Shown piece after piece: positions 1-14,972 of a stretch of 14,972 nucleotides of DNA. The notes under the pieces were generated by a model. The model had not been told where the DNA came from. It saw only the letters and a list, made by a program, of their open reading frames with translations, and ran no database searches. The translations under genes were made by a program, and so were the position numbers. This stretch comes from a virus. The stretch lies in the UHGV virus genome UHGV-1739818; one strand, written 5' to 3'. How positions within the stretch are numbered: position 1 is the stretch's first letter; each line of letters starts with the position of its first letter.

Positions 1-1
1 T

Positions 2-667
2 GAAGCTGCTAAGAACGATATGGACCCGAAATCGTTCGCTCAGGAGTACCTGGCCAGCTTTGAAAATATGTCCGGGCGCGTTTACTACCCGTTCGATCGT
101 AACGTGCATGTAAAACCGCTTCAGTTCAACCCTCGGTTGCCTATATGGGTAGGGCAGGACTTCAACATTGACCCGATGTCTTCAGTAATTTTGCAACCTC
201 AGCCAAATGGTGAGCTATGGGCAATTGATGAATTGGTGCTCTTTTCCTCTAACACGGCAGAGGTTTGTGATGAGCTTGAGAGACGCTTCTGGCGCTGGAA
301 ATCACAGATAACGGTATTTCCAGATCCGGCAGGTGCTTATCGCCAACATGCTCGCGGGGAGTCTGACGTCGACATATTCAAAGAGAAGGGATTCTTACGT
401 GTCGATTATTCGAAAAAGCACCCGCCAATTGCGGATCGTGTTAATGCTGTTAACCGAATGCTGATGACCGCATCTGGAGATATCCGGCTGTATATCGATC
501 CGAAGTGCAAGCATTTGATTGATTCACTGGAAAAAGTCATCTACAAGCCTGGAACACGAGATATGGATAAGACAGGTGGCATTGAGCATAGTGCAGACGC
601 ATTGGGCTATCCAGTACATCGTAGGTATCCAGTCAAAAACCGTGTTATTCTTGGTGGTTCTCGATAG
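2..667 (+). CDS. Terminase large subunit, C-terminal (nuclease-domain) portion; 5' end lies upstream of the window
   Basis: Frame is open from base 2 with no in-frame stop before the ATG at 20; stop TAG at 665-667. Acidic-residue pattern (WVGQDFNIDP, VFPDPAG, DIRLYIDP) resembles the RNaseH-like terminase nuclease domain. Sits immediately upstream of the portal gene. Confidence 0.7.
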   Translation, partial: EAAKNDMDPKSFAQEYLASFENMSGRVYYPFDRNVHVKPLQFNPRLPIWVGQDFNIDPMSSVILQPQPNGELWAIDELVLFSSNTAEVCDELERRFWRWKSQITVFPDPAGAYRQHARGESDVDIFKEKGFLRVDYSKKHPPIADRVNAVNRMLMTASGDIRLYIDPKCKHLIDSLEKVIYKPGTRDMDKTGGIEHSADALGYPVHRRYPVKNRVILGGSR

Positions 668-693
668 GTAAGTAATTATCTAAGGTTATTCAA

Positions 694-2268
694 ATGGAAT
701 TGAACGACAAACAAATTAAGGATCTGGTGGCGCGACGCCACCCGGAATACGAAAAGAAAAAAGAACATTGGGACTTCCTCGCCAGCACTTACGCTGGCGG
801 GCGTGGTTGGTTTACAGACAATATCTTTCGTTACTTTAAAGAGGGAGATCAGGAGTTTAAGGAGCGAGTTGAACGTGCTTATCGCTTCAACCACACTCGT
901 GAGGTGGTAAACCTCATCAACAAATATCTCTTTAAAGAAGACATTCATAGAAATATCGAAGAGGCACCAGAGCAGATCCGCAATTTCTGGAAACGTGCGA
1001 CTCGCCAGAATGCCTCTATTGACTCATTTATGGCCGCTATTGATTTGCAGTCGTCTATTTACGGTCGCATATGGGTTGTTGTCGATAGCACGATGAGTGG
1101 TGATGTTGAGTCAGTAGCTGACGAGAAAAAGAAAGATGCTCGCGCCTACGCCTACTGGATTTCACCTCAGCAAATGCTGGATGTGGCATGGGACGACGAC
1201 GGGAATATGTTGTGGGCGTTAATTGTGGAAGTCGCTCGTGATGACGCAGATCCTTTTACTTCTACAGGTCAGGAATACCAACGTTATCGTCTGTGGACAC
1301 AAAACGAGTGGTATCTGTTCCGTGAGGAAGTGAAGAAGGGCGCTGGTGGAGCAGGTCGCCGTCAGGCAAAAGTTATTTTAGAGGATAGCGGTGAGCATAA
1401 TCTCGGCGTAGTTCCTGTGTTTCCTGTTGATTGTATTGGAGAAAGTGAATCACCGTATTTCAGCCCATCGTTGATCGATGATATCGCTTATCTTGATCGT
1501 GCGGTTGCAAACTATCTGTCAAACCTTGATGCCATTATTCAGGATCAGACATTTAGCCAGTTGGCTATACCGGTACAGTCGCTTTTACCTGGTGATGAAA
1601 ACCACACTAAAGTGCTTGAAATGGGCACAAAGCGAGTCTTCACCTACGATTCTGAAGGTGGAAACCAGCCGTTTTATCTGTCACCAGACCCGAAACAAGC
1701 TCAGATGATCATCACTACGATTAAGACGGTGATTAACGAAATCTACCATTCAGTTGGTGTAGCTGGTGAGCGAACGAAGCAGGACAACGCACAGGGAATC
1801 GATAATTCATCTGGTGCCGCAAAAATGTATGACTTCCAGCGTGTAAATAGCTTGCTTGTCACAAAAGCAGAGCGTCTGGAAAGGGCTGAACGCCAAATCA
1901 TGCTACTGGTTGCGAAATGGATGGGGGTAGATCTGGACGAAGACCACTCTTTAATTGCATATCCAGAAAGTTTCGATATTCGTGGCCTTACTGATGAATT
2001 TTCTGTTGCCGAGAAACTGTCATTACTTCAGGCACCGGACTCTGTACGTCGTCACCAGATGGAAATGCTTATTGAGAAGATTTTCCCGAACATTACTGAG
2101 GCGATGAAAAAGGAATTTGATAAAGATCTCTTGAATTTTCCTCCAAAAAATGATCTAAATACCCTTGAAAATAAGTCGGTACTTACTTATGATCGTGGTG
2201 CAGCCCAAGAAAGCGGGCAAGATCAACCCCGAGGGAATGGGGACTCATCTACTCAAGAGAACGAGTGA
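694..2268 (+). CDS. Portal protein
   Basis: 524-aa ORF directly after the terminase gene with AAGG 8 nt upstream of the ATG; size and position are typical of portals, and the C-terminal tail is acidic. Family not verified. Confidence 0.65.
   Translation: MELNDKQIKDLVARRHPEYEKKKEHWDFLASTYAGGRGWFTDNIFRYFKEGDQEFKERVERAYRFNHTREVVNLINKYLFKEDIHRNIEEAPEQIRNFWKRATRQNASIDSFMAAIDLQSSIYGRIWVVVDSTMSGDVESVADEKKKDARAYAYWISPQQMLDVAWDDDGNMLWALIVEVARDDADPFTSTGQEYQRYRLWTQNEWYLFREEVKKGAGGAGRRQAKVILEDSGEHNLGVVPVFPVDCIGESESPYFSPSLIDDIAYLDRAVANYLSNLDAIIQDQTFSQLAIPVQSLLPGDENHTKVLEMGTKRVFTYDSEGGNQPFYLSPDPKQAQMIITTIKTVINEIYHSVGVAGERTKQDNAQGIDNSSGAAKMYDFQRVNSLLVTKAERLERAERQIMLLVAKWMGVDLDEDHSLIAYPESFDIRGLTDEFSVAEKLSLLQAPDSVRRHQMEMLIEKIFPNITEAMKKEFDKDLLNFPPKNDLNTLENKSVLTYDRGAAQESGQDQPRGNGDSSTQENE
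2172..2185. repeat. Gapped dyad TAAGT-cggt-ACTTA embedded in the 3' end of the portal coding sequence
   Basis: Read directly from the sequence; same gapped dyad as at 7629-7642. Lies about 105 nt upstream of the scaffold start codon. Confidence 0.5.
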
Positions 2269-2289
2269 TAAGTAACAAAAGGAATTTTT

Positions 2290-3177
2290 ATGAATCTGTG
2301 GCAAATGCTTTTGGCCCGTCGTGGTCTGATGGATGTCGCTGAAGCGCATGAGCGTGGAGGCGCTGGCGGTGTAGCTGCTGATAATGAGCAGAGTACACAA
2401 GATCCTGACAAACAGGGTGAACAAAAAGAGCAGCCGAAGGGCGATGACGAATACGCTGGCATGACTCAGGAAGAGTTACTGGCCGAACTTCGTAAAACCA
2501 AGAAAGCTGGTGCTGAACTGCTGAAGGAGAACATGAAGCGCAAAGAGAAAGAGCGCACATTGGCCGATCAGCTTGCTCAGTACGGTGATATCGATCCGGC
2601 TCGTGCTCGCCAGCTTTTAGAAGCTGAACAGGCCGCAGAAAACGCACGTCGTGAGGCGGAGCAAGCTGAACTGGAGCGTCGTGGTGAGTTCGATGCTGTT
2701 AAAAAACAGATGATCGAAGCACACCAGGCAGAGCTGGCACAGCGTGACGAACGTTATGCAGCACTGGAAAGTGAAAACGCATCACTGAAATCTCAATTAG
2801 TCGAGATGACCGTGGGCGCTTCGTTCAGTAACTCTCTCTTCCTACGTGACAAAGTTCTGATGACCCCGGCAAAAGCCCGCGTGATCTACGGTTCTCATTT
2901 TGAAGTGGGTGAAGACGGTAGCGTAGTGGGTTATGACAAACCGGCAGGTCACAAAGAACGAGCTGTTCTGGTTGACGGTGAAGGTAAGCCGTTGCCGTTT
3001 GAATCCGCGATTGAACGCATTGTGCGGGCAGATCCGGAAGCTGACGCATTGATGCGTAGCGAAGCCAAGCAGGGTGTAGGCTCACATTCCAAATCGACCT
3101 ACACAATATCCCAACCGAAGAACAAGTCGACTATGGATAAGTTGGCCTCCGGTCTGGGGAAAATTGGACTTAAGTAA
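2290..3177 (+). CDS. Head scaffolding protein (putative)
   Basis: 295-aa ORF between portal and major capsid genes; highly charged, Ala/Glu/Arg/Gln-rich central segment predicted to be coiled coil (…AEQAAENARREAEQAELERRGEF…); SD AAAAGGA 6 nt upstream of the ATG. No protease motifs seen. Confidence 0.55.
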   Translation: MNLWQMLLARRGLMDVAEAHERGGAGGVAADNEQSTQDPDKQGEQKEQPKGDDEYAGMTQEELLAELRKTKKAGAELLKENMKRKEKERTLADQLAQYGDIDPARARQLLEAEQAAENARREAEQAELERRGEFDAVKKQMIEAHQAELAQRDERYAALESENASLKSQLVEMTVGASFSNSLFLRDKVLMTPAKARVIYGSHFEVGEDGSVVGYDKPAGHKERAVLVDGEGKPLPFESAIERIVRADPEADALMRSEAKQGVGSHSKSTYTISQPKNKSTMDKLASGLGKIGLK

Positions 3178-3202
3178 CATCTAAATCAAAGGGAATTGAT
3201 AG

Positions 3203-4078
3203 ATGCCATTACTGCGTGAAGAAGCTGAAAAGCTGTCTAACAACGAACTTGAACAGGGTGTGATCGAAACTATCATCGATCGCGATGACCTGTTTGCCAT
3301 CCTGCCTTTTATGAAAATTAATTCAAAGGCATATCTGTACAACCGTGAAAAAACGCTGAGTGAAGCTACCTTCATCGACGTTAACGACACCATCCCTGAA
3401 GGTGCAGCAACCTTCGAAGAATGCGTTGCGAAACTGCGTATTCTGGCTGGTGACGTAGACGTTGATAAATTCCTGGCGACCACTATGGCCGACACCAACA
3501 ACCAGTTGGCTATTCAGGTTCGTCAGAAAGTTAAAGGTCTGGCTCGTGCGTTCCGTCGCAACCTGATTTTGGGTGACTCCAGCTCCAACAACAAGGCGTT
3601 TGACGGCATTCCACGCCTGATGCACGCAGATCAGAAGATCGATATCGCCGGTGCATCTATGACTTTCTCTATGTTCGACGAACTGGTCGATGCGGTGAAA
3701 GATCTTGGTGCTGACTGCATCATGATGCGTTCAGAGCACCTGCGTGCTTACCGTGCGCTGCTGCGTACAGTAAACGTAGGTCCGTCTGAAATCATGATGG
3801 AGAACTTCGGTCGTCCGATGCTGTGTCATAACGGCGTTCCGTTCATCATCAACGACTTCATCCCGACCGATGCTGGCAAAGCAAGCATCTACTGCCTGCA
3901 TCTGTCAGAAGAGAACGGCGTTACTGGTCTGTATGGCGGCGACAACGCAGGTATCGTTGTTGAAAACATTGGTACTGTACAGAACAAAGACGCAGTACGT
4001 ACCCGTGTGAAGTGGTACTGCTCTCTGGCGAATAAGCACGATAAGGCTATCGCTGCACTGACCAATGTAAAAATTTAA
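3203..4078 (+). CDS. Major capsid protein (putative HK97-fold, no delta domain)
   Basis: 291-aa ORF after the scaffold gene with SD AAAGGGAA; strongly biased codon usage suggesting high expression; followed by an intrinsic terminator. Length fits a capsid protein that relies on a separate scaffold. Confidence 0.7.
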   Translation: MPLLREEAEKLSNNELEQGVIETIIDRDDLFAILPFMKINSKAYLYNREKTLSEATFIDVNDTIPEGAATFEECVAKLRILAGDVDVDKFLATTMADTNNQLAIQVRQKVKGLARAFRRNLILGDSSSNNKAFDGIPRLMHADQKIDIAGASMTFSMFDELVDAVKDLGADCIMMRSEHLRAYRALLRTVNVGPSEIMMENFGRPMLCHNGVPFIINDFIPTDAGKASIYCLHLSEENGVTGLYGGDNAGIVVENIGTVQNKDAVRTRVKWYCSLANKHDKAIAALTNVKI

Positions 4079-4087
4079 TCAGTGTGG

Positions 4088-4105
4088 TAGATAGGTAGTT
4101 ATCTA
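4088..4105. repeat. Inverted repeat TAGATA-N6-TATCTA between capsid stop and terminator
   Basis: tagata (4088-4093) is the reverse complement of tatcta (4100-4105). A related TTATCTA element occurs at 676-682 in the terminase-portal junction. Confidence 0.35.
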
Positions 4106-4114
4106 TGTTAAAGG

Positions 4115-4138
4115 GTGGGCTATACGCCCACTTTTTTT
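4115..4138 (+). terminator. Rho-independent terminator downstream of the major capsid gene
   Basis: GTGGGC (4115-4120), loop TATAC, GCCCAC (4126-4131), followed by T7 (4132-4138). Confidence 0.7.
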
Positions 4139-4151
4139 GGAGGAGCGAGAA

Positions 4152-5072
4152 ATGCCAGAACAAAAGATGAAGATTACGGAAGAGACATTTTCGGATTTTA
4201 CGGGGCATATGTGCCGTGCCGGATTTACCAATTCTATCTCCGATGAACCTTTAACCGAGCGGCAACAAAGTCAGCTATCTGCTTGTTTGCAGGCGGTTCC
4301 CCTCTCCCAATCCGTAAACATAACCCCGGCTTCACCGTCAGTTTTGGTTGGGAAAACTGTTCAACTTAGTGCAGGTATTAGTATGGGTAAGAGTGCCAGT
4401 TCATTCACCTGGAAGTCAGCCAATGACCAAATTGCAACCGTTAACGGCACTGGATTAGTAACTGGCGTAGCACCAGGCAAAGTAAAAATTACTGCAACTG
4501 ATCAGGAAACCCAGCTTTCCGCTTCAGTGGAAGTCACCGTAAATCCGGTAGCCGTTCAATCCGTAACGGTAACGCCAGAATCAACGTCTGTTGAGAAAGG
4601 GAAATCAGTCAGTCTGAAAGCGAATGTTCAGCCGTCAAATGCGACGAATAAGGCTGTTGCCTGGTCTTCCAAAAATGAAGATAAGGCAACGGTAGACCAG
4701 AGCGGGAACGTTACTGGTGTAGAAGTTGGCACTGCGACGATTGAGATCGTTTCCCAAGATGGCAGCAAAAAGGGAACTGCAACGGTGGAAGTAACTGCGC
4801 CTGTTGTGGCTGTTACCGGCGTCGAAATCGACCCAAATAGCACAACCGTTGAGGCAAACAAAACTGTTCAGCTGACCGCAAATGTCGAGCCGGCAGGAGC
4901 AACAAATAAAACCGTTACTTGGGAATCCAAAAATACCGAATTTGCAACGGTGGATAGCGAAACCGGTGTTGTAACTGGCGTTGCGGCTGGTACTGCCACA
5001 ATCGAGGTTACTACCCAAGATGGTAGCCACAAAGCGACAGCGACCGTAGAAGTCACTGCTGCACAGGAATAA
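4152..5072 (+). CDS. Protein with at least three tandem Big_2 (bacterial Ig-like) domains; candidate capsid decoration or virion surface protein
   Basis: ATG at 4152 with GGAGGAG 7 nt upstream (the track start at 4137 is a TTG lying in the terminator T-tract). Repeated segments of type …TATVDQSGNVTGVEVGTATIEIVSQDGSKKGTATVEVTA… are characteristic of Big_2 domains. Confidence 0.7.
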   Translation: MPEQKMKITEETFSDFTGHMCRAGFTNSISDEPLTERQQSQLSACLQAVPLSQSVNITPASPSVLVGKTVQLSAGISMGKSASSFTWKSANDQIATVNGTGLVTGVAPGKVKITATDQETQLSASVEVTVNPVAVQSVTVTPESTSVEKGKSVSLKANVQPSNATNKAVAWSSKNEDKATVDQSGNVTGVEVGTATIEIVSQDGSKKGTATVEVTAPVVAVTGVEIDPNSTTVEANKTVQLTANVEPAGATNKTVTWESKNTEFATVDSETGVVTGVAAGTATIEVTTQDGSHKATATVEVTAAQE

Positions 5073-5080
5073 TCAATATT

Positions 5081-5098
5081 GGGCGGCGAAAGCCGCCC
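5081..5098 (+). other. Stable GNRA-tetraloop hairpin without a U-tract
   Basis: GGGCGGC-GAAA-GCCGCCC, a perfect 7-bp GC stem, 9 nt after the Big_2 gene stop. Followed by ATGTAGAG rather than a T-run, so not a canonical terminator. Confidence 0.4.
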
Positions 5099-5116
5099 AT
5101 GTAGAGAGAATGCGTT

Positions 5117-5551
5117 ATGAAACCAGCAAAAATTGTTTTATTAGAACCGCAATTTTCCGGTTATTCGGGAATGTTGTGCGGCGTTCAGTTCGAGAACGGG
5201 GTGTCCGTAGCGGAGTTGCCTTTTATCGATCAGCAAAGGATTTGTGCCTCAATGCGAGCATCAACAGTCGAGGGCAAAAATGTTTCTCCGTCTGCCGCAT
5301 ACAGTGATCGTGGCGAGTTGACCGCAGACCTGATTACCGAGCCAGCAGCACCTGACATTGTGCCAATGAAACGTGGGACACCAGATGAACCGGCCAAACA
5401 GATCCAGACTTTCACACGAGAAGAGTTGGAGTCAATTGCAGACAATGAAGGCATTGCCGGTCTACGTGTGATTGGTAATCAGGTTGGTGTCAAAGCGAAA
5501 GGAATTGTCGAGATGATTGAAGGCATCCTGAAAGCACAAGGCGGTGAGTAA
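5117..5551 (+). CDS. Hypothetical protein (144 aa)
   Basis: ORF whose stop overlaps the next start (TAATG at 5549-5553), indicating translational coupling; purine-rich stretch upstream. C-terminal 40 aa loosely resemble a helix-extended-helix motif (low confidence). Confidence 0.5.
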   Translation: MKPAKIVLLEPQFSGYSGMLCGVQFENGVSVAELPFIDQQRICASMRASTVEGKNVSPSAAYSDRGELTADLITEPAAPDIVPMKRGTPDEPAKQIQTFTREELESIADNEGIAGLRVIGNQVGVKAKGIVEMIEGILKAQGGE

Positions 5552-6384
5552 TGGCGCAGATCGACTCGTATCGTAGCGGTGAAGCTGTTTCCCTTTCATT
5601 TGCCTTCAACGTGCTGGATATCGAATCTGCTACCTACACAGTAAAGGACAGCACCGGGGCTATTCTCGTTGATGGCGAGCCGCTAGAAATTACCAGCGGT
5701 CAAATGTCGATTCCGGTTGTCGTGTCGGCTGAATATAACCAGCTCTCTGAGAAAGAACGCGATCTGCGGTACGTCATTGTGAAGGCTGTTGCATCGGGTC
5801 TGACGCATGAAGAGCGGCAAATGTATGTTCTGCTGAATAGTTTTGAACTGTCGATACCAGAACAGTCGTTTGCAACTGTCGCTGATGCTCAAATGCAGGC
5901 GATCGATATGCTGAATGGGGACACTTTGCTGTCGGATGGTGAAGGCTTAATGCGCAAGCGTCTCATTGAGGCTACCAGACGAATTAAAACTTTACCGTTC
6001 TCAATCCGCAAAATTCTACGTATCGACTTTGACCGATACGATCGCCCTCAAAATATGCTGAATGTGTATGACATTCCGTGGGGAGCAGATGGAGCGTACC
6101 GGCATGATTTAGTCGATTGGGAAAAGATGACGCAGGAGAAGTTTGAAGAGTTCCCTGACTACTTCAAAGAAGCGTTGATGCTTGCCGTTGTCAACGAAGC
6201 GTGTGAGATCGCAAATGGCAATGATGTTGCCGCAGCACGAGAGGATGGCATTTTGTCAGAATCCATCGGTGAAACAACCAACATGTACCGTACCGGTAAA
6301 GCTGCAAACGTGCATGTGGCTCGTAGTACCTGGCGCTTGCTGGTCAGTTACATCAACAACCGTATGATTGTTCGCCGTGCGTAA
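5551..6384 (+). CDS. Hypothetical structural protein (277 aa); head-completion or connector candidate by position
   Basis: Translationally coupled to the upstream ORF; lies between the capsid module and the adaptor/neck genes. No family recognised by eye. Confidence 0.55.
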   Translation: MAQIDSYRSGEAVSLSFAFNVLDIESATYTVKDSTGAILVDGEPLEITSGQMSIPVVVSAEYNQLSEKERDLRYVIVKAVASGLTHEERQMYVLLNSFELSIPEQSFATVADAQMQAIDMLNGDTLLSDGEGLMRKRLIEATRRIKTLPFSIRKILRIDFDRYDRPQNMLNVYDIPWGADGAYRHDLVDWEKMTQEKFEEFPDYFKEALMLAVVNEACEIANGNDVAAAREDGILSESIGETTNMYRTGKAANVHVARSTWRLLVSYINNRMIVRRA

Positions 6385-6463
6385 CGCCAGTCGCATTATT
6401 TACTTTTGGTCGAAAGGGTTTTTGGCCAGTAATGAGAGCGACCGACAACAACAGAGAGAGAGC

Positions 6464-6770
6464 ATGAATATTTCGTGGCAAACAGAAATTGCGATCTACC
6501 GCTTTGGCGCAAAGAACGTTTACGGCGAGGCGCAATTACAATTCGTCAGGAAGACGAATGTCGGCGTGGTTAAGTTCGAACAGAGTAATGAGAAATCGTC
6601 AGTTCGTGCTGATAGATGCTGTGTTAGTTGTCCCTTTAGAAGCGGCTGTACAACTTGATGATGTGCTGATCCTTGAAGGTCAAAAATTAAAGGTGTCCAG
6701 TGTTCATCGCCGTTGGGGGCTACGAGGAAGACCTGGGCATCTTGAAGTGGGGGCGAATATATGGGTCTGA
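6464..6770 (+). CDS. Head-tail adaptor (head closure) protein, apparently interrupted by a +1 frame change near 6596-6602
   Basis: Frame 2 from ATG 6464 gives MNISWQTEIAIYRFGAKNVYGEAQLQFVRKTNVGVVKFEQSNEKS and then implausible Cys-rich text to the stop at 6658. Frame 0 is implausible upstream but protein-like from about 6600 (QFVLIDAVLVVPLEAAVQLDDVLILEGQKLKVSSVHRRWGLRGRPGHLEVGANIWV) to the stop at 6770. The conceptual fusion is about 100 aa with features typical of small adaptor proteins. Confidence 0.45.
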
Positions 6771-7234
6771 AATACGATGCGCATCAGTTCAAACGTGCGG
6801 GGAATAGACTCAATAACAGCCAGAAAGCATTTAAGCGATATCTTATTCGGGACATGGAAAAGCTGGCGCGTTTGGTTGAGCGTCTCAGCCGTGCAATGGC
6901 CCCGCTGGAAACCGGATCTCTGGAGACAGCCATCTTTGCCAGGGTGATTAAAGAAGGTTATTCAGGGCTGCGCATTGAGCTTTCTGTGTCTGGAGCAAAA
7001 CCACGTCAGGGGCATCCGGGCGTAGAAGTCGGTGACTATGCTAAGTACATGGAGCTGGGTAAATACCGACTCGGTTATCTTTCTCGAATGAAGAACGTGA
7101 CAAACCCACCAATTGCCGGTGTTAAACCTCGTGTTGGGCCACACTTTCTGGAAAGAGCGGTGGAAATTAGCGAGAAGCAGTTCTCAGAAGCGATTCTTGA
7201 GGCTGCAAGAAAAGCCGGTTTTACGAGAGGTTAA
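6761..7234 (+). CDS. Neck/tail-completion protein, HK97 gp10-like (putative)
   Basis: 157-aa ORF with a G-rich SD; contains a YAKYMELG segment resembling the conserved YA.y.E.G of the HK97 gp10 family; in the lambda gpZ position. Confidence 0.55.
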   Translation: MGLKYDAHQFKRAGNRLNNSQKAFKRYLIRDMEKLARLVERLSRAMAPLETGSLETAIFARVIKEGYSGLRIELSVSGAKPRQGHPGVEVGDYAKYMELGKYRLGYLSRMKNVTNPPIAGVKPRVGPHFLERAVEISEKQFSEAILEAARKAGFTRG

Positions 7235-7235
7235 T

Positions 7236-7619
7236 GTGTTTATCGAAGCGTTTGCAAGTTTGATGCAGAAGGCAAAGATTGGCACGGTCGGGACTGACAT
7301 TTTCTGTCACTACTTGCCTGCCAATGTGAAATCTGGCGTCCTGCTTATTAACCCAAATACCGGTATCAGCATCGATCATGAGCTACAGGGCTTTTACCAC
7401 GAATCATTCACAATAATTGTGCGTGGTTCGTCAATTACTACGACGGTTGAGAAAGCCAATAAAATCATTGAGATGTTTCCAGTAGAGGAAACGGAATCTG
7501 GTGGTGTTTATTTTCGACTGGTACGACCGATGGCGATGCCAATCATTTATCCCAAAAATGATGGAGCATTAATAGAAGCAGGCATTCCTGTTGAATTTGC
7601 TGGCTATTTATTGAATTAA
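7236..7619 (+). CDS. Tail terminator / tail completion protein (putative, lambda gpU position)
   Basis: Start placed at GTG 7236, which overlaps the upstream stop (TAATGTG) and has GAGAGG 5 nt upstream. The track start at 7113 would overlap the previous gene by about 120 nt in another frame. Confidence 0.45.
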   Translation: MFIEAFASLMQKAKIGTVGTDIFCHYLPANVKSGVLLINPNTGISIDHELQGFYHESFTIIVRGSSITTTVEKANKIIEMFPVEETESGGVYFRLVRPMAMPIIYPKNDGALIEAGIPVEFAGYLLN

Positions 7620-7640
7620 GTCAATCGGTAAGTATATACT
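7611..7640 (+). promoter_or_regulatory. Candidate sigma70-like promoter upstream of the major tail gene
   Basis: TTGAAT (7611-7616), then TATATA (7633-7638, spacer 16) or TATACT (7635-7640, spacer 18). The -10 region lies inside the 16-bp palindrome. Confidence 0.3.
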
Positions 7641-7643
7641 TAC
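7628..7643. repeat. Perfect 16-bp palindrome GTAAGTATATACTTAC (TAAGT-N4-ACTTA core)
   Basis: Read directly; 50 nt upstream of the major tail start codon. Candidate operator for a dimeric DNA-binding protein. Confidence 0.6.
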
Positions 7644-7693
7644 TGTTAGCGCAATGAATGCGTAGAATTAACGGAAAAAGGAGTTTTCCATCA

Positions 7694-8440
7694 ATGTCTA
7701 ATACCCATGTAAAAAACATCAAACTTGGTGCCTGTAAGGTGTCGTTTGGTGGTGTGGATTTGGGTTACACCAAAGGTGGTGTTCAGGTTGAAGTAGCCAC
7801 TGAAACGCTGAAAGTCACTGTCGACCAGCACGGCCAGACAATTATGTCAGAGCTGGTGCAGGGTCGTAACATTACCATTACTGCGCCGCTGGCCGAGTCT
7901 GTGTTGAAAAATATGGTCGATCTGATGCCGGGGTCTACTCTGAACGAAGACGACAACGCTGTGACCATCACTTCCGCACAGGGTGTCAACCTGATCGACG
8001 TAGCCAAAGAGCTGGTTCTGACTCCGCAGGACACTACCGACTACGTTCTGACCATTCCGAAAGCTGCGACCGCAGGTAACTTCACCATGACTTACCAGTC
8101 TGATGATGTTCGTGTGTTCTCTGTTCAGTTCAGCGCATACCCTGATGACGAAGGCGTTCTGGGAAGAATGAGCGGCCCTAAACCGGTAAAAACCGTGTCG
8201 ATCAAACCGGAATCTCCAACTGTAAAAGCAGGGGAGACTGTGCAACTGACAGCCGAAATCACTCCAGCTGATGCCGCAGACAAAACCGGTGTTTGGGAAT
8301 CCGAAGACCAGGAAAAGGCCACGGTAGATCAAACGGGTCTGGTACGTGGTGTGGCGCAGGGTTCTACAAATATCTCCTTCACCAGCAATAGCGGTGGTAA
8401 GAAGGCTACTAAGTCAGTAACGATTAACTCCGCAGGTTAA
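7694..8440 (+). CDS. Major tail (tube) protein with C-terminal Big_2 Ig-like domain
   Basis: ATG 7694 with AAGGAG 10 nt upstream (the track start at 7658 lacks an SD). C-terminal about 90 aa is a Big_2-type domain (…VQLTAEITPADAADKTGVWESEDQEKATVDQTGLVRGVAQGSTNISFT…), as in lambda gpV. Located before the G/GT pair. Confidence 0.7.
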   Translation: MSNTHVKNIKLGACKVSFGGVDLGYTKGGVQVEVATETLKVTVDQHGQTIMSELVQGRNITITAPLAESVLKNMVDLMPGSTLNEDDNAVTITSAQGVNLIDVAKELVLTPQDTTDYVLTIPKAATAGNFTMTYQSDDVRVFSVQFSAYPDDEGVLGRMSGPKPVKTVSIKPESPTVKAGETVQLTAEITPADAADKTGVWESEDQEKATVDQTGLVRGVAQGSTNISFTSNSGGKKATKSVTINSAG

Positions 8441-8453
8441 TCAGTAATTAAGC

Positions 8454-8479
8454 AGAGGCTCAGGATGGGCCTCTCTTTT
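8454..8479 (+). terminator. Candidate weak intrinsic terminator after the major tail gene
   Basis: AGAGGC (8454-8459), 9-nt loop, GCCTCT (8469-8474), then CTTTT. Short U-tract, so possibly partial. Confidence 0.35.
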
Positions 8480-8495
8480 AAAAGGATTTTAACCA

Positions 8496-8813
8496 ATGAC
8501 CAAATTACTCGATCTCGATTCCATTCTGCCTCCGAAGAAAAGCATCAAATTTGGCGGTCAGGAATATCCCATCGTTGAAATGACGGTAGGTCTGTTCGTT
8601 TCCATCAAGCAGATGGAAGGCAAAGATCTCATGAACATGTCTCCTGTTGAGCAAGTGACAGCTTATGCAGATCTGGTTCGTAAGGTTATCCCTTCAGTAC
8701 CTGACGAAGTTCTTGAAAAACTGACTGTTCCGCAACTCCAGCAGATCTTCACCTTCGCTATGGAAGTGATTGATGAAGAAAACGAAAAAGCGGCTGGCGA
8801 AGGGGCAAAGTAA
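8496..8813 (+). CDS. Tail assembly chaperone (lambda gpG-like)
   Basis: 105-aa acidic-C-terminus ORF immediately upstream of the tape measure gene, with AAGGA 9 nt upstream; its 3' end overlaps a -1 frame ORF. Confidence 0.7.
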   Translation: MTKLLDLDSILPPKKSIKFGGQEYPIVEMTVGLFVSIKQMEGKDLMNMSPVEQVTAYADLVRKVIPSVPDEVLEKLTVPQLQQIFTFAMEVIDEENEKAAGEGAK

Positions 8814-9163
8814 TTTCCCGCGATGAATCCGGGACAAGGACCGTCTCAATAGATCTCGGATTCTATTTCAGTCGTGTAGTTGCTCACTACGCCGTGTCGC
8901 CATTAGAGCTACTGAACGTTCCTCTCACGATGTTCTGGATGCTCAGTCGCAATATAGACCGTCTGCGTGCGGAAGAGGATGTCCGCAACTTACAAGTCGC
9001 TCGTGCGTCCCAGGCGGATGGCGAGGCTGTGAAGGCGTTCATGGAGGGTTTGCAACTCAGGATTGGAAGACCAGTCGTAACAGATAAAGTCTACGATCCA
9101 AGCCAGGATAAGGCAGACCCTGACGCCAAAGAGCAACTGATGCAAATATTTGGCAGAGGATGA
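8777..9163 (+). CDS. T-domain reading frame of a G-T tail assembly chaperone fusion, expressed by -1 programmed frameshift from 8496..8813
   Basis: The -1 frame is open from 8777 (after TGA at 8774-8776) to 9163 and overlaps the last 37 nt of the G-like ORF. There is no SD before its first internal start (GTG 8894). Its stop overlaps the tape measure start region. Confidence 0.6.
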   Translation, partial: RKRKSGWRRGKVISRDESGTRTVSIDLGFYFSRVVAHYAVSPLELLNVPLTMFWMLSRNIDRLRAEEDVRNLQVARASQADGEAVKAFMEGLQLRIGRPVVTDKVYDPSQDKADPDAKEQLMQIFGRG

Positions 9164-9170
9164 CAAGGGA

Positions 9171-10856
9171 ATGTCACAAAACGTAGAGTTTATCCTGTCG
9201 CTGGAAGACAAACAGTTTACAGCGTCAATCGATCGTGCGGGGAAACTGCTTACTCGATTTGGTGAGCAGGTAACAAAGCCTGCTCAAAAAATCCAAACCT
9301 TTGAACGCTCTTTGGGTTCGGTCGCCCGTATCATTGGCGTTCTGGAAAGCAAGCTCGATTCTACGGCAGATAAACTACAGGATGTAGCTGCCGGTTTTGA
9401 GCTTGCTTCAGATGCTACGCGTAAAATGCGTGGCAACATCACCAGCCTCAATTCTGGTCTTAAAGCCCTGATTGAGCGCGTCGATACGACAACTTCTTCA
9501 GTAGATAAACTCACCGCGTCATTACGTAAAGTGCAATCAGAGCTAAATGATTTCTCTGATTGGGCGACCTATGCAAGCAAAAGCGCAAGCCGCTTTGGTA
9601 CGGAGGTCAAAGAAGCCTCTGCGTCCGTGAGTGGCATGAATACGCGCCTTAATACCACGACGAAGCGACTCAGTAATTGGGGTGTCACAACGAGTCAGGC
9701 TGCCGAGGGACTGAAAAAGGTTCGTGAGCAGATGGACGAAGTTATCGGACGTCAGCAACTGATTAGCAAGCCGGTACGCGTTCGTACATCTGGAAGTGGC
9801 GATGGTGGTAGCGGGCGGCGTAGCGGCGCTTCTGGCCATAGCGGTAAAAGTAACGAAGGAGGTATGTTCTCTGGCCTTCGTGGCAACATTTTCCTGCTTG
9901 GCGAGATCGGAGATGCAGCCAGAACGGTTACTGACATCATGTTTGGGTGGCAGAAGCCTATTGTTGAAGCTGCGGCCGAAATGGAACGTATGCGGGTGAT
10001 GCTTCGAGGGTTGAATAAGGAGAAGTCCAACCCGGGCCAGGCTGCCGCTGATGATATGAAGTACATCGTAGACATGGCGCAAAATGCGCCGTTCGCGATG
10101 CAGGCGTTAACAGATTCCTTCGTGAAGTTTCGTTCTGCTGGCTTAGATCCAACCGATGGTTCTCTGAAGGCGCTGGTGGACTCCGTTGCTCGTTTTGGTG
10201 GTGATAGTGAGCTGTTGAAACGTGCGGCTGTGGCCGTTCAGCAGATGTCCGGTAAGGGCGTTGTGTCAATGGAAGAGCTACGTCAGCAATTAGGTGAAGC
10301 CGTTCCTAACGCGATGCAGGCAATGGCAGACGCCGCAGGCATCACTATGGGGGAACTGACTAAAGCCGTTGCCAGCGGTACGGTTGAGGCAAAACAGGCG
10401 TTGTCTCTGATGTTTGTTGGTCTGCGTGCGGAGAATGAGAACGCAGCGAAAGACATGATGCAAACCTACACAGGTGCGCTGGCGCAACTTCAGACGTCAT
10501 TCACGTTATTTGCTGATCGGGTTGGTCAGGCCGGATATCTGGATTCTCTATCGAAGGGGATGAAAGAACTGGCTTCAATCATGAATAGCGCCGAAGGGAT
10601 TTCGTTTGCCAATTCTTTAGGCTCGGGGTTAACGACGGCAATCGATGGGTTGCGTCAGCTTGCTCAATGGTTAGCAAAGAACCAAGAGCTGGTAATTAAT
10701 CTCGGTAAGGTCGTGGCCGCGATGGTTGCGTTCAAACTGATGCGAGCAGGGATCATGGGGGTAGTTGGCGCAGGCAGCCAGATGGTTAGCACCTTTGCCA
10801 CGATGGCGACCGCCATACAGACTCCATTTAACCTCGGCGCTACAGCAGTAAGATGA
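9171..10856 (+). CDS. Tail tape measure protein, N-terminal/major segment
   Basis: ATG 9171 with GAGGA 10 nt upstream (the track start at 9150 is a TTG without SD). Coiled-coil N-terminus, Gly/Ser-rich linker, and a region typical of tape-measure core domains (…NAPFAMQALTDSFVKFRSAGLDPTDG…); hydrophobic C-terminal segment. Confidence 0.8.
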   Translation: MSQNVEFILSLEDKQFTASIDRAGKLLTRFGEQVTKPAQKIQTFERSLGSVARIIGVLESKLDSTADKLQDVAAGFELASDATRKMRGNITSLNSGLKALIERVDTTTSSVDKLTASLRKVQSELNDFSDWATYASKSASRFGTEVKEASASVSGMNTRLNTTTKRLSNWGVTTSQAAEGLKKVREQMDEVIGRQQLISKPVRVRTSGSGDGGSGRRSGASGHSGKSNEGGMFSGLRGNIFLLGEIGDAARTVTDIMFGWQKPIVEAAAEMERMRVMLRGLNKEKSNPGQAAADDMKYIVDMAQNAPFAMQALTDSFVKFRSAGLDPTDGSLKALVDSVARFGGDSELLKRAAVAVQQMSGKGVVSMEELRQQLGEAVPNAMQAMADAAGITMGELTKAVASGTVEAKQALSLMFVGLRAENENAAKDMMQTYTGALAQLQTSFTLFADRVGQAGYLDSLSKGMKELASIMNSAEGISFANSLGSGLTTAIDGLRQLAQWLAKNQELVINLGKVVAAMVAFKLMRAGIMGVVGAGSQMVSTFATMATAIQTPFNLGATAVR

Positions 10857-11860
10857 GCTTCTCCAGCCTATCTCAGTCCATTTTGAAAGATATCACCAAT
10901 ATGGTCGTGAAGTCGCAAATCACGCTGCCTCTAATGAACATGTTGGGGATGGGAACCACCGCAGCTGGTAGTTCACAGAGTGGCAATTTGCTCACTGGAG
11001 TTGCTTCCGCCGTTGCCAATCAAGGGGTACGAATGGGCAACACTGTTAACGGCGACAAGTCGGTGGGAGAAGCCACGAAGGAGACGTCCAGTTCGGTAAC
11101 TGGATTGGGGCAAACAACACAGCAGACCACCAGCGCAATTGGCACTGCAACAAATGCGATTGGTAGCTGGGTATCAGGGCTATTTGATAGCACCGAAGCC
11201 AAAGATGCTGAAACAAAAGCAGTGAAGGACTCCATCTTCTCGATGCAGAACCTCAGCTCTGTTACCGGCGCTCTGTCTGCCGCGTTTGCAATGCTTGGAG
11301 CTAATGCTTCCGGCTCTGGTAATAAGTGGTTGAATTTCGGCGCGACAGTTGCATCTGGTTTGGTTTCAGTATGGGCTGGTGGTGGATTCGATGGATTGAT
11401 GTCCGGTTCTTCTGGCTCAACTTCCGGGTTCAACAATCTGACCAGTTCTGCTGCCGATGGCACGAATGGTATTCCTGCAATTCCGAAGTTTGCAAATGGT
11501 GGCATATTCGGAAAAGACGGCGTGATCCCGCTCCGGGCATACCAGAAAGGCGGTATCGCCAACTCACCTCAATTGGCGTTGTTTGGGGAAGGCGATATGA
11601 ATGAGGCGTATGTTCCATTGCCTGATGGTCGAACAATCCCTGTAACGCTCAGTACCGATGGTATGAGTGGAGGAGGAAATGTTCTTTCTCCGGTATCAAT
11701 TGAGATCAACGTCCATAGTGACGGTAGCACAACTGAATCCGGCGATACAGAAAGCATATGGAACAATGCCGCTCAACGGATGAAAGCAATCGCGCTTGAG
11801 ACTATCGCTCAAGAGAAACGCCCTGGCGGATCACTCAACCCAAACACTCAACGTAACTAA
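10853..11860 (+). CDS. Tape measure protein, C-terminal segment, encoded as a separate ORF in the -1 frame
   Basis: Starts at ATG 10853 overlapping the upstream stop (ATGA). Gly/Ser/Thr-rich with a FANGGIFGKDGVIPL…GEGDMNEAYVPLPDGRTIPV block resembling conserved tape-measure C-terminal motifs. Confidence 0.65.
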   Translation: MSFSSLSQSILKDITNMVVKSQITLPLMNMLGMGTTAAGSSQSGNLLTGVASAVANQGVRMGNTVNGDKSVGEATKETSSSVTGLGQTTQQTTSAIGTATNAIGSWVSGLFDSTEAKDAETKAVKDSIFSMQNLSSVTGALSAAFAMLGANASGSGNKWLNFGATVASGLVSVWAGGGFDGLMSGSSGSTSGFNNLTSSAADGTNGIPAIPKFANGGIFGKDGVIPLRAYQKGGIANSPQLALFGEGDMNEAYVPLPDGRTIPVTLSTDGMSGGGNVLSPVSIEINVHSDGSTTESGDTESIWNNAAQRMKAIALETIAQEKRPGGSLNPNTQRN

Positions 11861-11865
11861 CTATC

Positions 11866-11887
11866 GACTGCCCCGACCGGGGCAGTC
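11866..11887 (+). other. GC-rich hairpin after the tape measure stop (9-bp stem, no U-tract)
   Basis: GACTGCCCC (11866-11874), loop GACC, GGGGCAGTC (11879-11887). Followed by TCACAAGG rather than a T-run. Confidence 0.45.
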
Positions 11888-11902
11888 TCACAAGGATGTG
11901 AG
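11887..11902 (+). promoter_or_regulatory. Hairpin presenting the Shine-Dalgarno of the gpM-like gene in its loop
   Basis: CTCACA (11887-11892), loop AGGA (11893-11896), TGTGAG (11897-11902), then ATG at 11903. Confidence 0.35.
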
Positions 11903-12238
11903 ATGGAAAGACAAACGTTTAATTGGTATCCAGATTACGAATCTGAAAAAAGCGTAAAACCGAATGTAACGGTACTTAATTTTGGTGATGACTACGAGCA
12001 GCGACAGGCTCAAGGTCTTAATCGTATTAAAGAAGAATGGTCGTTAACCTTTACCAGATCATACAACGAAATTAATGCAATCGATGACTTCCTGACTGAG
12101 CGAGCAGGCGTTGAGTCGTTCTATTGGGTTAATCCAAGAGGAAAACGGATTGTAGTTGTATGTGACAGTCATACGGTCAAGCGATATCAGGGGTACTGTG
12201 TCTTAACAGCTACATTCAGACAAGTATTTGAGGCTTAA
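11903..12238 (+). CDS. Minor tail protein, lambda gpM homologue
   Basis: 111 aa; pattern F.W…V.V..FGD.Y.QR…GLN……F…FL.E..G…F.W.NP…V.C……F.QV matches lambda gpM as I recall it; position immediately after the tape measure. Confidence 0.8.
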   Translation: MERQTFNWYPDYESEKSVKPNVTVLNFGDDYEQRQAQGLNRIKEEWSLTFTRSYNEINAIDDFLTERAGVESFYWVNPRGKRIVVVCDSHTVKRYQGYCVLTATFRQVFEA

Positions 12239-12275
12239 GTATCTGGATAAGTAAGTACTAATTTACTATCATTGT

Positions 12276-12298
12276 GGCGCTGACAGGATGTTAGCGCC
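12276..12298 (+). other. Hairpin in the M-L intergenic spacer
   Basis: GGCGCT (12276-12281), 11-nt loop, AGCGCC (12293-12298), followed by TACTTATTTC. Confidence 0.3.
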
Positions 12299-12320
12299 TA
12301 CTTATTTCAAGGATGAAACA

Positions 12321-13019
12321 ATGGGAATTAAAGCTGATATTCAGAGCTTATCTCCCTCTGCACTCATTGAGTTGTTCGTACTGGATATGTCGAACACAAC
12401 TTCAGGGGGGAAGCTATTCTTCCACGCCGGAACAAACGAACTGATGCAACCGGTCGTCTGGCAAGGAGTGACATACGAGCCGTGGCCAATCAAAGCATCA
12501 GGCTTTGACAAAACTGGCCAGGGAACGTTGCCACGTCCAAAAATTCAGGTATCGAACTTTGCCGGAACTGTCTCTGCGGAAGTTCAGGCAAACGACGATC
12601 TTGTTGGCTGCCGCATTATTCGCAAGATGACGCTGGCTCGCTTCCTCGATGCCGTTAATTTTAAAGACGGCAACCCAACAGCAGATCCAAACCAACATTT
12701 CCCGGATGAAATGTGGTTTATCGAACAGAAAACTCTCGAAACTCATCAGGTTGTCGAGTTTGAATTGTCCAGTGTGTTCGATTTGATGGGGGTGCAACTG
12801 CCGTATCGTCAGATCATTAAAAACACCTGCCCGTGGAAATACCGAGGGCCAGAATGCGGCTATACCGGTCCATATTTCGACAAAAATAACCAGCAGACGT
12901 CTATGTCTGGTGCTGATTACTGCACAAAACGTTATGACGCCTGTAATGCGCGTCGGAATTATTTTGCCAACGGAGTGATCCATTTTGGCGGGTTTATTGG
13001 AGCTACGCGATATGGGTAA
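12321..13019 (+). CDS. Minor tail protein, lambda gpL homologue (tail tip, Fe-S cysteine motif)
   Basis: ATG 12321 with AAGGA 7 nt upstream (the track start at 12288 adds 11 poorly supported residues). Blocks VVWQGVTYEPWPIKASGFDKTGQGTLPRPKIQVSNF, RFLDAVNF.DGNP.ADPNQ and CPWKYRGPECGYTGP…C…C match lambda gpL as I recall it. Confidence 0.85.
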   Translation: MGIKADIQSLSPSALIELFVLDMSNTTSGGKLFFHAGTNELMQPVVWQGVTYEPWPIKASGFDKTGQGTLPRPKIQVSNFAGTVSAEVQANDDLVGCRIIRKMTLARFLDAVNFKDGNPTADPNQHFPDEMWFIEQKTLETHQVVEFELSSVFDLMGVQLPYRQIIKNTCPWKYRGPECGYTGPYFDKNNQQTSMSGADYCTKRYDACNARRNYFANGVIHFGGFIGATRYG

Positions 13020-13809
13020 TAAAGCAATCCCTGAGCTTGGCTCTGATGTTATGCAGCAAATCTATCTCTGCGCCATAAATCGCTACCCTAATGAAGCGTG
13101 TGGCTTTCTGGTGAGAACTAATGGCGACAAATATCGCTTTATGGAAGCGCGAAATGTTTCGGAGAACCCGCAGAACACTTTTGTAATGCACGTTGACGAC
13201 ATTATGGCGGCGGAGGATGCAGGTGACGTAATCGCAATCTGGCATTCACATACTGATGAATCAGCAGAAGCATCTGATGCCGATCGTGCAGGCTGTGAAG
13301 CGACGGAAGTTCCGTGGATGATTCTGGCTATTCGCAAGAATGTTGAGGGAGATGCCCCTTTCCATTTTAGCGAGATGAATGTGATCACACCTGATGGTTT
13401 CGAAATGCCATACCTGGGTAGACCGTATGTATTTGGCGTATTCGATTGCTGGATGTTGTGTCGGGACTATTTGAAGCGTGAGTTTAACGTCGAGCTTAAC
13501 CCGAACGCACACCTGCATATTCCATCGTGGTACACCGGCGATAACGACATTCTCGACCAGAACTACCGAAACGAGGGATTGGTACGGCTTGCACCTGGAA
13601 CAGAGCCTCAACGTGGGGACGTCTTCTTTATTCAATACGGAAAAATGCCTGACCACTGTGCGGTTTATATCGGCGATGGAATGATTCTTCATCACCAGAT
13701 CGACCGCCTTAGTTGTCGTGCTTATTACGGCGGGATGTATCAGAAACATACGACGCATCACTTGCGTCACAGAGACTTGCTCAAGGGAGATGAGACGTGT
13801 CTGAGTTAG
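13012..13809 (+). CDS. Tail assembly protein, lambda gpK homologue (MPN/JAMM plus NlpC/P60 domains)
   Basis: ATG 13012 overlaps the gpL-like stop, GGAG 9 nt upstream. N-terminal YPNEACGFLV and an intact JAMM motif HSHTDESAEASDAD (H-x-H-x7-S-x2-D, 13243-13284); C-terminal FDCWM Cys plus downstream His typical of NlpC/P60. Confidence 0.85.
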   Translation: MGNKAIPELGSDVMQQIYLCAINRYPNEACGFLVRTNGDKYRFMEARNVSENPQNTFVMHVDDIMAAEDAGDVIAIWHSHTDESAEASDADRAGCEATEVPWMILAIRKNVEGDAPFHFSEMNVITPDGFEMPYLGRPYVFGVFDCWMLCRDYLKREFNVELNPNAHLHIPSWYTGDNDILDQNYRNEGLVRLAPGTEPQRGDVFFIQYGKMPDHCAVYIGDGMILHHQIDRLSCRAYYGGMYQKHTTHHLRHRDLLKGDETCLS

Positions 13810-14387
13810 TTCATGTGCAGCTTGGCGGCCCTATGGCCAAACATTTTGGCCGCCACTGGCATCTAAAGGTGCGTAATACAAAACAGGCTCTGGATTTAAT
13901 TGAGGCCAACAAGCCTGGGTTTAAAGCATGGATGAAGCGCAATATCAAAACCTATGACAGATACCACATCCAGATCACCAATAAACAGGGCCACAAGTGG
14001 TCTGTGGACGAGAGTGAATATCAGATGATGGGGCAGTCTGACAATATTGCAAAAATCCGCATTACCCCTGTTCCGCGAGGAAGTGGTGGATCTGCTTTTG
14101 GATGGTTTCAGACGGTTGTTGGAGCAGTATTAATGGTTGCCTCGATATGGGTGCCCGCTCTTGCGCCTCTCGGTTTGTCACTGATGATGGGCGGTATAGC
14201 GCAAATCATATCTCCGCAAGCCACTAACGAAAGTGTGAGGCAGGCGGATAACTCGAACTCTTATTACTTTGATGGACCTCAAAACACAACAAACCAGGGG
14301 AACCCTGTACAGCTTATCTATGGCGAGGAAATTTTAGTTGGCTCACAGGTCGTGAGTTCTTCTATCACCATCGACCAGCTTATGTAA
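13797..14387 (+). CDS. Tail assembly protein, lambda gpI homologue
   Basis: GTG start overlapping the gpK-like stop, GGGAG upstream. Central hydrophobic segment plus C-terminal …NSYYFDGPQNTTNQGNPVQLIYGEEILVGSQVVSSSITIDQ resemble lambda gpI; standard position. Confidence 0.8.
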   Translation: MSELVHVQLGGPMAKHFGRHWHLKVRNTKQALDLIEANKPGFKAWMKRNIKTYDRYHIQITNKQGHKWSVDESEYQMMGQSDNIAKIRITPVPRGSGGSAFGWFQTVVGAVLMVASIWVPALAPLGLSLMMGGIAQIISPQATNESVRQADNSNSYYFDGPQNTTNQGNPVQLIYGEEILVGSQVVSSSITIDQLM

Positions 14388-14404
14388 TCAAGGATTTTTT
14401 GGAC

Positions 14405-14972
14405 ATGGAACAGTTCAAGAAGAAAAAATTACCGCTTCTTATTGCCGGTGCTGGTGGCAAGAAAAGTAAAAGCTCCAGCCGTACCCCGGTTGAAGCTGAT
14501 GATACTGTCAATTCTCGTGCTATGGCAGCCATCCTCGACCTTCTTGGCGAGGGGGTTATCGGTGGCCTGGTAAATGGCGCAAAGTCGATCTTCATCGACG
14601 ATTTACCGATCTTGAATGAAGATGGCTCTTCCAACTTCAGCGGTATTACATGGGATTTTCGTGACGGCTCACAAGATCAGACGCCAATGGCTGGTTTTGA
14701 TTTTGTCGAAACGCCTAAGTCCGTAAATATTCAGCTTAAAAAAACACACGACGTTACGGTTTCAATCGATAACGATGAAGCTGATCGCGTTCGTGTCATC
14801 ATGAAATTCCCCTCTTTACGTAGCGTTGATAAAAGCTCTGGCGATACAAATGGCACTACGGTGAAGTACAAATTCCAGATCGCCAACGCAGACGCAACAT
14901 TTTCTGATGTAGTGGCAGAAGGTGAGAAAAGCGTTGATATCACGCTAACGGCAAAGAAAACCGGCGTGTATT
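14405..14972 (+). CDS. Tail tip / central fibre protein, lambda gpJ homologue, N-terminal part (3' end beyond window)
   Basis: ATG 14405 with AAGGA 10 nt upstream, open to the window end (not in the ORF track because there is no stop). Translation MEQFKKKKLPLLIAGAGGKKSKSSSRTPVEADDTVNSRAMAAILDLLGEGVIGGLVNGAKSIFIDD… parallels the lambda gpJ N-terminus. Confidence 0.8.
   Translation, partial: MEQFKKKKLPLLIAGAGGKKSKSSSRTPVEADDTVNSRAMAAILDLLGEGVIGGLVNGAKSIFIDDLPILNEDGSSNFSGITWDFRDGSQDQTPMAGFDFVETPKSVNIQLKKTHDVTVSIDNDEADRVRVIMKFPSLRSVDKSSGDTNGTTVKYKFQIANADATFSDVVAEGEKSVDITLTAKKTGVY

Follow-up and report, generated by a model that had tools for sequence, protein, structure and literature searches.

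The hexamer TAAGTA, which an earlier note on this DNA had described as a half-site recurring at the gene junctions of a structural operon, makes up the left arm of TAAGTA-NN-TACTTA, a dyad in double-stranded DNA that spans 14 to 24 bp and is present in about 30 copies (approximately one per 3.6 kb) in an SSU5-type phage-plasmid of roughly 108 kb. The extended consensus is GATAGGTAAGTAnnTACTTACCTATC, with TA at 4-nt intervals. By analogy with the stoperators of mycobacteriophages and the C1 operators of P1, we tentatively read the dyads as a dispersed operator network, an interpretation that falls somewhat short of probable.

The window, that is, the whole stretch of 14,972 nt analysed here, belongs to an SSU5-like phage-plasmid and forms its structural module, with Escherichia phage Cyrano showing 97.6% identity to this stretch. 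An exact scan confirms the recurrence of TAAGTA at the junctions, with 13 copies on both strands of the window versus 3.42 ± 1.84 expected, a count reached by 0 of 200 shuffles. The spacers amount to 566 nt, so that the earlier figure of about 500 bp was fair, and seven copies lie wholly inside them, compared with 0.47 ± 0.70 in composition-matched shuffles of the spacers (seven reached by 0/5,000). Over the complete Cyrano genome, the proposed k-mer comparison places TAAGTA/TACTTA first among all hexamers for spacer enrichment, with 44 intergenic and 25 coding copies; the intergenic number compares with 3.75 expected from the coding rate and with 12.3 ± 3.3 (maximum 23 in 500) in dinucleotide shuffles of the spacers. 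TAAGTA is likewise the top spacer hexamer in SSU5 and in Klebsiella pJN2-26. Since the shuffle controls stay below the observed counts, the spacer enrichment suspected earlier survives correction for AT content. The reverse strand holds 17 of the 44 intergenic copies in Cyrano, and most of the forward-strand ones are found 10 to 170 nt beyond a stop.

In Cyrano, SSU5 and the Klebsiella relative, no word is more enriched in spacers than the dyad itself. Copies with at most one mismatch number 14 to 20 per genome (Cyrano 14, SSU5 20), with 0.4 expected in each, and (TANN)4TA arrays occur 12, 11, 18 and 11 times in four genomes (expected 0.03 to 0.37) and not at all in P1. All 31 exact matches of the 18-mer TAGGTAAGTACTTACCTA in IMG/VR are on SSU5-like contigs, and the dyad is a family signature.

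Within the window, the junction between the large terminase and portal genes carries a degenerate dyad with TA every 4 nt, TAGGTAAGTAATTATCTA (665-682, no strand assigned), which overlaps the terL stop codon TAG (665-667); its TAAGTA lies at 669-674 and not, as listed earlier, at 670-675, the only listed position that had to be corrected. A forward-strand site at 2165-2193, within the 3'-terminal part of the portal gene and ~95 nt ahead of the scaffold gene, has its dyad TAAGTCGGTACTTACTTA (2172-2189) in the spacer of a sigma70-like promoter scoring 10/12, TTGAAA (2165-2170) -17- TATGAT (2188-2193). This site is kept in Cyrano, SSU5 and Klebsiella, and Morganella shows its own dyad version at the same position, TTGATA-17-TATGAT around TAGGTATGTAAATACCTA. 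The third site, TAGATAGGTAGTTATCTA (4088-4105, no strand assigned), is located 3' of the major capsid gene and belongs to the dyad family without containing any TAAGTA; it is followed by an intrinsic terminator-like hairpin (4113-4129) and a T-run, and the order capsid gene, dyad, terminator is also found in Klebsiella, Cronobacter/L011, Paraburkholderia and Massilia. The GGTA...TTATCTA that the earlier note saw at two junctions is real and is shared by the first and third sites (667-682 and 4093-4105).

Ahead of the major tail gene, the forward-strand site at 7611-7663 contains the perfect dyad TAAGTATATACTTA (7629-7642; extended form GGTAAGTATATACTTAC, 7627-7643), the centre of which is the -10 of a promoter-like TTGAAT (7611-7616) -18- TATACT (7635-7640). 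A hairpin (7649-7663) starts ~8 nt past this -10, with arms that covary, and the dyad and its geometry are kept in SSU5 and Klebsiella. The forward-strand site in the tail M/L spacer (12236-12304) consists of a half-copy (12236-12241), the dyad TAAGTAAGTACTAATTTA (12248-12265) in the spacer of a promoter-like TGGATA (12244-12249) -17- TATCAT (12267-12272), a hairpin (12276-12298) and a TACTTA (12299-12304), and its Klebsiella orthologue is an 11+2+11 bp palindrome, ATAGATAAGTAagTACTTATCTAT. The forward-strand TAAGTA at 2269-2274, directly past the portal stop (TGA TAA GTA A), is without a right arm, the right half failing to match the dyad, is absent from this junction in Cronobacter and Morganella, and is probably an incidental tandem-stop context; that at 3171-3176 (forward), across the final scaffold codons and the stop, is probably incidental too, SSU5 and Klebsiella having CAAGTAA there. 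Two isolated coding copies without a partner arm, at 7042-7047 (forward) and at 11973-11978 in gene M (reverse), are background. The manual scan had listed coding copies correctly and missed a reverse-strand one at 2184-2189; it had also missed the reverse-strand 7637-7642, the partner arm of 7629-7634. The real unit is thus the 14-24 bp dyad and not the hexamer half-site: with the hexamer as the unit, 2269 and 3171 were counted as signal, 2180-2189 was counted as coding background despite being part of a conserved site, and 4088-4105, a real site, holds no TAAGTA.

The proposed comparison with related phages bore out the signal, with dyads upstream of the same genes in Cyrano, SSU5 and the Klebsiella relative. 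Where a Cyrano gene has an upstream dyad, its orthologue also has one in 22/24 cases in SSU5 and 18/19 in Klebsiella, versus only 4/60 and 2/62, respectively, where it has none (Fisher p<1e-13). The terminase/portal junction bears the lineage's own palindrome in the SSU5, Klebsiella, Cronobacter, Morganella, Paraburkholderia and Massilia relatives, and distant relatives generally have their own palindrome at comparable junctions, with TAGGTAG-N4-CTACCTA in Cronobacter, TAGGTA-N6-TACCTA in Morganella, AGTCAAAACTGACT (eight copies) in Paraburkholderia, AGTCAnnnnTGACT in Massilia and AGTCAGTACTGACT in Acinetobacter. Lineage-specific sequence at comparable junctions is what a co-evolving protein/site pair would be expected to produce.

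With respect to promoter hexamers, the position of the dyad is variable, which is operator-like, as operators vary likewise. Some dyads fill the spacer of good promoters (as in the 10/12 TTGAAA-17-TATGAT), one covers the -10 (ahead of the major tail gene), and some are placed just 3' of the -10, covering the predicted start site. The latter arrangement is observed at the promoter of the parB-like operon in Cyrano, SSU5, Klebsiella, Cronobacter, Morganella and Paraburkholderia, each of these six lineages having its own motif version there, and at the XRE repressor promoter in Cyrano and Klebsiella (TTTACA-16-TAATAT-c-GGTAAGCACTTACC). The Cronobacter repressor promoter has a half-site only, which counts against the operator reading. 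Paraburkholderia and Massilia dyads adjoin a consensus -35 (TGACTgTTGACA), and the distance from dyad to -10 ranges from 5.5 to 13.5 nt. A -10-like TAnnnT is flush with the downstream arm, versus its mirror on the upstream side, in 25 vs 10 of 81 enteric cases and, among the 7 from Acinetobacter, in 5 vs 0. Of the functions offered earlier, a phage-specific promoter stands in modified form, as a promoter-associated, phage-specific signal for the control of transcription.

As an operator, the dyad would be bound by a phage-encoded dimeric DNA-binding regulator, with about 30 sites on or beside internal sigma70-type promoters and at junctions within lytic operons. The regulator would occlude the internal promoters and block read-through, which would keep the one-directional lytic gene block silent during plasmid-prophage life, and the virus genes could in this way be switched on or off as a block. 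The first candidate binder is the XRE repressor (CYRAN_45 in Cyrano), encoded beside the integrase, and the alternatives are CYRAN_119 and CYRAN_123 from the parB-like operon. Between Cyrano and Klebsiella, the repressor is only 56% identical even though the motif is the same, which counts against the operator reading, but its helix-turn-helix region is conserved. In favour of that reading, expression data for the LF82 lysogen (PMC9928086) show the XRE repressor expressed, and of the genes reported there as expressed above background none directly follows a dyad, except the repressor gene itself and CYRAN_81, which is downstream of a weak 3-mismatch copy. The directionality of the flush TAnnnT suits a promoter element and counts against the operator reading. 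It also counts against it that 20 good dyads persist in SSU5, from which the module of integrase and XRE repressor is missing, as is equally expected if the sites are needed for lytic growth; stoperators were likewise kept in phage D29, a lytic derivative that lost the repressor (PMC5712189).

Stoperators, bound by the L5/Bxb1 repressor gp71 in cluster A mycobacteriophages, are 13-14 bp sites in 20 to 35 dispersed copies (PMC5712189, PMC9283540). They resemble the SSU5-like dyads in being many, dispersed, mostly in short spacers, often touching stop or start codons, with one copy at a key promoter and a consensus that differs between related phages. However, stoperators are asymmetric, monomer-bound and strictly oriented with transcription, whereas the SSU5-like site is a dyad, and the two systems have unrelated hosts, phage lineages and candidate proteins. 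The C1 operators of P1 resemble the dyads in belonging to a plasmid prophage of ~100 kb whose many transcription units have numerous operators, scattered over the genome at individual promoters, but are asymmetric 17-mers of unrelated sequence, and no C1 homologue is present in the SSU5-like phage-plasmid. The conserved inverted repeats (CIRs) of the temperate Streptomyces phage phiC31 are palindromic repressor sites of the 17 bp class at many loci. Like the dyads, they are palindromes near promoters and terminators, while phage, repressor family and motif are unrelated.

The main rival, which we consider unlikely, is a positive element of the P1 late-promoter type, in which the dyad would replace the -35, ~18-22 bp upstream of the start and directly before the -10, and a phage-encoded activator would bring host RNA polymerase to about 30 middle/late promoters. 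P1 late promoters have AAGT(G/T)ACTT, then 4 nt, then TAnnnT, so that the Lpa box (AAGTnACTT at -22) is, like the dyad, an inverted repeat of AAGT/ACTT half-sites (Klebsiella AAGTACTT) just 5' of a -10-like hexamer and repeated ahead of many phage-plasmid operons. Furthermore, TATCAT, TATGAT, TACTAT or TATACT begins at the downstream arm end, with the mirror far rarer, -35 regions at dyads are often poor, nearly every lytic operon is preceded by a dyad, repressor-less SSU5 retains all of them, and annotations place several genes in both P1 and the SSU5-like family. The Lpa box is, however, a 9-bp element (n = 11) with a fixed 4-nt gap, at late operons only, whereas the longer dyads have variable geometry, inconstant spacing to the -10 and about 30 copies, and also precede early-type genes for nucleotide metabolism and replication. 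Several are within promoters that already have a good -35 and -10 or over the start site, and for several the next start codon is 9 to 25 nt away, too close to accommodate a leader. An Lpa homologue was not detectable by tblastn or phmmer, PHROG scans of candidate proteins were negative, hhalign gave a probability of 0.03%, and the best profile HMM E-value was 0.18 versus 1e-80 for the P1 control.

It is improbable that the dyads serve to load or nucleate the protein with a ParB N-terminal domain (CYRAN_119), like KorB/OB of RK2 or Noc/NBS, acting in long-range silencing, genome organisation or partition. KorB operators on the IncP plasmid RK2 are dispersed palindromes at, near or far from promoters, 12 on 60 kb, a density that the dyads resemble. 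KorB and Noc sites are also 13-16 bp palindromes dispersed over a replicon, with a regulator gene heading an operon that has a site at its own promoter; here the ParB_N gene is the first of an operon running into the terminase genes, has a dyad over its predicted start in six lineages, is found in every relative including SSU5, and encodes a GGEHRWRAA arginine patch and matches to Spo0J, ParB and Noc structures. But the site sequences are unrelated, no recognisable ParB-type helix-turn-helix follows the N-terminal domain (the C-terminal 60 aa have no Pfam match and look beta-alpha-alpha by eye only), partition is more likely the task of a separate pair, ParA and a small partner, encoded elsewhere, and sites used purely for partition would not be expected to overlap promoter hexamers. 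An intercistronic RNA hairpin (processing site, stabiliser, terminator or translational operator) is more doubtful still, even with dyads in transcribed spacers, many able to form 5-9 bp stems with 4-nt loops, and a conserved FljA-like protein (PF03614) encoded, FljA being an mRNA-binding repressor. The plus strand has no advantage over the minus strand in folding energy (37 vs 45 of 83 sites, p = 0.89) or in G.U-type versus A.C-type mismatches (81 vs 96, taken as equal), and because imperfect copies lack strand bias, selection is on DNA and not RNA. This and the absence of an Rfam family match for the dyad speak against the processing signal suggested earlier, as do sequence kept among about 30 sites beyond pairing and weak, AT-rich stems without a U-tract. 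Transcription from the parB and repressor promoters is predicted to begin within the left arm and would therefore include only part of the hairpin, and the covarying GC hairpins adjoining dyads are what RNA-level selection looks like in these spacers. A selfish or neutral REP- or MITE-type repeat is very improbable: near-identical copies do sit in many spacers just past stop codons, and the Paraburkholderia relative has eight identical ones, spacer included, in a single orientation, but positions are orthologous across genomes at about 80% nucleotide identity and even across lineages with a changed motif, one copy is maintained within coding sequence between promoter hexamers, and annotations hold no RAYT or IS200-type gene. 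Least credible is stop-codon context, multi-frame stops (TAG-G-TAA-G-TAA) or AT-rich chance. Left arms often overlap stops, TAGGTAAGTAA shuts all three frames, and the copies at 2269 and 3171 fit, but right arms place stops on the non-coding strand only, most copies are not at stops, and the versions from Burkholderiales and Acinetobacter are not rich in stops. One family takes in arms on the reverse strand, copies within genes and copies distant from any stop, and this reading, raised in the earlier note, is already contradicted by the reverse-strand arms together with enrichment that persists over composition-matched shuffles.

TAAGTA occurs 13 times on the two strands of the window, compared with 3.4 ± 1.8 occurrences expected, and seven complete copies lie in 566 nt of window spacers, compared with 0.47 ± 0.70 in composition-keeping spacer shuffles (0 of 5,000 shuffles gave seven copies). 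The intergenic enrichment claimed in the earlier note survives this exact counting and shuffling, which the note itself had named as the way to refute it. The positions it reported are correct except for the first copy, which lies at 669-674 and was off by one base, and its manual scan had overlooked reverse-strand copies at 2184-2189 and 7637-7642. In the genome of Escherichia phage Cyrano, where intergenic DNA makes up 13% of the sequence, TAAGTA/TACTTA is the top spacer-enriched hexamer, with 44 intergenic versus 25 coding copies (69 scored of 73 in total, four straddling gene ends) and 12.3 ± 3.3 copies in spacer-only dinucleotide shuffles against the 44 observed. The same hexamer ranks first in Salmonella phage SSU5 (42 intergenic versus 15 coding) and in Klebsiella phage pJN2-26 (51 versus 22).

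When the noncoding copies are aligned on TAAGTA, T-A-C-Y-T-A appears at +8 to +13, and the recurring unit is the dyad TAAGTA-NN-TACTTA, good copies of which extend to GATAGGTAAGTAnnTACTTACCTATC. With at most one mismatch, we observe 14 dyads in Cyrano and 20 in SSU5, where 0.4 are expected in each, and the Cyrano sites fall into 28 clusters. What the dyads share is a TA recurring at 4-base intervals: (TANN)4TA is found 12 times in Cyrano, 11 in SSU5, 18 in the Klebsiella phage, and 11 in a Cronobacter plasmid, against 0.03 to 0.37 expected, and P1 has none in 42 kb. There is no conserved sequence outside approximately −5 to +17 of the 14-mer, so the dyad stands as a self-contained site. This lack of outside signal and the varying offsets to promoter hexamers argue against a fixed promoter architecture. 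A stop-codon context preference, which the earlier note had also considered, and chance are rejected on the basis of the spacer-only shuffles and the reverse-strand arms.

The window shares 97.6% identity with Cyrano, an SSU5-like phage-plasmid carried by E. coli LF82, and ~82% identity with SSU5. Its genes are all carried on the + strand, in the order large terminase end, portal, scaffold, major capsid, head-tail, major tail, chaperone, tape measure, and tail tip. The half-site had been taken as the unit, but the true unit is the dyad, so the window copies need rescoring. The site before the major tail gene is a perfect dyad (7629-7642), and the one at the terL|portal junction is degenerate (665-682); further real sites are located after the capsid gene (4088-4105, containing no TAAGTA) and between tail genes M and L (12248-12265). 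Treating the coding copies as background holds for those at 7042 and 11973 and fails for the portal copy, which is part of a real site at 2172-2189. The TAAGTA copies at 2269 and 3171 are without a right arm, are not kept outside the closest relatives, and look like incidental stop context.

With respect to the level at which the dyads are selected, we compared the strands of 83 dyad clusters drawn from three genomes. RNA folding is more stable on the + strand in 37 clusters and on the − strand in 45 (Wilcoxon, P = 0.89), and at mismatched arm positions G.U on the + strand is not more common than A.C (81 versus 96). The dyad arms have the same sequence from site to site, with no covariation, and have no match in Rfam. 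Strand symmetry, arms that keep their sequence, and the lack of an Rfam match together indicate selection at the level of duplex DNA, suggesting that a protein reads the site. RNA structure, including an intercistronic hairpin, is rejected because of the strand symmetry and the zero Rfam matches; we find neither pairing selected on the transcribed strand nor a GC stem with a U-tract. GC-rich hairpins directly 3′ of several dyads change in sequence and keep their pairing, as in the arms before the major tail gene (GCGCA..TGCGT, GGCACC..GGTGCT, and GTGTC..GACAC). In the window, such hairpins lie 3′ of the major tail site (7649-7663) and of the M|L site (12276-12298), with arms that differ among Cyrano, SSU5, and the Klebsiella phage. 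The M|L hairpin has an unchanging loop, CAGGATG, within which lies the ATG annotated in Cyrano as the start of gene L; the SSU5 and Klebsiella annotations use a later ATG, equivalent to window position 12321.

Dyad positions are shared across lineages. Among orthologues of dyad-preceded Cyrano genes, 22 of 24 in SSU5 and 18 of 19 in the Klebsiella phage are also preceded by a dyad, compared with 4 of 60 and 2 of 62, respectively, for Cyrano genes without an upstream dyad. A search of 2.9 million IMG/VR contigs for the 18-mer TAGGTAAGTACTTACCTA gave 31 matches, all in SSU5-like DNA. More distant relatives show the same architecture with a different word: TAGGTAG-N4-CTACCTA in the Cronobacter plasmid (portal 80% identical), TAGGTA-N6-TACCTA in Morganella (69%), AGTCAnnnnTGACT in Massilia (55%), AGTCAAAACTGACT in Paraburkholderia (53%; eight identical copies in 21 kb), and AGTCAGTACTGACT in an Acinetobacter plasmid (seven perfect copies in 50 kb). 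Junctions were compared in the five lineages whose structural modules can be aligned to the window, the Acinetobacter plasmid being surveyed only outside this module. Four positions have the local palindrome in most or all of these lineages: the terL|portal junction, the 3′ side of the capsid gene (where a terminator comes next), the position preceding the major tail gene, and the parB-like operon promoter. Morganella also keeps the in-portal site in its local word, between intact TTGATA and TATGAT hexamers. The eight Paraburkholderia copies (positions 2247, 3770, 7799, 9843, 12536, 13569, 16842, and 17424 of L014) are identical including their asymmetric AAAC spacer and run in one direction relative to the genes, which indicates either a directional function or very recent spread.

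Promoters are here predictions from generic sigma70 scans. Dyads coincide with three of the six + strand promoter-like matches in the window (2165-2193, 7611-7640, and 12244-12272), and their placement varies: some occupy the spacer, some overlap the −10, and others follow the −10 immediately, where transcription would be expected to begin. Six lineages show this last placement at the predicted parB-like operon promoter, and Cyrano and the Klebsiella phage show it at the predicted promoter of the integrase-adjacent XRE repressor gene (TTTACA-16-TAATAT-c-GGTAAGCACTTACC); at the XRE repressor gene of Cronobacter, just half of the site is present. A consensus −35 directly adjoins several of the dyads in the two Burkholderiales relatives (TGACTgTTGACA-17-TAnnnT). 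Such varying placement over otherwise adequate promoters would be the appearance of an operator. The XRE repressor is expressed in published transcriptomes of LF82 lysogens, and of the genes above background only the repressor and CYRAN_81, the latter downstream of a weak three-mismatch copy, lie directly behind a dyad (PMC9928086); these data fit an operator picture. Because of the variable placement over promoters and the fit to LF82 expression, we favor, tentatively, the reading that the dyads are a putative dispersed operator network.

Such a network could work like the stoperators of phage L5, of which there are 24, mostly in spacers, with a consensus that varies among relatives and with sites kept in the repressor-less D29 (PMC5712189), and it would also resemble the C1 operators that are scattered over the P1 genome. 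Like stoperators, the Cyrano dyads are numerous (above 20 copies of a single short motif) and mostly located in short spacers. Stoperators are asymmetric and of a single orientation, whereas the enteric dyads are symmetric and only their flanks are directional; the eight Paraburkholderia copies share one orientation of their AAAC spacer.

The main rival, that the dyad is a positive promoter element of the P1 late-promoter type, appears rather unlikely to us, although the AAGT/ACTT half-sites are the same in P1 late promoters, annotated as AAGT(G/T)ACTT, 4 nt, TAnnnT (NC_005856), and in the SSU5-like core. A −10-like hexamer is flush with the downstream arm at 25 of 81 enteric sites, versus 10 for the mirror position upstream, and in Acinetobacter a flush TAnnnT is found at five of seven sites, versus none in the mirror position, with four sites reading ACTGACTATACT. 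This rival also gains from SSU5, which has kept every site despite the loss of its integrase and repressor module. The promoter geometry, however, is not fixed: −10 offsets vary, several sites have good −35 hexamers, and several leave no space for a leader. The 9-bp Lpa box of P1, AAGTnACTT, lies near −22, and the dyads differ from it in arm length and spacing (N0, N2, N4, and N6). Lpa-dependent promoters of P1 are restricted to late operons (morphogenesis and lysis), while the dyads also precede nrdA, thyX, dam, a gp32-like ssb, uvsY, sbcD, and cobS. Furthermore, a homologue of Lpa was undetectable by tblastn, phmmer, PHROG scans, hhalign against the family of CYRAN_123, and the family HMM (PF25716), the last giving a best E value of 0.18, versus 1e-80 for the P1 control, over 6,128 ORF segments from seven SSU5-like sequences (four genomes and three partial loci). 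A different and quite improbable reading is that the dyads are not classical operators but period-4 TA loading sites for the ParB-N-domain (CTPase-type) protein heading the packaging operon, which would act as a KorB-like sliding clamp that silences or organizes the 100-kb genome from ~30 entry points, with its own site-protein pair in each lineage.

The first product of the parB-like operon, CYRAN_119, is a candidate dyad binder; it is present in all relatives and has a ParB_N domain and an arginine patch, resembling Spo0J and Noc, and no helix-turn-helix is recognized in it. CYRAN_119 (L003 25144-25824, Cyrano genome) and its orthologues have the ParB_N motif GGEHRWRAA followed by an acidic linker and, at the C-terminal end, a conserved beta-strand and two helices (HQTMRFKVTF...AGEALVWL), ribbon-helix-helix-like by eye and matching no Pfam family.

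For the dispersed operator network, the XRE repressor is the first candidate binder, with a helix-turn-helix conserved in three lineages and a dyad at its own predicted promoter; it is missing from SSU5. An FljA-like protein and the 88-amino-acid CYRAN_123, encoded just before terS and showing weak winged-helix signals, may also be considered. Searches of Pfam, PHROG, and PDB with the XRE repressor, the FljA-like protein, two ParB_N proteins, CYRAN_123, and TerS returned domain names and no link to the motif. Alignments across lineages singled out none of the ParB-like, CYRAN_123, and XRE proteins as the binder, since all three diverge in step with phylogeny. The integrase, XRE repressor, and adjacent gene 46 of Cyrano are all without homologues in SSU5 (NC_018843), which is consistent with SSU5 having become lytic by deletion from a temperate phage-plasmid.

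The TAAGTA finding is thus real and more general than first described, namely, a lineage-specific dispersed dyad at the control points of SSU5-type phage-plasmids. This kind of system is already known from the dispersed operator or promoter boxes of large temperate phages; the form seen here is marked by period-4 TA palindromes, with no homologue of P1 Lpa or C1, and by positions that are kept while the words change. We found neither the dyad motif in the literature on SSU5, pHCM2, and Cyrano nor, in the searchable literature, a description of how SSU5-type lytic genes are controlled. Phage-plasmids of this type are frequent in Klebsiella, E. coli, Enterobacter, Salmonella, and Yersinia; 865 PLSDB plasmids encode the XRE repressor, and carriage of resistance genes by these elements has been reported in the literature. 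A motif marking ~30 control points is a direct map of transcription units and a handle for locating the master regulator, and, because it differs between lineages, it can also be used to type regulation or immunity from sequence. Lineage-specific words at conserved positions also constitute a natural experiment in the coevolution of proteins and their DNA sites.

Several other features were observed in the window. The head-closure gene has ~38 nt fewer than in Cyrano (6608-6615), resulting in overlapping out-of-frame ORFs (6368-6658 and 6489-6770), and the tape-measure gene is shorter by 1,886 nt (10850-10851), a length that is not a multiple of 3, and is broken into two ORFs, 9150-10856 and 10853-11860. 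These differences may reflect a defective element or errors in the source assembly. The region 8771-8900 looks like a tail-chaperone G/GT layout, with a −1 frame open from ~8775, past the stop of ORF 8496-8813, into ORF 8894-9163, a GAAAAAG run (8784-8790), and a hairpin (TCCCG...CGGGA, 8816-8834). Terminator-like GC hairpins follow the capsid gene (4113-4136), the Ig-like decoration gene (5080-5099), the major tail gene (8454-8479), and the tape-measure gene (11866-11887).

A second dispersed palindrome, AAACAAnTTGTTT, has 12 perfect copies in the Cyrano genome (e.g., at 29259, 32080, 58595, 80549, 81278, 93114, 93165, and 96286) and none in the window. Unlike that of the TAAGTA dyad, its geometry is fixed, 13 to 14 nt 3′ of a GATAAT-type −10 and 24 to 50 nt before start codons, and two copies precede terS; it probably identifies a different class of promoter or regulator. 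Cyrano also carries long AT-cored hairpins with arms CTGCTTCTGTATATA and TATACAGAAGCAG at 31150-31210, 78075-78135, and 108335-108379, one of which is located at the end of the linear record, adjoining the packaging genes.

Follow-up and report, generated by a model that had tools for sequence, protein, structure and literature searches.

A dispersed palindromic motif ahead of the lytic genes of SSU5-type phage-plasmids, with a conserved copy at a predicted promoter inside the portal gene

A short DNA palindrome recurs about thirty times in the genomes of SSU5-type phage-plasmids, where it is strongly enriched over expectation, conserved among relatives and, in almost every copy, intergenic and placed ahead of rightward lytic genes. 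One copy is found instead within the coding sequence of the portal gene; there it overlaps the hexamers of a promoter-like sequence, and the DNA itself, rather than the encoded peptide, is under constraint. Our preferred reading, to which we would give about an even chance, is that the dyad is a double-stranded DNA site for a putative sequence-specific and probably dimeric regulator encoded by the phage, and that the bound regulator silences the lytic genes.

Copies of the motif in the window and across the genome

The window analysed here, a stretch of 14,972 nucleotides from the virus genome UHGV-1739818, belongs to an SSU5-type phage-plasmid and is 97.6% identical to Escherichia phage Cyrano. 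Phage-plasmids of this type have genomes of about 105 kb and form a mosaic family, with 58-100% coverage between relatives. The portal gene of the window (phrog_145 in the PHROGs collection) is followed on the + strand by the scaffold gene (2290-3177, with its ATG at 2290; phrog_206, head scaffolding) and the major capsid gene (3203-4078; phrog_212, major head), and further along the same strand the tail-tube gene, which PHROGs calls an Ig-domain major-tail-like protein (phrog_1280), starts with an ATG at 7694. The scaffold-capsid unit is closed by a hairpin that resembles an intrinsic terminator, GGGTGGGC-tata-CGCCCAC plus a T run (4113-4136, + strand); it directly adjoins the ribosome-binding site of the next gene and is kept in relatives.

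The original prediction had singled out two identical dyads of the form 5+4+5, and both are indeed found where it placed them: TAAGT-cggt-ACTTA (TAAGTcggtACTTA, equal to TAAGTCGGTACTTA) at 2172-2185, within the portal coding sequence, and TAAGTatatACTTA (equal to TAAGTATATACTTA) at 7629-7642, ahead of the tail-tube gene. The two agree in their 5-nt arms but not in their 4-nt spacers. The tail-tube dyad is enclosed in a perfect 16-bp palindrome (GTAAGTAT/ATACTTAC, 7628-7643) that is intergenic and precedes the tail-tube ATG; the exact dyad is present at this site in 56 of 61 relatives, with varying intergenic bases on its flanks. A promoter-like TTGAAT-18-TATACT (7611-7640, + strand, 9/12 matches) has its -10 hexamer inside the dyad, and its -35 hexamer falls on codons at the end of the preceding gene, which makes conservation of this -35 uninformative.

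Three more copies, which the original prediction missed, bring the number in the window to five, none of which is assigned to a strand. The copy ATAGGTAAGTAATTATCTAAG at 664-684 (PWM score 21.6 forward and 24.7 reverse) fills the 26-nt junction between TerL and the portal gene, including the TAG stop codon of TerL, and abuts the portal ribosome-binding site. This junction holds a motif copy in all lineages, though the flanks differ. The copy GTAGATAGGTAGTTATCTATG at 4087-4107 (17.6 forward, 18.0 reverse) lies 9 nt past the capsid stop codon and is kept in relatives, while ATAAGTAAGTACTAATTTACT at 12247-12267 (24.1 forward, 23.5 reverse) precedes the gene for minor tail protein L, with TATCAT and a GC hairpin after it, and has an orthologue in SSU5.

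At its full extent the motif spans about 22 bp, ATArGTAAGTAnnTACTTAyCTAT, around a core TARGTA-NN-TACYTA that usually has an extra half-site 4 bp further out; the register of the half-sites is variable, with N4, N8 or N12 between the 5-mers. This longer palindrome with its phased half-site had been overlooked, as had the promoter around the portal copy that is described below. The sites are palindromic, and scanning with the PWM in either direction picks out the same positions at comparable scores. Counted genome-wide against expectation, as the original prediction had proposed, the dyad is strongly enriched in both reference phages. Cyrano has 8 exact copies where 0.1 would be expected (about 80-fold) and 22 where 3.0 would be expected with at most one mismatch, and 19 of these 22 touch non-coding DNA, which makes up 13% of the genome; for SSU5 the corresponding counts are 8 exact copies against 0.01 and, in the looser count, 26 against 1.2. 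Of the roughly 32 palindromic sites that PWM iteration gave in Cyrano (1-4 in simulations), 30 are intergenic, and the 27 PWM sites of SSU5 are at orthologous places. For the PWM sites of the two genomes the median distance is 15.5 nt to the stop codon behind them and 41.5 nt to the start ahead, and in some copies 0-13 nt separate the motif from an ATG.

The argument that two copies of such a dyad are unlikely by chance can be kept for the motif, which these independent tests find to be non-random, but not for the two-copy statistic, which is post hoc and weak. The chance expectation of 0.02 per window for the specific pattern is a post hoc figure, and some recurring 5-N4-5 dyad is carried by 17% of simulated 15-kb windows (85% if spacers of 0-8 are allowed), so that two copies alone prove little. 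Nor is there support for the motif as a mark of genes whose products are needed in high copy number, as had been suggested from its placement before the scaffold and tail-tube genes: the roughly thirty copies precede every class of lytic gene, including the portal, post-capsid head, minor tail L, tail fibre and holin genes, and also the helicase region, UvsY, SSB, ThyX, a methyltransferase, the RNase H region and the ParB-like genes.

About 10 of the 34 core sites overlap a sigma-70-like promoter with at least 9/12 matches, and about 24 of the 34 have no recognisable -35; at Cyrano position 57451 the dyad is inside a TTGAAA-17-TATCAT. Among 25 Cyrano sites we found no fixed spacing from dyad to -10 and no directional signal beyond the motif's own TA dinucleotides, and TAnnnT, which recurs near these sites at two offsets, is just as frequent on the mirrored strand and no commoner than those dinucleotides predict.

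The copy inside the portal gene

The 3' end of the portal dyad (2172-2185) is 105 nt upstream of the scaffold ATG at 2290, as originally described, and the gene calls involved are backed by PHROGs. The extended copy, ATAAGTCGGTACTTACTTATG at 2171-2191 (PWM 21.5 forward, 23.2 reverse), consists of the inner dyad and a second right half-site ACTTAT, and may alternatively be read as ATAAGT-N8-ACTTAT. Among the final codons of the portal gene, the dyad fills the 17-bp spacer of TTGAAA-17-TATGAT, composed of a -35-like hexamer at 2165-2170 and a -10-like hexamer at 2188-2193, both on the + strand. With 10/12 matches to the sigma-70 consensus this is the best of the 9 promoter-like sites in the window, in which sigma-70-like sites are depleted (9 observed vs. 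16.7 expected). We predict that it serves the scaffold and major capsid genes as an internal promoter, with a transcription start that the position of the -10 would place near 2199-2201, equivalent to about 3555-3557 in Cyrano.

The two hexamers are conserved beyond coding need. Of 78 relatives, 76 have TTGAAA as their -35 and the other 2 have TTGATA, and the -10 reads TATGAT in 53, TATCAT in 24 and TATTAT in 1; this variation in the -10 is confined to hexamer position 4, despite the change among D, H and Y that it brings to the amino acid encoded there. The constraint covers a block of 10 portal codons (2164-2193, + strand) and acts at the level of DNA: entropy at third codon positions is 0.20, compared with a portal mean of 0.90, and is the lowest of 515 windows, while the amino-acid entropy of the block is above the mean of the portal gene. 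At the portal site the exact dyad is present in 70 of 78 relatives, and TARGT-N8-ACYTA in 75 of 78. The codons under the dyad encode N K S V L T Y, which in relatives becomes NKSALTY, NRLSTTY or NRYVNTY with the motif retained; the retention in orthologous portal genes that the original prediction looked for is thus seen even where this peptide changes. Judged by sequence, diverged lineages also keep the portal site, each with its own half-site variant: L064/L065 and L075 have TAGGT...ACCTA (TAGGT-N8-ACCTA) there, matching their own other copies, and L080 has TATGTA-N6-TACATA about 125 nt upstream of its scaffold gene. The portal copy is a clear example of a regulatory element kept inside a coding sequence at the cost of synonymous and even non-synonymous freedom.

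Operator, activator box or other element

That the copies form a shared cis-element, and so imply a shared regulator, was part of the original prediction and is supported by the enrichment and the conservation; the binding of a protein, the firing of the promoter and a negative effect on transcription are what we infer from them. A repressor or roadblock, like P1 C1 and the L5 stoperators, seems more likely than an activator box resembling that of P1 Lpa. The portal-internal promoter would give a transcript that runs from about position 2200 over the scaffold and major capsid genes to the terminator at 4113-4136, and this extra transcript may raise the dose of scaffold and capsid above that of terminase and portal. 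At copies that overlap promoters the bound regulator would occlude RNA polymerase, and in tight gene junctions it may block elongation or the access of ribosomes; copies lying 0-13 nt from an ATG or in a 26-nt junction are too close for upstream promoter boxes, which fits operators or roadblocks. The lytic genes would in this way be kept silent in the plasmid-prophage state, and loss of the regulator on induction would free all units together. The Cyrano genes whose expression rises above background in LF82 lysogens do not include the structural ones (PMC9928086), and the predicted promoter ahead of the scaffold gene, being near consensus, would need holding off.

Several known systems offer comparisons. 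In an ordinary sigma-70 promoter with a spacer operator, in the style of lac, lambda or LexA, the dyad sits between conserved hexamers as it does in the portal copy, which differs in being embedded in coding sequence and in being one member of a genome-wide set. The P1 C1 operators and the dispersed operators and stoperators of the L5 repressor (PMC9283540) are alike in that tens of copies run through the lytic genes, in promoters and short intergenic spaces, some of them touching stop or start codons, and in that one protein would silence the whole genome. The C1 and L5 sites (17 and 13 bp, respectively) are asymmetric, however, whereas those of the SSU5-type phages are palindromic with an extra half-site phased by 4 bp; the L5 sites are moreover orientation-dependent and bound by a monomer, and the hosts and phage lineages of L5 are unrelated to the SSU5 type. 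A further parallel is KorB of the IncP plasmid RK2, whose OB operators are palindromes of some 13-16 bp; the plasmid has roughly a dozen of them or more, their distance from the promoters varies, and repression through them is global. In Cyrano a motif copy (at 105112) is found 16 nt ahead of the ParB-like pair CYRAN_119 and CYRAN_120.

Some features sit less comfortably with an operator. Many copies have no obvious promoter to repress, only about 10 of the 34 overlapping one; the variable register of the half-sites is awkward for a rigid dimer; and the letters AAGT/ACTT, together with a distance of 9.5 nt from the dyad centre to the -10, are features of an activator box. The dyad may accordingly be such a box, comparable to that of P1 Lpa: a phage activator would sit on the dyad, centred about 18-22 bp before the start and accompanied by a -10-like TAnnnT, and would recruit host RNA polymerase to promoters that mostly have no -35, the portal copy being an activator-dependent promoter for scaffold and capsid. 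We consider this possible, if rather doubtful. P1 has 11 late promoters with a 9-bp inverted repeat as Lpa site (PMC10695390), and the seven that we took from the P1 record (among them LPmat, LPpro, LPlyz, LPdar, LPs and LPpac) follow AAGTKACTT-N4-TAnnnT, a 9-4-6 layout. The half-site letters are thus common to the Lpa box and our motif, and the portal copy, TAAGTCGGTACTTA-ct-TATGAT, measures 9.5 nt from centre to -10 where P1 measures 9 nt; many copies end in TATnnT, and the absence of a recognisable -35 at about 24 of 34 sites is also as an activator would have it. SSU5 has high-quality sites and yet no homologue of the CYRAN_45 repressor, and CYRAN_123, just upstream of terS, occupies a typical place for a late activator. 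The spacer between the half-sites is nevertheless 4 nt, as opposed to 1 nt in the Lpa box: counts of AAGT-Nn-ACTT in Cyrano and SSU5 are highest for n=4 (8-9 copies) and n=8 (6-7) and drop to 3-4 for n=1, and the 52.8 kb of P1 that were read have 4+1 copies for n=1 and lack the n=4 form. A tblastn search with P1 Lpa gave no homologue in Cyrano or SSU5 (best E 0.29 and 0.44, respectively, values that leave room for a remote one), and Lpa belongs to phrog_1704, into which none of the nine candidate regulators scanned falls. The spacing from box to -10 is not fixed, and TAnnnT has no asymmetry between forward and reverse. The portal copy should not need an activator, because it already has a 5/6 -35 at 17 bp, and several copies leave no room for a leader, because they are 0-13 nt from an ATG or in the 26-nt junction. 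Sites are found ahead of replication and nucleotide-metabolism genes too, and not of late genes alone. In short, the Lpa system is similar in placing a short inverted repeat at many promoters of a phage-plasmid, and different in having 11 promoters, compared with some thirty copies in the SSU5-type phages, where early-type genes are included and the portal copy has a good -35. Membership of the motif in the P1 Lpa late-promoter family was rejected on the spacing and the lack of a detectable Lpa homologue.

A site for a host transcription factor or nucleoid protein, for example of the NarL/FixJ/LuxR type, would tie the lytic genes to host physiology, and our searches found no binder encoded by the phage. 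The arms GTAAGTA/TACTTAC resemble NarL-type heptamers (TACYYMT), and the 14-mer agrees with 10 of the 12 positions of the RcsAB box, TaAGaatatTCctA; the orientation of the arms, though, is opposite to that in NarL 7-2-7 sites, and the differences from the Rcs box fall on its critical GA/TC bases. That the half-sites differ (TAAGT, TAGGT or TATGT) between phage lineages on similar enterobacterial hosts suggests, rather, a co-evolving factor encoded by the phage, and we regard a host factor as improbable. We think still less of an RNA hairpin with a role in processing, mRNA stabilisation, translational control or antitermination, even though all copies are on the transcribed strand of rightward operons, some lie beside stop codons or ribosome-binding sites, several are followed by GC hairpins or terminators, and the tail-tube copy folds at -7.6 kcal/mol (z = -3.6). 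A member of the FljA family (Flag1_repress, PF03614) is also among the phage's own proteins, and FljA represses by binding mRNA. The arms, however, are conserved in sequence and not through compensation, with A.C mismatches about as common as G.U; stability has no strand bias (13 vs. 10 sites, p=0.44, three sites unfolded; mean folding energy -4.0 kcal/mol on the + strand and -3.6 on the - strand), and at the portal copy the fold is weak, with -4.3 kcal/mol and z = -1.2. Rfam has no match for the motif, and a U tract is absent. The hairpin was rejected on the strand symmetry, the types of mismatch, the weak folding and the lack of an Rfam family. A repeated linker or mobile regulatory cassette serving modular recombination, on the lines of the T4-type promoter-stem-loop and with regulation as a secondary matter, would account for copies at gene and module boundaries, for the recurring layout of motif, GC hairpin and ribosome-binding site, and for the mosaicism of the family; a repeat of 14-22 bp is short for homologous exchange, and such a linker leaves the purifying selection on the portal copy and its -35 and -10 hexamers without explanation, so that we rate it lowest among the functional alternatives. 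Chance recurrence of an AT-rich dyad that has no function and is helped along by TAA stop codons is the least probable of all: TAAGT is common next to stop codons and recurring dyads do turn up in simulated windows at the 17% given above, but the genome-wide counts (about 80-fold enrichment in Cyrano and more in SSU5), the conservation of the site in 70-75 of 78 relatives and the extreme synonymous constraint on the portal copy refute it.

Candidate binding proteins and significance

CYRAN_45, an XRE helix-turn-helix protein annotated as a repressor, is expressed in LF82 lysogens (PMC9928086). As the binder of the motif it was rejected, since SSU5 keeps all the sites with no homologue of it; the region upstream of CYRAN_45 has only a weak, differently spaced dyad. 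CYRAN_123 is a conserved gene of 88 amino acids, annotated as DNA-binding, just upstream of terS. Each of the five loci covering that region has it, together with CYRAN_119 and CYRAN_120, and CYRAN_114 and CYRAN_117 are missing or very diverged in some loci; profiling of presence and identity across the diverged loci gave no pointer to the regulator. The candidate regulators lie outside the window. Scans of nine of them, and of the ParB-like and other proteins, against PHROGs and Pfam were uninformative, as were sequence searches of the PDB with CYRAN_117 and CYRAN_123, and CYRAN_123, 37, 117 and 62 had no informative family or structure match. CYRAN_119 and CYRAN_120 differ from the KorB case in that they match ParB_N (PF02195) only, with no detectable helix-turn-helix, and nothing ties them to the motif.

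Searching the open-access literature on SSU5, Cyrano and the promoters and operators of phage-plasmids, we found no published description of this motif, and nothing on what governs the choice between plasmid maintenance and lytic growth in phage-plasmids of the SSU5 type. One can go further and imagine that a single palindromic box and a small phage protein make up the master switch of the whole SSU5-type genome, serving as an operator where the box lies in a sigma-70 promoter and as a roadblock or a block to translation where it lies in a tight gene junction. Its half-sites may share ancestry with those of the P1 Lpa box, their spacing having changed from 1 to 4 nt, and the protein that reads them would have no detectable similarity to Lpa. 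This is a speculation that we think rather unlikely; if it were true, two major families of enterobacterial phage-plasmids would share a diverged cis-code for the control of their lytic genes.

Phage-plasmids of the SSU5 type are described as common in clinical Escherichia, Salmonella and Klebsiella, some of them carrying resistance genes such as CTX-M-15. A single motif on some thirty lytic transcription units provides a direct experimental handle on the control of their switch: the motif can serve as bait for the regulator, its copies are sites to mutate in order to lock one state, and it gives a signature by which promoters and operators may be annotated throughout the family.

A palindromic motif spread through the SSU5 group

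Two gapped dyads with the core TAAGT-N4-ACTTA lie where the original prediction placed them: TAAGTCGGTACTTA at 2172-2185, encoded within portal codons N-K-S-V-L-T-Y and ending 105 nt before the scaffold ATG, and TAAGTATATACTTA at 7629-7642, ahead of the tail-tube gene. Their arms are identical and their spacers different, and the latter extends to a perfect 16-bp palindrome (GTAAGTAT/ATACTTAC). The argument that two copies are unlikely by chance is insufficient by itself; the exact pattern is expected 0.02 times per window, but it was picked post hoc, and some recurring 5-N4-5 dyad appears in 17% of simulated windows (85% with any spacer from 0 to 8). What upholds the claim is enrichment genome-wide.

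By megablast the window belongs to the SSU5 group of phage-plasmids. It shares 97.6% identity with Escherichia phage Cyrano, which E. coli LF82 carries as a plasmid-prophage, 82% with Salmonella phage SSU5 and about 79%, over 58% of the window, with Klebsiella relatives. The assembled Cyrano genome holds 8 exact dyads against 0.1 expected and 22 with at most one mismatch against 3.0; 19 of these 22 touch non-coding DNA, which makes up 13% of the genome. A weight matrix iterated on this genome settles at a roughly 22-bp palindrome, ATArGTAAGTAnnTACTTAyCTAT; it recovers the same sites, about 32, from either strand, 30 of them intergenic, where simulations give 1-4. SSU5 has 8 exact copies (0.01 expected) and 26 in the wider count (1.2 expected), and its 27 matrix sites lie at orthologous positions. 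The motif is thus real, beyond chance recurrence. The window has five matrix copies, at 664-684, 2171-2191 (portal-internal), 4087-4107, 7624-7644 (the tail-tube copy) and 12247-12267, all with the core TARGTA-NN-TACYTA. Most have an additional half-site, set 4 bp farther out, on one side or both, and it is this that lets the portal copy be read as ATAAGT-N8-ACTTAT too.

TAAGTA(A) strings also stand directly after stop codons at 669, 2269, 3171 and 12236-12252, in the forms tgaTAAGTAAc, cTTAAGTAAc and TAAGTAAGTAc, and TAAGTAAGTAA gives stops in all three reading frames; these strings may be a side effect of the motif or may be under selection of their own. A separate, much larger palindrome, CCTGCTTCTGTATATA - AT-rich core - TATATACAGAAGCAGG, occurs three times in Cyrano, at 31.2 kb, 78.1 kb and the genome end (L083:31160-31225, L084:28085-28140 and L085:8340-8379), and also in SSU5 at about 33.47 and 78.32 kb.

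The portal-internal copy and the scaffold-capsid region

The portal-internal copy is under selection at the level of DNA. When 70 distinct portal genes are aligned by codon, third-position entropy reaches its minimum over 515 ten-codon windows at the ten codons 2164-2193 (0.20 vs. a gene mean of 0.90), and amino-acid entropy there exceeds the mean for the gene. In relatives the half-sites persist while the peptide alters, V becoming A or S and K-S-V-L becoming R-L-S-T or R-Y-V-N; the exact dyad is found in 70 of 78 relatives and TARGT-N8-ACYTA in 75. Diverged lineages have their own half-site variant here, the same as in their other copies. It is TAGGT...ACCTA in the related loci L064/L065 and L075, and in L080, whose scaffold identity is only 56%, TATGTA-N6-TACATA lies about 125 nt upstream of the scaffold gene.

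An RNA hairpin was considered and rejected. The sequence of the arms is itself conserved, without compensation, and arms of the form TAAGT...ACCTA, which would leave an A.C mismatch in RNA, are roughly as frequent as TAGGT...ACTTA, where a G.U pair would form. Neither strand of the 25 Cyrano sites folds better than the other (13 vs. 10, p=0.44, with three unfolded), the fold of the portal copy is weak (-4.3 kcal/mol, z = -1.2), and an Rfam search of the window gave no match. This points to a motif that acts as DNA rather than RNA.

Open reading frames, Cyrano and SSU5 annotations and PHROGs together map the end of TerL to 20-667, portal to 694-2268 (phrog_145), scaffold to 2290-3177 (phrog_206) and major capsid to 3203-4078 (phrog_212), followed by an Ig-domain head protein from 4152, an Ig-domain major-tail-like protein at 7694-8440 and minor tail L from 12288. 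The portal dyad occupies the spacer of the best predicted sigma-70-like promoter found by consensus scan of the window, TTGAAA-17 bp-TATGAT at 2165-2193 (10/12 matches). Among 78 relatives the -35 is TTGAAA in 76 and TTGATA in 2, and the -10 is TATGAT in 53, TATCAT in 24 and TATTAT in one, the variation being confined to the least important hexamer position despite a D/H/Y amino-acid change. The capsid gene is followed, at 4113-4136, by a terminator-like hairpin and its T run. The simplest reading of this arrangement would be an internal transcription unit running from the promoter through scaffold and major capsid to the terminator, which may raise the dose of scaffold and capsid above that of terminase and portal. 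A weaker promoter-like site, TTGAAT-18-TATACT, shares its -10 with the tail-tube copy.

Several other features were seen in the window. Sigma-70-like matches are depleted across 1-14972 (9 vs. 16.7 +/- 4.5 in shuffles). At 4087-4151, where promoter and terminator overlap, a motif copy is followed by a strong terminator hairpin with a T run and at once by the next gene's ribosome-binding site; as the sequence reads, that gene can be expressed only by read-through or by transcripts initiating inside the hairpin. Downstream of the tail-tube dyad and ahead of the ribosome-binding site is a small GC hairpin, GCGCA-atgaa-TGCGT (7649-7663), with compensatory change in three of four predicted pairs among 13 relatives; the order of motif, GC hairpin and ribosome-binding site is repeated at 12276-12298 and likewise around several of the Cyrano sites. 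The tape-measure gene is about 1.9 kb shorter than in Cyrano (Cyrano 12245-14132 has no counterpart) and its frame is interrupted at 10850-10856, leaving two overlapping reading frames (9150-10856 and 10853-11860); this junction could reflect a true deletion or defective tail gene, or else an artefact of assembly. The window also differs from Cyrano (at Cyrano 7971-8002) by a 30-bp indel at 6608-6615, where the head-closure reading frame overlaps the 3' end of the head-tail adaptor gene.

Genes downstream of the motif and the proposed kind of regulator

The idea that the motif marks high-copy genes fails, since copies precede many gene classes: portal, post-capsid head genes, minor tail L, tail fibre and holin, and also the helicase region, UvsY, SSB, ThyX, a methyltransferase, the RNase H region and the ParB-like pair. 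The shared regulator originally proposed is right in outline and wrong in its specificity. Some leftward Cyrano genes, including toxin-antitoxin pairs and the CYRAN_45 repressor, are expressed in LF82 lysogens (PMC9928086), and in the Cyrano scan the motif is essentially missing upstream of them. The sole exception is a weak, differently spaced and shortened dyad, GGTAAGCACTTACC, which lies some 30 nt before CYRAN_45 begins.

Phage P1 has 11 late promoters, whose inverted repeat binds the activator Lpa (PMC10695390); the seven that we read from the P1 record have the form AAGTKACTT-N4-TAnnnT. A similar activator box would account for the common half-site letters AAGT/ACTT and for a centre-to-(-10) distance of 9.5 nt at the portal copy against 9 nt in P1. 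Several points nevertheless speak against placing the sites in that family: the half-sites are 4 nt apart here and 1 in P1, tblastn of Cyrano and SSU5 detected no Lpa homologue, the sites extend beyond late genes, neither a fixed distance to a -10 nor strand asymmetry was seen across 25 Cyrano sites, and at the portal a good -35 is already in place. Some copies, moreover, are within 0-13 nt of a start codon, and one takes up the whole 26-nt TerL/portal junction, at which all lineages keep a copy. Such placement fits polymerase-blocking sites like the P1 C1 operators and the L5 operators and stoperators (PMC9283540 for L5), though the motif, unlike these, is palindromic. For this reason we prefer a repressor or roadblock site, with belief and doubt in it about evenly balanced, over an activator box, which we consider less probable.

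The XRE-type CYRAN_45 was rejected as the binder, having no tblastn match in SSU5, which retains the sites; the region of the CYRAN_44 integrase and CYRAN_45 (L083:41090-42626) is annotated differently in SSU5. The conserved small proteins CYRAN_123, 37, 62 and 117 gave no informative family or structure match, ParB_N was the sole domain found in the ParB-like CYRAN_119 and CYRAN_120, and no single candidate stood out when presence and identity were profiled across diverged loci. CYRAN_114 (L085:780-1301) is a full-length FljA family member (Flag1_repress PF03614, E 1e-80) that also gave a weak Hfq-like match; it is conserved at 78% identity in SSU5, has diverged to 54% in L065 and 26% in L080, and was not found in L075 or L076.

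As far as we found, the motif is undescribed in the open-access literature on SSU5, Cyrano and phage-plasmid promoters and operators. To judge from sequence, it is a biologically meaningful, dispersed and probably regulator-binding motif of a temperate phage; such motifs are already known as a kind, and this one adds another case.

Follow-up and report, generated by a model that had tools for sequence, protein, structure and literature searches.

A capsid-gene terminator, an Ig-like protein gene of variable domain number and an intercistronic RNA hairpin in SSU5-type phage-plasmids

In phage T7, the leaky intrinsic terminator Tphi follows gene 10, the major capsid gene, and the REP elements in malEFG and the hairpins of the puf operon are intercistronic stem-loops that stabilise mRNA. 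The Ig-like protein pb10 of T5 is 164 aa long. Its N-domain binds the capsid and its C-domain is Ig-like (Vernhes et al., 2017; PMC5292684). Set beside these systems, the locus studied here is ordinary overall: a post-capsid terminator and a dispensable Ig protein belong to the textbook picture of tailed phages, and the gene is a known feature that public records already annotate as “Ig-like domain-containing protein.” The searchable literature yielded neither virion proteomics nor cryo-EM or binding data for the Ig protein of SSU5-type relatives, and was silent on the operators, repeats and virion proteome of SSU5.

The window (the whole 14,972-nt stretch of DNA that was analysed) is the late structural operon of an SSU5-type phage-plasmid, with 98.4% identity to Escherichia phage Cyrano and 80% to SSU5. 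Its genes run in the order terminase, portal, scaffold, major capsid protein (MCP), Ig gene, 144-aa gene, adaptor, etc. The MCP gene (HK97-fold; 3203–4078, + strand) matches phrog_212, major head protein (E = 2e-105); its product also matches the Pfam families SrpI-like, GP7 and SU10_MCP, and the Cyrano and SSU5 annotations call it MCP. Behind it, the three features named in the original prediction (a terminator, an Ig gene and a second hairpin) were all found where they had been placed. In a fold scan of the window, both hairpins lay beyond the most stable 1% of 36-nt windows (−14.1 kcal/mol), and both are kept in relatives. An Rfam scan of 3900–5300 gave a sole, sub-threshold match on the minus strand (Bp1_162; 27.5 bits, gathering score 50); both hairpins fall outside the described RNA families.

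Comparisons were made across 67 relative loci (the window and 66 others); the related-locus search returned 54 loci from IMG/VR and 2 from genome contigs (3-sequence alignment). Expression was taken from published Cyrano RNA-seq, which is gene-level and low-count, has no 3′-end mapping and derives from bacteria within macrophages, not from an induced culture. The best explanation overall, and one that we hold to be probable by a modest measure, is that the locus combines a capsid-gene terminator, a modular display protein and a non-terminating RNA stem-loop.

The Ig-like protein, its N-terminal module and its neighbour

The Ig-like gene (4152–5072, + strand; 306 aa plus stop) matches phrog_215 (E = 1.7e-100), “structural protein with Ig domain,” category head and packaging. 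ATG 4152 is its likely start, since GGAGG (4140–4144), part of the Shine-Dalgarno sequence GGAGGA (4140–4145, + strand; TAGGAG in relatives), sits 7 nt upstream and since the N-terminal alignment with a paralogue described below begins at this Met; the Cyrano annotation starts the gene 5 codons later. Three tandem Big_2 domains fill 4311–5057 (+ strand), at aa 54–131 (4311–4544), aa 137–215 (4560–4796) and aa 223–302 (4818–5057). They are recovered as three stretches by PF02368 (223 bits vs. a gathering threshold of 22.8; E = 2.9e-67) and as three confident beta-sandwich Ig domains by AlphaFold2 (pLDDT > 90), so that the tandem Big_2 protein first read from the letters alone is confirmed. The domains are not recent duplicates, because Tandem Repeats Finder detected no DNA-level repeats in 4000–5200. 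Among the sequence matches in the PDB are 7x30, a “Hoc-like protein,” and 9kmh, a Big_2 “decoration protein gp29,” and Foldseek with the full-length model returned generic multi-Ig matches only, which are uninformative on virion location.

Ahead of the Ig domains stands an N-terminal module (aa 1–53; 4152–4310, + strand) with a predicted beta-beta-beta-alpha-beta fold (AlphaFold2, pLDDT 88) and matches to phrog_35209 (E = 4.6e-34) and phrog_916 (E = 2.3e-8). The latter is the family of the next gene, a conserved gene of 144 aa (5117–5551, + strand; phrog_916, E = 4.7e-70) whose N-terminus (5117–5260) is paralogous to the module, aligning ungapped at 28–32% identity with 8 invariant residues. 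Beyond this N-terminus come a linker and a C-terminal domain that is only weakly HeH/Rho_N-like (weak matches to Rho_N and DUF7440 in family members). The module was always N-terminal in the best 150 of 157 representative clusters (taken from a representative-library search; an earlier profile search was length-biased and gave short fragments only), and natural variants keep it after Ig-domain loss. A PDB profile search gave no meaningful structural homologue, Pfam holds no family for it, and its BFVD matches are uncharacterised phage proteins only.

This architecture, a small anchor-type domain (aa 1–53) joined to three Ig domains, matches the layout of Hoc and pb10. By analogy, the Ig protein would be displayed on the capsid in the manner of Hoc and pb10, but by an anchor of a new type: the ~50-aa N-terminal domain would dock onto the capsid or procapsid and carry variable outward-facing cargo, here three Big_2 domains, and the protein would work as do T4 Hoc and T5 pb10, i.e., as a dispensable decoration for surface display or adhesion.

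A broader reading, which we put forward only tentatively, takes the module to be a widespread phage capsid or procapsid docking domain reused in tandem, and couples it with a palindrome regulon (see below). The docking domain may then be an undescribed one, with neither a Pfam family nor a solved homologue; one copy may bear display cargo (0–3 Big_2 domains, proline-rich repeats or low-complexity tails), while the other may bear the C-terminal, weakly HeH/Rho_N-like domain for nucleic-acid binding, and the pair, that of Yersinia pestis pMT1 included, may form a natural plug-and-display system.

Alternatively, the module could dock both proteins elsewhere (portal/neck, scaffold, terminase or tail), or both could be assembly or packaging chaperones like lambda gpFI, with the Ig domains secondary in role. 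The build of the neighbour, with its conserved C-terminal domain behind module and linker, could mean such a packaging or assembly role, and tail proteins bear Big_2 domains just as often, including many that form tail tubes or fibres. We nevertheless regard this as unlikely: a chaperone is not expected to bear proline-rich repeats or a set of 0–3 exchangeable Ig domains, PHROG files the family under head and packaging as a structural protein, and the tail tube protein of the same phage already has an Ig domain of its own.

The capsid-gene terminator and the adjacent palindrome

Between capsid gene and Ig gene lies an intrinsic terminator (4110–4138, + strand), as the original prediction had held. 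Its core is a 6-bp G+C stem (4115–4120 with 4126–4131) closed by the loop TATAC (4121–4125); in the window allele, the stem 4113–4120 with 4126–4133 comprises six G-C or A-U pairs and two G·U pairs, G·U and A-U pairs extend it from 4110, and a run of seven T (4132–4138; T5–T9 in relatives) ends 13 nt before the ATG of the Ig gene. A G+C stem-loop followed directly by a U-tract, on the coding strand and 3′ of a stop codon, is what defines an intrinsic terminator, and folded alone the element reaches −15.0 kcal/mol (z = −4.3), a stability attained by none of 200 shuffles. All 67 loci have it, nearly base for base, including the two that lack the Ig gene. Six of ten pairs are invariant, the others vary only to wobble pairs, and no compensatory change was seen in the stem among relatives; the structure is thus backed by conservation and energy, not by covariation. 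The conservation of its sequence exceeds what a terminator needs.

The window itself carries a private allele, with three clustered substitutions (GCCCACCCTTTTTGTAGG to GCCCACTTTTTTTGGAGG) that turn the canonical GCCCACCCTTTTT into GCCCACTTTTTTT. This allele was found in none of the 66 other loci, 129 plasmids or 158 complete E. coli genomes, and its stem energy is −12.3 kcal/mol vs. −16.6 for the canonical form. Cyrano has the canonical allele, and it is to this allele that the RNA-seq refers. There, RNA after the terminator was ~8–11-fold lower in one condition (low-count, gene-level values) and ~2-fold lower in a second, where log2(FPKM+5) values were near background. In MB6, the only condition with signal, the scaffold gene stood at ~57 FPKM, the MCP gene at ~158–216, the Ig gene at ~19–20 and the next gene at ~13–20, and the lowered read-through that had been proposed is plausible in view of the step from MCP to Ig gene. 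A leaky terminator would keep capsid mRNA several-fold above the mRNA of all later head and neck genes.

Because every locus has the terminator, even those without the Ig gene, it is best assigned, from this comparison of sequences, to the capsid gene and not to the boundary of a cassette. It follows that it would set the dosage of everything 3′ of the capsid gene. The proposals that it brackets the Ig gene and that it tunes the dosage of that gene specifically therefore fall.

An AT-rich hairpin at 4087–4106, past the capsid stop codon but ahead of the terminator, had escaped the original prediction. This palindrome (GTAGATAG-GTAG-TTATCTAT; no strand assigned) folds and stays 98.3% paired across 17 IGR1 variants, with both-side changes at three pairs. 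It belongs to a dispersed motif, approximately TAGGTAAGTA-N-TACTTACCTA, which occurs at 5 sites in the window (12 matches vs. 0.36 expected) and at 27 sites in the Cyrano genome, 26 of them intergenic. These 27 sites may constitute a genome-wide regulon, the palindrome serving either as dispersed operator for a master repressor of the P1-C1 type or as a phage-specific RNA-processing signal.

More specifically, the copy at 4087–4106 could be a promoter or operator, from which transcripts starting at ~4116, inside the 5′ half of the terminator stem, would run past the terminator and place the Ig gene and downstream genes under regulated transcription of their own. The largely intergenic sites in Cyrano are often followed directly by TATCAT, TATGAT or TATTAT (here, the next letters are TATGTT), copies overlap three of nine sigma-70-like matches in the window, one lies 30 nt 5′ of the putative repressor gene (CYRAN_45), and Cyrano RNA rises after the copies that precede the scaffold and tail-tube genes. 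Across this very copy, however, Cyrano RNA drops ~10-fold, and RNA starting at 4116 would still form a 5-bp stem with a U-tract. Several copies end just 3–17 nt 5′ of a start codon, too near to serve as the promoter of that gene, while many lie 0–20 nt past a stop codon and would equally fit an RNA 3′-end or processing element or a roadblock operator. We therefore consider a promoter or operator here improbable.

Variation among relatives and the downstream hairpin

The Ig gene varies widely among relatives. Three Big_2 domains occur in 34 of the 67 loci, two in 3 and one in 21 (a low-quality Y. pestis draft, L044, whose 220-aa-type gene lacks an intact ORF, is counted beside the two-domain loci); the N-module carries a non-Ig tail in 4, and the gene is a pseudogene or remnant in 2 (L009 and L065) and absent from 2, the isolated Escherichia phage PhiR41_1 and one Citrobacter plasmid. 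By lineage, three Ig domains are found in E. coli/Salmonella, two in Y. pestis, one in Klebsiella and none in others. The 220-aa version of Y. pestis pMT ends at the motif DGSHKATATVEVT, common to domains 2 and 3, and domain number may shift by in-frame recombination between the repeated domains. Two relatives of 390 and 441 aa (P0053 and P0057), candidates for four or five domains, were rejected as chimeras in which portal or scaffold sequence is fused to an Ig part. Of the Ig gene, PhiR41_1 retains only ATGCC, and of the spacer behind it only the 3′ part, which makes it a case of secondary deletion and not an empty ancestral site; an entire Ig gene can thus apparently be deleted with viability kept. 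Because of this isolated phage, the Citrobacter plasmid and the pseudogenes of L009 and L065, the gene appears dispensable for virion production. The accessory nature that had been claimed for it is borne out by its 0–3 domains, its pseudogenes and the two gene-less loci, and the comparison of gene order that had been proposed did find relatives without it.

Acquisition as an independent, moron-like cassette delimited by its own terminator and hairpin, the other half of that claim, is by contrast quite improbable and already largely refuted. The gene is indeed present or absent among close relatives, the downstream hairpin stands only where gene or remnant does, and a Tad2-like anti-defence gene occupies the same slot in distant relatives, so that the position accepts accessory genes. 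Against this, the terminator is found in gene-less loci too, PhiR41_1 is a deletion derivative, and the first ~50 aa are a paralogue of the N-terminal part encoded by the neighbouring core gene, with which the Ig-slot gene, there with a non-Ig tail, is also paired in Xenorhabdus and one distant IMG/VR contig. Nor is the gene a moron, since a consensus scan of 3300–6300 found no promoter-like site, the spacer 5′ of the Ig gene included, and since its expression in the lysogen does not rise above prophage background (CYRAN_6 of Cyrano, normalised reads ~7 in LB vs. a moron cut-off of ~34).

The second hairpin (5080–5099, + strand) starts 7 nt past the Ig stop codon and leaves 17 nt to the next ATG, and in it the predicted perfect 7-bp G+C stem (5081–5087 with 5092–5098) and GAAA loop (5088–5091) are joined by an additional T5080–A5099 pair, making 8 bp; no U-tract follows. 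Its energy is −18.2 kcal/mol (z = −5.0; 0 of 200 shuffles as stable). It accompanies every version or remnant of the Ig gene and is absent from the two gene-less loci, and a fold of −12 to −23 kcal/mol was obtained for each of the 25 unique spacer variants. With arms registered by hand from the fold of each variant (the MAFFT alignment was out of structural register), 95.8% of stem positions pair across 15 unique variants, a level reached by none of 2000 shuffles, and both-side changes occur at all eight positions. Since the stem covaries, the element qualifies, on comparative evidence, as a selected RNA stem-loop. Its loop is not conserved: GAAA alternates with TTTC, GAT, TAT, ATA, TCTG, GTAA, CTAA, ATAT and TACCT, and the GNRA identity originally proposed is lost with it. 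Two further perfect, T-less G+C hairpins lie at other late-gene junctions. A separate suggestion, that this hairpin and the following ribosome-binding site are a diverged duplicate of the capsid terminator and its ribosome-binding site, formed along with a tandem duplication of the N-module, was unsupported: local alignment of the two spacers was not above shuffles in most of 29 locus pairs (window p ~0.3–0.4).

The downstream hairpin does not appear to stop transcription. None of the 25 spacer variants has a + strand T run after the stem, and Cyrano RNA shows no drop from the Ig gene to the next gene across it (gene-level, low-count). Most likely it would act as an intercistronic barrier to RNases, giving either 3′ protection to the upstream segment or 5′ protection to the downstream cistron, whose ribosome-binding site begins ~5 nt past it; because the Ig gene and the next gene are equal in RNA abundance, an effect as 3′ stabiliser is not visible. 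That it instead acts on the other strand or as DNA (an antisense terminator, or a cruciform or recombination hotspot for gain and loss of the Ig gene) is very improbable: although it ranks first as a minus-strand terminator-like site in the consensus scan (8 pairs, tail ATATTGATTA; TTTT in the two variants L010 and L012), although eight near-identical loci have the exact loop inversion GAAA to TTTC, a palindrome-type DNA event, and although the PhiR41_1 deletion takes the hairpin out, most variants lack the minus-strand T run, there are no minus-strand genes (in Cyrano) or promoter-like sites (in the window) within kilobases downstream, and the stem drifts by compensatory changes that include G·U intermediates (U·G in L034, L057 and L012), which count as pairs only in + strand RNA.

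Comparison with described systems

Among the SSU5-type phage-plasmids are pMT1 of Y. pestis, the pHCM2-like plasmids of Salmonella, and plasmids of Klebsiella and E. coli that carry resistance. The lineage-variable number of Ig domains could serve as a typing marker among them, and the putative surface protein could be a handle on virion adherence to the environment; should the N-module suffice by itself to anchor a protein on the capsid, it could serve in phage display. Two hairpins ~1 kb apart are under different constraints here: the terminator is frozen in sequence, whereas the T-less hairpin drifts via compensatory changes and loop inversion.

The downstream hairpin resembles the REP and puf stem-loops in being a stable G+C stem-loop without a U-tract between cistrons of one operon, and in being conserved as structure and not as sequence. 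It differs in being a single short hairpin with no REP consensus and no Rfam family, and the Cyrano gene-level data do not show an excess of upstream over downstream RNA. The terminator recalls T7 Tphi, as both are G+C hairpins with a U run directly after the capsid stop, within a long late transcription unit; in T7 capsid mRNA exceeds that of downstream genes, as the low-count, gene-level figures for Cyrano suggest here. Unlike Tphi, it is presumably read by host RNA polymerase, has an AT-rich palindrome 5′ of the hairpin, and is near-invariant in primary sequence and loop across Escherichia, Salmonella, Yersinia, Klebsiella, Citrobacter and Buttiauxella.

Proteins of the Hoc/pb10 type sit on the outer capsid surface, at hexamer centres, a position that is at most putative for the Ig protein, and homology of the presumed anchor to the C-terminal domain of Hoc or the N-terminal domain of pb10 was sought and not found. 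As in Hoc of T4 and RB49, three tandem Ig-like domains are attached to a small domain, capsid-binding in Hoc and presumed to be an anchor here, and the protein appears likewise non-essential. The anchor is C-terminal in Hoc but N-terminal here, and although RB49 Hoc domains are among the fold matches (E = 9.8e-11, rank 42), S-layer proteins, cadherins and LigA score higher, so that the likeness is to the generic Ig fold only.

With T5 pb10 no sequence or fold match was found. The presumed anchor of the Ig protein is predicted to fold as a small alpha/beta domain, that of pb10 being alpha-helical, and the Ig domains vary from 0 to 3, with the anchor domain duplicated in the next gene. In layout, however, the correspondence is with pb10: both are siphovirus proteins in which an N-terminal anchor domain (predicted, in our case) precedes an Ig-like domain that is exposed in pb10 and presumably so here, pb10 is dispensable and the Ig protein appears so too, and the 142-aa one-domain variants of Klebsiella and some E. 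coli relatives share its size as well as its organisation.

The Ig-like gene and its natural variants

Nucleotides 3203–5600 of the window share 98.4% identity with Escherichia phage Cyrano (an SSU5-like phage-plasmid of E. coli LF82), 96% with another E. coli phage-plasmid and 80% with Salmonella phage SSU5, and ~940 PLSDB plasmids carry related sequence, among them Yersinia pestis pMT and plasmids of Salmonella, Enterobacter, Citrobacter and Klebsiella. According to Pfam, PHROG and public annotations, the genes run in the order large terminase (3′ end, 20–667), portal (694–2268), scaffold (2290–3177; DUF6651, phrog_206), major capsid protein (MCP, 3203–4078), the Ig-like protein (4152–5072), a 144-aa protein (5117–5551) and a head-tail adaptor (5551–6384), with neck and tail genes onwards. 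Such a locus is to be expected in this phage family, which has many known members, and public records already label the gene Ig-like; only the N-terminal module of the Ig protein and a dispersed palindrome merit further specialist attention. Further along, the tape-measure gene is one annotated 1525-aa gene in Cyrano (10565–15142) and two ORFs of 568 and 335 aa in the window (9150–11860), a difference that a frameshift, mosaicism of the tail module or faulty assembly could explain.

We prefer ATG 4152, the start originally predicted, to that annotated in Cyrano (CYRAN_6, 4965–5870 of record L001, beginning at the second ATG, window 4167, 5 codons or 15 nt further 3′), because a good ribosome-binding site (GGAGG, 4140–4144) precedes it and the alignment with the paralogue described below begins at this Met. 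The product is, as proposed, a tandem Big_2 protein: three such domains (E 2.9e-67), confidently modelled by AlphaFold2 at aa 54–131, 137–215 and 223–302, follow an N-terminal module (N-module, aa 1–53), an architecture that we regard as established. Sequence and fold searches with the whole protein matched generic multi-Ig proteins only. A further Ig domain (phrog_1280) is found at the C-terminus of the major tail protein (7658–8440).

Sixty-seven loci were compared between the stop codon of MCP and the start of the gene for the 144-aa protein: the window plus 12 phage or plasmid records with annotation, 52 contigs from IMG/VR, one Xenorhabdus contig and one MAG. Three Big_2 domains (306/307 aa) occur in 34 of the 67; three others, Y. 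pestis pMT included, have two domains (220 aa), and a Y. pestis draft of the same type (L044) is too poor in sequence for an intact ORF. One domain (142/147 aa) is found in 21 loci and an N-module with a non-Ig tail in four. Relatives without the gene, which the original prediction had suggested seeking, also exist: it is absent from two loci and a pseudogene or remnant in two more. We count this natural loss and domain-number polymorphism as established, and the gene is variable and, on comparative grounds, dispensable. The domain retained in one-domain versions differs between lineages and the two-domain version terminates at DGSHKATATVEVT, a motif common to domains 2 and 3, which indicates in-frame recombination between repeats. 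In Escherichia phage PhiR41_1, an isolated and propagated phage, the gene's first bases (ATGCC) run directly into the 3′ end of the spacer that normally follows it, which marks the loss as a secondary deletion. Two database proteins from Logan contigs (P0053 and P0057) were rejected as longer Ig arrays, being fusions of a portal or scaffold N-terminus with an Ig array that arose either through chimeric assembly or through a large in-frame deletion taking out the capsid gene.

The N-module and its paralogue

Residues 1–53 of the Ig protein match phrog_35209 (E 4.6e-34) and, unexpectedly, phrog_916 (E 2.3e-8), to which the 144-aa protein of the next gene belongs. The two N-termini (4152–4310 and 5117–5260) align without gaps at 28–32% identity, with M1, K5, F13, G18, F25, S30, Q39 and A44 invariant, and the first ~50 aa of the two products are paralogous. 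Modelled alone, the N-module is predicted with confidence (pLDDT 88) to be a small beta-beta-beta-alpha-beta domain, for which we found no Pfam family and no solved homologue. Its profile recovered 157 clusters from 1.84 billion representative proteins, at the extreme N-terminus in all 150 of the 150 listed. The members that we read or aligned are mostly 130–350 aa long and combine a linker with a motif conserved at the C-terminus (YT.EEL..IAD..GI.GLR.I....GVKGRSI.ELI..IL.AQ) that weakly matches Rho_N and DUF7440; a few carry Ig-like domains in its place. Ig-less natural variants retain the module as 72–92 aa proteins in Klebsiella, Enterobacter and Buttiauxella, and the tail is also non-Ig in the Xenorhabdus contig (L014) and in locus L067, where it consists of proline-rich PKPPVVEK repeats.

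The N-module may dock the Ig protein on the capsid or procapsid, with the Ig domains projecting outwards, and we consider such capsid decoration somewhat the better bet. Possibly the N-module pair instead serves a non-decoration role, e.g., as an adaptor in packaging or assembly resembling lambda gpFI, as the weak HeH/Rho_N-like matches of the neighbour's C-terminal domain would allow. In LB-grown Cyrano lysogens the Ig gene lies at prophage background (~7 vs. a cut-off of ~34; PMC9928086), and it is therefore not a moron.

The capsid-gene terminator and the AT-rich palindrome

The predicted terminator is present, with a 6-bp G+C stem (4115–4120/4126–4131) and a TATAC loop, and ends 13 nt 5′ of ATG 4152. 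G·U and A-U pairs lengthen the stem from 4110, T7 occupies 4132–4138, and the fold (−15.0 kcal/mol, z = −4.3), like that of the hairpin behind the Ig gene, passes the threshold of −14.1 kcal/mol that sets off the most stable 1% when 36-nt segments are folded throughout the window. An AT-rich hairpin followed by GGGTGGGC-TATAC-GCCCACCC-T5 occurs in every enterobacterial locus compared, the two without the Ig gene (PhiR41_1 and a Citrobacter plasmid) among them; Xenorhabdus and L067 have a slightly altered form (GGGTGAGGC-GNRA-GCCCACCC-T7) and no AT-rich hairpin. We take the conserved hairpin and U-tract directly after the capsid gene as established, and they are a property of that gene, not of the Ig gene. 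The “bracketing” of the Ig gene in the original prediction is incidental, since the terminator occurs also where the gene does not.

The GGGTGGGC-TATAC-GCCCACCC element is nearly invariant in Escherichia, Salmonella, Yersinia, Klebsiella, Citrobacter and Buttiauxella, whereas the flanking coding DNA is only 75–80% identical. Among 17 distinct variants, six of ten stem pairs are invariant, the remainder vary only to wobble and the loop is almost invariant; the terminator is frozen in sequence, not covarying. Constraint on the stem-loop exceeds what termination alone would explain. The window itself carries a private allele at 4131–4140 (GCCCACCCTTTTTGTAGG to GCCCACTTTTTTTGGAGG; three substitutions close together, CC to TT plus T to G), with a weaker stem than the canonical form (−12.3 vs. 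−16.6 kcal/mol), a T run of 7 vs. 5 and a stronger ribosome-binding site. No second instance turned up in the 66 remaining loci or in the 129 PLSDB plasmids and 158 complete E. coli genomes in which the region is present; the allele could be genuine or a product of sequencing error.

Transcript levels come from the log2(FPKM+5) values per Cyrano gene in Misson et al. (2023; PMC9928086; Supplementary Table S1), here converted to FPKM; bacteria inside macrophages at 6 h (two replicates) were the one condition in which late genes gave appreciable signal. The values there are 4.75/4.78 for portal (~22 FPKM), 5.97/5.92 for scaffold (~57), 7.35/7.79 for MCP (~158–216), 4.65/4.57 for the Ig gene (~19–20) and 4.66/4.14 for the gene after it (~13–20). 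In these low-count, gene-level data from the canonical allele, RNA is ~8–11-fold lower downstream of the terminator, which is consistent with a leaky terminator, short of proof. The terminator probably holds capsid mRNA above that of all later genes; the dosage effect originally proposed is reasonable, but, as the terminator is universal, it concerns the capsid gene vs. everything downstream and not the Ig gene specifically. The Cyrano major tail protein gene (~340 FPKM; PMC9928086) likewise stands far above its neighbours, and in the window a terminator-like hairpin, AGAGGCTCAGGATGGGCCTCT plus CTTTT, lies 3′ of this gene (8450–8480).

The AT-rich hairpin (4087–4106) is one copy of a dispersed palindrome, approximately TAGGTAAGTA-N-TACTTACCTA, found at five sites in the window (665–682, 2172–2189, 4088–4105, 7625–7644 and 12244–12265; 12 matches vs. 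0.36 expected) and at 27 in Cyrano (L069–L071), 26 of them intergenic. Many copies lie 0–20 nt 3′ of a stop codon, several precede a G+C hairpin, some precede a −10-like TATCAT and one lies 30 nt upstream of a putative repressor gene; in relatives, compensatory changes maintain the symmetry of the capsid-gene copy. No description was found in the literature searched. The palindrome might serve as an operator dispersed over the genome, as an element of late promoters or as a signal for RNA processing. Were it a promoter or operator, transcripts might start within the terminator's 5′ arm; however, RNA falls across the 4087–4106 copy.

The hairpin behind the Ig gene and the combined account

Downstream of the Ig gene, the perfect 7-bp G+C stem (5081–5087/5092–5098) with a GAAA loop is as predicted, and an outer T-A pair extends it to 5080–5099 (−18.2 kcal/mol, z = −5.0). 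It occurs only where the Ig gene or a remnant exists, and 25/25 distinct spacer variants fold to a G+C hairpin (−12 to −23 kcal/mol) placed 6–11 nt 3′ of the stop codon and 15–22 nt 5′ of the next ATG. In a set of 15 distinct hairpins, pairing is seen at 95.8% of stem positions, with both-side changes at every position, and 0/2000 shuffles of the 3′ arm matched the observed pairing, although registering the arms by hand favours pairing somewhat. We count this covarying, T-less hairpin as established; in its evolution, structure is what is kept. Loop sequence varies, and no variant has a T run 3′ of the stem; the GNRA loop emphasized originally is therefore incidental and the element is no coding-strand intrinsic terminator. 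Eight near-identical relatives (e.g., L005, L028 and L030) carry the exact inverse, TTTC, for GAAA (5088–5091) on the same stem, a palindrome-mediated loop inversion.

RNA does not change across this hairpin in the same low-count, gene-level Cyrano data. Two further perfect T-less G+C hairpins stand at other late-gene junctions (window 11866–11887, the most stable in the window at −22.3 kcal/mol; Cyrano 15148–15169 and 22468–22490), where Cyrano RNA-seq likewise revealed no step-down. Within another hairpin (12276–12298) lie both the ATG and the ribosome-binding site of the gene starting at 12288, which suggests translational control. We tentatively propose, at slightly under even chances, that the hairpin behind the Ig gene acts as an RNase barrier at the cistron boundary. 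An antisense terminator or DNA-level element is weakly suggested by a terminator scan and by the loop inversions, against which stands the lack of antisense gene context.

That the Ig gene is an independent cassette is largely refuted by the universal terminator, the lack of a promoter in a consensus scan, the N-module paralogous to the neighbour and the occurrence of the gene pair in distant relatives too. “Independently acquired,” as first suggested, is mistaken as a description of the complete gene, given that paralogy, although the Ig array is exchangeable cargo. In L067, a Tad2-like anti-Thoeris gene (about 1820–2090; PF11195, E 2.5e-23) lies directly 3′ of the capsid terminator, and this position is therefore a general accessory-gene slot; in Xenorhabdus, a similar, internally shortened ORF, recognised only by sequence similarity, lies between the terminator and the N-module gene.

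Taken together, terminator, decoration and RNase barrier form an account that we hold to be marginally favoured as a whole. Within it, capsid display of the Ig protein would parallel that of T4 Hoc.

Follow-up and report, generated by a model that had tools for sequence, protein, structure and literature searches.

Big_2 Ig-like units on a probable head decoration protein and on the tail tube protein of an SSU5-like phage-plasmid

Two structural proteins of an SSU5-like phage-plasmid, here called gene A and gene B, probably display Big_2 domains on the outside of the particle, and their four units are members of one family that were not copied from one gene to the other. We give this reading a probability of roughly 0.7. 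The window, the whole stretch of 14,972 nucleotides that was analyzed, comes from an E. coli phage-plasmid of the SSU5/pHCM2 type and makes up its virion (structural) module; the element shares 97.7% identity with phage Cyrano and 81.5% with SSU5. The region is carried by 234 of 5,426 complete E. coli genomes and is plasmid-borne in every case. Ig-like annotation of both genes is already present in public records, and Big_2 domains on the virion proteins of tailed phages are well known.

Gene A and gene B lie in the head and tail parts of a structural gene cluster

Gene A follows the major capsid gene and precedes the head-tail adaptor gene, 5' of every neck and tail gene. Gene B is flanked by a tail completion gene on one side and by chaperone and tape-measure genes on the other, as judged from Cyrano and SSU5 annotations and PHROG matches of the neighbors. 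The tail genes around it are lambda-like, with homologues of M, L and K downstream. The starts of both genes, kept as initially annotated, fit a GGAG-type ribosome-binding site and agree with the gene lengths of 921 nt and 747 nt that are annotated in relatives. A hairpin scan found a terminator-like hairpin between the capsid gene and gene A, which is also kept in PhiR41_1 and pJN2-26.

Table 1. Positions of the features discussed, numbered within the window.
Feature	Position	Strand	Remarks
Major capsid gene	3203..4078		Directly 5' of gene A
Terminator-like hairpin	4113..4137	+	GGGTGGGCTATACGCCC followed by a T-run; intergenic between capsid gene and gene A
Accessory cassette	4144..5101	+	Ribosome-binding site, gene A and GC-rich hairpin; one block, there or missing across relatives
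Gene A	4152..5072	+	306 aa; N-terminal module, then three Big_2 units; probable head decoration protein
N-terminal module of gene A	4152..4304	+	About 51 aa; putative capsid anchor
Big_2 unit A1	4305..4550	+	
Big_2 unit A2	4551..4805	+	Contains DKATVDQSG; tandem duplicate partner of A3
Big_2 unit A3	4806..5069	+	Unit retained in the one-unit Klebsiella version
GC-rich hairpin	5080..5099		Directly 3' of gene A; part of the cassette
Next gene (phrog_916)	5117..5551	+	144 aa; first ~51 aa homologous to the N-terminal module of gene A
Gene B	7694..8440	+	248 aa; major tail (tube) protein with C-terminal Big_2 unit
Tube domain of gene B	7694..8173	+	aa 1-160
Big_2 unit B1	8180..8437	+	aa 163-248; C-terminal display domain; contains EKATVDQTG

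Gene A carries three Big_2 units and gene B carries one

The initial annotation had placed Big_2 domains on both proteins, and this was borne out. The Pfam Big_2 profile (PF02368) matches gene A in three stretches (E = 2.9e-67, 223 bits) and gene B in one (aa 164-242; E = 7.1e-26, 90.4 bits), both above the curated gathering threshold of 22.8 bits, and an HMM built from the units themselves finds exactly three in gene A and one in gene B. The Ig-like beta-sandwich fold of Big_2 was likewise found. The two peptides quoted in the initial annotation are present, DKATVDQSGNVTGVEVGTATIE in unit A2 and EKATVDQTGLVRGVAQGSTNIS in unit B1.

Units A2 and A3 arose by true tandem duplication, each resembling the other more than it does any outside domain. 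They share 62% identity at 99.8 bits, compared with 82.8 bits for the best match of A2 in a background of about 2,100 Big_2 domains (2,131 in the motif count) that was reused from a full HMMER scan with B1. An 89-nt DNA repeat of 71% identity connects the two, and their pairing in the domain tree has a bootstrap value of 49% only. A1 scores 52-55 bits against A2 and A3 and up to 64.7 bits against background domains. The number of Big_2 units in gene A is 0, 1 or 3 across relatives. A3 is 76% identical to the single unit of Klebsiella pJN2-26 and 61% identical to domain 2 of Rosemountvirus BP63 gp30.

Gene A is part of an optional cassette and probably encodes a head decoration protein

Alignment of the window with PhiR41_1 by blastn covers only positions 3001-4143 and 5102-5700. 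Because the alignment stops at 4143 and resumes at 5102, the cassette listed in Table 1 is missing from this phage as one block. Gene A is found in 211 of the 234 E. coli plasmids carrying the region and is missing from the other 23 (ca. 10%). The lack of the gene in an isolated phage and in these plasmids suggests that it is accessory. The best full-length PHROG match of gene A is phrog_215, 'structural protein with Ig domain', in the head and packaging category (1.7e-100). Taken together, gene position and this category point to the capsid as the site of the protein, which is probably a head decoration protein. A literature search for virion proteomics of SSU5-like phages found none.

The N-terminal module of gene A, which putatively serves as the capsid anchor, is conserved in SSU5 as well as in the Klebsiella version with one unit. 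Modeling from one sequence yields two helices at low confidence (pLDDT 35-65). A Pfam search with the module gave no match, and comparison with the known anchors of pb10 and Hoc showed no sequence similarity. The module is related to the N-terminus of the next gene, which is kept in PhiR41_1, a phage without gene A. Profile comparison was needed to show this kinship (hhalign 93%, E = 3.5e-7) since pairwise BLAST is weak (E = 0.019). The next gene itself returned no match in Pfam or in a profile search against PDB sequences. A likeness of its C-terminus to a Rho_N/HeH motif was considered and dropped, there being no such Pfam match even at E <= 10.

Gene B combines a tail tube domain with a C-terminal Big_2 unit

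The N-terminal domain of gene B has the tail-tube (Hcp-like) fold. Sequence matches in the structure database, namely lambda gpV, T5 pb6, a Hoc-like protein and decoration protein gp29, run through the Big_2 part only. With phmmer against PDB sequences, gpV is matched over aa 168-245 only, and no homology of the tube domain to gpV was found. On sequence, the tube domain belongs to a family other than that of gpV while the architecture is alike. Most homologues of the tube protein have no Big_2 unit, including those of Xenorhabdus, Providencia, Pectobacterium and alpha-proteobacteria.

The head-side and tail-side units are not closest relatives

Global alignment of B1 with A1, A2 and A3 gives 40%, 39% and 49% identity (about 50% for B1-A3), with z = 16-21 against shuffled sequences, a similarity far beyond chance. 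Big_2 domains resembling B1 are very abundant, with 19,980 cluster representatives matching it at E <= 1e-10. The HMMER scan with B1 ranks proteins by summed score and its top 150 entries are giant multi-repeat bacterial proteins, so that the nearest single domains cannot be ranked directly from it. A search of a 5.8-billion-protein index with the 86-aa B1 alone returned only nine short orthologue fragments. We therefore give rankings against the individual background domains.

Beyond its orthologues, B1 is best matched by gp227 of Salmonella phage Arash (85.9 bits), the major tail protein of Cronobacter phage ES2 (84.3 bits) and a domain of a giant bacterial protein (79.7 bits), followed by A3 at 77.8 bits. 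A3 ranks ninth of about 2,100 domains; A2 scores 72.8 bits, and both lie within the top ~1%. In the reverse direction, more than 20 unrelated domains score above B1 for A3. The ordering is the same for each of the 26 tail-unit alleles, which are all matched better by ES2, Arash or both than by any unit of gene A. The Klebsiella tail unit matches A2 at 54% identity and 84 bits, marginally above the best background match of A2. Thus, the units of the two genes are not closer to each other than to unrelated Big_2 domains, the outcome that the initial annotation had itself named as refuting its proposal.

A neighbor-joining tree of the domains (85 columns, 500 bootstrap replicates) is star-like, and the clade of tail units itself reaches 56%. 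A group of A2, A3 and the tail units was recovered in 7 of 500 replicates, a group of A3 and the tail units in none, and a group of all four units in none. Where the tail units were monophyletic (267 replicates), the neighboring group included Arash gp227 in 137 cases and any unit of gene A in 59. The tree is to be read as an absence of support for a sister relationship between head-side and tail-side units, not as strong support for another sister. At the DNA level no repeat joins genes A and B, the longest shared repeat being 17 nt at 76%. Over the 84-nt core quoted in the initial annotation, A2 and B1 are 55% identical, and the octapeptide they share is written in different synonymous codons.

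In the loose form A[TS][VI][DSN]..G.[VI].[GA], the shared KATVDQ(S/T)G core is a family consensus, as it occurs in 50% of the 2,131 background domains. The exact form KATVDQ[ST]G is present in A2 and B1 and in 0 of the 2,131. The high ranks of A3 and A2 against B1, combined with the lack of this octapeptide in the background, make it likely that the units of both genes belong to a shared phage-enterobacterial Big_2 subgroup.

The tail unit varies independently of the tube domain

The Big_2 module of the tube protein varies independently of the tube domain. Variants of the protein have identities in the N- and C-terminal domains of 97% and 63% (P0173), 97% and 87% (P0160) and 91% and 29% (P0188), and about 50 of 231 E. 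coli gene B alleles match over nt 1-494 only. In the comparison with Cyrano, the tube domain has a dS of 0.63, the Big_2 unit one of 0.12 and the capsid gene one of 0. Purifying selection acts on all units, with dN/dS of 0.03-0.18 in every comparison with measurable divergence; in some comparisons dS is saturated, which makes the ratio there rough or undefined. Positive selection on the Big_2 units was sought by dN/dS and none was found. The duplication or shuffling proposed initially consequently holds for the tandem copy A2/A3, the variation in unit number and the exchange of the tail module. It does not extend to copying from gene A to gene B, in view of the rankings, bootstrap values of 0-1.4% and the lack of a DNA repeat.

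Alternative explanations and proposed display architecture

A direct copy within the phage lineage, of a gene A unit onto the tube protein or the reverse, followed by divergence, would explain the ninth rank of A3 for B1 and the nearby score of A2, the octapeptide common to A2 and B1, and the slight lead of the Klebsiella tail unit over the background for A2. We consider such a copy very doubtful, as B1 is matched better by Arash, ES2 and a bacterial domain than by A3, and A3 is matched better by over 20 unrelated domains than by B1, in an ordering that all 26 tail-unit variants repeat. The near-zero bootstrap values, the missing DNA similarity between the genes, the different codons of the octapeptide and the sheer number of cluster representatives matching B1 argue in the same direction. 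Gene A could also be a tail, neck or whisker accessory, which would make both Big_2 proteins decorations of the tail region. Several PHROG families matched through its Ig part bear the label 'tail', and one Klebsiella phage record names its homologue 'tail tube protein'. This placement is unlikely: such labels can be traced to the shared Ig domain, the best full-length match is a head and packaging family, the gene precedes the neck and tail genes, and a small N-terminal module joined to Ig domains parallels T5 pb10.

It is somewhat less doubtful that the units are chiefly structural instead of adhesive and stabilize the capsid or the lattice of the tube, a role put forward for the C-domain network of gpV and for pb10. 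Removal of the gpV C-domain, which contacts a neighboring subunit, lowers lambda activity 100-fold (PMC8718954), and pb10 guards T5 against DNA release (PMC5292684); the purifying selection on all units observed here would also fit a structural role. Against it, most tube homologues function without Big_2, and gene A is missing from an isolated phage and from about a tenth of the E. coli relatives. In addition, a tight structural interface would not easily allow the tail unit to be exchanged as freely against the tube domain as is seen here.

Under the favored reading, display on both proteins by members of one family, the ~160-aa tube domain of gene B would polymerize around the tape measure, each subunit projecting one Big_2 unit as in gpV and pb6. 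Gene A, as an optional cassette, would be anchored to the capsid by its N-terminal module with three Big_2 units reaching into solvent, as in pb10 and Hoc. Within its family, the tube protein probably gained the unit in the enterobacterial branch, and the module has been exchanged among alleles since. Gene A probably grew by the A2/A3 tandem duplication from a core of the A3 type, whereas A1 would have a separate or far more ancient origin. The displayed domains may mediate weak adhesion to glycans or surfaces, the standard hypothesis in the literature (PMC8718954, PMC5292684, PMC7602432).

More speculatively, the Big_2 units could be exchangeable surface-recognition cartridges, with the ~51-aa module common to gene A and the next gene acting as a docking adaptor for different capsid display domains and with cartridge variation tuning reversible adsorption to host glycans or mucus. 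We regard this as possible rather than probable; if true, the cartridges would be a secondary determinant of host range or habitat in SSU5-like phage-plasmids. The value of the present analysis is mostly one of annotation, with gene B as tail tube protein and gene A as an optional cassette for Ig display, the head being its probable site, and it corrects the idea of a recent common copy behind the units of both genes. The optional cassette, the unit counts of 0, 1 or 3 and the independently swapped tail unit could guide adsorption and habitat experiments on these widespread enterobacterial phage-plasmids. Gene A would also be a candidate scaffold for display, given its apparent dispensability and tandem domains that would be exposed.

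Comparison with known systems

The Ig domains of T4 Hoc are I-set domains while those of gene A are Big_2. Hoc consists of three Ig domains and an anchor, and gene A similarly combines a small non-Ig module with three Ig-like domains; T5 pb10 has an N-terminal helical anchor and one Ig domain. Like pb10 and Hoc, gene A adjoins the capsid gene and appears dispensable or optional. In contrast to both, its unit number varies among close relatives and it has its anchor-like module in common with the gene that follows.

As related in later papers (PMC8718954, PMC4332376, PMC7602432), the surveys of Fraser et al. (2006, J Mol Biol 359:496; 2007) place Ig-like domains on virion proteins only, describe them as accessory and propose weak carbohydrate binding. 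The surveyed tailed phages carry Big_2 on major tail and head-associated proteins; the phage-plasmid analyzed here probably does the same and adds within-family detail for SSU5-like elements only. The nearest non-orthologous relatives of the units are found in Arash gp227, the major tail protein of ES2 and gp30 of Rosemountvirus BP63. For the tail unit, the Arash and ES2 matches reach 84-86 bits. The carrier proteins and genomes of all three are unrelated to those of this phage. Gene B is nearly equal in layout to lambda gpV, in which the tube domain spans residues 1-156 and Big_2 residues 157-246 (PMC8718954), and T5 pb6 likewise consists of a tube domain and a C-terminal Big_2 domain. Identity between the Big_2 unit of gene B and the C-domain of gpV is only ~31%, and in the family of gene B the unit is a recent gain, confined to its lineage and exchanged between alleles.

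The window comes from an SSU5-like phage-plasmid and carries two Big_2 proteins

All long ORFs of the window lie on the + strand. The gene order is terminase C-terminus, portal, scaffold, major capsid protein, gene A (encoding Big_2 Ig-like units A1, A2 and A3), a 144-aa gene, adaptor, head-closure, neck and tail-completion genes, gene B (the major tail protein, a tube domain followed by Big_2 unit B1), two small genes placed where lambda has its G/T tail chaperones, tape measure and lambda-like M, L and K tail-tip genes. The start codons of genes A and B given in the initial annotation each lie 3' of a GGAG-type ribosome-binding site, and the gene lengths agree with the annotation of relatives. 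Over a 6-kb core, sequence identity is 97.7% with Escherichia phage Cyrano and 81.5% with Salmonella phage SSU5. Of 5,426 complete E. coli genomes, 234 contain this core, in every case on a plasmid of ~100-115 kb. Because of these identities and the plasmid-only occurrence in E. coli, the window can be assigned on sequence grounds to an SSU5/pHCM2-like phage-plasmid.

Two deletions interrupt the region. The head-closure (Hc1) gene is split by a 38-bp deletion with 8-bp microhomology at its flanks; the missing 38 bp are present in both Cyrano and SSU5 and in every one of the 216 E. coli plasmids with this stretch. The tape-measure gene, 4,578 bp long in Cyrano, has an out-of-frame 1,888-bp deletion, and 0 of 228 E. 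coli plasmids are colinear across the junction. Together the deletions suggest that the element is defective, or else that an artefact arose during assembly or construction.

Features of the window
Feature	Position	Strand	Remark
Major capsid gene	3203..4078	+
Terminator-like hairpin	4113-4137		T-run; 5' of gene A
Cassette	4144-5101		ribosome-binding site, gene A, GC hairpin
Gene A	4152..5072	+
N-terminal module	4152-4304	+	gene A
Big_2 unit A1	4305-4550	+	gene A
Big_2 unit A2	4551-4805	+	gene A
Big_2 unit A3	4806-5069	+	gene A
GC hairpin	5080-5099		3' of gene A
144-aa gene	5117..5551
N-terminal module	5117-5269		144-aa gene
Hc1 remnants	6368..6658, 6489..6770		overlapping ORFs
38-bp deletion junction	6608-6615		Hc1
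Gene B	7694..8440	+
Big_2 unit B1	8180-8437	+	gene B
Chaperone-position genes	8496..8813, 8894..9163
Tape-measure ORFs	9150..10856, 10853..11860	+
1,888-bp deletion junction	10850-10851		tape measure

Head-side and tail-side Big_2 units show no specific kinship

Pfam Big_2 covers three stretches of gene A (E = 2.9e-67) and one C-terminal stretch of gene B (E = 7.1e-26), bearing out the tandem and terminal units proposed in the initial annotation; the shared-core peptides quoted there are also found in the sequence. A2 and A3 are 61-62% identical, and A1 is ~41% identical to the rest. B1 is 40, 39 and 49% identical to A1, A2 and A3, respectively, in global alignments (50% to A3 in the domain ranking), and all unit pairs lie well beyond shuffled controls (z = 13-28), confirming the noted similarity between the two proteins.

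The further proposal, that this similarity reflects intragenomic duplication or shuffling, is not supported. We collected ~2,150 Big_2 domains from SSU5-like relatives, unrelated phages (tblastn) and 150 proteins that an exhaustive HMMER scan returned for B1; at E <= 1e-3 the scan matched 50,959 cluster representatives. In the ranking against B1, the five orthologues lead; next are domain 2 of gp227 from Salmonella phage Arash at 85.9 bits, the major tail protein of ES2 at 84.3 and one domain from a giant bacterial protein at 79.7, and A3 follows at 77.8. With A3 as the reference, B1 comes after more than 20 unrelated domains, and for 26 of 26 allelic variants of the tail unit ES2 and/or Arash score above every gene A unit. 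In a tree built by neighbour-joining from 113 domains over 85 columns, with 500 bootstraps, which is star-like at this depth, A1, A2, the A3 type and the B orthologues receive 100, 94, 92 and 56% bootstrap support, A2+A3+B 1.4%, and A3+B and all four units together 0%. In the 267 replicates with a monophyletic B, its neighbour group contains Arash 137 times and an A unit of any kind 59 times. A2 and A3 do fall within the top ~1% of domains ranked against B1, and the exact octapeptide KATVDQxG common to A2 and B1 occurs in 0 of 2,131 background Big_2 domains (a looser motif in 50%). Its synonymous codons differ at four positions, and a search for a DNA-level repeat joining genes A and B found none. 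Given the rankings, the allelic variants, the bootstraps, the codons and the missing repeat, the head and tail units are no closer to each other than to unrelated Big_2 domains; all four are probably members of one phage-enterobacterial Big_2 subgroup.

Arash gp227 (898-1749 in our Arash sequence) carries two Big_2 units and is annotated 'major tail protein', yet lies directly 3' of the major capsid gene. The tail label probably derives from Ig-domain similarity, and the product may be a head decoration protein.

Gene A varies in unit number and lies in an insertion/deletion cassette

The A2-A3 pair scores 99.8 bits, compared with at most 82.8 between A2 and any outside domain, and the two units have an 89-nt DNA repeat at 71% in common; they are a true tandem duplicate. 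Gene A encodes three units in SSU5, Cyrano and the window, and a single A3-type unit (76% identity) in Klebsiella phage pJN2-26. In phage PhiR41_1 there is none, since the entire cassette is cleanly missing from between the post-capsid terminator and the gene that follows, both of which are conserved. Among the E. coli plasmids 211 of 234 carry gene A, nearly all at >=95% identity. The gene, its ribosome-binding site and the trailing GC hairpin behave as a discrete insertion/deletion cassette.

The first ~51 residues of gene A are non-Ig and are kept even where, as in Klebsiella, the gene has a single unit. They are homologous to the first 51 residues of the adjacent 144-aa gene (hhalign 93%, E = 3.5e-7), and gene A also matches that gene's PHROG, phrog_916 (function unknown), at 1.9e-9; no Pfam or PDB match was found for the module. 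The module may serve docking in both proteins, attached to two different C-terminal parts. The best PHROG for gene A, which lies between the capsid and adaptor genes, is 'structural protein with Ig domain' in the head and packaging category (1.7e-100). A single-sequence structure model places two helices at the N-terminus, with low confidence, and three beta-sandwich units after them. We infer that the product is located on the capsid with the N-terminal module as anchor.

Tube and Big_2 parts of gene B are decoupled

Most tube homologues are 160-180 aa long and stop right after the tube domain, lacking Big_2. Among them are proteins from ~110-kb contigs at 74-78% identity, from Xenorhabdus, Providencia, Moellerella and Pectobacterium (~60%) and from alpha-proteobacteria (~50%). 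The Big_2 unit of the tube protein is a lineage-restricted addition. Within the Big_2-bearing group, the database homologues P0160 and P0173 both have 97% tube identity, with 87 and 63% identity, respectively, in Big_2; P0163 and P0188, both at 91% in the tube domain, have 81 and 29% in Big_2. Gene B is mosaic relative to Cyrano (window 7694-8440, Cyrano 9088-9834): its tube part has a dS of 0.63 and its Big_2 part one of 0.12, with a dS of 0 for the capsid gene, and ~50 of 231 E. coli gene B alleles align over nt 1-494 only. This decoupling indicates that alleles exchange modules. Few plasmids have the window's tube allele: only 9 of 231 from E. coli are >=99% identical to it. Several E. coli database entries (P0183-P0185, P0187 and P0189), which may be real alleles or sequence errors, are 93-97% identical tube proteins with a frameshifted end just after the tube domain and no Big_2 unit (P0189, for example, has 162 aa and 80 member sequences).

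The Big_2 units are under purifying selection and resemble known displayed Ig-like domains

Where divergence is measurable, dN/dS is 0.03-0.18 for every Big_2 unit and the tube domain; the units are maintained by purifying selection. Where units diverge more, their dS is also higher or saturated, a pattern in line with recombination and not with positive selection. Displayed Ig-like domains have been hypothesised to bind bacterial-surface or mucus carbohydrates weakly (Fraser et al. 2006/2007 and Barr et al. 2013, as cited in PMC8718954, PMC4332376 and PMC7602432). Such binding would fit the accessory, exchangeable and selectively kept character of the units, with a structural role as the lesser alternative.

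The records of SSU5, Cyrano and RefSeq plasmids already label the products of both genes as Ig-like domain proteins, and the architecture is textbook. The overall finding is ordinary, with the cassette, the 0/1/3 units, tail-unit swapping and the shared N-terminal module as minor within-family additions. T5 pb10, which is dispensable, consists of a helical domain that binds the capsid and an exposed Ig-like domain (PMC5292684); gene A has a parallel layout, an N-terminal module predicted to be helical and then Ig-like units, and is likewise parallel to T4 Hoc (PMC7602432). Gene B has the architecture of lambda gpV (tube 1-156, Big_2 157-246; PMC8718954), but its tube domain is from a different sequence family, and its sequence matches to solved structures run via the Big_2 part alone.

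Follow-up and report, generated by a model that had tools for sequence, protein, structure and literature searches.

The 14,972-nt stretch of the UHGV virus genome UHGV-1739818 analyzed in this study (the window) is part of the structural module of an SSU5/Cyrano-type phage-plasmid. The window was 96.5% identical to Escherichia phage Cyrano (pLF82), 83% identical to Salmonella phage SSU5, about 77% identical to Klebsiella relatives and 99.9% identical to the E. coli plasmid NZ_CP073997. About 900 plasmids in PLSDB match the region. In the gap between the Tc1 tail completion gene and the tail tube gene, a palindrome overlaps promoter-like hexamers. Is this junction an internal promoter of the tail tube gene, and is the palindrome the site through which such a promoter is controlled?

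Sequence and conservation of the tail tube junction

The palindrome GTAAGTATATACTTAC is perfect over 16 bp, as the sequence-only reading had claimed, and it ends 50 nt upstream of the tail tube ATG in a 74-nt gap that follows the Tc1 stop codon (7617–7619); both distances agree with that reading (Table 1). The hexamers TTGAAT, TATATA (7633–7638) and TATACT were also correctly located, and the last codons of Tc1 contain the first of them. The description of the surrounding operon as otherwise tightly coupled held roughly, with other gaps of 44–80 nt at 4078–4137, 5072–5117, 8440–8496 and 8813–8894.

Table 1. Positions of the tail tube junction elements and of related dyads in the window.
Feature	Position	Strand	Remarks
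Dyad in the terminase large subunit/portal gap	665–682		GATAGGTAAGTAATTATCTA; orthologous sites at Cyrano 2021 and SSU5 2032
Dyad after the major capsid gene	4092–4105		TAGGTAGTTATCTA; followed by an intrinsic terminator (4113–4129)
Tc1 tail completion gene	7236–7619	+	3' end encodes ...EFAGYLLN and stop; Cyrano orthologue CYRAN_11 (8630–9013)
−35-like hexamer TTGAAT	7611–7616	+	TTG invariant in 49/49
Palindrome	7628–7643		Core GTAAGTATATACTTA (7628–7642); family dyad with central ATAT
−10-like hexamer TATACT	7635–7640	+	Central ATAT plus right arm; unchanged in 48/49
Predicted transcription start	7647–7648	+	From sigma-70 geometry, 7–8 nt past the −10
RNA hairpin 2, GCGCA-AUGAA-UGCGU	7649–7663	+	Candidate 5'-terminal stabilizer
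RNA hairpin 3, GGAAAA-AGGAG-UUUUCC	7673–7689	+	Shine-Dalgarno AGGAG (7679–7683) in loop
Tail tube gene, C-terminal Ig-like domain	7694–8440	+	Cyrano orthologue CYRAN_12
Dyad at the minor tail genes M/L	12248–12265		TAAGTAAGTACTAATTTA; followed by a hairpin (12276–12298)

Perfect palindromes of at least 16 bp were contained in 24% of the dinucleotide-preserving shuffles of the window. TTGAAT and TATACT match the promoter consensus at 9 of 12 positions and are separated by 18 nt, which is a long spacing within the 16–18 nt range of sigma-70 promoters; the match itself is statistically ordinary, with 9 promoter-like matches of 9/12 in the window vs. 16.7 expected from shuffles. The occurrence alone of a 16-bp palindrome or of a 9/12 promoter match is at chance level, and their significance comes from conservation and context.

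Conservation was assessed with 49 unique sequences of the orthologous junction, which came from phage records, plasmids, GTDB genomes and IMG/VR contigs, covered Escherichia, Salmonella, Klebsiella, Yersinia, Kluyvera and metagenomes and had overall identities of 77–100%. An exact 14-mer scan of IMG/VR returned mostly chance matches on unrelated contigs and was usable once filtered for SSU5 context, and the scan of genome contigs for the junction yielded 5 loci only. The core GTAAGTATATACTTA was identical in 42 of the 49 sequences, and the remaining 7 differed by one transition each. The 3' C of the outer pair was A or T in some relatives. Although the 16-bp unit is perfect in the window, its outermost G:C pair is therefore not kept in relatives, and the conserved unit is the 15-mer GTAAGTATATACTTA, which holds a 14-bp palindrome (7629–7642). 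Both the 8-nt spacer that separates the dyad from the stop codon and the downstream flank varied in sequence without a single indel among the 49 relatives. Natural variants that break the dyad were few, including G>A at 7632 in several lineages and A>T in the Klebsiella phage pJN2-26. These results confirm that the palindrome is real and near-invariant, with SSU5-like phage-plasmids that contain it numbering in the hundreds.

The promoter-like hexamers were also conserved, and the spacing between them was always 18 nt among the 49 unique relatives. In Klebsiella, a 1-nt insertion shifts the frame at the C-terminus of Tc1, which reads YFIELNK instead of YLLN before the stop, and the nucleotides TTATTGAA are kept. 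Thus, the constraint on this segment is on the DNA and not on the protein. A natural rearrangement was found in the L034/L214 lineage, whose members include the IMG/VR contig L034 and the K. pneumoniae plasmid CP027615. In this lineage, Tc1 is separated from the tail gene by a strong intrinsic terminator, a gene encoding about 150 amino acid residues whose start resembles a signal peptide, and another GC hairpin, all of them inserted. The tail gene is immediately preceded by TTGTAA and TATACT, again 18 nt apart, an identical dyad and both leader hairpins; the region of the −35-like TTGTAA is non-coding there. The dyad, the promoter-like hexamers and the hairpins thus travel with the tail gene as a module placed where a promoter is needed. 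The tail gene of the lineage has its Ig domain in another frame, and the lineage may be decaying.

Taken as 84 nt, the gap folds as three hairpins (z = −2.1). The helix formed by the palindrome (helix 1) showed no compensatory change in its core, and its outer pairs were unpaired in 15–24 of 30 sequences. The palindrome matched no Rfam family and was absent from the scan for intrinsic terminators; its AU-rich stem is followed by TGTTAGCGC. Different from helix 1, helices 2 and 3 have the covariation expected of structured RNA. Hairpin 2 had both-side changes at 4 of its 5 pairs and 93% of its cells paired, and its counterpart at the same place in L034 is TGTCA-AGA-TGACA. For hairpin 3, 100% of the cells were paired, with a compensatory change from A-U to U-A in L034 (GGTAAA...TTTACC). 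In a transcript beginning at 7647, as predicted, hairpin 2 would be only 2 nt from the 5' end. Hairpins at the 5' terminus protect E. coli mRNAs from 5'-end-dependent decay, and by this established knowledge hairpin 2 would have a stabilizing effect.

A family of dyads at intergenic positions

The sequence-only reading proposed that the dyad is a binding site for a dimeric regulator. Such a site is plausible, but it would not be private to the tail gene. The search of the remaining genome showed that TAAGT-N4-ACTTA is not unique in complete Cyrano and that the palindrome is one of about 25 dispersed sites. The strict pattern TRRGT-N4-ACYYA was found at 13 intergenic positions in Cyrano and 15 in SSU5, for which shuffles gave an expectation of 0.2 and a maximum of 3. 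With one mismatch at most, there were about 25 intergenic sites and 2–3 sites in coding sequences, where intergenic DNA is 12–13% of the genome; in SSU5, the corresponding numbers were 21 vs. 3.

The canonical element of this family is a compact palindrome with the halves TAGGTAAGT and ACTTACCTA, which is clearest in pJN2-26, and its compact form is TAGGTAAGTACTTACCTA. The core of the family is GTAAG-N2/N6-CTTAC, the arms consist of 4-nt units, and the favored distances from AAGT to ACTT are 0, 4 and 8 nt. The spacing of 2 or 6 nt from GTAAG to CTTAC is awkward for a single rigid dimer. The copy at the tail gene is the canonical element with ATAT inserted centrally, and this central ATAT creates TATACT. 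The centers of the other copies differ between Cyrano and SSU5, whereas that of the tail gene copy is fixed, which fits an extra constraint imposed by a putative −10.

Family sites were found in every lytic module, including packaging, head, tail, lysis, replication and nucleotide metabolism. Often they directly adjoin the stop codon of the preceding gene; they are located before or after GC hairpins or terminators, and some are only 3–18 nt from the next ATG. The arrangement of dyad and terminator at window position 4092 was also found in Cyrano, SSU5 and pJN2-26 and after the tail gene of a distant Acinetobacter baumannii phage-plasmid. This phage-plasmid shares only one 93-nt stretch with the window, at 74% identity. 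GTAAG-N2-CTTA(C/T) flanks its tail tube gene, and the dyad keeps its place upstream of that gene even in Acinetobacter. Given that the core is present in Acinetobacter, the family element is old. Searches of the literature found no prior description of the repeat and no transcription start data for SSU5-like elements, and the dyad family is apparently previously undescribed.

To which level the family belongs was addressed by folding all 54 sites of Cyrano and SSU5 on both strands. The sense strand was more stable for 27 sites and the antisense strand for 25, G.T and T.G were equally frequent (27 each), and the mean folding energy was −5 kcal/mol, which is weak. The lack of a sense-strand bias, the equality of G.T and T.G and the lack of covariation in helix 1 rule out RNA hairpins as the common nature of the family. 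Thus, the element is a dyad at the DNA level, most simply a putative protein-binding site. Moreover, 8/29 and 8/25 family sites overlapped sigma-70-like spans, compared with about 5% of random intergenic positions; because the extended arms read TTGATA and TATCAT, this enrichment is partly intrinsic to the motif. Depending on the copy, the dyad covers the −35, the −10 or the spacer that separates them, and such a varying register would fit occlusion by a repressor better than activation. At the tail gene, the dyad of 14–16 bp is centered on the upstream edge of the −10-like hexamer, so that dyad symmetry overlaps the predicted core promoter as in repressor operators.

Expression at the junction and its explanation

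Gene-level expression of Cyrano, given as log2(FPKM+5), was taken from the RNA-seq of LF82 (PMC9928086, S1 Table), which was published when Cyrano was named and covers, at a modest read depth, lysogens that were uninduced or carried by macrophages. After 6 h in macrophages (MB6), log2 values of about 4.0 were given for CYRAN_8-10, which are the three genes preceding Tc1; Tc1 itself had 5.9, the tail tube gene 8.4 and the gene after it 7.6, and values of about 5 followed (PMC9928086). The step-up of 2.5 log2 (5.8-fold) at the junction between Tc1 and the tail tube gene was the 8th largest among 98 adjacent co-oriented junctions. In medium at 6 h (B6), the order was reversed, with 5.7 for Tc1 and 4.1 for the tail tube gene, a step of −1.6 (PMC9928086). 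Thus, the ratio of Tc1 to tail tube mRNA is not fixed. In MB6, the capsid and tail tube genes rise and most of the late operon is near background; the tail tube gene was co-induced with other genes that follow dyads, namely MCP, CYRAN_56 and CYRAN_60. The step of 2.5 log2 is compatible with a new promoter or with processing and differential stability.

Across the genome, gaps with a dyad surpassed all other junctions in the size of their expression discontinuities (p = 0.004). However, their steps were not larger than those of other gaps of at least 25 nt (p = 0.23) and went both up and down; at the M/L junction of Cyrano, for instance, which carries the dyad of window position 12248, expression falls by 1.9 to 3.8 log2. 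With gap size controlled, a general prediction of expression steps by family dyads is unsupported, and the family as a whole marks boundaries of transcription units and not promoters specifically.

We give about an even chance to the explanation that the tail tube gene has an internal promoter at this junction and that this promoter is regulated through the dyad. TTGAAT and TATACT would be recognized by the sigma-70 RNA polymerase of the host, transcription would start near 7647–7648, the small GC hairpin at the head of the transcript would protect its 5' end, and the second hairpin would show the Shine-Dalgarno sequence in its loop. Together, the promoter and both hairpins would raise the amount and the lifetime of the mRNA that encodes the most abundant tail protein. 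The dyad, with its arms GTAAG and CTTAC, would be a DNA-level binding site of the dispersed family. Given that the central ATAT makes the −10, a protein bound to the dyad would cover the −10 and gate the promoter, and repression is the likelier direction. In the sequence-only reading, the region was proposed as an internal promoter-operator. The promoter part is supported by the conserved −35 and −10, the frame change in Klebsiella, the L034 module, the hairpins and the RNA-seq step, whereas the operator part is plausible and has the status of a candidate.

The observations can also be read at the RNA level, where the three hairpins would act within the long late transcript, the AU-rich palindrome region would let an endonuclease enter or would attenuate transcription weakly, hairpin 2 would shield the resulting 5' end, and processing and differential stability would raise the tail mRNA in a way that resembles intercistronic processing in papBA or malEFG. 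We regard this as unlikely. The covariation of hairpins 2 and 3 and the folding of the gap into three hairpins would suit it, the step-up in MB6 fits differential stability equally well, the drop in B6 suggests some termination or decay, and several family dyads precede GC hairpins or terminators (window positions 4092 and 12248). The palindrome itself, however, lacks covariation and has broken outer pairs, its family folds weakly and has no sense bias, and in MB6 the tail gene was about 20-fold above the genes three positions upstream, which is hard to achieve by stability alone. Moreover, this explanation leaves the DNA-level conservation of the −35 unexplained, and the module persists downstream of the strong terminator in L034/L214. 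A further explanation is that the palindrome is a generic intergenic boundary element without a promoter role at this position: the tail gene would be served by an upstream late promoter, recombination or a structural or partition-like protein acting genome-wide would keep the copies similar, and the −35 and −10 would come from AT-richness. Against it, the TTG of the −35 and its 18-nt distance to the −10 are conserved independent of the coding frame, the tail gene copy is far more conserved than the other copies, its center included, the mRNA step depends on condition, and even the Acinetobacter phage-plasmid has a dyad ahead of its tail tube gene. On the other hand, about 25 sites per genome in all lytic modules, some of which leave no room for a promoter and leader before the ATG, agree with a generic element, as do the ordinary 9/12 match and the failure of the sites to predict expression steps better than other gaps. 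Overall, we consider a generic element quite improbable as the explanation of this junction.

Very improbable, in our view, is a late promoter of the P1 type, at which a phage activator would bind the AAGT...ACTT dyad beside a −10 as a positive site and recruit RNA polymerase where a true −35 is missing. The half-sites of the dyad are identical to those of P1 late promoters, and Cyrano, SSU5 and pJN2-26 have an exact P1-type box, AAGT(A/G/C)ACTT, immediately before terS. Moreover, the small conserved DNA-binding gene CYRAN_123 is placed as lpa is in P1, and MCP, CYRAN_56 and CYRAN_60 are induced together with the tail gene in MB6. Against these points, the half-sites are separated by N4 (by 0 or 8 nt elsewhere in the family) and not by N1, no −10 follows 4 nt downstream, a reasonable conserved −35 is present, and the position of the dyads relative to promoter-like hexamers varies, which is rarely tolerated by activators. 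In addition, no homologue of Lpa was detected by tblastn, whose best match had an E value of 0.29, or with PHROGs, where phrog_1704 (Lpa) was hit by 0 of 9 candidate regulators.

Returning to the regulated promoter, a broader proposal, which we hold tentatively and at well below even chance, is that the 25–30 dyads are putative sites of a deeply conserved regulator of the SSU5 supergroup that gates the promoters of the capsid gene, the tail tube gene, CYRAN_56 and CYRAN_60. Such sites would punctuate the lytic genome at the boundaries of transcription units, and the gated promoters could fire while the remainder of the late operon is silent. Several proteins were considered as its reader. The promoter region of CYRAN_45, the annotated repressor, contains GGTAAG-TG-CTTACC. 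However, CYRAN_45 is absent from SSU5 and its Klebsiella homologues are only 56% identical, yet the dyads are conserved. Given that SSU5 lacks CYRAN_45 and has the family at orthologous positions, CYRAN_45 is excluded as the cognate repressor. CYRAN_123 and CYRAN_114 are core proteins found together with the family in about 800 enterobacterial plasmids; searches in Acinetobacter detected neither of them. The first, CYRAN_123, is a small DNA-binding protein encoded directly upstream of the terminase genes, and CYRAN_114 is a full-length FljA-family protein (Pfam E = 1e-80). The reader could be CYRAN_123 or the universally conserved CYRAN_114. A link to FljA through fliC found no support, as the 5' leader of E. 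coli fliC is without a GTAAG/CTTAC dyad.

Phage-plasmids of the SSU5 type are found very frequently in clinical Klebsiella, E. coli, Enterobacter, Salmonella and Yersinia pestis (pMT1) and carry resistance genes, and their gene regulation is essentially uncharacterized. A conserved and testable promoter-operator at the tail tube gene would open a first way to study how these elements silence about 100 kb of lytic genes as plasmids and then turn them on, and the genome-wide set of dyads would extend this approach to the whole element. Such regulation would also explain the expression of some structural genes in macrophage-borne lysogens without virion production. If the promoter is true, the compact cassette of promoter, 5' hairpin and hairpin with a Shine-Dalgarno loop would be a useful natural expression module.

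Comparison with known systems

The RcsAB box, NarL heptamers, SlmA site, Fur box, LexA box and P22 c2 operator presumably all differ from the dyad in key positions or geometry. The leader hairpins have closer counterparts. Similar to 5' stabilizers of the ompA leader type, hairpin 2 is at most 2 nt from the predicted 5' end, and hairpin 3 is similar to hairpins that present the Shine-Dalgarno sequence in the loop. In the PeSL cassettes of the T4 type, an early sigma-70-like promoter and a stem-loop are repeated together at gene boundaries. The cassettes of dyad and GC hairpin at window positions 4092, 7629 and 12248 resemble these cassettes and other junctions of terminator and promoter; different from PeSL, however, the dyad of the SSU5 family is specific and conserved, and it may come before or after the hairpins.

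Similar to the stoperators of L5/Bxb1 and the 22-bp repeats of T1/Stevie, which number 16 to 30 short intergenic copies in early and late regions (PMC9283540, PMC4319613), the family has many copies in short intergenic gaps throughout the genome. The repeats of those phages are asymmetric and oriented with transcription, and those of L5 are bound by the immunity repressor as a monomer. In contrast, the sites of the SSU5-type family are palindromic with variable arm spacing, they are not asymmetric sites of one orientation bound by an immunity repressor, and the annotated repressor is excluded as their reader.

The annotated late promoters of P1 have AAGTGACTT or AAGTTACTT (AAGT-N1-ACTT) 4 nt upstream of the −10 (PMC10695390). 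The AAGT and ACTT half-sites of this Lpa-dependent "−22 box", AAGTNACTT, are identical to those of the tail gene dyad. P1 is also an enterobacterial phage-plasmid with many internal transcription units and boxes upstream of structural genes. However, the P1 box is a strict 9-mer that is followed by the −10 after 4 nt and has no −35, whereas the tail gene dyad has arms separated by N4 (0 or 8 nt in other copies), a −10 inside the dyad and a −35. No AAGTNACTT is centered near −22 at the tail gene dyad, where the spacing is N4, and at the position 4 nt after ACTT the relatives have TTAGCG, TTGGCA or TTGTGT in place of a P1-type −10. Different from the P1 box, the SSU5-type family is also found in the early and replication modules. 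Given the different geometry and the lack of a detected Lpa homologue, membership in the P1 Lpa system was rejected on spacing, −10 position and homology, and the likeness is a resemblance. The regulator system proposed here would be related in its logic to P1 Lpa/C1 or to the L5 stoperators and would be distinct from both.

Further members of the dyad family

The dyad upstream of the tail tube gene belongs to a dispersed, mostly intergenic palindrome family, and further members are listed in the table together with the remaining features of this part. The dyad in the portal gene was the sole well-conserved family copy found in a coding region, and it was kept in the phage-plasmids Cyrano (position 3528), SSU5 (3545) and pJN2-26 (4094). 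In the Acinetobacter baumannii plasmid pABA-1fe1, the upstream dyad was preceded by a TTGGCA located 23.5 nt from the dyad centre, which is near the 24.5 nt of the window, and the downstream dyad was perfectly palindromic (14+14), with a terminator after it. The Cyrano GGTAAG-TG-CTTACC dyad directly followed a promoter predicted to drive the repressor gene, and additional GGTAAG/CTTACC half-sites were also found in the same region.

Features identified in the window and in related elements
Feature	Location	Context
Strict family dyad TAAGTCGGTACTTACTTA	Window 2172-2189	Within portal gene, ~95 nt 5' of portal stop codon
GTAAG-N2-CTTA(C/T) dyads	pABA-1fe1 (L215) 2444-2465 and 3036-3065	In the gaps on either side of the tail tube gene
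GGTAAG-TG-CTTACC	Cyrano 42575-42825, between CYRAN_45 and CYRAN_46	Immunity-like region
Moron-like insertion	L034 2226-2790; L214 1842-2400	Between Tc1 (tail completion) and the tail gene
Long inverted repeat, GCCTGC.TCTGTATATAT ... ATATATACGGAAGCAGGC	Cyrano 108340-108379 joined to 1-20	Equivalents in SSU5 and pJN2-26
Iteron-like repeats CTACAGTGGATA / TATAGTGGATA	Cyrano 60400-62400	Around repA; 5-8 copies

Differences in structural genes

Compared with Cyrano, the tape measure gene of the window (9150-11860) possessed an internal deletion of 1,886 nt, a length not divisible by 3, whose junction was near 10850 and whose missing segment corresponded to Cyrano 12246-14131. As a result, two overlapping ORFs (9150-10856 and 10853-11860) were found in place of a single 4.6-kb gene. 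The element with this deletion may be tail-defective or, alternatively, the assembly may have collapsed there. A smaller difference of 38 nt was found between window 6608-6615 and Cyrano 7971-8002, within the annotated region of the head closure gene Hc1. Given that the gene annotated in this region is shorter in SSU5 than in Cyrano, the N-terminal extension of Cyrano Hc1 may be non-coding.

The insertion shared by L034, an IMG/VR contig, and L214, a K. pneumoniae plasmid (CP027615), consisted of a strong terminator, a gene of ~150 aa and a hairpin (GTGGGGG...CCCCCAC), in that order. The encoded protein began with a signal-peptide-like MKKTFIALTL. Moreover, in this lineage (L034 2909-3660) a stop codon after ...LSAPK closed the tail tube domain, and the Ig-like domain ran on in a different frame. 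This arrangement may reflect programmed frameshifting, which would add the Ig domain, or the gene may be a pseudogene.

Expression of Cyrano genes and CYRAN_114

Previous RNA-seq results showed that after 6 h in macrophages CYRAN_5, 12-13, 56-57 and 60-62 were up 4-6 log2 relative to LB, and that the terminase, portal, neck, tape measure and tip genes were near background (PMC9928086). CYRAN_46 also showed strong induction within macrophages. At 6 h, expression of selected Cyrano structural genes in macrophages is partial and non-productive.

The product of CYRAN_114 (Cyrano L210:780-1301, outside the window), annotated as a transcriptional regulator, is a full-length member of the FljA family (Pfam Flag1_repress, E=1e-80), whose proteins prevent fliC mRNA from being translated. 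The CYRAN_114 gene was found in 835 plasmids, with a genus distribution matching that of the tail region. Thus, CYRAN_114 is a core gene of this phage-plasmid group, not an occasional moron.

Long inverted repeat and candidate plasmid origin

The long inverted repeat was present in three copies per genome, of which the other two in Cyrano were at ~31160 and ~78085. The copy immediately 5' of terS contained at its centre an exact box, AAGT(A/G/C)ACTT, of the P1 type associated with Lpa, the late-promoter activator. The iteron-like repeats around Cyrano repA did not occur in coding DNA. They probably constitute the plasmid origin, and they are similar to DnaA-box-like units.

Follow-up and report, generated by a model that had tools for sequence, protein, structure and literature searches.

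A predicted tetramer-plus-stop −1 frameshift signal in the putative tail assembly chaperone genes of SSU5-type phage-plasmids

Textbook accounts of long-tailed phages include the G/GT frameshift. The closest known systems to the locus described here include the HK97 tail assembly chaperone (PDB 2ob9), Bacillus subtilis YqbN (3klu) and RBSTP2171 (3fgx). Relevant precedents for the slip signal come from work on Z_ZZN tetramers. A_AAG is by far the most shift-prone of these tetramers in Escherichia coli and is the predominant one among tetramer-using IS1 and IS3 elements; alone it shifts barely above background, and with a pseudoknot stimulator it reaches up to 5.6% (PMC4066793). Natural examples include B. 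subtilis cdd (A_CGA_AAG) and IS1222 (G_CGA_AAG), and "shifty stops" are an established idea (PMC5009743). We describe here an SSU5-type locus that, from comparative sequence evidence, is probably an unannotated case of the well-known G/GT strategy with a less common slip signal.

The locus lies within UHGV virus genome UHGV-1739818, of which we analysed a stretch of 14,972 nucleotides (hereafter the window). Positions 8300-9300 share 99.5-100% identity with Escherichia phage Cyrano (pLF82) and with "phage CMS-2020a", and 88% identity with Salmonella phage SSU5. A 668-nt segment spanning G and T matches 785 PLSDB plasmid records, with at least 99% identity in 134 of them, and these matches come from Klebsiella, Escherichia, Enterobacter, Yersinia, Salmonella, Citrobacter and Cronobacter. 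The locus is present in at least 785 plasmid and at least 12 phage records overall. Because of the identities to Cyrano and SSU5 and the PLSDB plasmid matches, the window element is identified as an SSU5/pLF82/pMT1-type siphovirus phage-plasmid.

The gene order in the window is a major tail protein with a Big_2 domain, G, T and the tape measure protein, and relatives keep the same order (Table 1). The open reading frame of the major tail protein begins at 7658 (260 aa), whereas public records start it 36 nt later, at 7694 (248 aa). The later, annotated start is the more likely one, given that residue 13 is the first to be covered by the PHROG match. Within this gene, positions 7819-8236 are densely substituted relative to phage Cyrano and hold about 70 of the 97 differences found in 4.2 kb, while the flanks are nearly identical. 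This cluster looks like a recombination (mosaic) patch.

Table 1. Features of the window, and the ends of G in more distant loci
Feature	Position	Strand	Details
Major tail (tube) protein gene, C-terminal Ig-like domain	7658..8440	+	phrog_1280, E 8e-160; several "major tail protein" PHROGs; Pfam Big_2, E 7.8e-26
G-like gene, zero frame; predicted tail assembly chaperone, major product	8496..8813	+	105 aa; ATG 8496, stop TAA 8811-8813
Upstream part of the −1 open frame; probably untranslated in the −1 frame	8777..8809	+	closed by TGA (GGTGAAG) in several relatives
GAAAAAG, alternative slip candidate, rejected as conserved site	8784..8790	+	−1-frame TGA downstream in relatives
Proposed shift site A_AAG, then stop UAA	8807..8813	+	A_AAG 8807-8810; last sense codon AAG 8808-8810; UAA 8811-8813
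T segment, −1 frame	8810..9163	+	would be translated only as a C-terminal extension to G; 117 codons from GTA 8810; stop TGA 9161-9163
Alternative small hairpin (UCCCG.GA / UC.CGGGA)	8816..8834	+	5 nt past AAG, usual spacing; mutually exclusive with inner long stem
Candidate downstream stem-loop, 10 bp, 19-nt loop	8825..8863	+	8825-8834 paired with 8854-8863; begins 14 nt past AAG
Tape measure protein gene, truncated in the window	9171..10856	+	phrog_1292, tail length tape measure protein; Pfam TMP_3, E 1.2e-28
G end, L102 (Oxalobacter MAG)			A_AAA_AAG; canonical heptamer
G end, L108			A_AAA_AAG; canonical heptamer
G end, L110			A_AAA_AAG; canonical heptamer
G end, L103			G_GGA_AAA; canonical heptamer
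G end, L107			G_GGA_AAC; canonical heptamer
G end, L105			GCA AAG TAR; like the window
G end, L109			GCA AAG TAR; like the window
G end, L106	1801-1821		CAG GGG AAG TAA; 13-nt −1 overlap

The −1 frame relative to G is closed by a TGA at 8774-8776 and then stays open from 8777 to the TGA at 9161-9163. This run of 128 codons has a chance probability of ~0.0009 under the base composition of the window and of 0.002 under equal base frequencies. An earlier sequence-only reading of this DNA had drawn the −1 frame from 8777 to 9163, with a 37-nt overlap with the G-like ORF, and our recomputation returned the same coordinates. Over the overlap the zero-frame codons read GAA GAA AAC GAA AAA GCG GCT GGC GAA GGG GCA AAG TAA. 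No X_XXY_YYZ heptamer is present in the zero frame within 8777-8813, nor in SSU5-clade relatives, and the codons agree with the earlier statement that neither of two proposed slip candidates is a canonical heptamer.

Start-type codons appear late in the T frame, the first being GTG 8894, followed by ATG 8930 and ATG 8939. Inspection of the window sequence found no AGGAG-like or Shine-Dalgarno sequence ahead of any of the three, in line with the previous remark that none precedes the first internal T start. G matches phrog_893 and T matches phrog_1131, both of which are labelled "unknown function". The phrog_1131 match begins only at residue 45 of the open T frame, probably because public records begin the T gene late. 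The predicted GT fusion consists of G(1-105) plus 117 residues, for a total of 222 aa (…EGAK-VISRDESG…).

Our reading of the locus, to which we assign a probability of about 0.72, is that 8496-8813 and 8810-9163 are the G and T of a lambda-type chaperone pair and that a −1 slip at A_AAG before the stop yields the 222-aa fusion. In the mechanism that we infer, most ribosomes would terminate at UAA 8811-8813 to give G, whereas a minority would slip back by one nucleotide at A_AAG (8807-8810), with tRNA-Lys leaving AAG and re-pairing with AAA (8807-8809). The slip could happen with the stop codon occupying the A site, or one step earlier, during translocation, with the same product either way. 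Both the occurrence of the slip and its efficiency are predictions, as are the tRNA and the ribosomal site assigned to it. Decoding would resume at GUA 8810 (Val, Ile, Ser, Arg…), and the last codon would end at 9160, followed by the stop UGA 9161-9163, giving the G-T fusion …EGAK-VISRDESGTRTVSIDLGFYF…. The stop codon after the slip codon would supply a pause, possibly together with a conserved downstream stem-loop. If the pair works as gpG/gpGT does in lambda, G would form a coat on the tape measure protein, and the tail tube protein would be brought in by the T part.

We compared the window with 102 related loci (11 annotated, 80 from IMG/VR and 11 from GTDB genomes) and with seven loci that carry more distant G homologues. 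The G stop is crossed by an open −1 frame in 102/102 related and 7/7 more distant loci. The G/T overlap, which spans 37 nt in the window, ranges from 13 to 109 nt in relatives. The sequence GGTGAAG gives rise to a −1-frame TGA in SSU5, Yersinia pestis pMT1, Salmonella AnCo3, Cronobacter, Klebsiella N4b, Morganella and Xenorhabdus hominickii, where the overlap is reduced to 13 nt (AGN NGC AAA GTA A). The shift in these relatives must thus fall within the last four sense codons of G, GAA GNN G[CT]A AAG.

A different account of the locus holds that T is an independent gene whose translation begins at GTG 8894, ATG 8930 or ATG 8939, internal starts of its own, with the overlap being incidental. 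This is how the GenBank, RefSeq and PLSDB records that we examined present it: in SSU5, Cyrano, PhiR41_1, a Klebsiella phage and seven plasmids, G and T are annotated as two separate, independent "hypothetical proteins". ATG 8939 is, moreover, kept in most relatives. The annotators nonetheless differ on where T begins, and three starts are found in the records examined (L001-L011), corresponding to genes of 270, 234 or 225-228 nt. The lack of an SD-like sequence ahead of any candidate start likewise weighs against a separate gene.

Constraint on the part of T that precedes these starts also bears on this account. We aligned the codons of 48 distinct T sequences and looked at the stretch of 42 codons that separates the G stop from ATG 8939, the one ATG that is widely conserved. 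Here variable sites number 28, 16 and 39 at codon positions 1, 2 and 3, and pairwise differences number 7867, 3930 and 15110. The remainder of T (46, 30 and 71 variable sites) has the same third > first > second pattern. The T frame is stop-free in every sequence aligned, with stops in the other two frames, and the indels in the pre-ATG part (in Cronobacter and Klebsiella) are all multiples of three. In most lineages the peptide (T)VSID[LF]GFYF[SC]RV comes before all of the candidate starts, and it is kept down to 47-54% overall identity.

By contrast with this conserved protein sequence, no start codon is conserved in the T frame. The position of its first ATG, GTG or TTG varies from codon 9 to codon 44, and ATG 8939 (MLSRN…) is kept in most but not all relatives, Leu (FWL) replacing Met in Xenorhabdus. 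The roughly 43 codons upstream of the ATG are stop-free and protein-conserved, with changes dominated by third positions. Conservation of this start-less part of T cannot be explained by independent initiation, and translation must enter the frame from upstream. We therefore regard a separately initiated T as improbable, though as the least improbable of the accounts that compete with the G/GT reading.

Alignment of the overlap among relatives, which the sequence-only reading had put forward as a check, finds the overlap conserved and A_AAG plus stop emerging as the shared slip motif. A_AAG_TAR is present in 102/102 related loci, whose 33-nt tails are of 19 distinct kinds. In 19/19 tails the base ahead of AAG is A, even where the codon switches from GCA to GTA, while the third positions of codons −3, −5, −6 and −7 vary among three to four bases. 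This base is the last of an Ala or Val codon and, with a shift at AAG, would be free in both frames, yet it is always A, which is the pattern of a Z_ZZN slip site. GCA_AAG provides such a motif in the form of A_AAG and allows cognate −1 re-pairing. Within the 13-nt overlap of the TGA-bearing relatives, A_AAG plus stop is the only slip-prone motif. These alignments support A_AAG plus stop, at 8807-8813, as the probable slip site of the SSU5 clade.

Two slip candidates had been named earlier, and they fared differently. CAAAG-TAA stands, in that it holds the sole invariant slip-prone motif, whereas GAAAAAG falls because of the TGA downstream of it in relatives. We rejected GAAAAAG as the conserved site since in SSU5, pMT1, Cronobacter and others a slip there would terminate within a few codons. 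For the window itself, a shift mainly at GAA_AAA_G, with tRNA-Lys on A_AAA and the linker …ENEK-SGWRRGKVISR…, would be productive, since both the window and Klebsiella-type relatives have a −1 frame that is open from 8777 onward. A_AAA is a weakly shift-prone tetramer, but A_AA.A is the lowest of the six active tetramers (PMC4066793). A TGA separates the site from T in SSU5, pMT1, Cronobacter, Morganella, Xenorhabdus and others; furthermore, the codon that follows, GCG, is a sense codon rather than a stop, and we found no structure at the customary spacing. We consider GAA_AAA_G very unlikely to be the main site in the window, where a minor slip on A_AAA (8786-8789) is possible.

Routes to T expression other than a ribosomal slip were also weighed. 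Transcriptional slippage, or some other non-ribosomal route to the fusion, would have to operate on A runs of just 3 and 5 nt, lengths at which the polymerase does not slip efficiently. Reinitiation after termination at the G stop would be favoured by the overlap of the stop with the T frame (GUAAU) and by the codon after GUA, which in many relatives is AUU or AUA, both rare near-cognate starts. We rejected reinitiation at a near-cognate codon past the stop because this codon is not conserved, being ATT or ATA, GTT in several relatives and ATC in the distant locus L103. Taken together, these routes have only a slight chance of accounting for T, smaller still than that of the GAA_AAA_G site.

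More distant homologues place the putative A_AAG shift in an evolutionary setting. A profile search of 1.8 billion representatives recovered 426 relatives of G, and phrog_893 is matched by 76/76 sampled G relatives as well as by the window protein. The distant loci again contain a T homologue in the −1 frame after G. Metagenomic phage members of phrog_893 and phrog_1131 (L102, L103, L107, L108 and L110) carry homologous G and T in the same gene order as the window, with the T peptide SIDFGFYF soon after the G stop. These five loci have canonical heptamers one to four codons before the stop, whereas the window has A_AAG at the last codon. One further locus, L106, has neither a canonical heptamer nor A_AAG at the end of its G and may use another non-canonical site, conceivably G_GGG.

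Canonical slippery heptamers at the homologous position speak strongly, if indirectly, for −1 frameshifting in the family, and they count against T as a separate gene. The comparison further suggests that the SSU5 clade has a reduced, tetramer-type site. The sequence-only reading had interpreted the locus as a G/GT-type −1 frameshift, an interpretation that now draws support from synteny, the universal overlap, the constraint on a start-less T and the heptamers of distant homologues.

We also searched the region for RNA structure and other signals that could stimulate a shift. The longer of two candidate stem-loops is paired in 95.9% of cells over 22 distinct sequences, as against at most 65.5% once its 3′ partner is moved along. 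Three pairs, 8828:8860, 8833:8855 and 8834:8854, have compensatory changes, and the first of them is UA in 17 sequences, GC in 3, AU in 1 and UG in 1. This hairpin is the minimum free energy structure in 8 of 9 lineage representatives, and in 9/9 it is more stable than synonymous-codon resamples (z −0.5 to −3.3); single-sequence folding z-scores against dinucleotide shuffles were not significant. Its distance of 14 nt from the slip codon exceeds that of known stimulators. We treat the long hairpin as a conserved structure and a candidate stimulator.

The smaller hairpin has a folding energy of −8 kcal/mol (z −1.28) and is paired in 87.7% of cells. It exhibits essentially no covariation, with one cell changed on both sides, and its CCG/CGG core is invariant but encodes conserved Arg and Gly. 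An H-type pseudoknot combining 8816-8820/8830-8834 with 8825-8829/8859-8863 was judged less likely, as the covarying pairs 8833:8855 and 8834:8854 speak for the simple long hairpin. No Rfam match was found in 8600-9100. Two upstream SD-like stimulators were likewise set aside: GGTGA, 7 nt before AAG, is common in relatives but reads GGCGA in the window, and AAGGGG (8800-8805) is not conserved, being GAAGAA or GAAGAG elsewhere. The adjacent stop codon is a possible pause signal. A more specific proposal is that the SSU5-type group (Y. pestis pMT1-like, Salmonella, Klebsiella, Enterobacter and E. coli pLF82-like) uses a bare A_AAG at the last sense codon, with the stop codon acting as the pause (a −1 "shifty stop") and with aid from the covarying stem-loop at an unusually long distance of 14 nt, in place of the heptamers kept in distant homologues; we put this forward tentatively and hold it to be considerably less probable than the G/GT reading itself.

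The predicted chaperone function of G was examined through profiles and structure models. Neither G nor T has a direct match in Pfam, and Phage_TAC_7 is weakly matched by just 3 of 77 distant G relatives. A profile search of PDB sequences with G returned nothing relevant. An AlphaFold model of G built on 77 sequences (pLDDT 85.6) has a beta-hairpin followed by helices, and its best BFVD match is a protein named "Tail assembly chaperone" (E 5.6e-5, TM 0.69). About ten further proteins named tail assembly chaperone are among the top 50 BFVD matches. A putative role for G as a tail assembly chaperone fits by position, size, fold trend and frameshift arrangement, with modest support from the modelled fold.

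The C-terminal tail of G is acidic and almost invariant in the SSU5 clade (residues 94-105, 8775-8810; EENE[KA]A[AS]G[ED]x[AV]K), with E94, E95, N96, E97, G101 and K105 invariant. The last residues of G are of low confidence in the predicted structure. The tail could be a motif for binding, or it could be held constant by its link to the shift site.

The tape measure gene of the window is broken. Relative to Cyrano, about 1888 nt (~1.9 kb, Cyrano ~12246-14133) are absent, a length that is not a multiple of three. The reading frame from ATG 9171 ends at a stop at 10854-10856 and encodes 561 aa, as compared with a 4578-nt gene in Cyrano, and the C-terminal part resumes out of frame at 10853-11860. 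The deletion is seen relative to all relatives, and its junction (10850-10856) is contiguous in 0/201 matching PLSDB plasmids. The window may thus represent a defective element, possibly one unable to build tails, or a misassembly. A separate case is provided by Klebsiella pneumoniae pCRKP18622-1 (L005, 1358-1861), in which an IS1B transposase gene lies about 80 nt past the T stop, at the tape measure position of other relatives. No tape measure gene is annotated in the stretch of L005 that we examined, and its tail module is possibly disrupted.

Disruption of the tape measure gene would be compatible with T being a decaying, unexpressed remnant and with a chaperone function that needs G alone. 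The T frame is, however, open and under purifying selection from E. coli relatives to Xenorhabdus and metagenomic phages, and many plasmids that appear intact carry a G-T region 100% identical to that of the window. We accordingly give the remnant account as little weight as slippage by the polymerase or reinitiation, and favour G and T as parts of a G/GT pair.

The presence of a frameshift at this position is expected rather than surprising, and the value of its assignment is practical. The literature and public annotation that we searched yielded no description of a tail-chaperone frameshift in SSU5-like elements. Annotation as one G gene plus a 222-aa frameshift product would correct the records of a widespread enterobacterial phage-plasmid group. 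The locus would also extend the known range of shift signals by a −1 site that combines a tetramer with a stop, a kind that heptamer-based prediction tools may miss. One protein family that spans canonical heptamers and A_AAG plus stop would, in addition, offer an evolutionary series.

A comparison with lambda gpG/gpGT, on the basis of the work that PMC5009743 sums up (Levin 1993; Xu, Hendrix and Duda 2004, 2013, 2014), brings out both parallels and differences. Both pairs are flanked by the gene for the major tail protein and the gene for the tape measure protein, and in both the second ORF is in the −1 frame, is without its own start and overlaps the end of the first ORF, with the shift near the G stop. 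The output, predicted from sequence in the present case, is likewise an abundant short product and a rare fusion. The lambda slip site is the canonical heptamer G_GGA_AAG, whereas the window appears to use the tetramer A_AAG at the last sense codon before the stop. The window G, at 105 aa, is smaller than lambda G, and we detected no sequence similarity of the window protein to lambda G or T, nor to a Pfam Phage_TAC family.

The tetramer sites of IS1222, cdd, IS1 and IS3 provide the second point of comparison (PMC5009743, PMC4066793). The window offers no clear counterpart to the stimulators known at those sites, namely an SD-like sequence upstream, or a downstream hairpin or pseudoknot at a distance of 5-8 nt. 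The IS sites serve in a transposase context, whereas the window site belongs to a putative phage tail chaperone and places the slip codon immediately before the zero-frame stop. In both settings A_AAG follows a codon that is unable to re-pair in the −1 frame, this codon being CGA there and GCA or GTA here. The proposed tRNA-Lys slip from AAG to AAA is shared with these Z_ZZN tetramer sites, as is an enterobacterial host range, in which A_AAG is the shiftiest tetramer.

What the first reader, a model, noticed from the sequence alone, without database searches (positions are those of the whole stretch)
10829..10860. Tape measure protein is encoded as two abutting ORFs joined by an ATGA overlap after a rare AGA codon
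A typical tape-measure N-terminal and core region (9171..10856) ends at AGA-TGA, and a typical tape-measure C-terminal region (10853..11860) begins at the overlapping ATG in the -1 frame. The -1 frame is closed by a TAA at 10829-10831, so any frame change must occur within 10832-10853. The combined length of about 900 aa would fit a normal siphovirus tail, whereas the first ORF alone (about 560 aa) would imply a short tail. This could be a genuinely split tape measure with coupled reinitiation, recoding at the rare codon plus stop, or a second indel.
Basis: partly seen in the sequence, partly recalled or inferred. Interest (0 to 1): 0.5.

Follow-up and report, generated by a model that had tools for sequence, protein, structure and literature searches.

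The report
Tape measure gene broken by deletion
The two abutting "tape measure" ORFs are the two ends of one normally 1,520-residue gene of an SSU5-like E. coli phage-plasmid that has lost about 1.9 kb from its middle out of frame, so this is an ordinary broken gene and not a split or recoded one.

Summary
ORF 9171..10856 ends in AGA-TGA, and ORF 10853..11860 starts at the overlapping ATG.

The cause is a deletion. The window is the virion module of an SSU5/Cyrano-like E. coli phage-plasmid, 98.9% identical to complete plasmids. Every complete relative examined has one tape measure ORF of 1,517-1,526 aa. None of 201 plasmid records or 228 E. coli genomes spans the window's junction. The window lacks 1,882 nt (1,888 against Cyrano; length = 1 mod 3), equal to codons 561-1188.

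The AGA codon, the TGA stop and the "start" ATG (internal Met1189/1190) are all by-products of the junction. The junction also cuts through the conserved Tape_meas_lam_C domain. There is no slippery site.

A second out-of-frame deletion (38 nt, at 6615/6616) breaks a 114-aa gene. The other 15 genes are intact. An ENA metagenome contig carries both deletions, so the element is probably real and tail-defective.

The right-hand breakpoint coincides, within a base or two, with an IS1203/IS629 end in a contig that is 100% identical over ORF2. It also coincides with the right end of a different, larger deletion in another contig. This suggests IS excision with adjacent deletion, which is an inference.

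Interest is low.

The parts
9171..10856 (+). 5' remnant of the tape measure gene: native codons 1-560, then a junction-made AGA (Arg) and TGA stop
   Evidence: Matches phrog_1292 positions 1-565 of 1523 and Pfam TMP_3 at residues 264-451. Collinear with L003/L004 9409..11089 and with the Cyrano CDS.
10850..10852 (.). Deletion junction. The left arm ends at 10849-10851 and the right arm begins at 10850-10852, sharing a 2-nt AA microhomology. Relatives have 1,882 nt (L003/L004) or 1,888 nt (Cyrano) here.
   Evidence: BLAST arms are window 6608-10851 = L003 6846-11089 and window 10850-14972 = L003 12970-17074. No record spans the junction.
10853..11860 (+). 3' remnant of the tape measure gene (codons 1189-1523 of L004, 1190-1525 of Cyrano). 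The ATG is an internal Met of the intact protein.
   Evidence: Matches phrog_1292 positions 1193-1523. It has no Pfam hit because the deletion removes the first half of Tape_meas_lam_C, which covers residues 1150-1215 of the intact protein. It is 100% identical in DNA to L006, L007 and L008.
6464..6770 (+). Second broken gene: the 114-aa phrog_911 gene, frameshifted by a 38-nt deletion at 6615/6616 between imperfect repeats GCTGATAG and GCTGTTTG
   Evidence: L006 has the same 38-nt gap but keeps the other repeat copy.
8496..9163 (+). Context: a pair resembling the tail assembly chaperones G and T, directly upstream of the tape measure gene (8496..8813, and a -1 frame ORF open over 8777..9163). 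Intact.
   Evidence: Matches phrog_893 and phrog_1131. Both are identical in protein to L004.
11903..14387 (+). Context: intact downstream tail-tip genes resembling lambda M, L, K and I
   Evidence: Annotation of L003/L004, Pfam labels, and no internal stops with 0-2 aa differences per gene.

Best explanation
The window is the head-and-tail gene block of an SSU5/Cyrano-like E. coli phage-plasmid. Its single tape measure gene, about 4.57 kb and 1,523 codons, has suffered an internal deletion of 1,882 nt covering codons 561-1188. The deletion length is 1 mod 3, so the upstream frame runs into the TGA that lies inside the original ...AAG ATG AGC... sequence. The rest of the gene then survives as an ORF that happens to begin at internal Met1189. 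The ATGA overlap, the 'rare AGA' codon and the apparent two-gene layout are by-products of this one junction. The gene is a pseudogene.

A second out-of-frame deletion of 38 nt breaks a neighbouring virion gene. Together the two lesions predict an element that can no longer build tails and persists only as a plasmid. This functional prediction is inferred, not shown.

The probable origin of the large deletion is also inferred, at roughly 45% confidence. An IS1203/IS629 (IS3-family) element inserted at ...GGGA-AGA|TGAGC. It was later lost together with flanking DNA on its left, and the ends were rejoined at 1-3 nt of microhomology. This is the IS-excision-enhancer (IEE) / microhomology-mediated end-joining type of event described for E. 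coli.
For: SHOWN.
(1) The Cyrano and SSU5 records each annotate one tape measure CDS, of 4,578 and 4,581 nt. Plasmids pYLPM7a and p503025_100 have 4,554 and 4,572 nt. The 90% cluster around this protein has 2,182 members, and typical members are 1,507-1,523 aa.
(2) The window aligns to these relatives in two ungapped arms that abut at 10850-10851, with 1,882-1,888 nt missing.
(3) A 501-nt probe across the junction matches 201 plasmid records and 228 E. coli genomes. Every listed match (40 rows per search) stops at probe position 251/252, and no record has a place covering 80% or more of the probe.
(4) Profile coordinates are 1-565 for ORF1 and 1193-1523 for ORF2 of phrog_1292. Pfam Tape_meas_lam_C is bisected.
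(5) There are no long repeats at the deletion ends in the intact gene, so this is not a repeat collapse.
(6) ENA contig ERZ1745534 NODE_1094 (L006) matches window 3561-14972 without gaps at 99.84%, so it has both deletions.
(7) The other 15 genes are intact, with mostly synonymous differences, so the lesions are recent.
(8) Other natural relatives also carry broken tape measure genes: an IS insertion in L010, a 665+870 aa frameshift in L012, a fusion of the tape measure gene to tail-tip gene J in L013, and a 5-nt insertion in L014.

FOR THE IS ORIGIN.
- Logan contig L007 is 100% identical to the window over the 1,008 nt of ORF2. It carries 29 nt of an IS1203/IS629 terminal repeat ending ...GGCGGTTCA directly against AGATGAGC, which is window 10851.
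- An independent contig, L005, has a different and larger deletion: window 9070 is joined to 10850-10853 through GGAAGA microhomology, so it shares the same right end.
- An O157 copy of IS1203 has the target duplication AGA.
- The same IS type sits elsewhere in the tape measure gene of pM160133_p3.
- The literature reports that IEE-dependent excision of IS629 gives deletions from a few nt to more than 40 kb adjacent to the IS, joined at microhomology, and that IEE is present in more than 33% of E. coli assemblies (PMC9943667; bioRxiv 10.1101/2023.06.07.543989).
Against: - L006 may not be independent of the window. Both end at the same base, and L006 has only 2.9x coverage. The junction may therefore rest on few reads from one sample or cohort.
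- The contigs that share the right-hand breakpoint were retrieved by asking for the exact 335-aa product. That search can only return contigs broken just upstream of Met1189, so the coincidence is weaker than it looks. I estimate chance at roughly 0.004-0.02 for L005 plus L007 within a retrieval window of about 50 nt. This is an estimate, not a computed statistic.
- No complete genome or plasmid has the IS at this site, and pattern scans of three large collections were negative.
- The left flank of the IS in the L007 sample was not seen.
- The host's IEE status is unknown.
- The 38-nt deletion has no link to an IS.
Confidence: 0.88

Rival explanations
1. It is a real out-of-frame deletion, but it arose by ordinary illegitimate (microhomology) recombination or a replication error. 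No IS was involved, and the shared right end with L005 and L007 is a coincidence or a retrieval bias.
For: Only 2 nt of microhomology are present and no IS remnant lies at the junction. The retrieval selects for breaks just upstream of Met1189. The IS is not found at this site in any complete record. The 38-nt deletion in the same element needs no IS.
Against: Three independent structures end within 1-3 nt of each other: the window/L006 deletion, the L005 deletion and the L007 IS end. L007 is 100% identical to the window over the adjacent 1,008 nt.
Confidence: 0.42
2. It is an assembly or library artefact: a chimeric read or mis-join in a low-coverage metagenome. The real plasmid would then have an intact tape measure gene.
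For: L006 has 2.9x coverage. The window and L006 end at the same base and may come from the same or sister read sets. At the 38-nt junction the two assemblies differ at 6612 and 6614 in a way that looks like alternative gap placement. The junction is absent from all other collections.
Against: A de Bruijn assembler cannot join arms that share only 2 nt unless reads span the junction. There are no repeats to collapse. Two assemblies give the same junction. An independent sample (L005) has a related deletion with the same right end.
Confidence: 0.07
3. It is a working two-piece tape measure. ORF1 terminates at UGA and ribosomes reinitiate at the overlapping AUG. The two polypeptides together, or ORF2 alone, would then support assembly of a shorter tail.
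For: The ATGA overlap is the classic geometry for termination-reinitiation. In-frame tape measure deletions are known to give shorter tails (general knowledge from lambda gpH).
Against: The arrangement is not conserved in any relative. The split bisects Tape_meas_lam_C. 627 codons are missing. No Shine-Dalgarno sequence precedes the ATG; the upstream sequence is gctacagcagtaag. A second virion gene is frameshifted in the same element. A ruler protein needs covalent continuity between the tip-bound C-terminus and the N-terminus; this last point is inference.
Confidence: 0.03
4. Programmed -1 ribosomal frameshifting or stop-codon recoding at AGA-UGA fuses the two ORFs into a protein of about 895 aa.
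For: ORF2 is in the -1 frame, and a rare AGA codon precedes the stop.
Against: There is no X XXY YYZ heptamer anywhere in 10800-10856. The -1 frame is open for only 7 codons before the ATG. AGA is a hybrid of bases from original codons 561, 1188 and 1189. The arrangement is not conserved in relatives.
Confidence: 0.01

Closest known systems
Tape measure protein of Escherichia phage Cyrano (pLF82, OV696614, CYRAN_15) and Salmonella phage SSU5 (SSU5_015); phrog_1292
   Same: ORF1 and ORF2 are 98-100% identical to residues 1-560 and 1190-1525 of the Cyrano protein. The synteny is the same: chaperone-like genes upstream, and genes resembling lambda M, L, K and I downstream.
   Different: The known genes are single ORFs of 1,525/1,526 aa, and Cyrano virions have 259-nm tails. 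The window lacks codons 561-1188/1189 and is out of frame.
IEE-promoted excision of IS629/IS1203 with adjacent deletions in E. coli (Kusumoto et al. 2011, as cited in PMC9943667; Calvo et al. 2023)
   Same: An IS of this type sits at the same base in a near-identical relative. The deletions have one fixed end and a variable other end. No IS is left behind. The junctions have 1-6 nt of microhomology.
   Different: The ancestor-descendant relation, the left IS junction and the presence of iee in the host are not shown. The described cases were chromosomal or on test plasmids, not in phage-plasmid tail genes.
Decay of phage-plasmids into defective elements or plasmids
   Same: Virion genes are inactivated while the replicon persists. 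Relatives show other tape measure lesions: L010, L012, L013 and L014. The abstract of PMC12977533 mentions hybrid or defective elements.
   Different: Only the 15-kb virion block is visible here. Persistence as a plasmid is inferred.
Lambda gpH in-frame deletion mutants, where tail length is proportional to tape measure length
   Same: An internal part of the ruler is removed while both termini are kept.
   Different: Those deletions are in frame and give shorter but functional tails (own knowledge, not tested here). This deletion is out of frame and cuts into the conserved C-terminal domain.

Membership tests
SSU5-like siphovirus tape measure protein (phrog_1292; Pfam TMP_3 + Tape_meas_lam_C) | N-terminal or core TMP_3 domain | tested here: met
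   PF20155 matches ORF1 at E = 1.1e-28, residues 264-451. phrog_1292 matches at positions 1-565.
SSU5-like siphovirus tape measure protein (phrog_1292; Pfam TMP_3 + Tape_meas_lam_C) | Complete Tape_meas_lam_C domain near the C-terminus | tested here: not met
   The domain covers residues 1150-1215 of intact L004 protein. ORF2 starts at residue 1189 and has no Pfam hit.
SSU5-like siphovirus tape measure protein (phrog_1292; Pfam TMP_3 + Tape_meas_lam_C) | One continuous ORF of about 1,520 codons | tested here: not met
   The window has 561 + 335 aa in different frames, and 1,882 nt are missing. Relatives are single ORFs.
SSU5-like siphovirus tape measure protein (phrog_1292; Pfam TMP_3 + Tape_meas_lam_C) | Position between the tail chaperone genes and the tail-tip genes resembling lambda M, L, K and I | tested here: met
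Programmed -1 ribosomal frameshift | Slippery heptamer X XXY YYZ inside the window where both frames are open (10832-10853) | tested here: not met
   No heptamer was found in 10800-10856.
Programmed -1 ribosomal frameshift | Two-frame arrangement conserved in relatives | tested here: not met
   0 of 201 plasmid records and 0 of 228 genomes span the junction.
Translationally coupled split gene (stop/start overlap) | Overlapping stop and start codons (ATGA) | tested here: met
   Positions 10853-10856. The sequence pre-exists in-frame as AAG ATG AGC in intact genes.
Translationally coupled split gene (stop/start overlap) | Split conserved in orthologues and located at a domain boundary | tested here: not met
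IS-excision-associated deletion (IS3 family, IEE/MMEJ type) | An IS of a responsive family documented at the breakpoint in a close relative | tested here: met
   In L007 the IS1203/IS629 end abuts AGATGAGC, and the adjacent 1,008 nt are 100% identical to the window.
IS-excision-associated deletion (IS3 family, IEE/MMEJ type) | One deletion end fixed at the IS boundary with the other end variable, and short microhomology at the joint | tested here: met
   The window deletion (1,882 nt, AA microhomology) and the L005 deletion (left end at window 9070, GGAAGA microhomology) share the right end. The retrieval bias is noted.
IS-excision-associated deletion (IS3 family, IEE/MMEJ type) | IEE and an active transposase in the host, and an IS-bearing ancestor of this very lineage | not testable with these tools
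   Only a 15-kb contig is available, and reads cannot be accessed.

The most novel reading that the evidence does not exclude
The 561-aa and 335-aa fragments might both be made, the second by termination-reinitiation at AUGA, and still cooperate as a two-piece ruler giving a shortened tail. Alternatively, the retained C-terminal fragment might be kept because it serves the plasmid in some other way. Either case would be a natural split tape measure.
Probability: 0.03. Interest if true: 0.6.

Novelty: already known. Interest (0 to 1): 0.15.

Why it matters
The main value is for annotation. These two ORFs should be labelled as one tape measure pseudogene, not as a split or recoded gene. The element should be treated as a probably tail-defective phage-plasmid.

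There is minor biological interest. It is one more example of virion-gene decay in SSU5-like phage-plasmids, which are common in clinical E. coli. It is also a possible case of IS629/IS1203 excision scars driving that decay. If confirmed, this would link IEE activity to the conversion of phage-plasmids into plain plasmids.

Tried and rejected
- Exact-pattern scans for the deletion junction in genome contigs, viral contigs and metagenome contigs found nothing.
- Scans for the IS-to-ORF2 junction in the same three collections found nothing.
- A chimeric IS+ORF2 probe against complete E. coli genomes and PLSDB plasmids found no record with the IS at this site.
- An exact look-up of the window's 561-aa ORF1 and of the 64-aa truncated product of the 114-aa gene found no record. 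The window's own source contig was therefore not found.
- The search for homologous proteins with ORF1 returned only proteins of 976 aa or less, mostly partial ones from draft assemblies. Full-length proteins were not listed, so it could not be used to count split versus intact forms.
- The 912-aa Klebsiella hit looked like a natural split (912 + 599 aa with an ATGA overlap). It proved to be a single contig with 5 extra nt relative to 309 Klebsiella plasmids that carry one gene.
- The listing of cluster members placed unrelated 277-aa proteins in ORF2's cluster. I ignored this.
- I rejected repeat-mediated collapse because the intact gene has no repeats longer than 25 nt and none at the breakpoints.
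- I rejected recoding because no slippery site is present.
Full report
**The observation.** The sequence is as described. A + strand ORF, with its ATG at 9171, runs to ...GCA GTA AGA TGA. The TGA is at 10854-10856. A 335-codon ORF starts at the ATG at 10853-10855, so the two share ATGA. The TAA at 10829-10831 closes the second frame upstream. ORF2 is in the -1 frame relative to ORF1.

**What the window is.** The window is 98.9% identical over its whole length to the virion module of complete E. coli plasmids such as pYLPM7a and p503025_100. The 3-kb tape-measure region (9000-12000) is 99.1% identical to Escherichia phage Cyrano and 80.5% identical to Salmonella phage SSU5. These are SSU5-like phage-plasmids. 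The gene order is terminase, portal, capsid, connector genes, tail terminator, Ig-like tail tube, two small chaperone-like genes, tape measure, then genes resembling lambda M, L, K, I and J.

**What relatives have at this locus.** Each relative has one tape measure gene:
- 4,578 nt in Cyrano
- 4,581 nt in SSU5
- 4,554 nt in pYLPM7a
- 4,572 nt in p503025_100

The 90%-identity protein cluster has 2,182 members, typically 1,507-1,523 aa. The Cyrano paper gives the protein as 1,525 aa and reports virions with 259 +/- 12 nm tails (PMC9928086).

**The lesion.**
- Window 6608-10851 aligns without gaps to L003 6846-11089. Window 10850-14972 aligns to L003 12970-17074.
- The same break appears against Cyrano and SSU5.
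- 1,882 nt are missing (1,888 against Cyrano). The length is 1 mod 3, and the arms share only AA.
- In intact genes the left side reads ...GCA GTA ACT CGA... (A V T R). The right side reads ...AAC GGG AAG ATG AGC TTC... (N G K M S F).
- The joint GTA-A|G-ATGAGC is therefore read as GTA AGA TGA.
- AGA is built from one base each of original codons 561, 1188 and 1189.
- TGA lies inside the original ATG-AGC.
- The "start" of ORF2 is internal Met1189 (Met1190 in Cyrano).
- On the phrog_1292 profile, ORF1 covers positions 1-565 and ORF2 covers 1193-1523 of 1523.
- Pfam Tape_meas_lam_C spans residues 1150-1215 of the intact protein. The deletion bisects it, and ORF2 alone has no Pfam hit.

**Is the arrangement shared?** No. 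A 501-nt probe centred on the junction hits 201 plasmid records and 228 of 5,426 complete E. coli genomes. All listed matches stop at probe position 251/252. No record has a place covering 80% or more of the probe. Exact junction patterns are absent from three large contig collections. In 309 Klebsiella relatives the gene is also single.

**Is it real?**
- The intact gene has no repeat at either breakpoint. A k-mer assembler cannot create this joint unless reads span it.
- An ENA metagenome contig, ERZ1745534 NODE_1094 (L006), matches window 3561-14972 without gaps and with 18 mismatches. It therefore carries both this deletion and the 38-nt one.
- There are caveats. L006 has 2.9x coverage and ends at the same base as the window, so the two may derive from the same or related samples.
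- I rate an artefact at about 7%.

**State of the rest of the module.**
- A second out-of-frame deletion of 38 nt, at 6615/6616, lies between the imperfect repeats GCTGATAG and GCTGTTTG. It breaks a conserved 114-aa gene, phrog_911.
- The other 15 genes have no internal stops and mostly synonymous differences from p503025_100. The damage is therefore recent, on an otherwise selected module.
- Two disabling lesions in virion genes predict a tail-defective element that survives as a plasmid. This is an inference.
- Relatives show similar sporadic damage: an IS1203-type insertion in pM160133_p3, a 665+870 aa frameshift, a fusion of the tape measure gene to tail-tip gene J, and a 5-nt insertion.

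**How the deletion probably arose.** I looked up the exact 335-aa product, which returned five contigs.
- L007 and L008 are 100% identical to the window over ORF2.
- L007 begins with 29 nt that are the terminal inverted repeat of IS1203/IS629. That 31-nt sequence (the 29 IS bases plus two flanking bases) has 11,002 places in 1,772 E. coli genomes. It is annotated as IS1203 in O157 and ends ...GGCGGTTCA. In L007 it lies directly against AGATGAGC, which is window 10851.
- L008 and L009 are contigs that start at ATGAGC and GATGAGC. This is expected if a repeat sits there, although the retrieval forces it.
- L005 comes from another run. It lacks the 38-nt deletion and has a larger tape measure deletion that joins window 9070 to 10850-10853 through GGAAGA. 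It shares the same right end.

A fixed end at an IS boundary, a variable other end, short microhomology and no IS left behind match published work. That work describes IEE-dependent excision of IS629, with adjacent deletions from a few nt to more than 40 kb, repaired by microhomology-mediated end joining. IEE occurs in more than a third of E. coli assemblies (PMC9943667; bioRxiv 10.1101/2023.06.07.543989).

The retrieval method selects for breaks just upstream of Met1189, which weakens the coincidence. No complete record has the IS at this site (scans 35-37). I therefore give the IS origin about 45%. The alternative is an IS-independent microhomology deletion.

**Recoding and coupling.**
- No X XXY YYZ heptamer lies in 10800-10856.
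- No Shine-Dalgarno sequence precedes the ATG.
- Nothing about the arrangement is conserved in relatives.
- A fused or reinitiated product would still lack 627 codons and half of a conserved domain.
- I rate a functional two-piece tape measure at about 3% and programmed frameshifting at about 1%.

**Verdict.** However, this is a 1.9-kb out-of-frame deletion of a 1,523-codon gene, not a split or recoded 900-aa gene. It is a known kind of thing, a deletion pseudogene in a decaying phage-plasmid. Interest is low. The only mildly new angle is the possible IS-excision scar.

Noticed in passing
window 6464-6770 (junction 6615/6616): A 38-nt out-of-frame deletion sits in a conserved 114-aa gene (phrog_911, function unknown, located between the head-completion and tail-terminator genes). 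It lies between the imperfect 8-nt repeats GCTGATAG and GCTGTTTG.
   Followed up: partly
window 6612 and 6614, compared with L006 3052 and 3054: The window and ENA contig L006 have the same 38-nt gap but keep different copies of the imperfect repeat: ATAG in the window and TTTG in L006. Possible causes are independent slippage events, mismatch correction, or different gap handling by two assemblers of related reads. This is unexplained.
   Followed up: partly
window 8496-9163: A chaperone pair resembling lambda G and T lies here: 8496..8813 (phrog_893) and a -1 frame ORF open from 8777 to 9163 (phrog_1131). The overlap contains the A-run CGAAAAAGCG at 8783-8792. This is probably the usual G/GT programmed -1 frameshift. 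It has no strict XXXYYYZ heptamer.
   Followed up: partly
L007 1-31; L010 10145-11454: IS1203/IS629-type elements have hit the tape measure gene of these phage-plasmids at least twice. One insertion is in complete plasmid pM160133_p3, with target duplication TCG. The other is at the window's breakpoint in Logan run SRR15058710.
   Followed up: yes
L005 9998-10001 (equivalent to window 9070 joined to 10850-10853): A contig from SRR4321823 lacks the whole 5' three-quarters of the tape measure gene and part of the T-like gene. The right breakpoint is the same and the joint has GGAAGA microhomology. It does not carry the 38-nt deletion.
   Followed up: yes
L012, L013, L014: Other sporadic tape measure lesions occur in relatives. 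L012 is a 665+870 aa frameshift in GCA_040188945.1. L013 is a fusion of the tape measure gene to tail-tip gene J, removing the genes resembling lambda M, L, K and I, in GCA_907166305.1. L014 is a Klebsiella contig split into 912+599 aa with its own ATGA overlap, caused by 5 extra nt.
   Followed up: partly
window 14972 (end) = L006 11412 (end): The window and the ENA contig stop at the same base inside the gene resembling lambda tail-tip gene J. This suggests both are whole contigs ending at the same assembly-graph branch, which could reflect strain variation in the host-range gene. The window is probably a complete 14,972-nt metagenome contig.
   Followed up: no
window 7694-8440: The Ig-like tail tube gene has 67 nt differences from p503025_100 but only 9 aa changes. 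Neighbouring genes have 0-6 nt differences. This looks like a recombination patch.
   Followed up: no

Follow-up and report, generated by a model that had tools for sequence, protein, structure and literature searches.

Two adjacent RNA hairpins of the sense strand, located at the start of a gpM-like minor tail protein gene, are under selection in a group of phage-plasmids represented here by UHGV virus genome UHGV-1739818, of which the whole analysed stretch of 14,972 nucleotides is referred to below as the window. The upstream hairpin, HP1, is selected for its structure only, with an unconstrained loop, and the downstream hairpin, HP2, is selected as a specific sequence in which a GGA is exposed on the Shine-Dalgarno (SD) sequence of the gpM-like gene. 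The special feature of the site is this motif and its position, not the presence of a hairpin. As HP2 has been conserved as a motif rather than as a generic stem, it points to a trans-acting binder (CsrA) and not to a purely thermodynamic block. We tentatively propose, with a confidence just short of even, that host CsrA would bind HP2, compete with the 30S subunit and repress gpM, and that the same could hold for gpL, to which K and I would be coupled, and for holin and endolysin.

Two conserved hairpins between the tape-measure and gpM-like genes

The window derives from an SSU5/pHCM2/pMT1-type phage-plasmid: its region 11400-12400 shows 99.7% identity to Escherichia phage Cyrano (pLF82) and 77% identity to Salmonella phage SSU5, and homologues were found in 780 plasmid records, including S. 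Typhi pHCM2, Y. pestis pMT1 and many elements of Klebsiella, Enterobacter and Citrobacter. The host genera on record for the homologous elements all belong to the Enterobacterales, which share a highly conserved CsrA. Upstream of the junction lies an ORF that aligns with the 3' end of the Cyrano gene annotated as tape measure, a C-terminal fragment whose TAA stop is at 11858-11860 on the plus strand; downstream lies a gene for a minor tail protein of 111 aa (11903-12238, plus strand) that matches Pfam Phage_min_tail PF05939, the lambda gpM family, with E = 5e-35, its start ATG at 11903 being the one used in the annotated homologues. An earlier note, made from the letters of this DNA alone, had named both flanking genes correctly. 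The tape measure-M spacer measures 42 nt in the window and 39-48 nt across all homologous junctions.

To assess conservation, the junction was taken from 186 loci, which reduce to 31 distinct sequences from roughly ten lineages; the relatives compared are those of the SSU5-like group, with 4 loci from a genome contig scan and about 100 contigs of one family from viral contig scans. The adjacent hairpin pair is present in 31/31 distinct junctions, drawn from elements of E. coli, Shigella, Salmonella, Yersinia, Klebsiella, Enterobacter, Citrobacter and Kluyvera, and this conservation rules out chance as its origin. In the junction alignment 89% of the cells assigned to stems are paired, compared with 72% after shuffling and at most 51% when the pairing partners are slid against each other. 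The earlier note had described tandem hairpins at this junction and had named a calculation of folding energy as a way to check them. Both hairpins lie exactly where it had placed them, and the 45-nt element folds at -23.4 kcal/mol (z = -4.9), with 0/200 shuffled sequences as stable. Within a 121-nt context, pairing in the ensemble reaches 93% or more for both stems, and the GGA of the SD is 100% unpaired.

The strand on which the element acts can be approached from the variants. Single substitutions in the stems often yield G-U pairs, and of 32 variants listed, which represent 31 distinct spacers, 11 fold 2-5 kcal/mol better as the plus strand than as the minus strand; both findings fit an element working as sense RNA. 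These per-variant energies are more informative than a strand test that counts cells with G-U against cells with A-C, which was set aside because it is confounded by the outermost column. When searched with a covariance model of the two-hairpin element, Cyrano, SSU5 and a K. quasipneumoniae element each yielded a single copy, so that the element is not a repeat family, and no Rfam family reached its gathering score in the window, with only noise at E <= 10 around the site. Two further candidate features were rejected: an outer stem CUAUC/GAUGG that would sequester the AUG is restricted to the lineage of the window and is not conserved, and an AUG-UGA mini-ORF at 11896-11901 is without SD spacing and is absent from the Klebsiella lineages.

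HP1 (11866-11887, plus strand) consists of nine perfect pairs between a 5' arm at 11866-11874 (GACTGCCCC) and a 3' arm at 11879-11887 (GGGGCAGTC), closed by the loop GACC (11875-11878), and folds at -19.4 kcal/mol (z = -5.6). It begins 5 nt downstream of the tape-measure stop codon in the window and 4-7 nt past the stop in every lineage. Both sides have changed in a compensatory manner in 8/9 of its pairs (covariation score 0.45 vs 0.18), and the arms accordingly read CTGCCCC/GGGGCAG, GCTGCCC/GGGCAGC, GGCCGCC/GGCGGCC, CTGCCTAC/GTAGGCAG, GCCGCCTAC/GTGGGCGGC or TGTCGTCC/GGGCGACA, among others, in different lineages. The loop, on the other hand, drifts even among E. coli elements of 98-99% identity (GACC, GGTC, GACG, GATC); it carries a GGA in the SSU5-type and K. 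oxytoca-type lineages (GGAA, ACAGGAC, ACAGGAA) and none in the window. The earlier description of a GC-rich stem of 9 bp without a U-tract is confirmed by the sequence: no U-tract follows HP1 in the window, where the next bases are CTCACAAGG, nor in any of the 31 variants, where the 3' flank is always (C/A/U)UCACAAGGA or similar, and a terminator scan of the window did not call HP1. The free loop and the lack of a U-tract in any lineage identify HP1 as a structure-only RNA element and not a terminator.

HP2 (11888-11901, plus strand) directly abuts HP1 and is formed by the 5' arm TCACA (11888-11892), the loop AGGA (11893-11896) and the 3' arm TGTGA (11897-11901). A sixth pair, C11887-G11902, uses the last base of HP1, so that the helices are directly adjacent and compete for C11887. 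The hairpin as first drawn, CTCACA-AGGA-TGTGAG with the SD in its loop and its 3' arm abutting the ATG at 11903, therefore stands, with the reservation that its sixth pair shares a base with HP1. The spacing from AAGGA to the ATG is 6 nt. The stem is kept in 29/31 variants, with 90% of its alignment cells paired, and the gap between HP1 and HP2 is 0-1 nt except in the L064/L066 lineage, where HP2 is degenerate. Once HP1 has formed, HP2 contributes only about -4 kcal/mol. We also considered a switch in which the 3' arm of HP1, released when that hairpin opens, would lengthen HP2 across the AUG; such folds occur in several lineages, but the helices are weak and bulged, and the switch is put forward only as a possibility.

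Matches to the CsrA consensus at late-gene starts

For CsrA, SELEX gave the consensus RUACARGGAUGU, in which the GGA occupies a hexaloop on short stems closed by AC/GU pairs; the repeats of CsrB read CAGGA(U/A/C)G, the loop recognised by RsmE is ANGGAN, and a CsrA dimer can bridge sites that are 10-63 nt apart (PMC7652899). At gpM, the motif ACAAGGATGT (11890-11899, plus strand) matches the CsrA/RsmE consensus (A/U)CANGGANG(U/A) at 10/10 positions and also fits the ACARGGAUGU core of the SELEX consensus. This 10-mer form of the RsmE consensus reportedly goes back to Schubert et al. in 2007. Its GGA (11894-11896) is unpaired in the HP2 loop (P(unpaired) = 1.0) above a stem of 5-6 bp and overlaps the SD AAGGA (11892-11896). 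The predicted gpM site combines a loop GGA, a consensus match and SD overlap, features by which CsrA sites are recognised. The HP2 stem of 5-6 contiguous pairs compares with at most 4 in most SELEX ligands.

Across the gpM junctions ACAAGGAUGU matches the consensus at 10/10 positions in 30/31 variants. One of these, L064, retains the full motif despite having lost the lower stem, and the remaining variant, L066, scores 9/10; every lineage has the GGA at -8 to -11. Variation in HP2 is confined to the degenerate positions of the consensus, that is, to the two N positions and the outer pair, which changes between A-U and U-A in five sequences and is the sole covarying pair of the hairpin, the C, the A, the GGA and the G being invariant or nearly so. 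Some caution is advisable in reading such a site, since any SD contains a GGA and the flanks of the consensus are self-complementary, so that an SD hairpin can resemble a CsrA site.

The two-part design of the M junction, a GC hairpin followed by a hairpin holding the SD site, recurs at the M-L junction, where the spacer consists of an AT-rich inverted repeat with TATCAT, a GC hairpin and the gpL SD hairpin. The GC hairpin, GGCGCTGACA-GGA-TGTTAGCGCC (12276-12298, plus strand), carries at its apex CAGGATG (12284-12290), a match to the CsrB repeat, with the GGA at 12286-12288 single-stranded in the loop; its stem covaries (GGCGCTGAC, CAACGTCAC, GTGCGCTAAC) and the apex ACAGGAxGU is conserved. 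The SD hairpin TTTC-AAGGAT-GAAA (12305-12318, plus strand) holds TCAAGGATGA (12307-12316), again a 10/10 match, and this gpL site, TCAAGGAUGA, scores 10/10 in 24/24 distinct gpL junction variants. The gene for minor tail protein L (12321-13019, plus strand) matches PF05100 with E = 6e-97 when scored from the 12321 start. Its longest ORF and the Cyrano annotation use ATG 12288, which lies inside the hairpin loop; all other annotated homologues and the conserved sequence use 12321, and judging from these the true gpL start is ATG 12321. K and I both overlap the genes preceding them and are, for this reason, probably coupled to L.

A second GGA within the bridging range of a CsrA dimer is clear at gpL, where the SD-site GGA lies 25 nt downstream of the M-L apex GGA. 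At gpM, the window offers only a possible and weaker second site, AUGGA (11903-11907), which is 10 nt away, the minimum bridging distance, and is predicted to be paired.

The inverted repeat of the M-L spacer, GATAAGTAAGTACTAATTTAC, and the -10-like TATCAT behind it (together 12246-12272, plus strand) are conserved in all lineages. As a separate observation, the inverted-repeat motif has 4 matches in the window, at 3 sites (before the portal gene, before the gene after portal, and before L), where 0 are expected, and TATCAT or TATGAT follows it. A promoter-like site was called at 12244-12272, and the repeat with TATCAT is a candidate late promoter for an L-K-I(-J) unit; if this promoter is real, the M-L GC hairpin would lie at the 5' end of the L-K-I(-J) transcript. 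A possible parallel is phage P1, in which Lpa binds a 9-bp inverted repeat belonging to the 11 late promoters (PMC10695390), the Lpa-type promoter being composed of a -10 hexamer and an upstream conserved inverted repeat, with no -35.

Elsewhere in the 15-kb window the 10-mer consensus has no match on either strand, the gpM and gpL SD sites being the only ones. Among the 119 annotated CDS of Cyrano, 10/10 sites at gene starts belong to M, L, holin and endolysin only, and those of J and the tail fibre reach 9/10; every independently initiated gene from M to endolysin has a site of at least 9/10, with K and I overlapping their upstream genes. Of the 2392 GGA sites that form the background, 0.67% score 10/10 and 5.7% score 9/10 or better. 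The full score of M, L, holin and endolysin recurs in SSU5 and in the K. quasipneumoniae element, whereas neither J nor the fibre keeps a 9-10/10 site in SSU5 or Klebsiella; matches at the holin and endolysin starts are shared by three diverged relatives. Hairpins with stems of 7 bp or more bear the CsrB-type sequence CAGGA[UAC]G at their apex in 3 cases, against 0.14 expected, always on the plus strand and in the late region; two of these three hairpins are the one at the M-L junction and a terminator-like one between the tail-tube and chaperone genes (window 8454-8474).

Other genome-wide signals did not hold. The 10-mer is not enriched as such (16 observed vs 12.4 +/- 3.4), and only its positional enrichment at late-gene starts remains; GGA-in-loop hairpins under a loose definition are too common to inform. 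An SD presented in a loop is not a general design of the genome either, given that at least 4 flanking pairs are found at 22.5% of Cyrano starts vs 16.3% of control GGA-type sites, and a short stem around the SD of any single sequence is in itself unremarkable.

Possible modes of action and their alternatives

If CsrA is the binder, a dimer on HP2, whose motif corresponds to the high-affinity consensus of this host RNA-binding protein, would compete with the 30S subunit and gpM would be repressed in proportion to free CsrA, with the stability of HP2 itself (about -4 kcal/mol) adding a mild attenuation in cis. At gpL, the CAGGAUG-apex hairpin 25 nt upstream of the SD-overlapping site could take part in binding, and the overlapping K and I would presumably follow L. 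Control of gpM translation, which the earlier note had offered as one function for the hairpins, is indeed the most plausible job of HP2; the rationale given there, that distal tail genes are damped because they are needed in low copy number, is not supported as a general device of SD-in-loop hairpins, for similar stems stand at the starts of the abundant tail-tube and major-capsid proteins and are not enriched genome-wide. For HP1, the role proposed alongside is purely inferential: as a fixed structural block it may insulate the start region of gpM from ribosomes that reach the stop codon 5 nt upstream, such that this region would fold alike with or without ribosomes terminating on the tape-measure ORF, and it may stabilise the upstream mRNA by shielding it from 3' exonucleases.

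Would HP2 need a binder at all? An attenuator acting purely in cis, in which the folding energy of HP2 limits access of the 30S subunit to the gpM SD and HP1 stacks on it, would account for a hairpin that encloses the SD and the whole SD-ATG spacer, for the persistence of the stem in nearly all variants with one compensatory pair, and for the narrow gap between the helices, which allows coaxial stacking; in addition, masking of the 5' arm of HP1 allows HP2, in the lineages of E. coli and Salmonella, to lengthen to 8 bp and draw the AU of the start codon into its stem. The energy available is small, however, and the SD bases themselves are unpaired. Such a device further predicts that the loop-adjacent C-G and A-U pairs covary, yet at two different genes, and across about 10 lineages, the C, A and G never change, just as in the protein-binding consensus; L064 keeps the motif while losing the lower stem, and SD-in-loop stems of this kind occur at highly expressed genes as well. 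We regard a cis-only mechanism as unlikely. The loops could alternatively be operators for a translational repressor encoded by the phage, in the manner of T4 RegA or the MS2 coat protein, instead of sites for host CsrA. The clustering of the sites in one temporal gene class (M, L, holin, endolysin) would agree with this, as would the many uncharacterised small ORFs and the T4-like replication genes of the phage, but a tblastn search for a phage-encoded CsrA gave nothing below E = 2, no candidate protein was identified, and the motif agrees with the consensus of host CsrA at every position, which makes a phage binder quite improbable.

HP1 raises alternatives of its own. It might determine mRNA stability or processing, either as a barrier to 3'->5' exonucleases that protects the tape-measure segment once an endonuclease has cut the mRNA or by a REP-like stalling of terminating ribosomes, due to its closeness to the stop codon, that lowers the upstream product. 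Selection for structure with a free loop, the constant position a few nucleotides past the stop in every lineage, and the presence of about 25 similar intergenic GC-rich hairpins a few nucleotides past stop codons across the Cyrano genome, many without a U-tract, all speak for such a role, and Liang, Rudd and Deutscher reportedly found in 2015 that ribosomes stall where a REP element lies within 15 nt of a stop codon. HP1 is nevertheless a single-copy element outside any repeat family, and its strict adjacency of 0-1 nt to HP2 suggests joint work with the initiation region and not only with a 3' end. We consider this role of HP1 somewhat unlikely; it is compatible with CsrA acting on HP2. Processing by an RNase III-type enzyme, which the earlier note had raised in the form of an RNA processing site, finds no support in the helices of 9 and 5-6 bp, which amount to about 15 bp even when coaxially stacked; RNase III sites of the T7 type need roughly 20 bp of (interrupted) double-stranded RNA. 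Reduced transcription, also suggested there, would make HP1 a weak intrinsic terminator or attenuator for M and the distal tail genes. HP1 is stable, GC-rich and intercistronic, terminator-like hairpins with T-runs follow the major capsid and tail-tube genes, and the T1 hairpin of ColE7 is a terminator in an analogous position. Against this stand the missing U-tract in the window and all 31 variants and the terminator scan, and the candidate late promoter about 380 nt downstream, before L, would leave only M affected; we judge termination at HP1 very improbable.

The wider proposal is that the SSU5/pHCM2/pMT1 phage-plasmids have wired the independently initiated tail-tip genes M and L (with the coupled K and I) and the lysis genes, holin and endolysin, into the host Csr network by way of conserved consensus CsrA hairpins, with CsrB-type-repeat loops serving as tethers. 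This seems possible, although on balance doubtful. Were it true, virion completion and lysis timing would track free CsrA and hence the carbon and growth state of the host, and conversely CsrA might be soaked up by the abundant late mRNAs in the lytic cycle. Binding by CsrA would provide a clear case of temperate phages ceding the translation of late structural and lysis genes to a global host regulator; our literature search returned no report that connects CsrA with SSU5-like elements or with the late genes of phages. The SSU5-like family is clinically widespread, comprising Typhi pHCM2, Y. pestis pMT1 and phage-plasmids of Klebsiella and E. coli with resistance genes, and for this reason a host-state gate on particle production would bear on the spread of these elements. 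If CsrA does not bind, the pair is of an ordinary kind, two conserved hairpins between cistrons by which translation is tuned.

Comparison with known RNA elements

The closest likeness is to the cei-cel junction of ColE7, which, as the gpM element, resides on an extrachromosomal element of enterobacteria. There, CsrA occupies both the GGA loop of T1, a hairpin between the two cistrons, and ACAAGGAGU over the SD of cel, and represses translation of the lysis protein (cel) about 5-fold (PMC2896534). Both systems share a GC-rich intercistronic hairpin followed by a site that overlaps the SD of a dose-limited gene, ACAAGGAGU in the one and ACAAGGAUGU in the other, and control by CsrA would tie the output of tail-tip and lysis proteins to the host Csr network much as that of cel is tied. 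The loop GGA of T1 is found also in the M-L hairpin and in HP1 of the SSU5-type and K. oxytoca-type lineages, but not in HP1 of the window; T1 is described as a transcriptional terminator, whereas HP1 is without a U-tract; and the SD site here is itself enclosed in a hairpin of 5-6 bp abutting the first, unlike that of ColE7. Binding by CsrA has been demonstrated for ColE7, where the repression is translational, and is a prediction for the gpM element.

HP2 also resembles the glgC-type leaders, the SELEX ligands, the CsrB repeats and the RsmE-hcnA hexaloop in presenting a GGA in the loop with paired AC/GU flanks. The arrangement of one site over the SD and an upstream hairpin-loop site within 10-63 nt, as in glgC-type leaders, is found at gpL (25 nt). 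The glgC-type sites lie in a 5' leader, whereas that of gpM comes immediately behind a translated ORF, in the interior of a polycistronic late mRNA, and compared with most SELEX ligands the HP2 stem is somewhat longer; the second site at gpM is uncertain. HP1 can be set beside intercistronic stabilisers and REP-type hairpins such as the malE-malF REP, being likewise GC-rich, post-stop, intra-operon and devoid of a U-tract. It differs from REP-type elements in being single-copy, in having no repeat-family sequence and in being always joined, at 0-1 nt, to the next SD hairpin.

Hairpins that shape initiation are known from other phages. In T4 genes 38 and 25, a hairpin between the SD and the AUG shortens the distance between them, and in the MS2 replicase operator the start codon lies in the stem and the binder is the coat protein. 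The gpM element shares with these regions a conserved hairpin that shapes initiation, the difference being that here the SD is in the loop and the SD-AUG spacing is already optimal. Taken on its sequence features, the gpM element is a candidate member of the class of CsrA-repressed initiation regions, joined in this case to a structure-only intercistronic hairpin.

Hairpins at gene starts between tail tube and gpJ

Downstream of the tail-tube gene lies a terminator-like hairpin, AGAGGCTCA-GGA-TGGGCCTCT followed by CTTTT (8454-8479), whose loop holds CAGGAUG, a repeat of the CsrB type; the equivalent loops read CAGGAAG in Salmonella phage SSU5 and CAUGGAUG in the related K. quasipneumoniae element. 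It is followed by a second stem, TTAAAA-GGA-TTTTAA (8478-8492), within which the Shine-Dalgarno (SD) sequence of the chaperone gene lies. At the gpJ gene the start codon itself is placed in a loop, AUGGAACA, closed by a 10-bp stem (TTTTTTGGAC/GTTCAAGAAG; 14395-14422), and the AUGGA loop at this start is common to Escherichia phage Cyrano, SSU5 and the K. quasipneumoniae element.

For gpL, the start of the longest ORF, which is also that of the Cyrano annotation, is ATG 12288, within the loop of the GC hairpin (12276-12298) in the spacer between gpM and gpL. Judged from homologue annotations and the conserved SD, the real start is position 12321. In the relative IMGVR_UViG_2711768037_000009 (approximately positions 1834-1938 of L042) the GC hairpin of this spacer is absent, and a tandem array of about 6-7 GGTGAT copies is found instead, together with a different hairpin; the gpL SD motif, TCAAGGATGA, is kept.

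A split tape measure gene

In comparison with Cyrano, where the tape measure protein is encoded by one uninterrupted ORF of 1525 aa, about 1.9 kb is missing from the gene in the window (junction at 10850-10856). The deletion looks out of frame, the gene being divided into two ORFs of 568 aa (9150-10856) and 335 aa (10853-11860) with ATGA at the join. Since the gene is split and none of the 201 matching plasmid records contains the deletion junction in one piece, the copy in the window is either tail-defective or an artefact of assembly.

Intergenic hairpins and candidate late promoters

Further hairpins lie 3' of the major capsid gene (terminator-like, with a T-run; 4113-4129) and 3' of the Ig-like decoration gene, the latter a GC hairpin, TGGGCGGC-GAAA-GCCGCCCA, that has no U-tract on the plus strand (5080-5099). 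The Cyrano record (L095/L096) has small families of intergenic hairpins, at 53808, 57410 and 58549 and at 97788 and 98259; three hairpins have the stem AGGCGTCC-NNNN-GGACGCCT and two have AAGGCCACC...GGTGGCCTT, and this sharing of stems suggests that terminator or stabiliser modules have been reused in the early and plasmid regions.

An AT-rich inverted repeat resembling GATAAGTAAGTACTTAYYTAT gives four matches at three sites in the window (none expected): upstream of the portal gene (663-683), of the gene after portal (2170-2190) and of gpL (12246-12266). The copies at 2170 and 12246 are followed by a -10-like hexamer (TATCAT or TATGAT); at 663 the search for promoter-like sites gave no call. 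In SSU5 and the Klebsiella relatives, similar copies precede the genes for the tail tube and the fibre. In their combination of inverted repeat and -10 element, these candidates resemble P1 Lpa-type late promoters.
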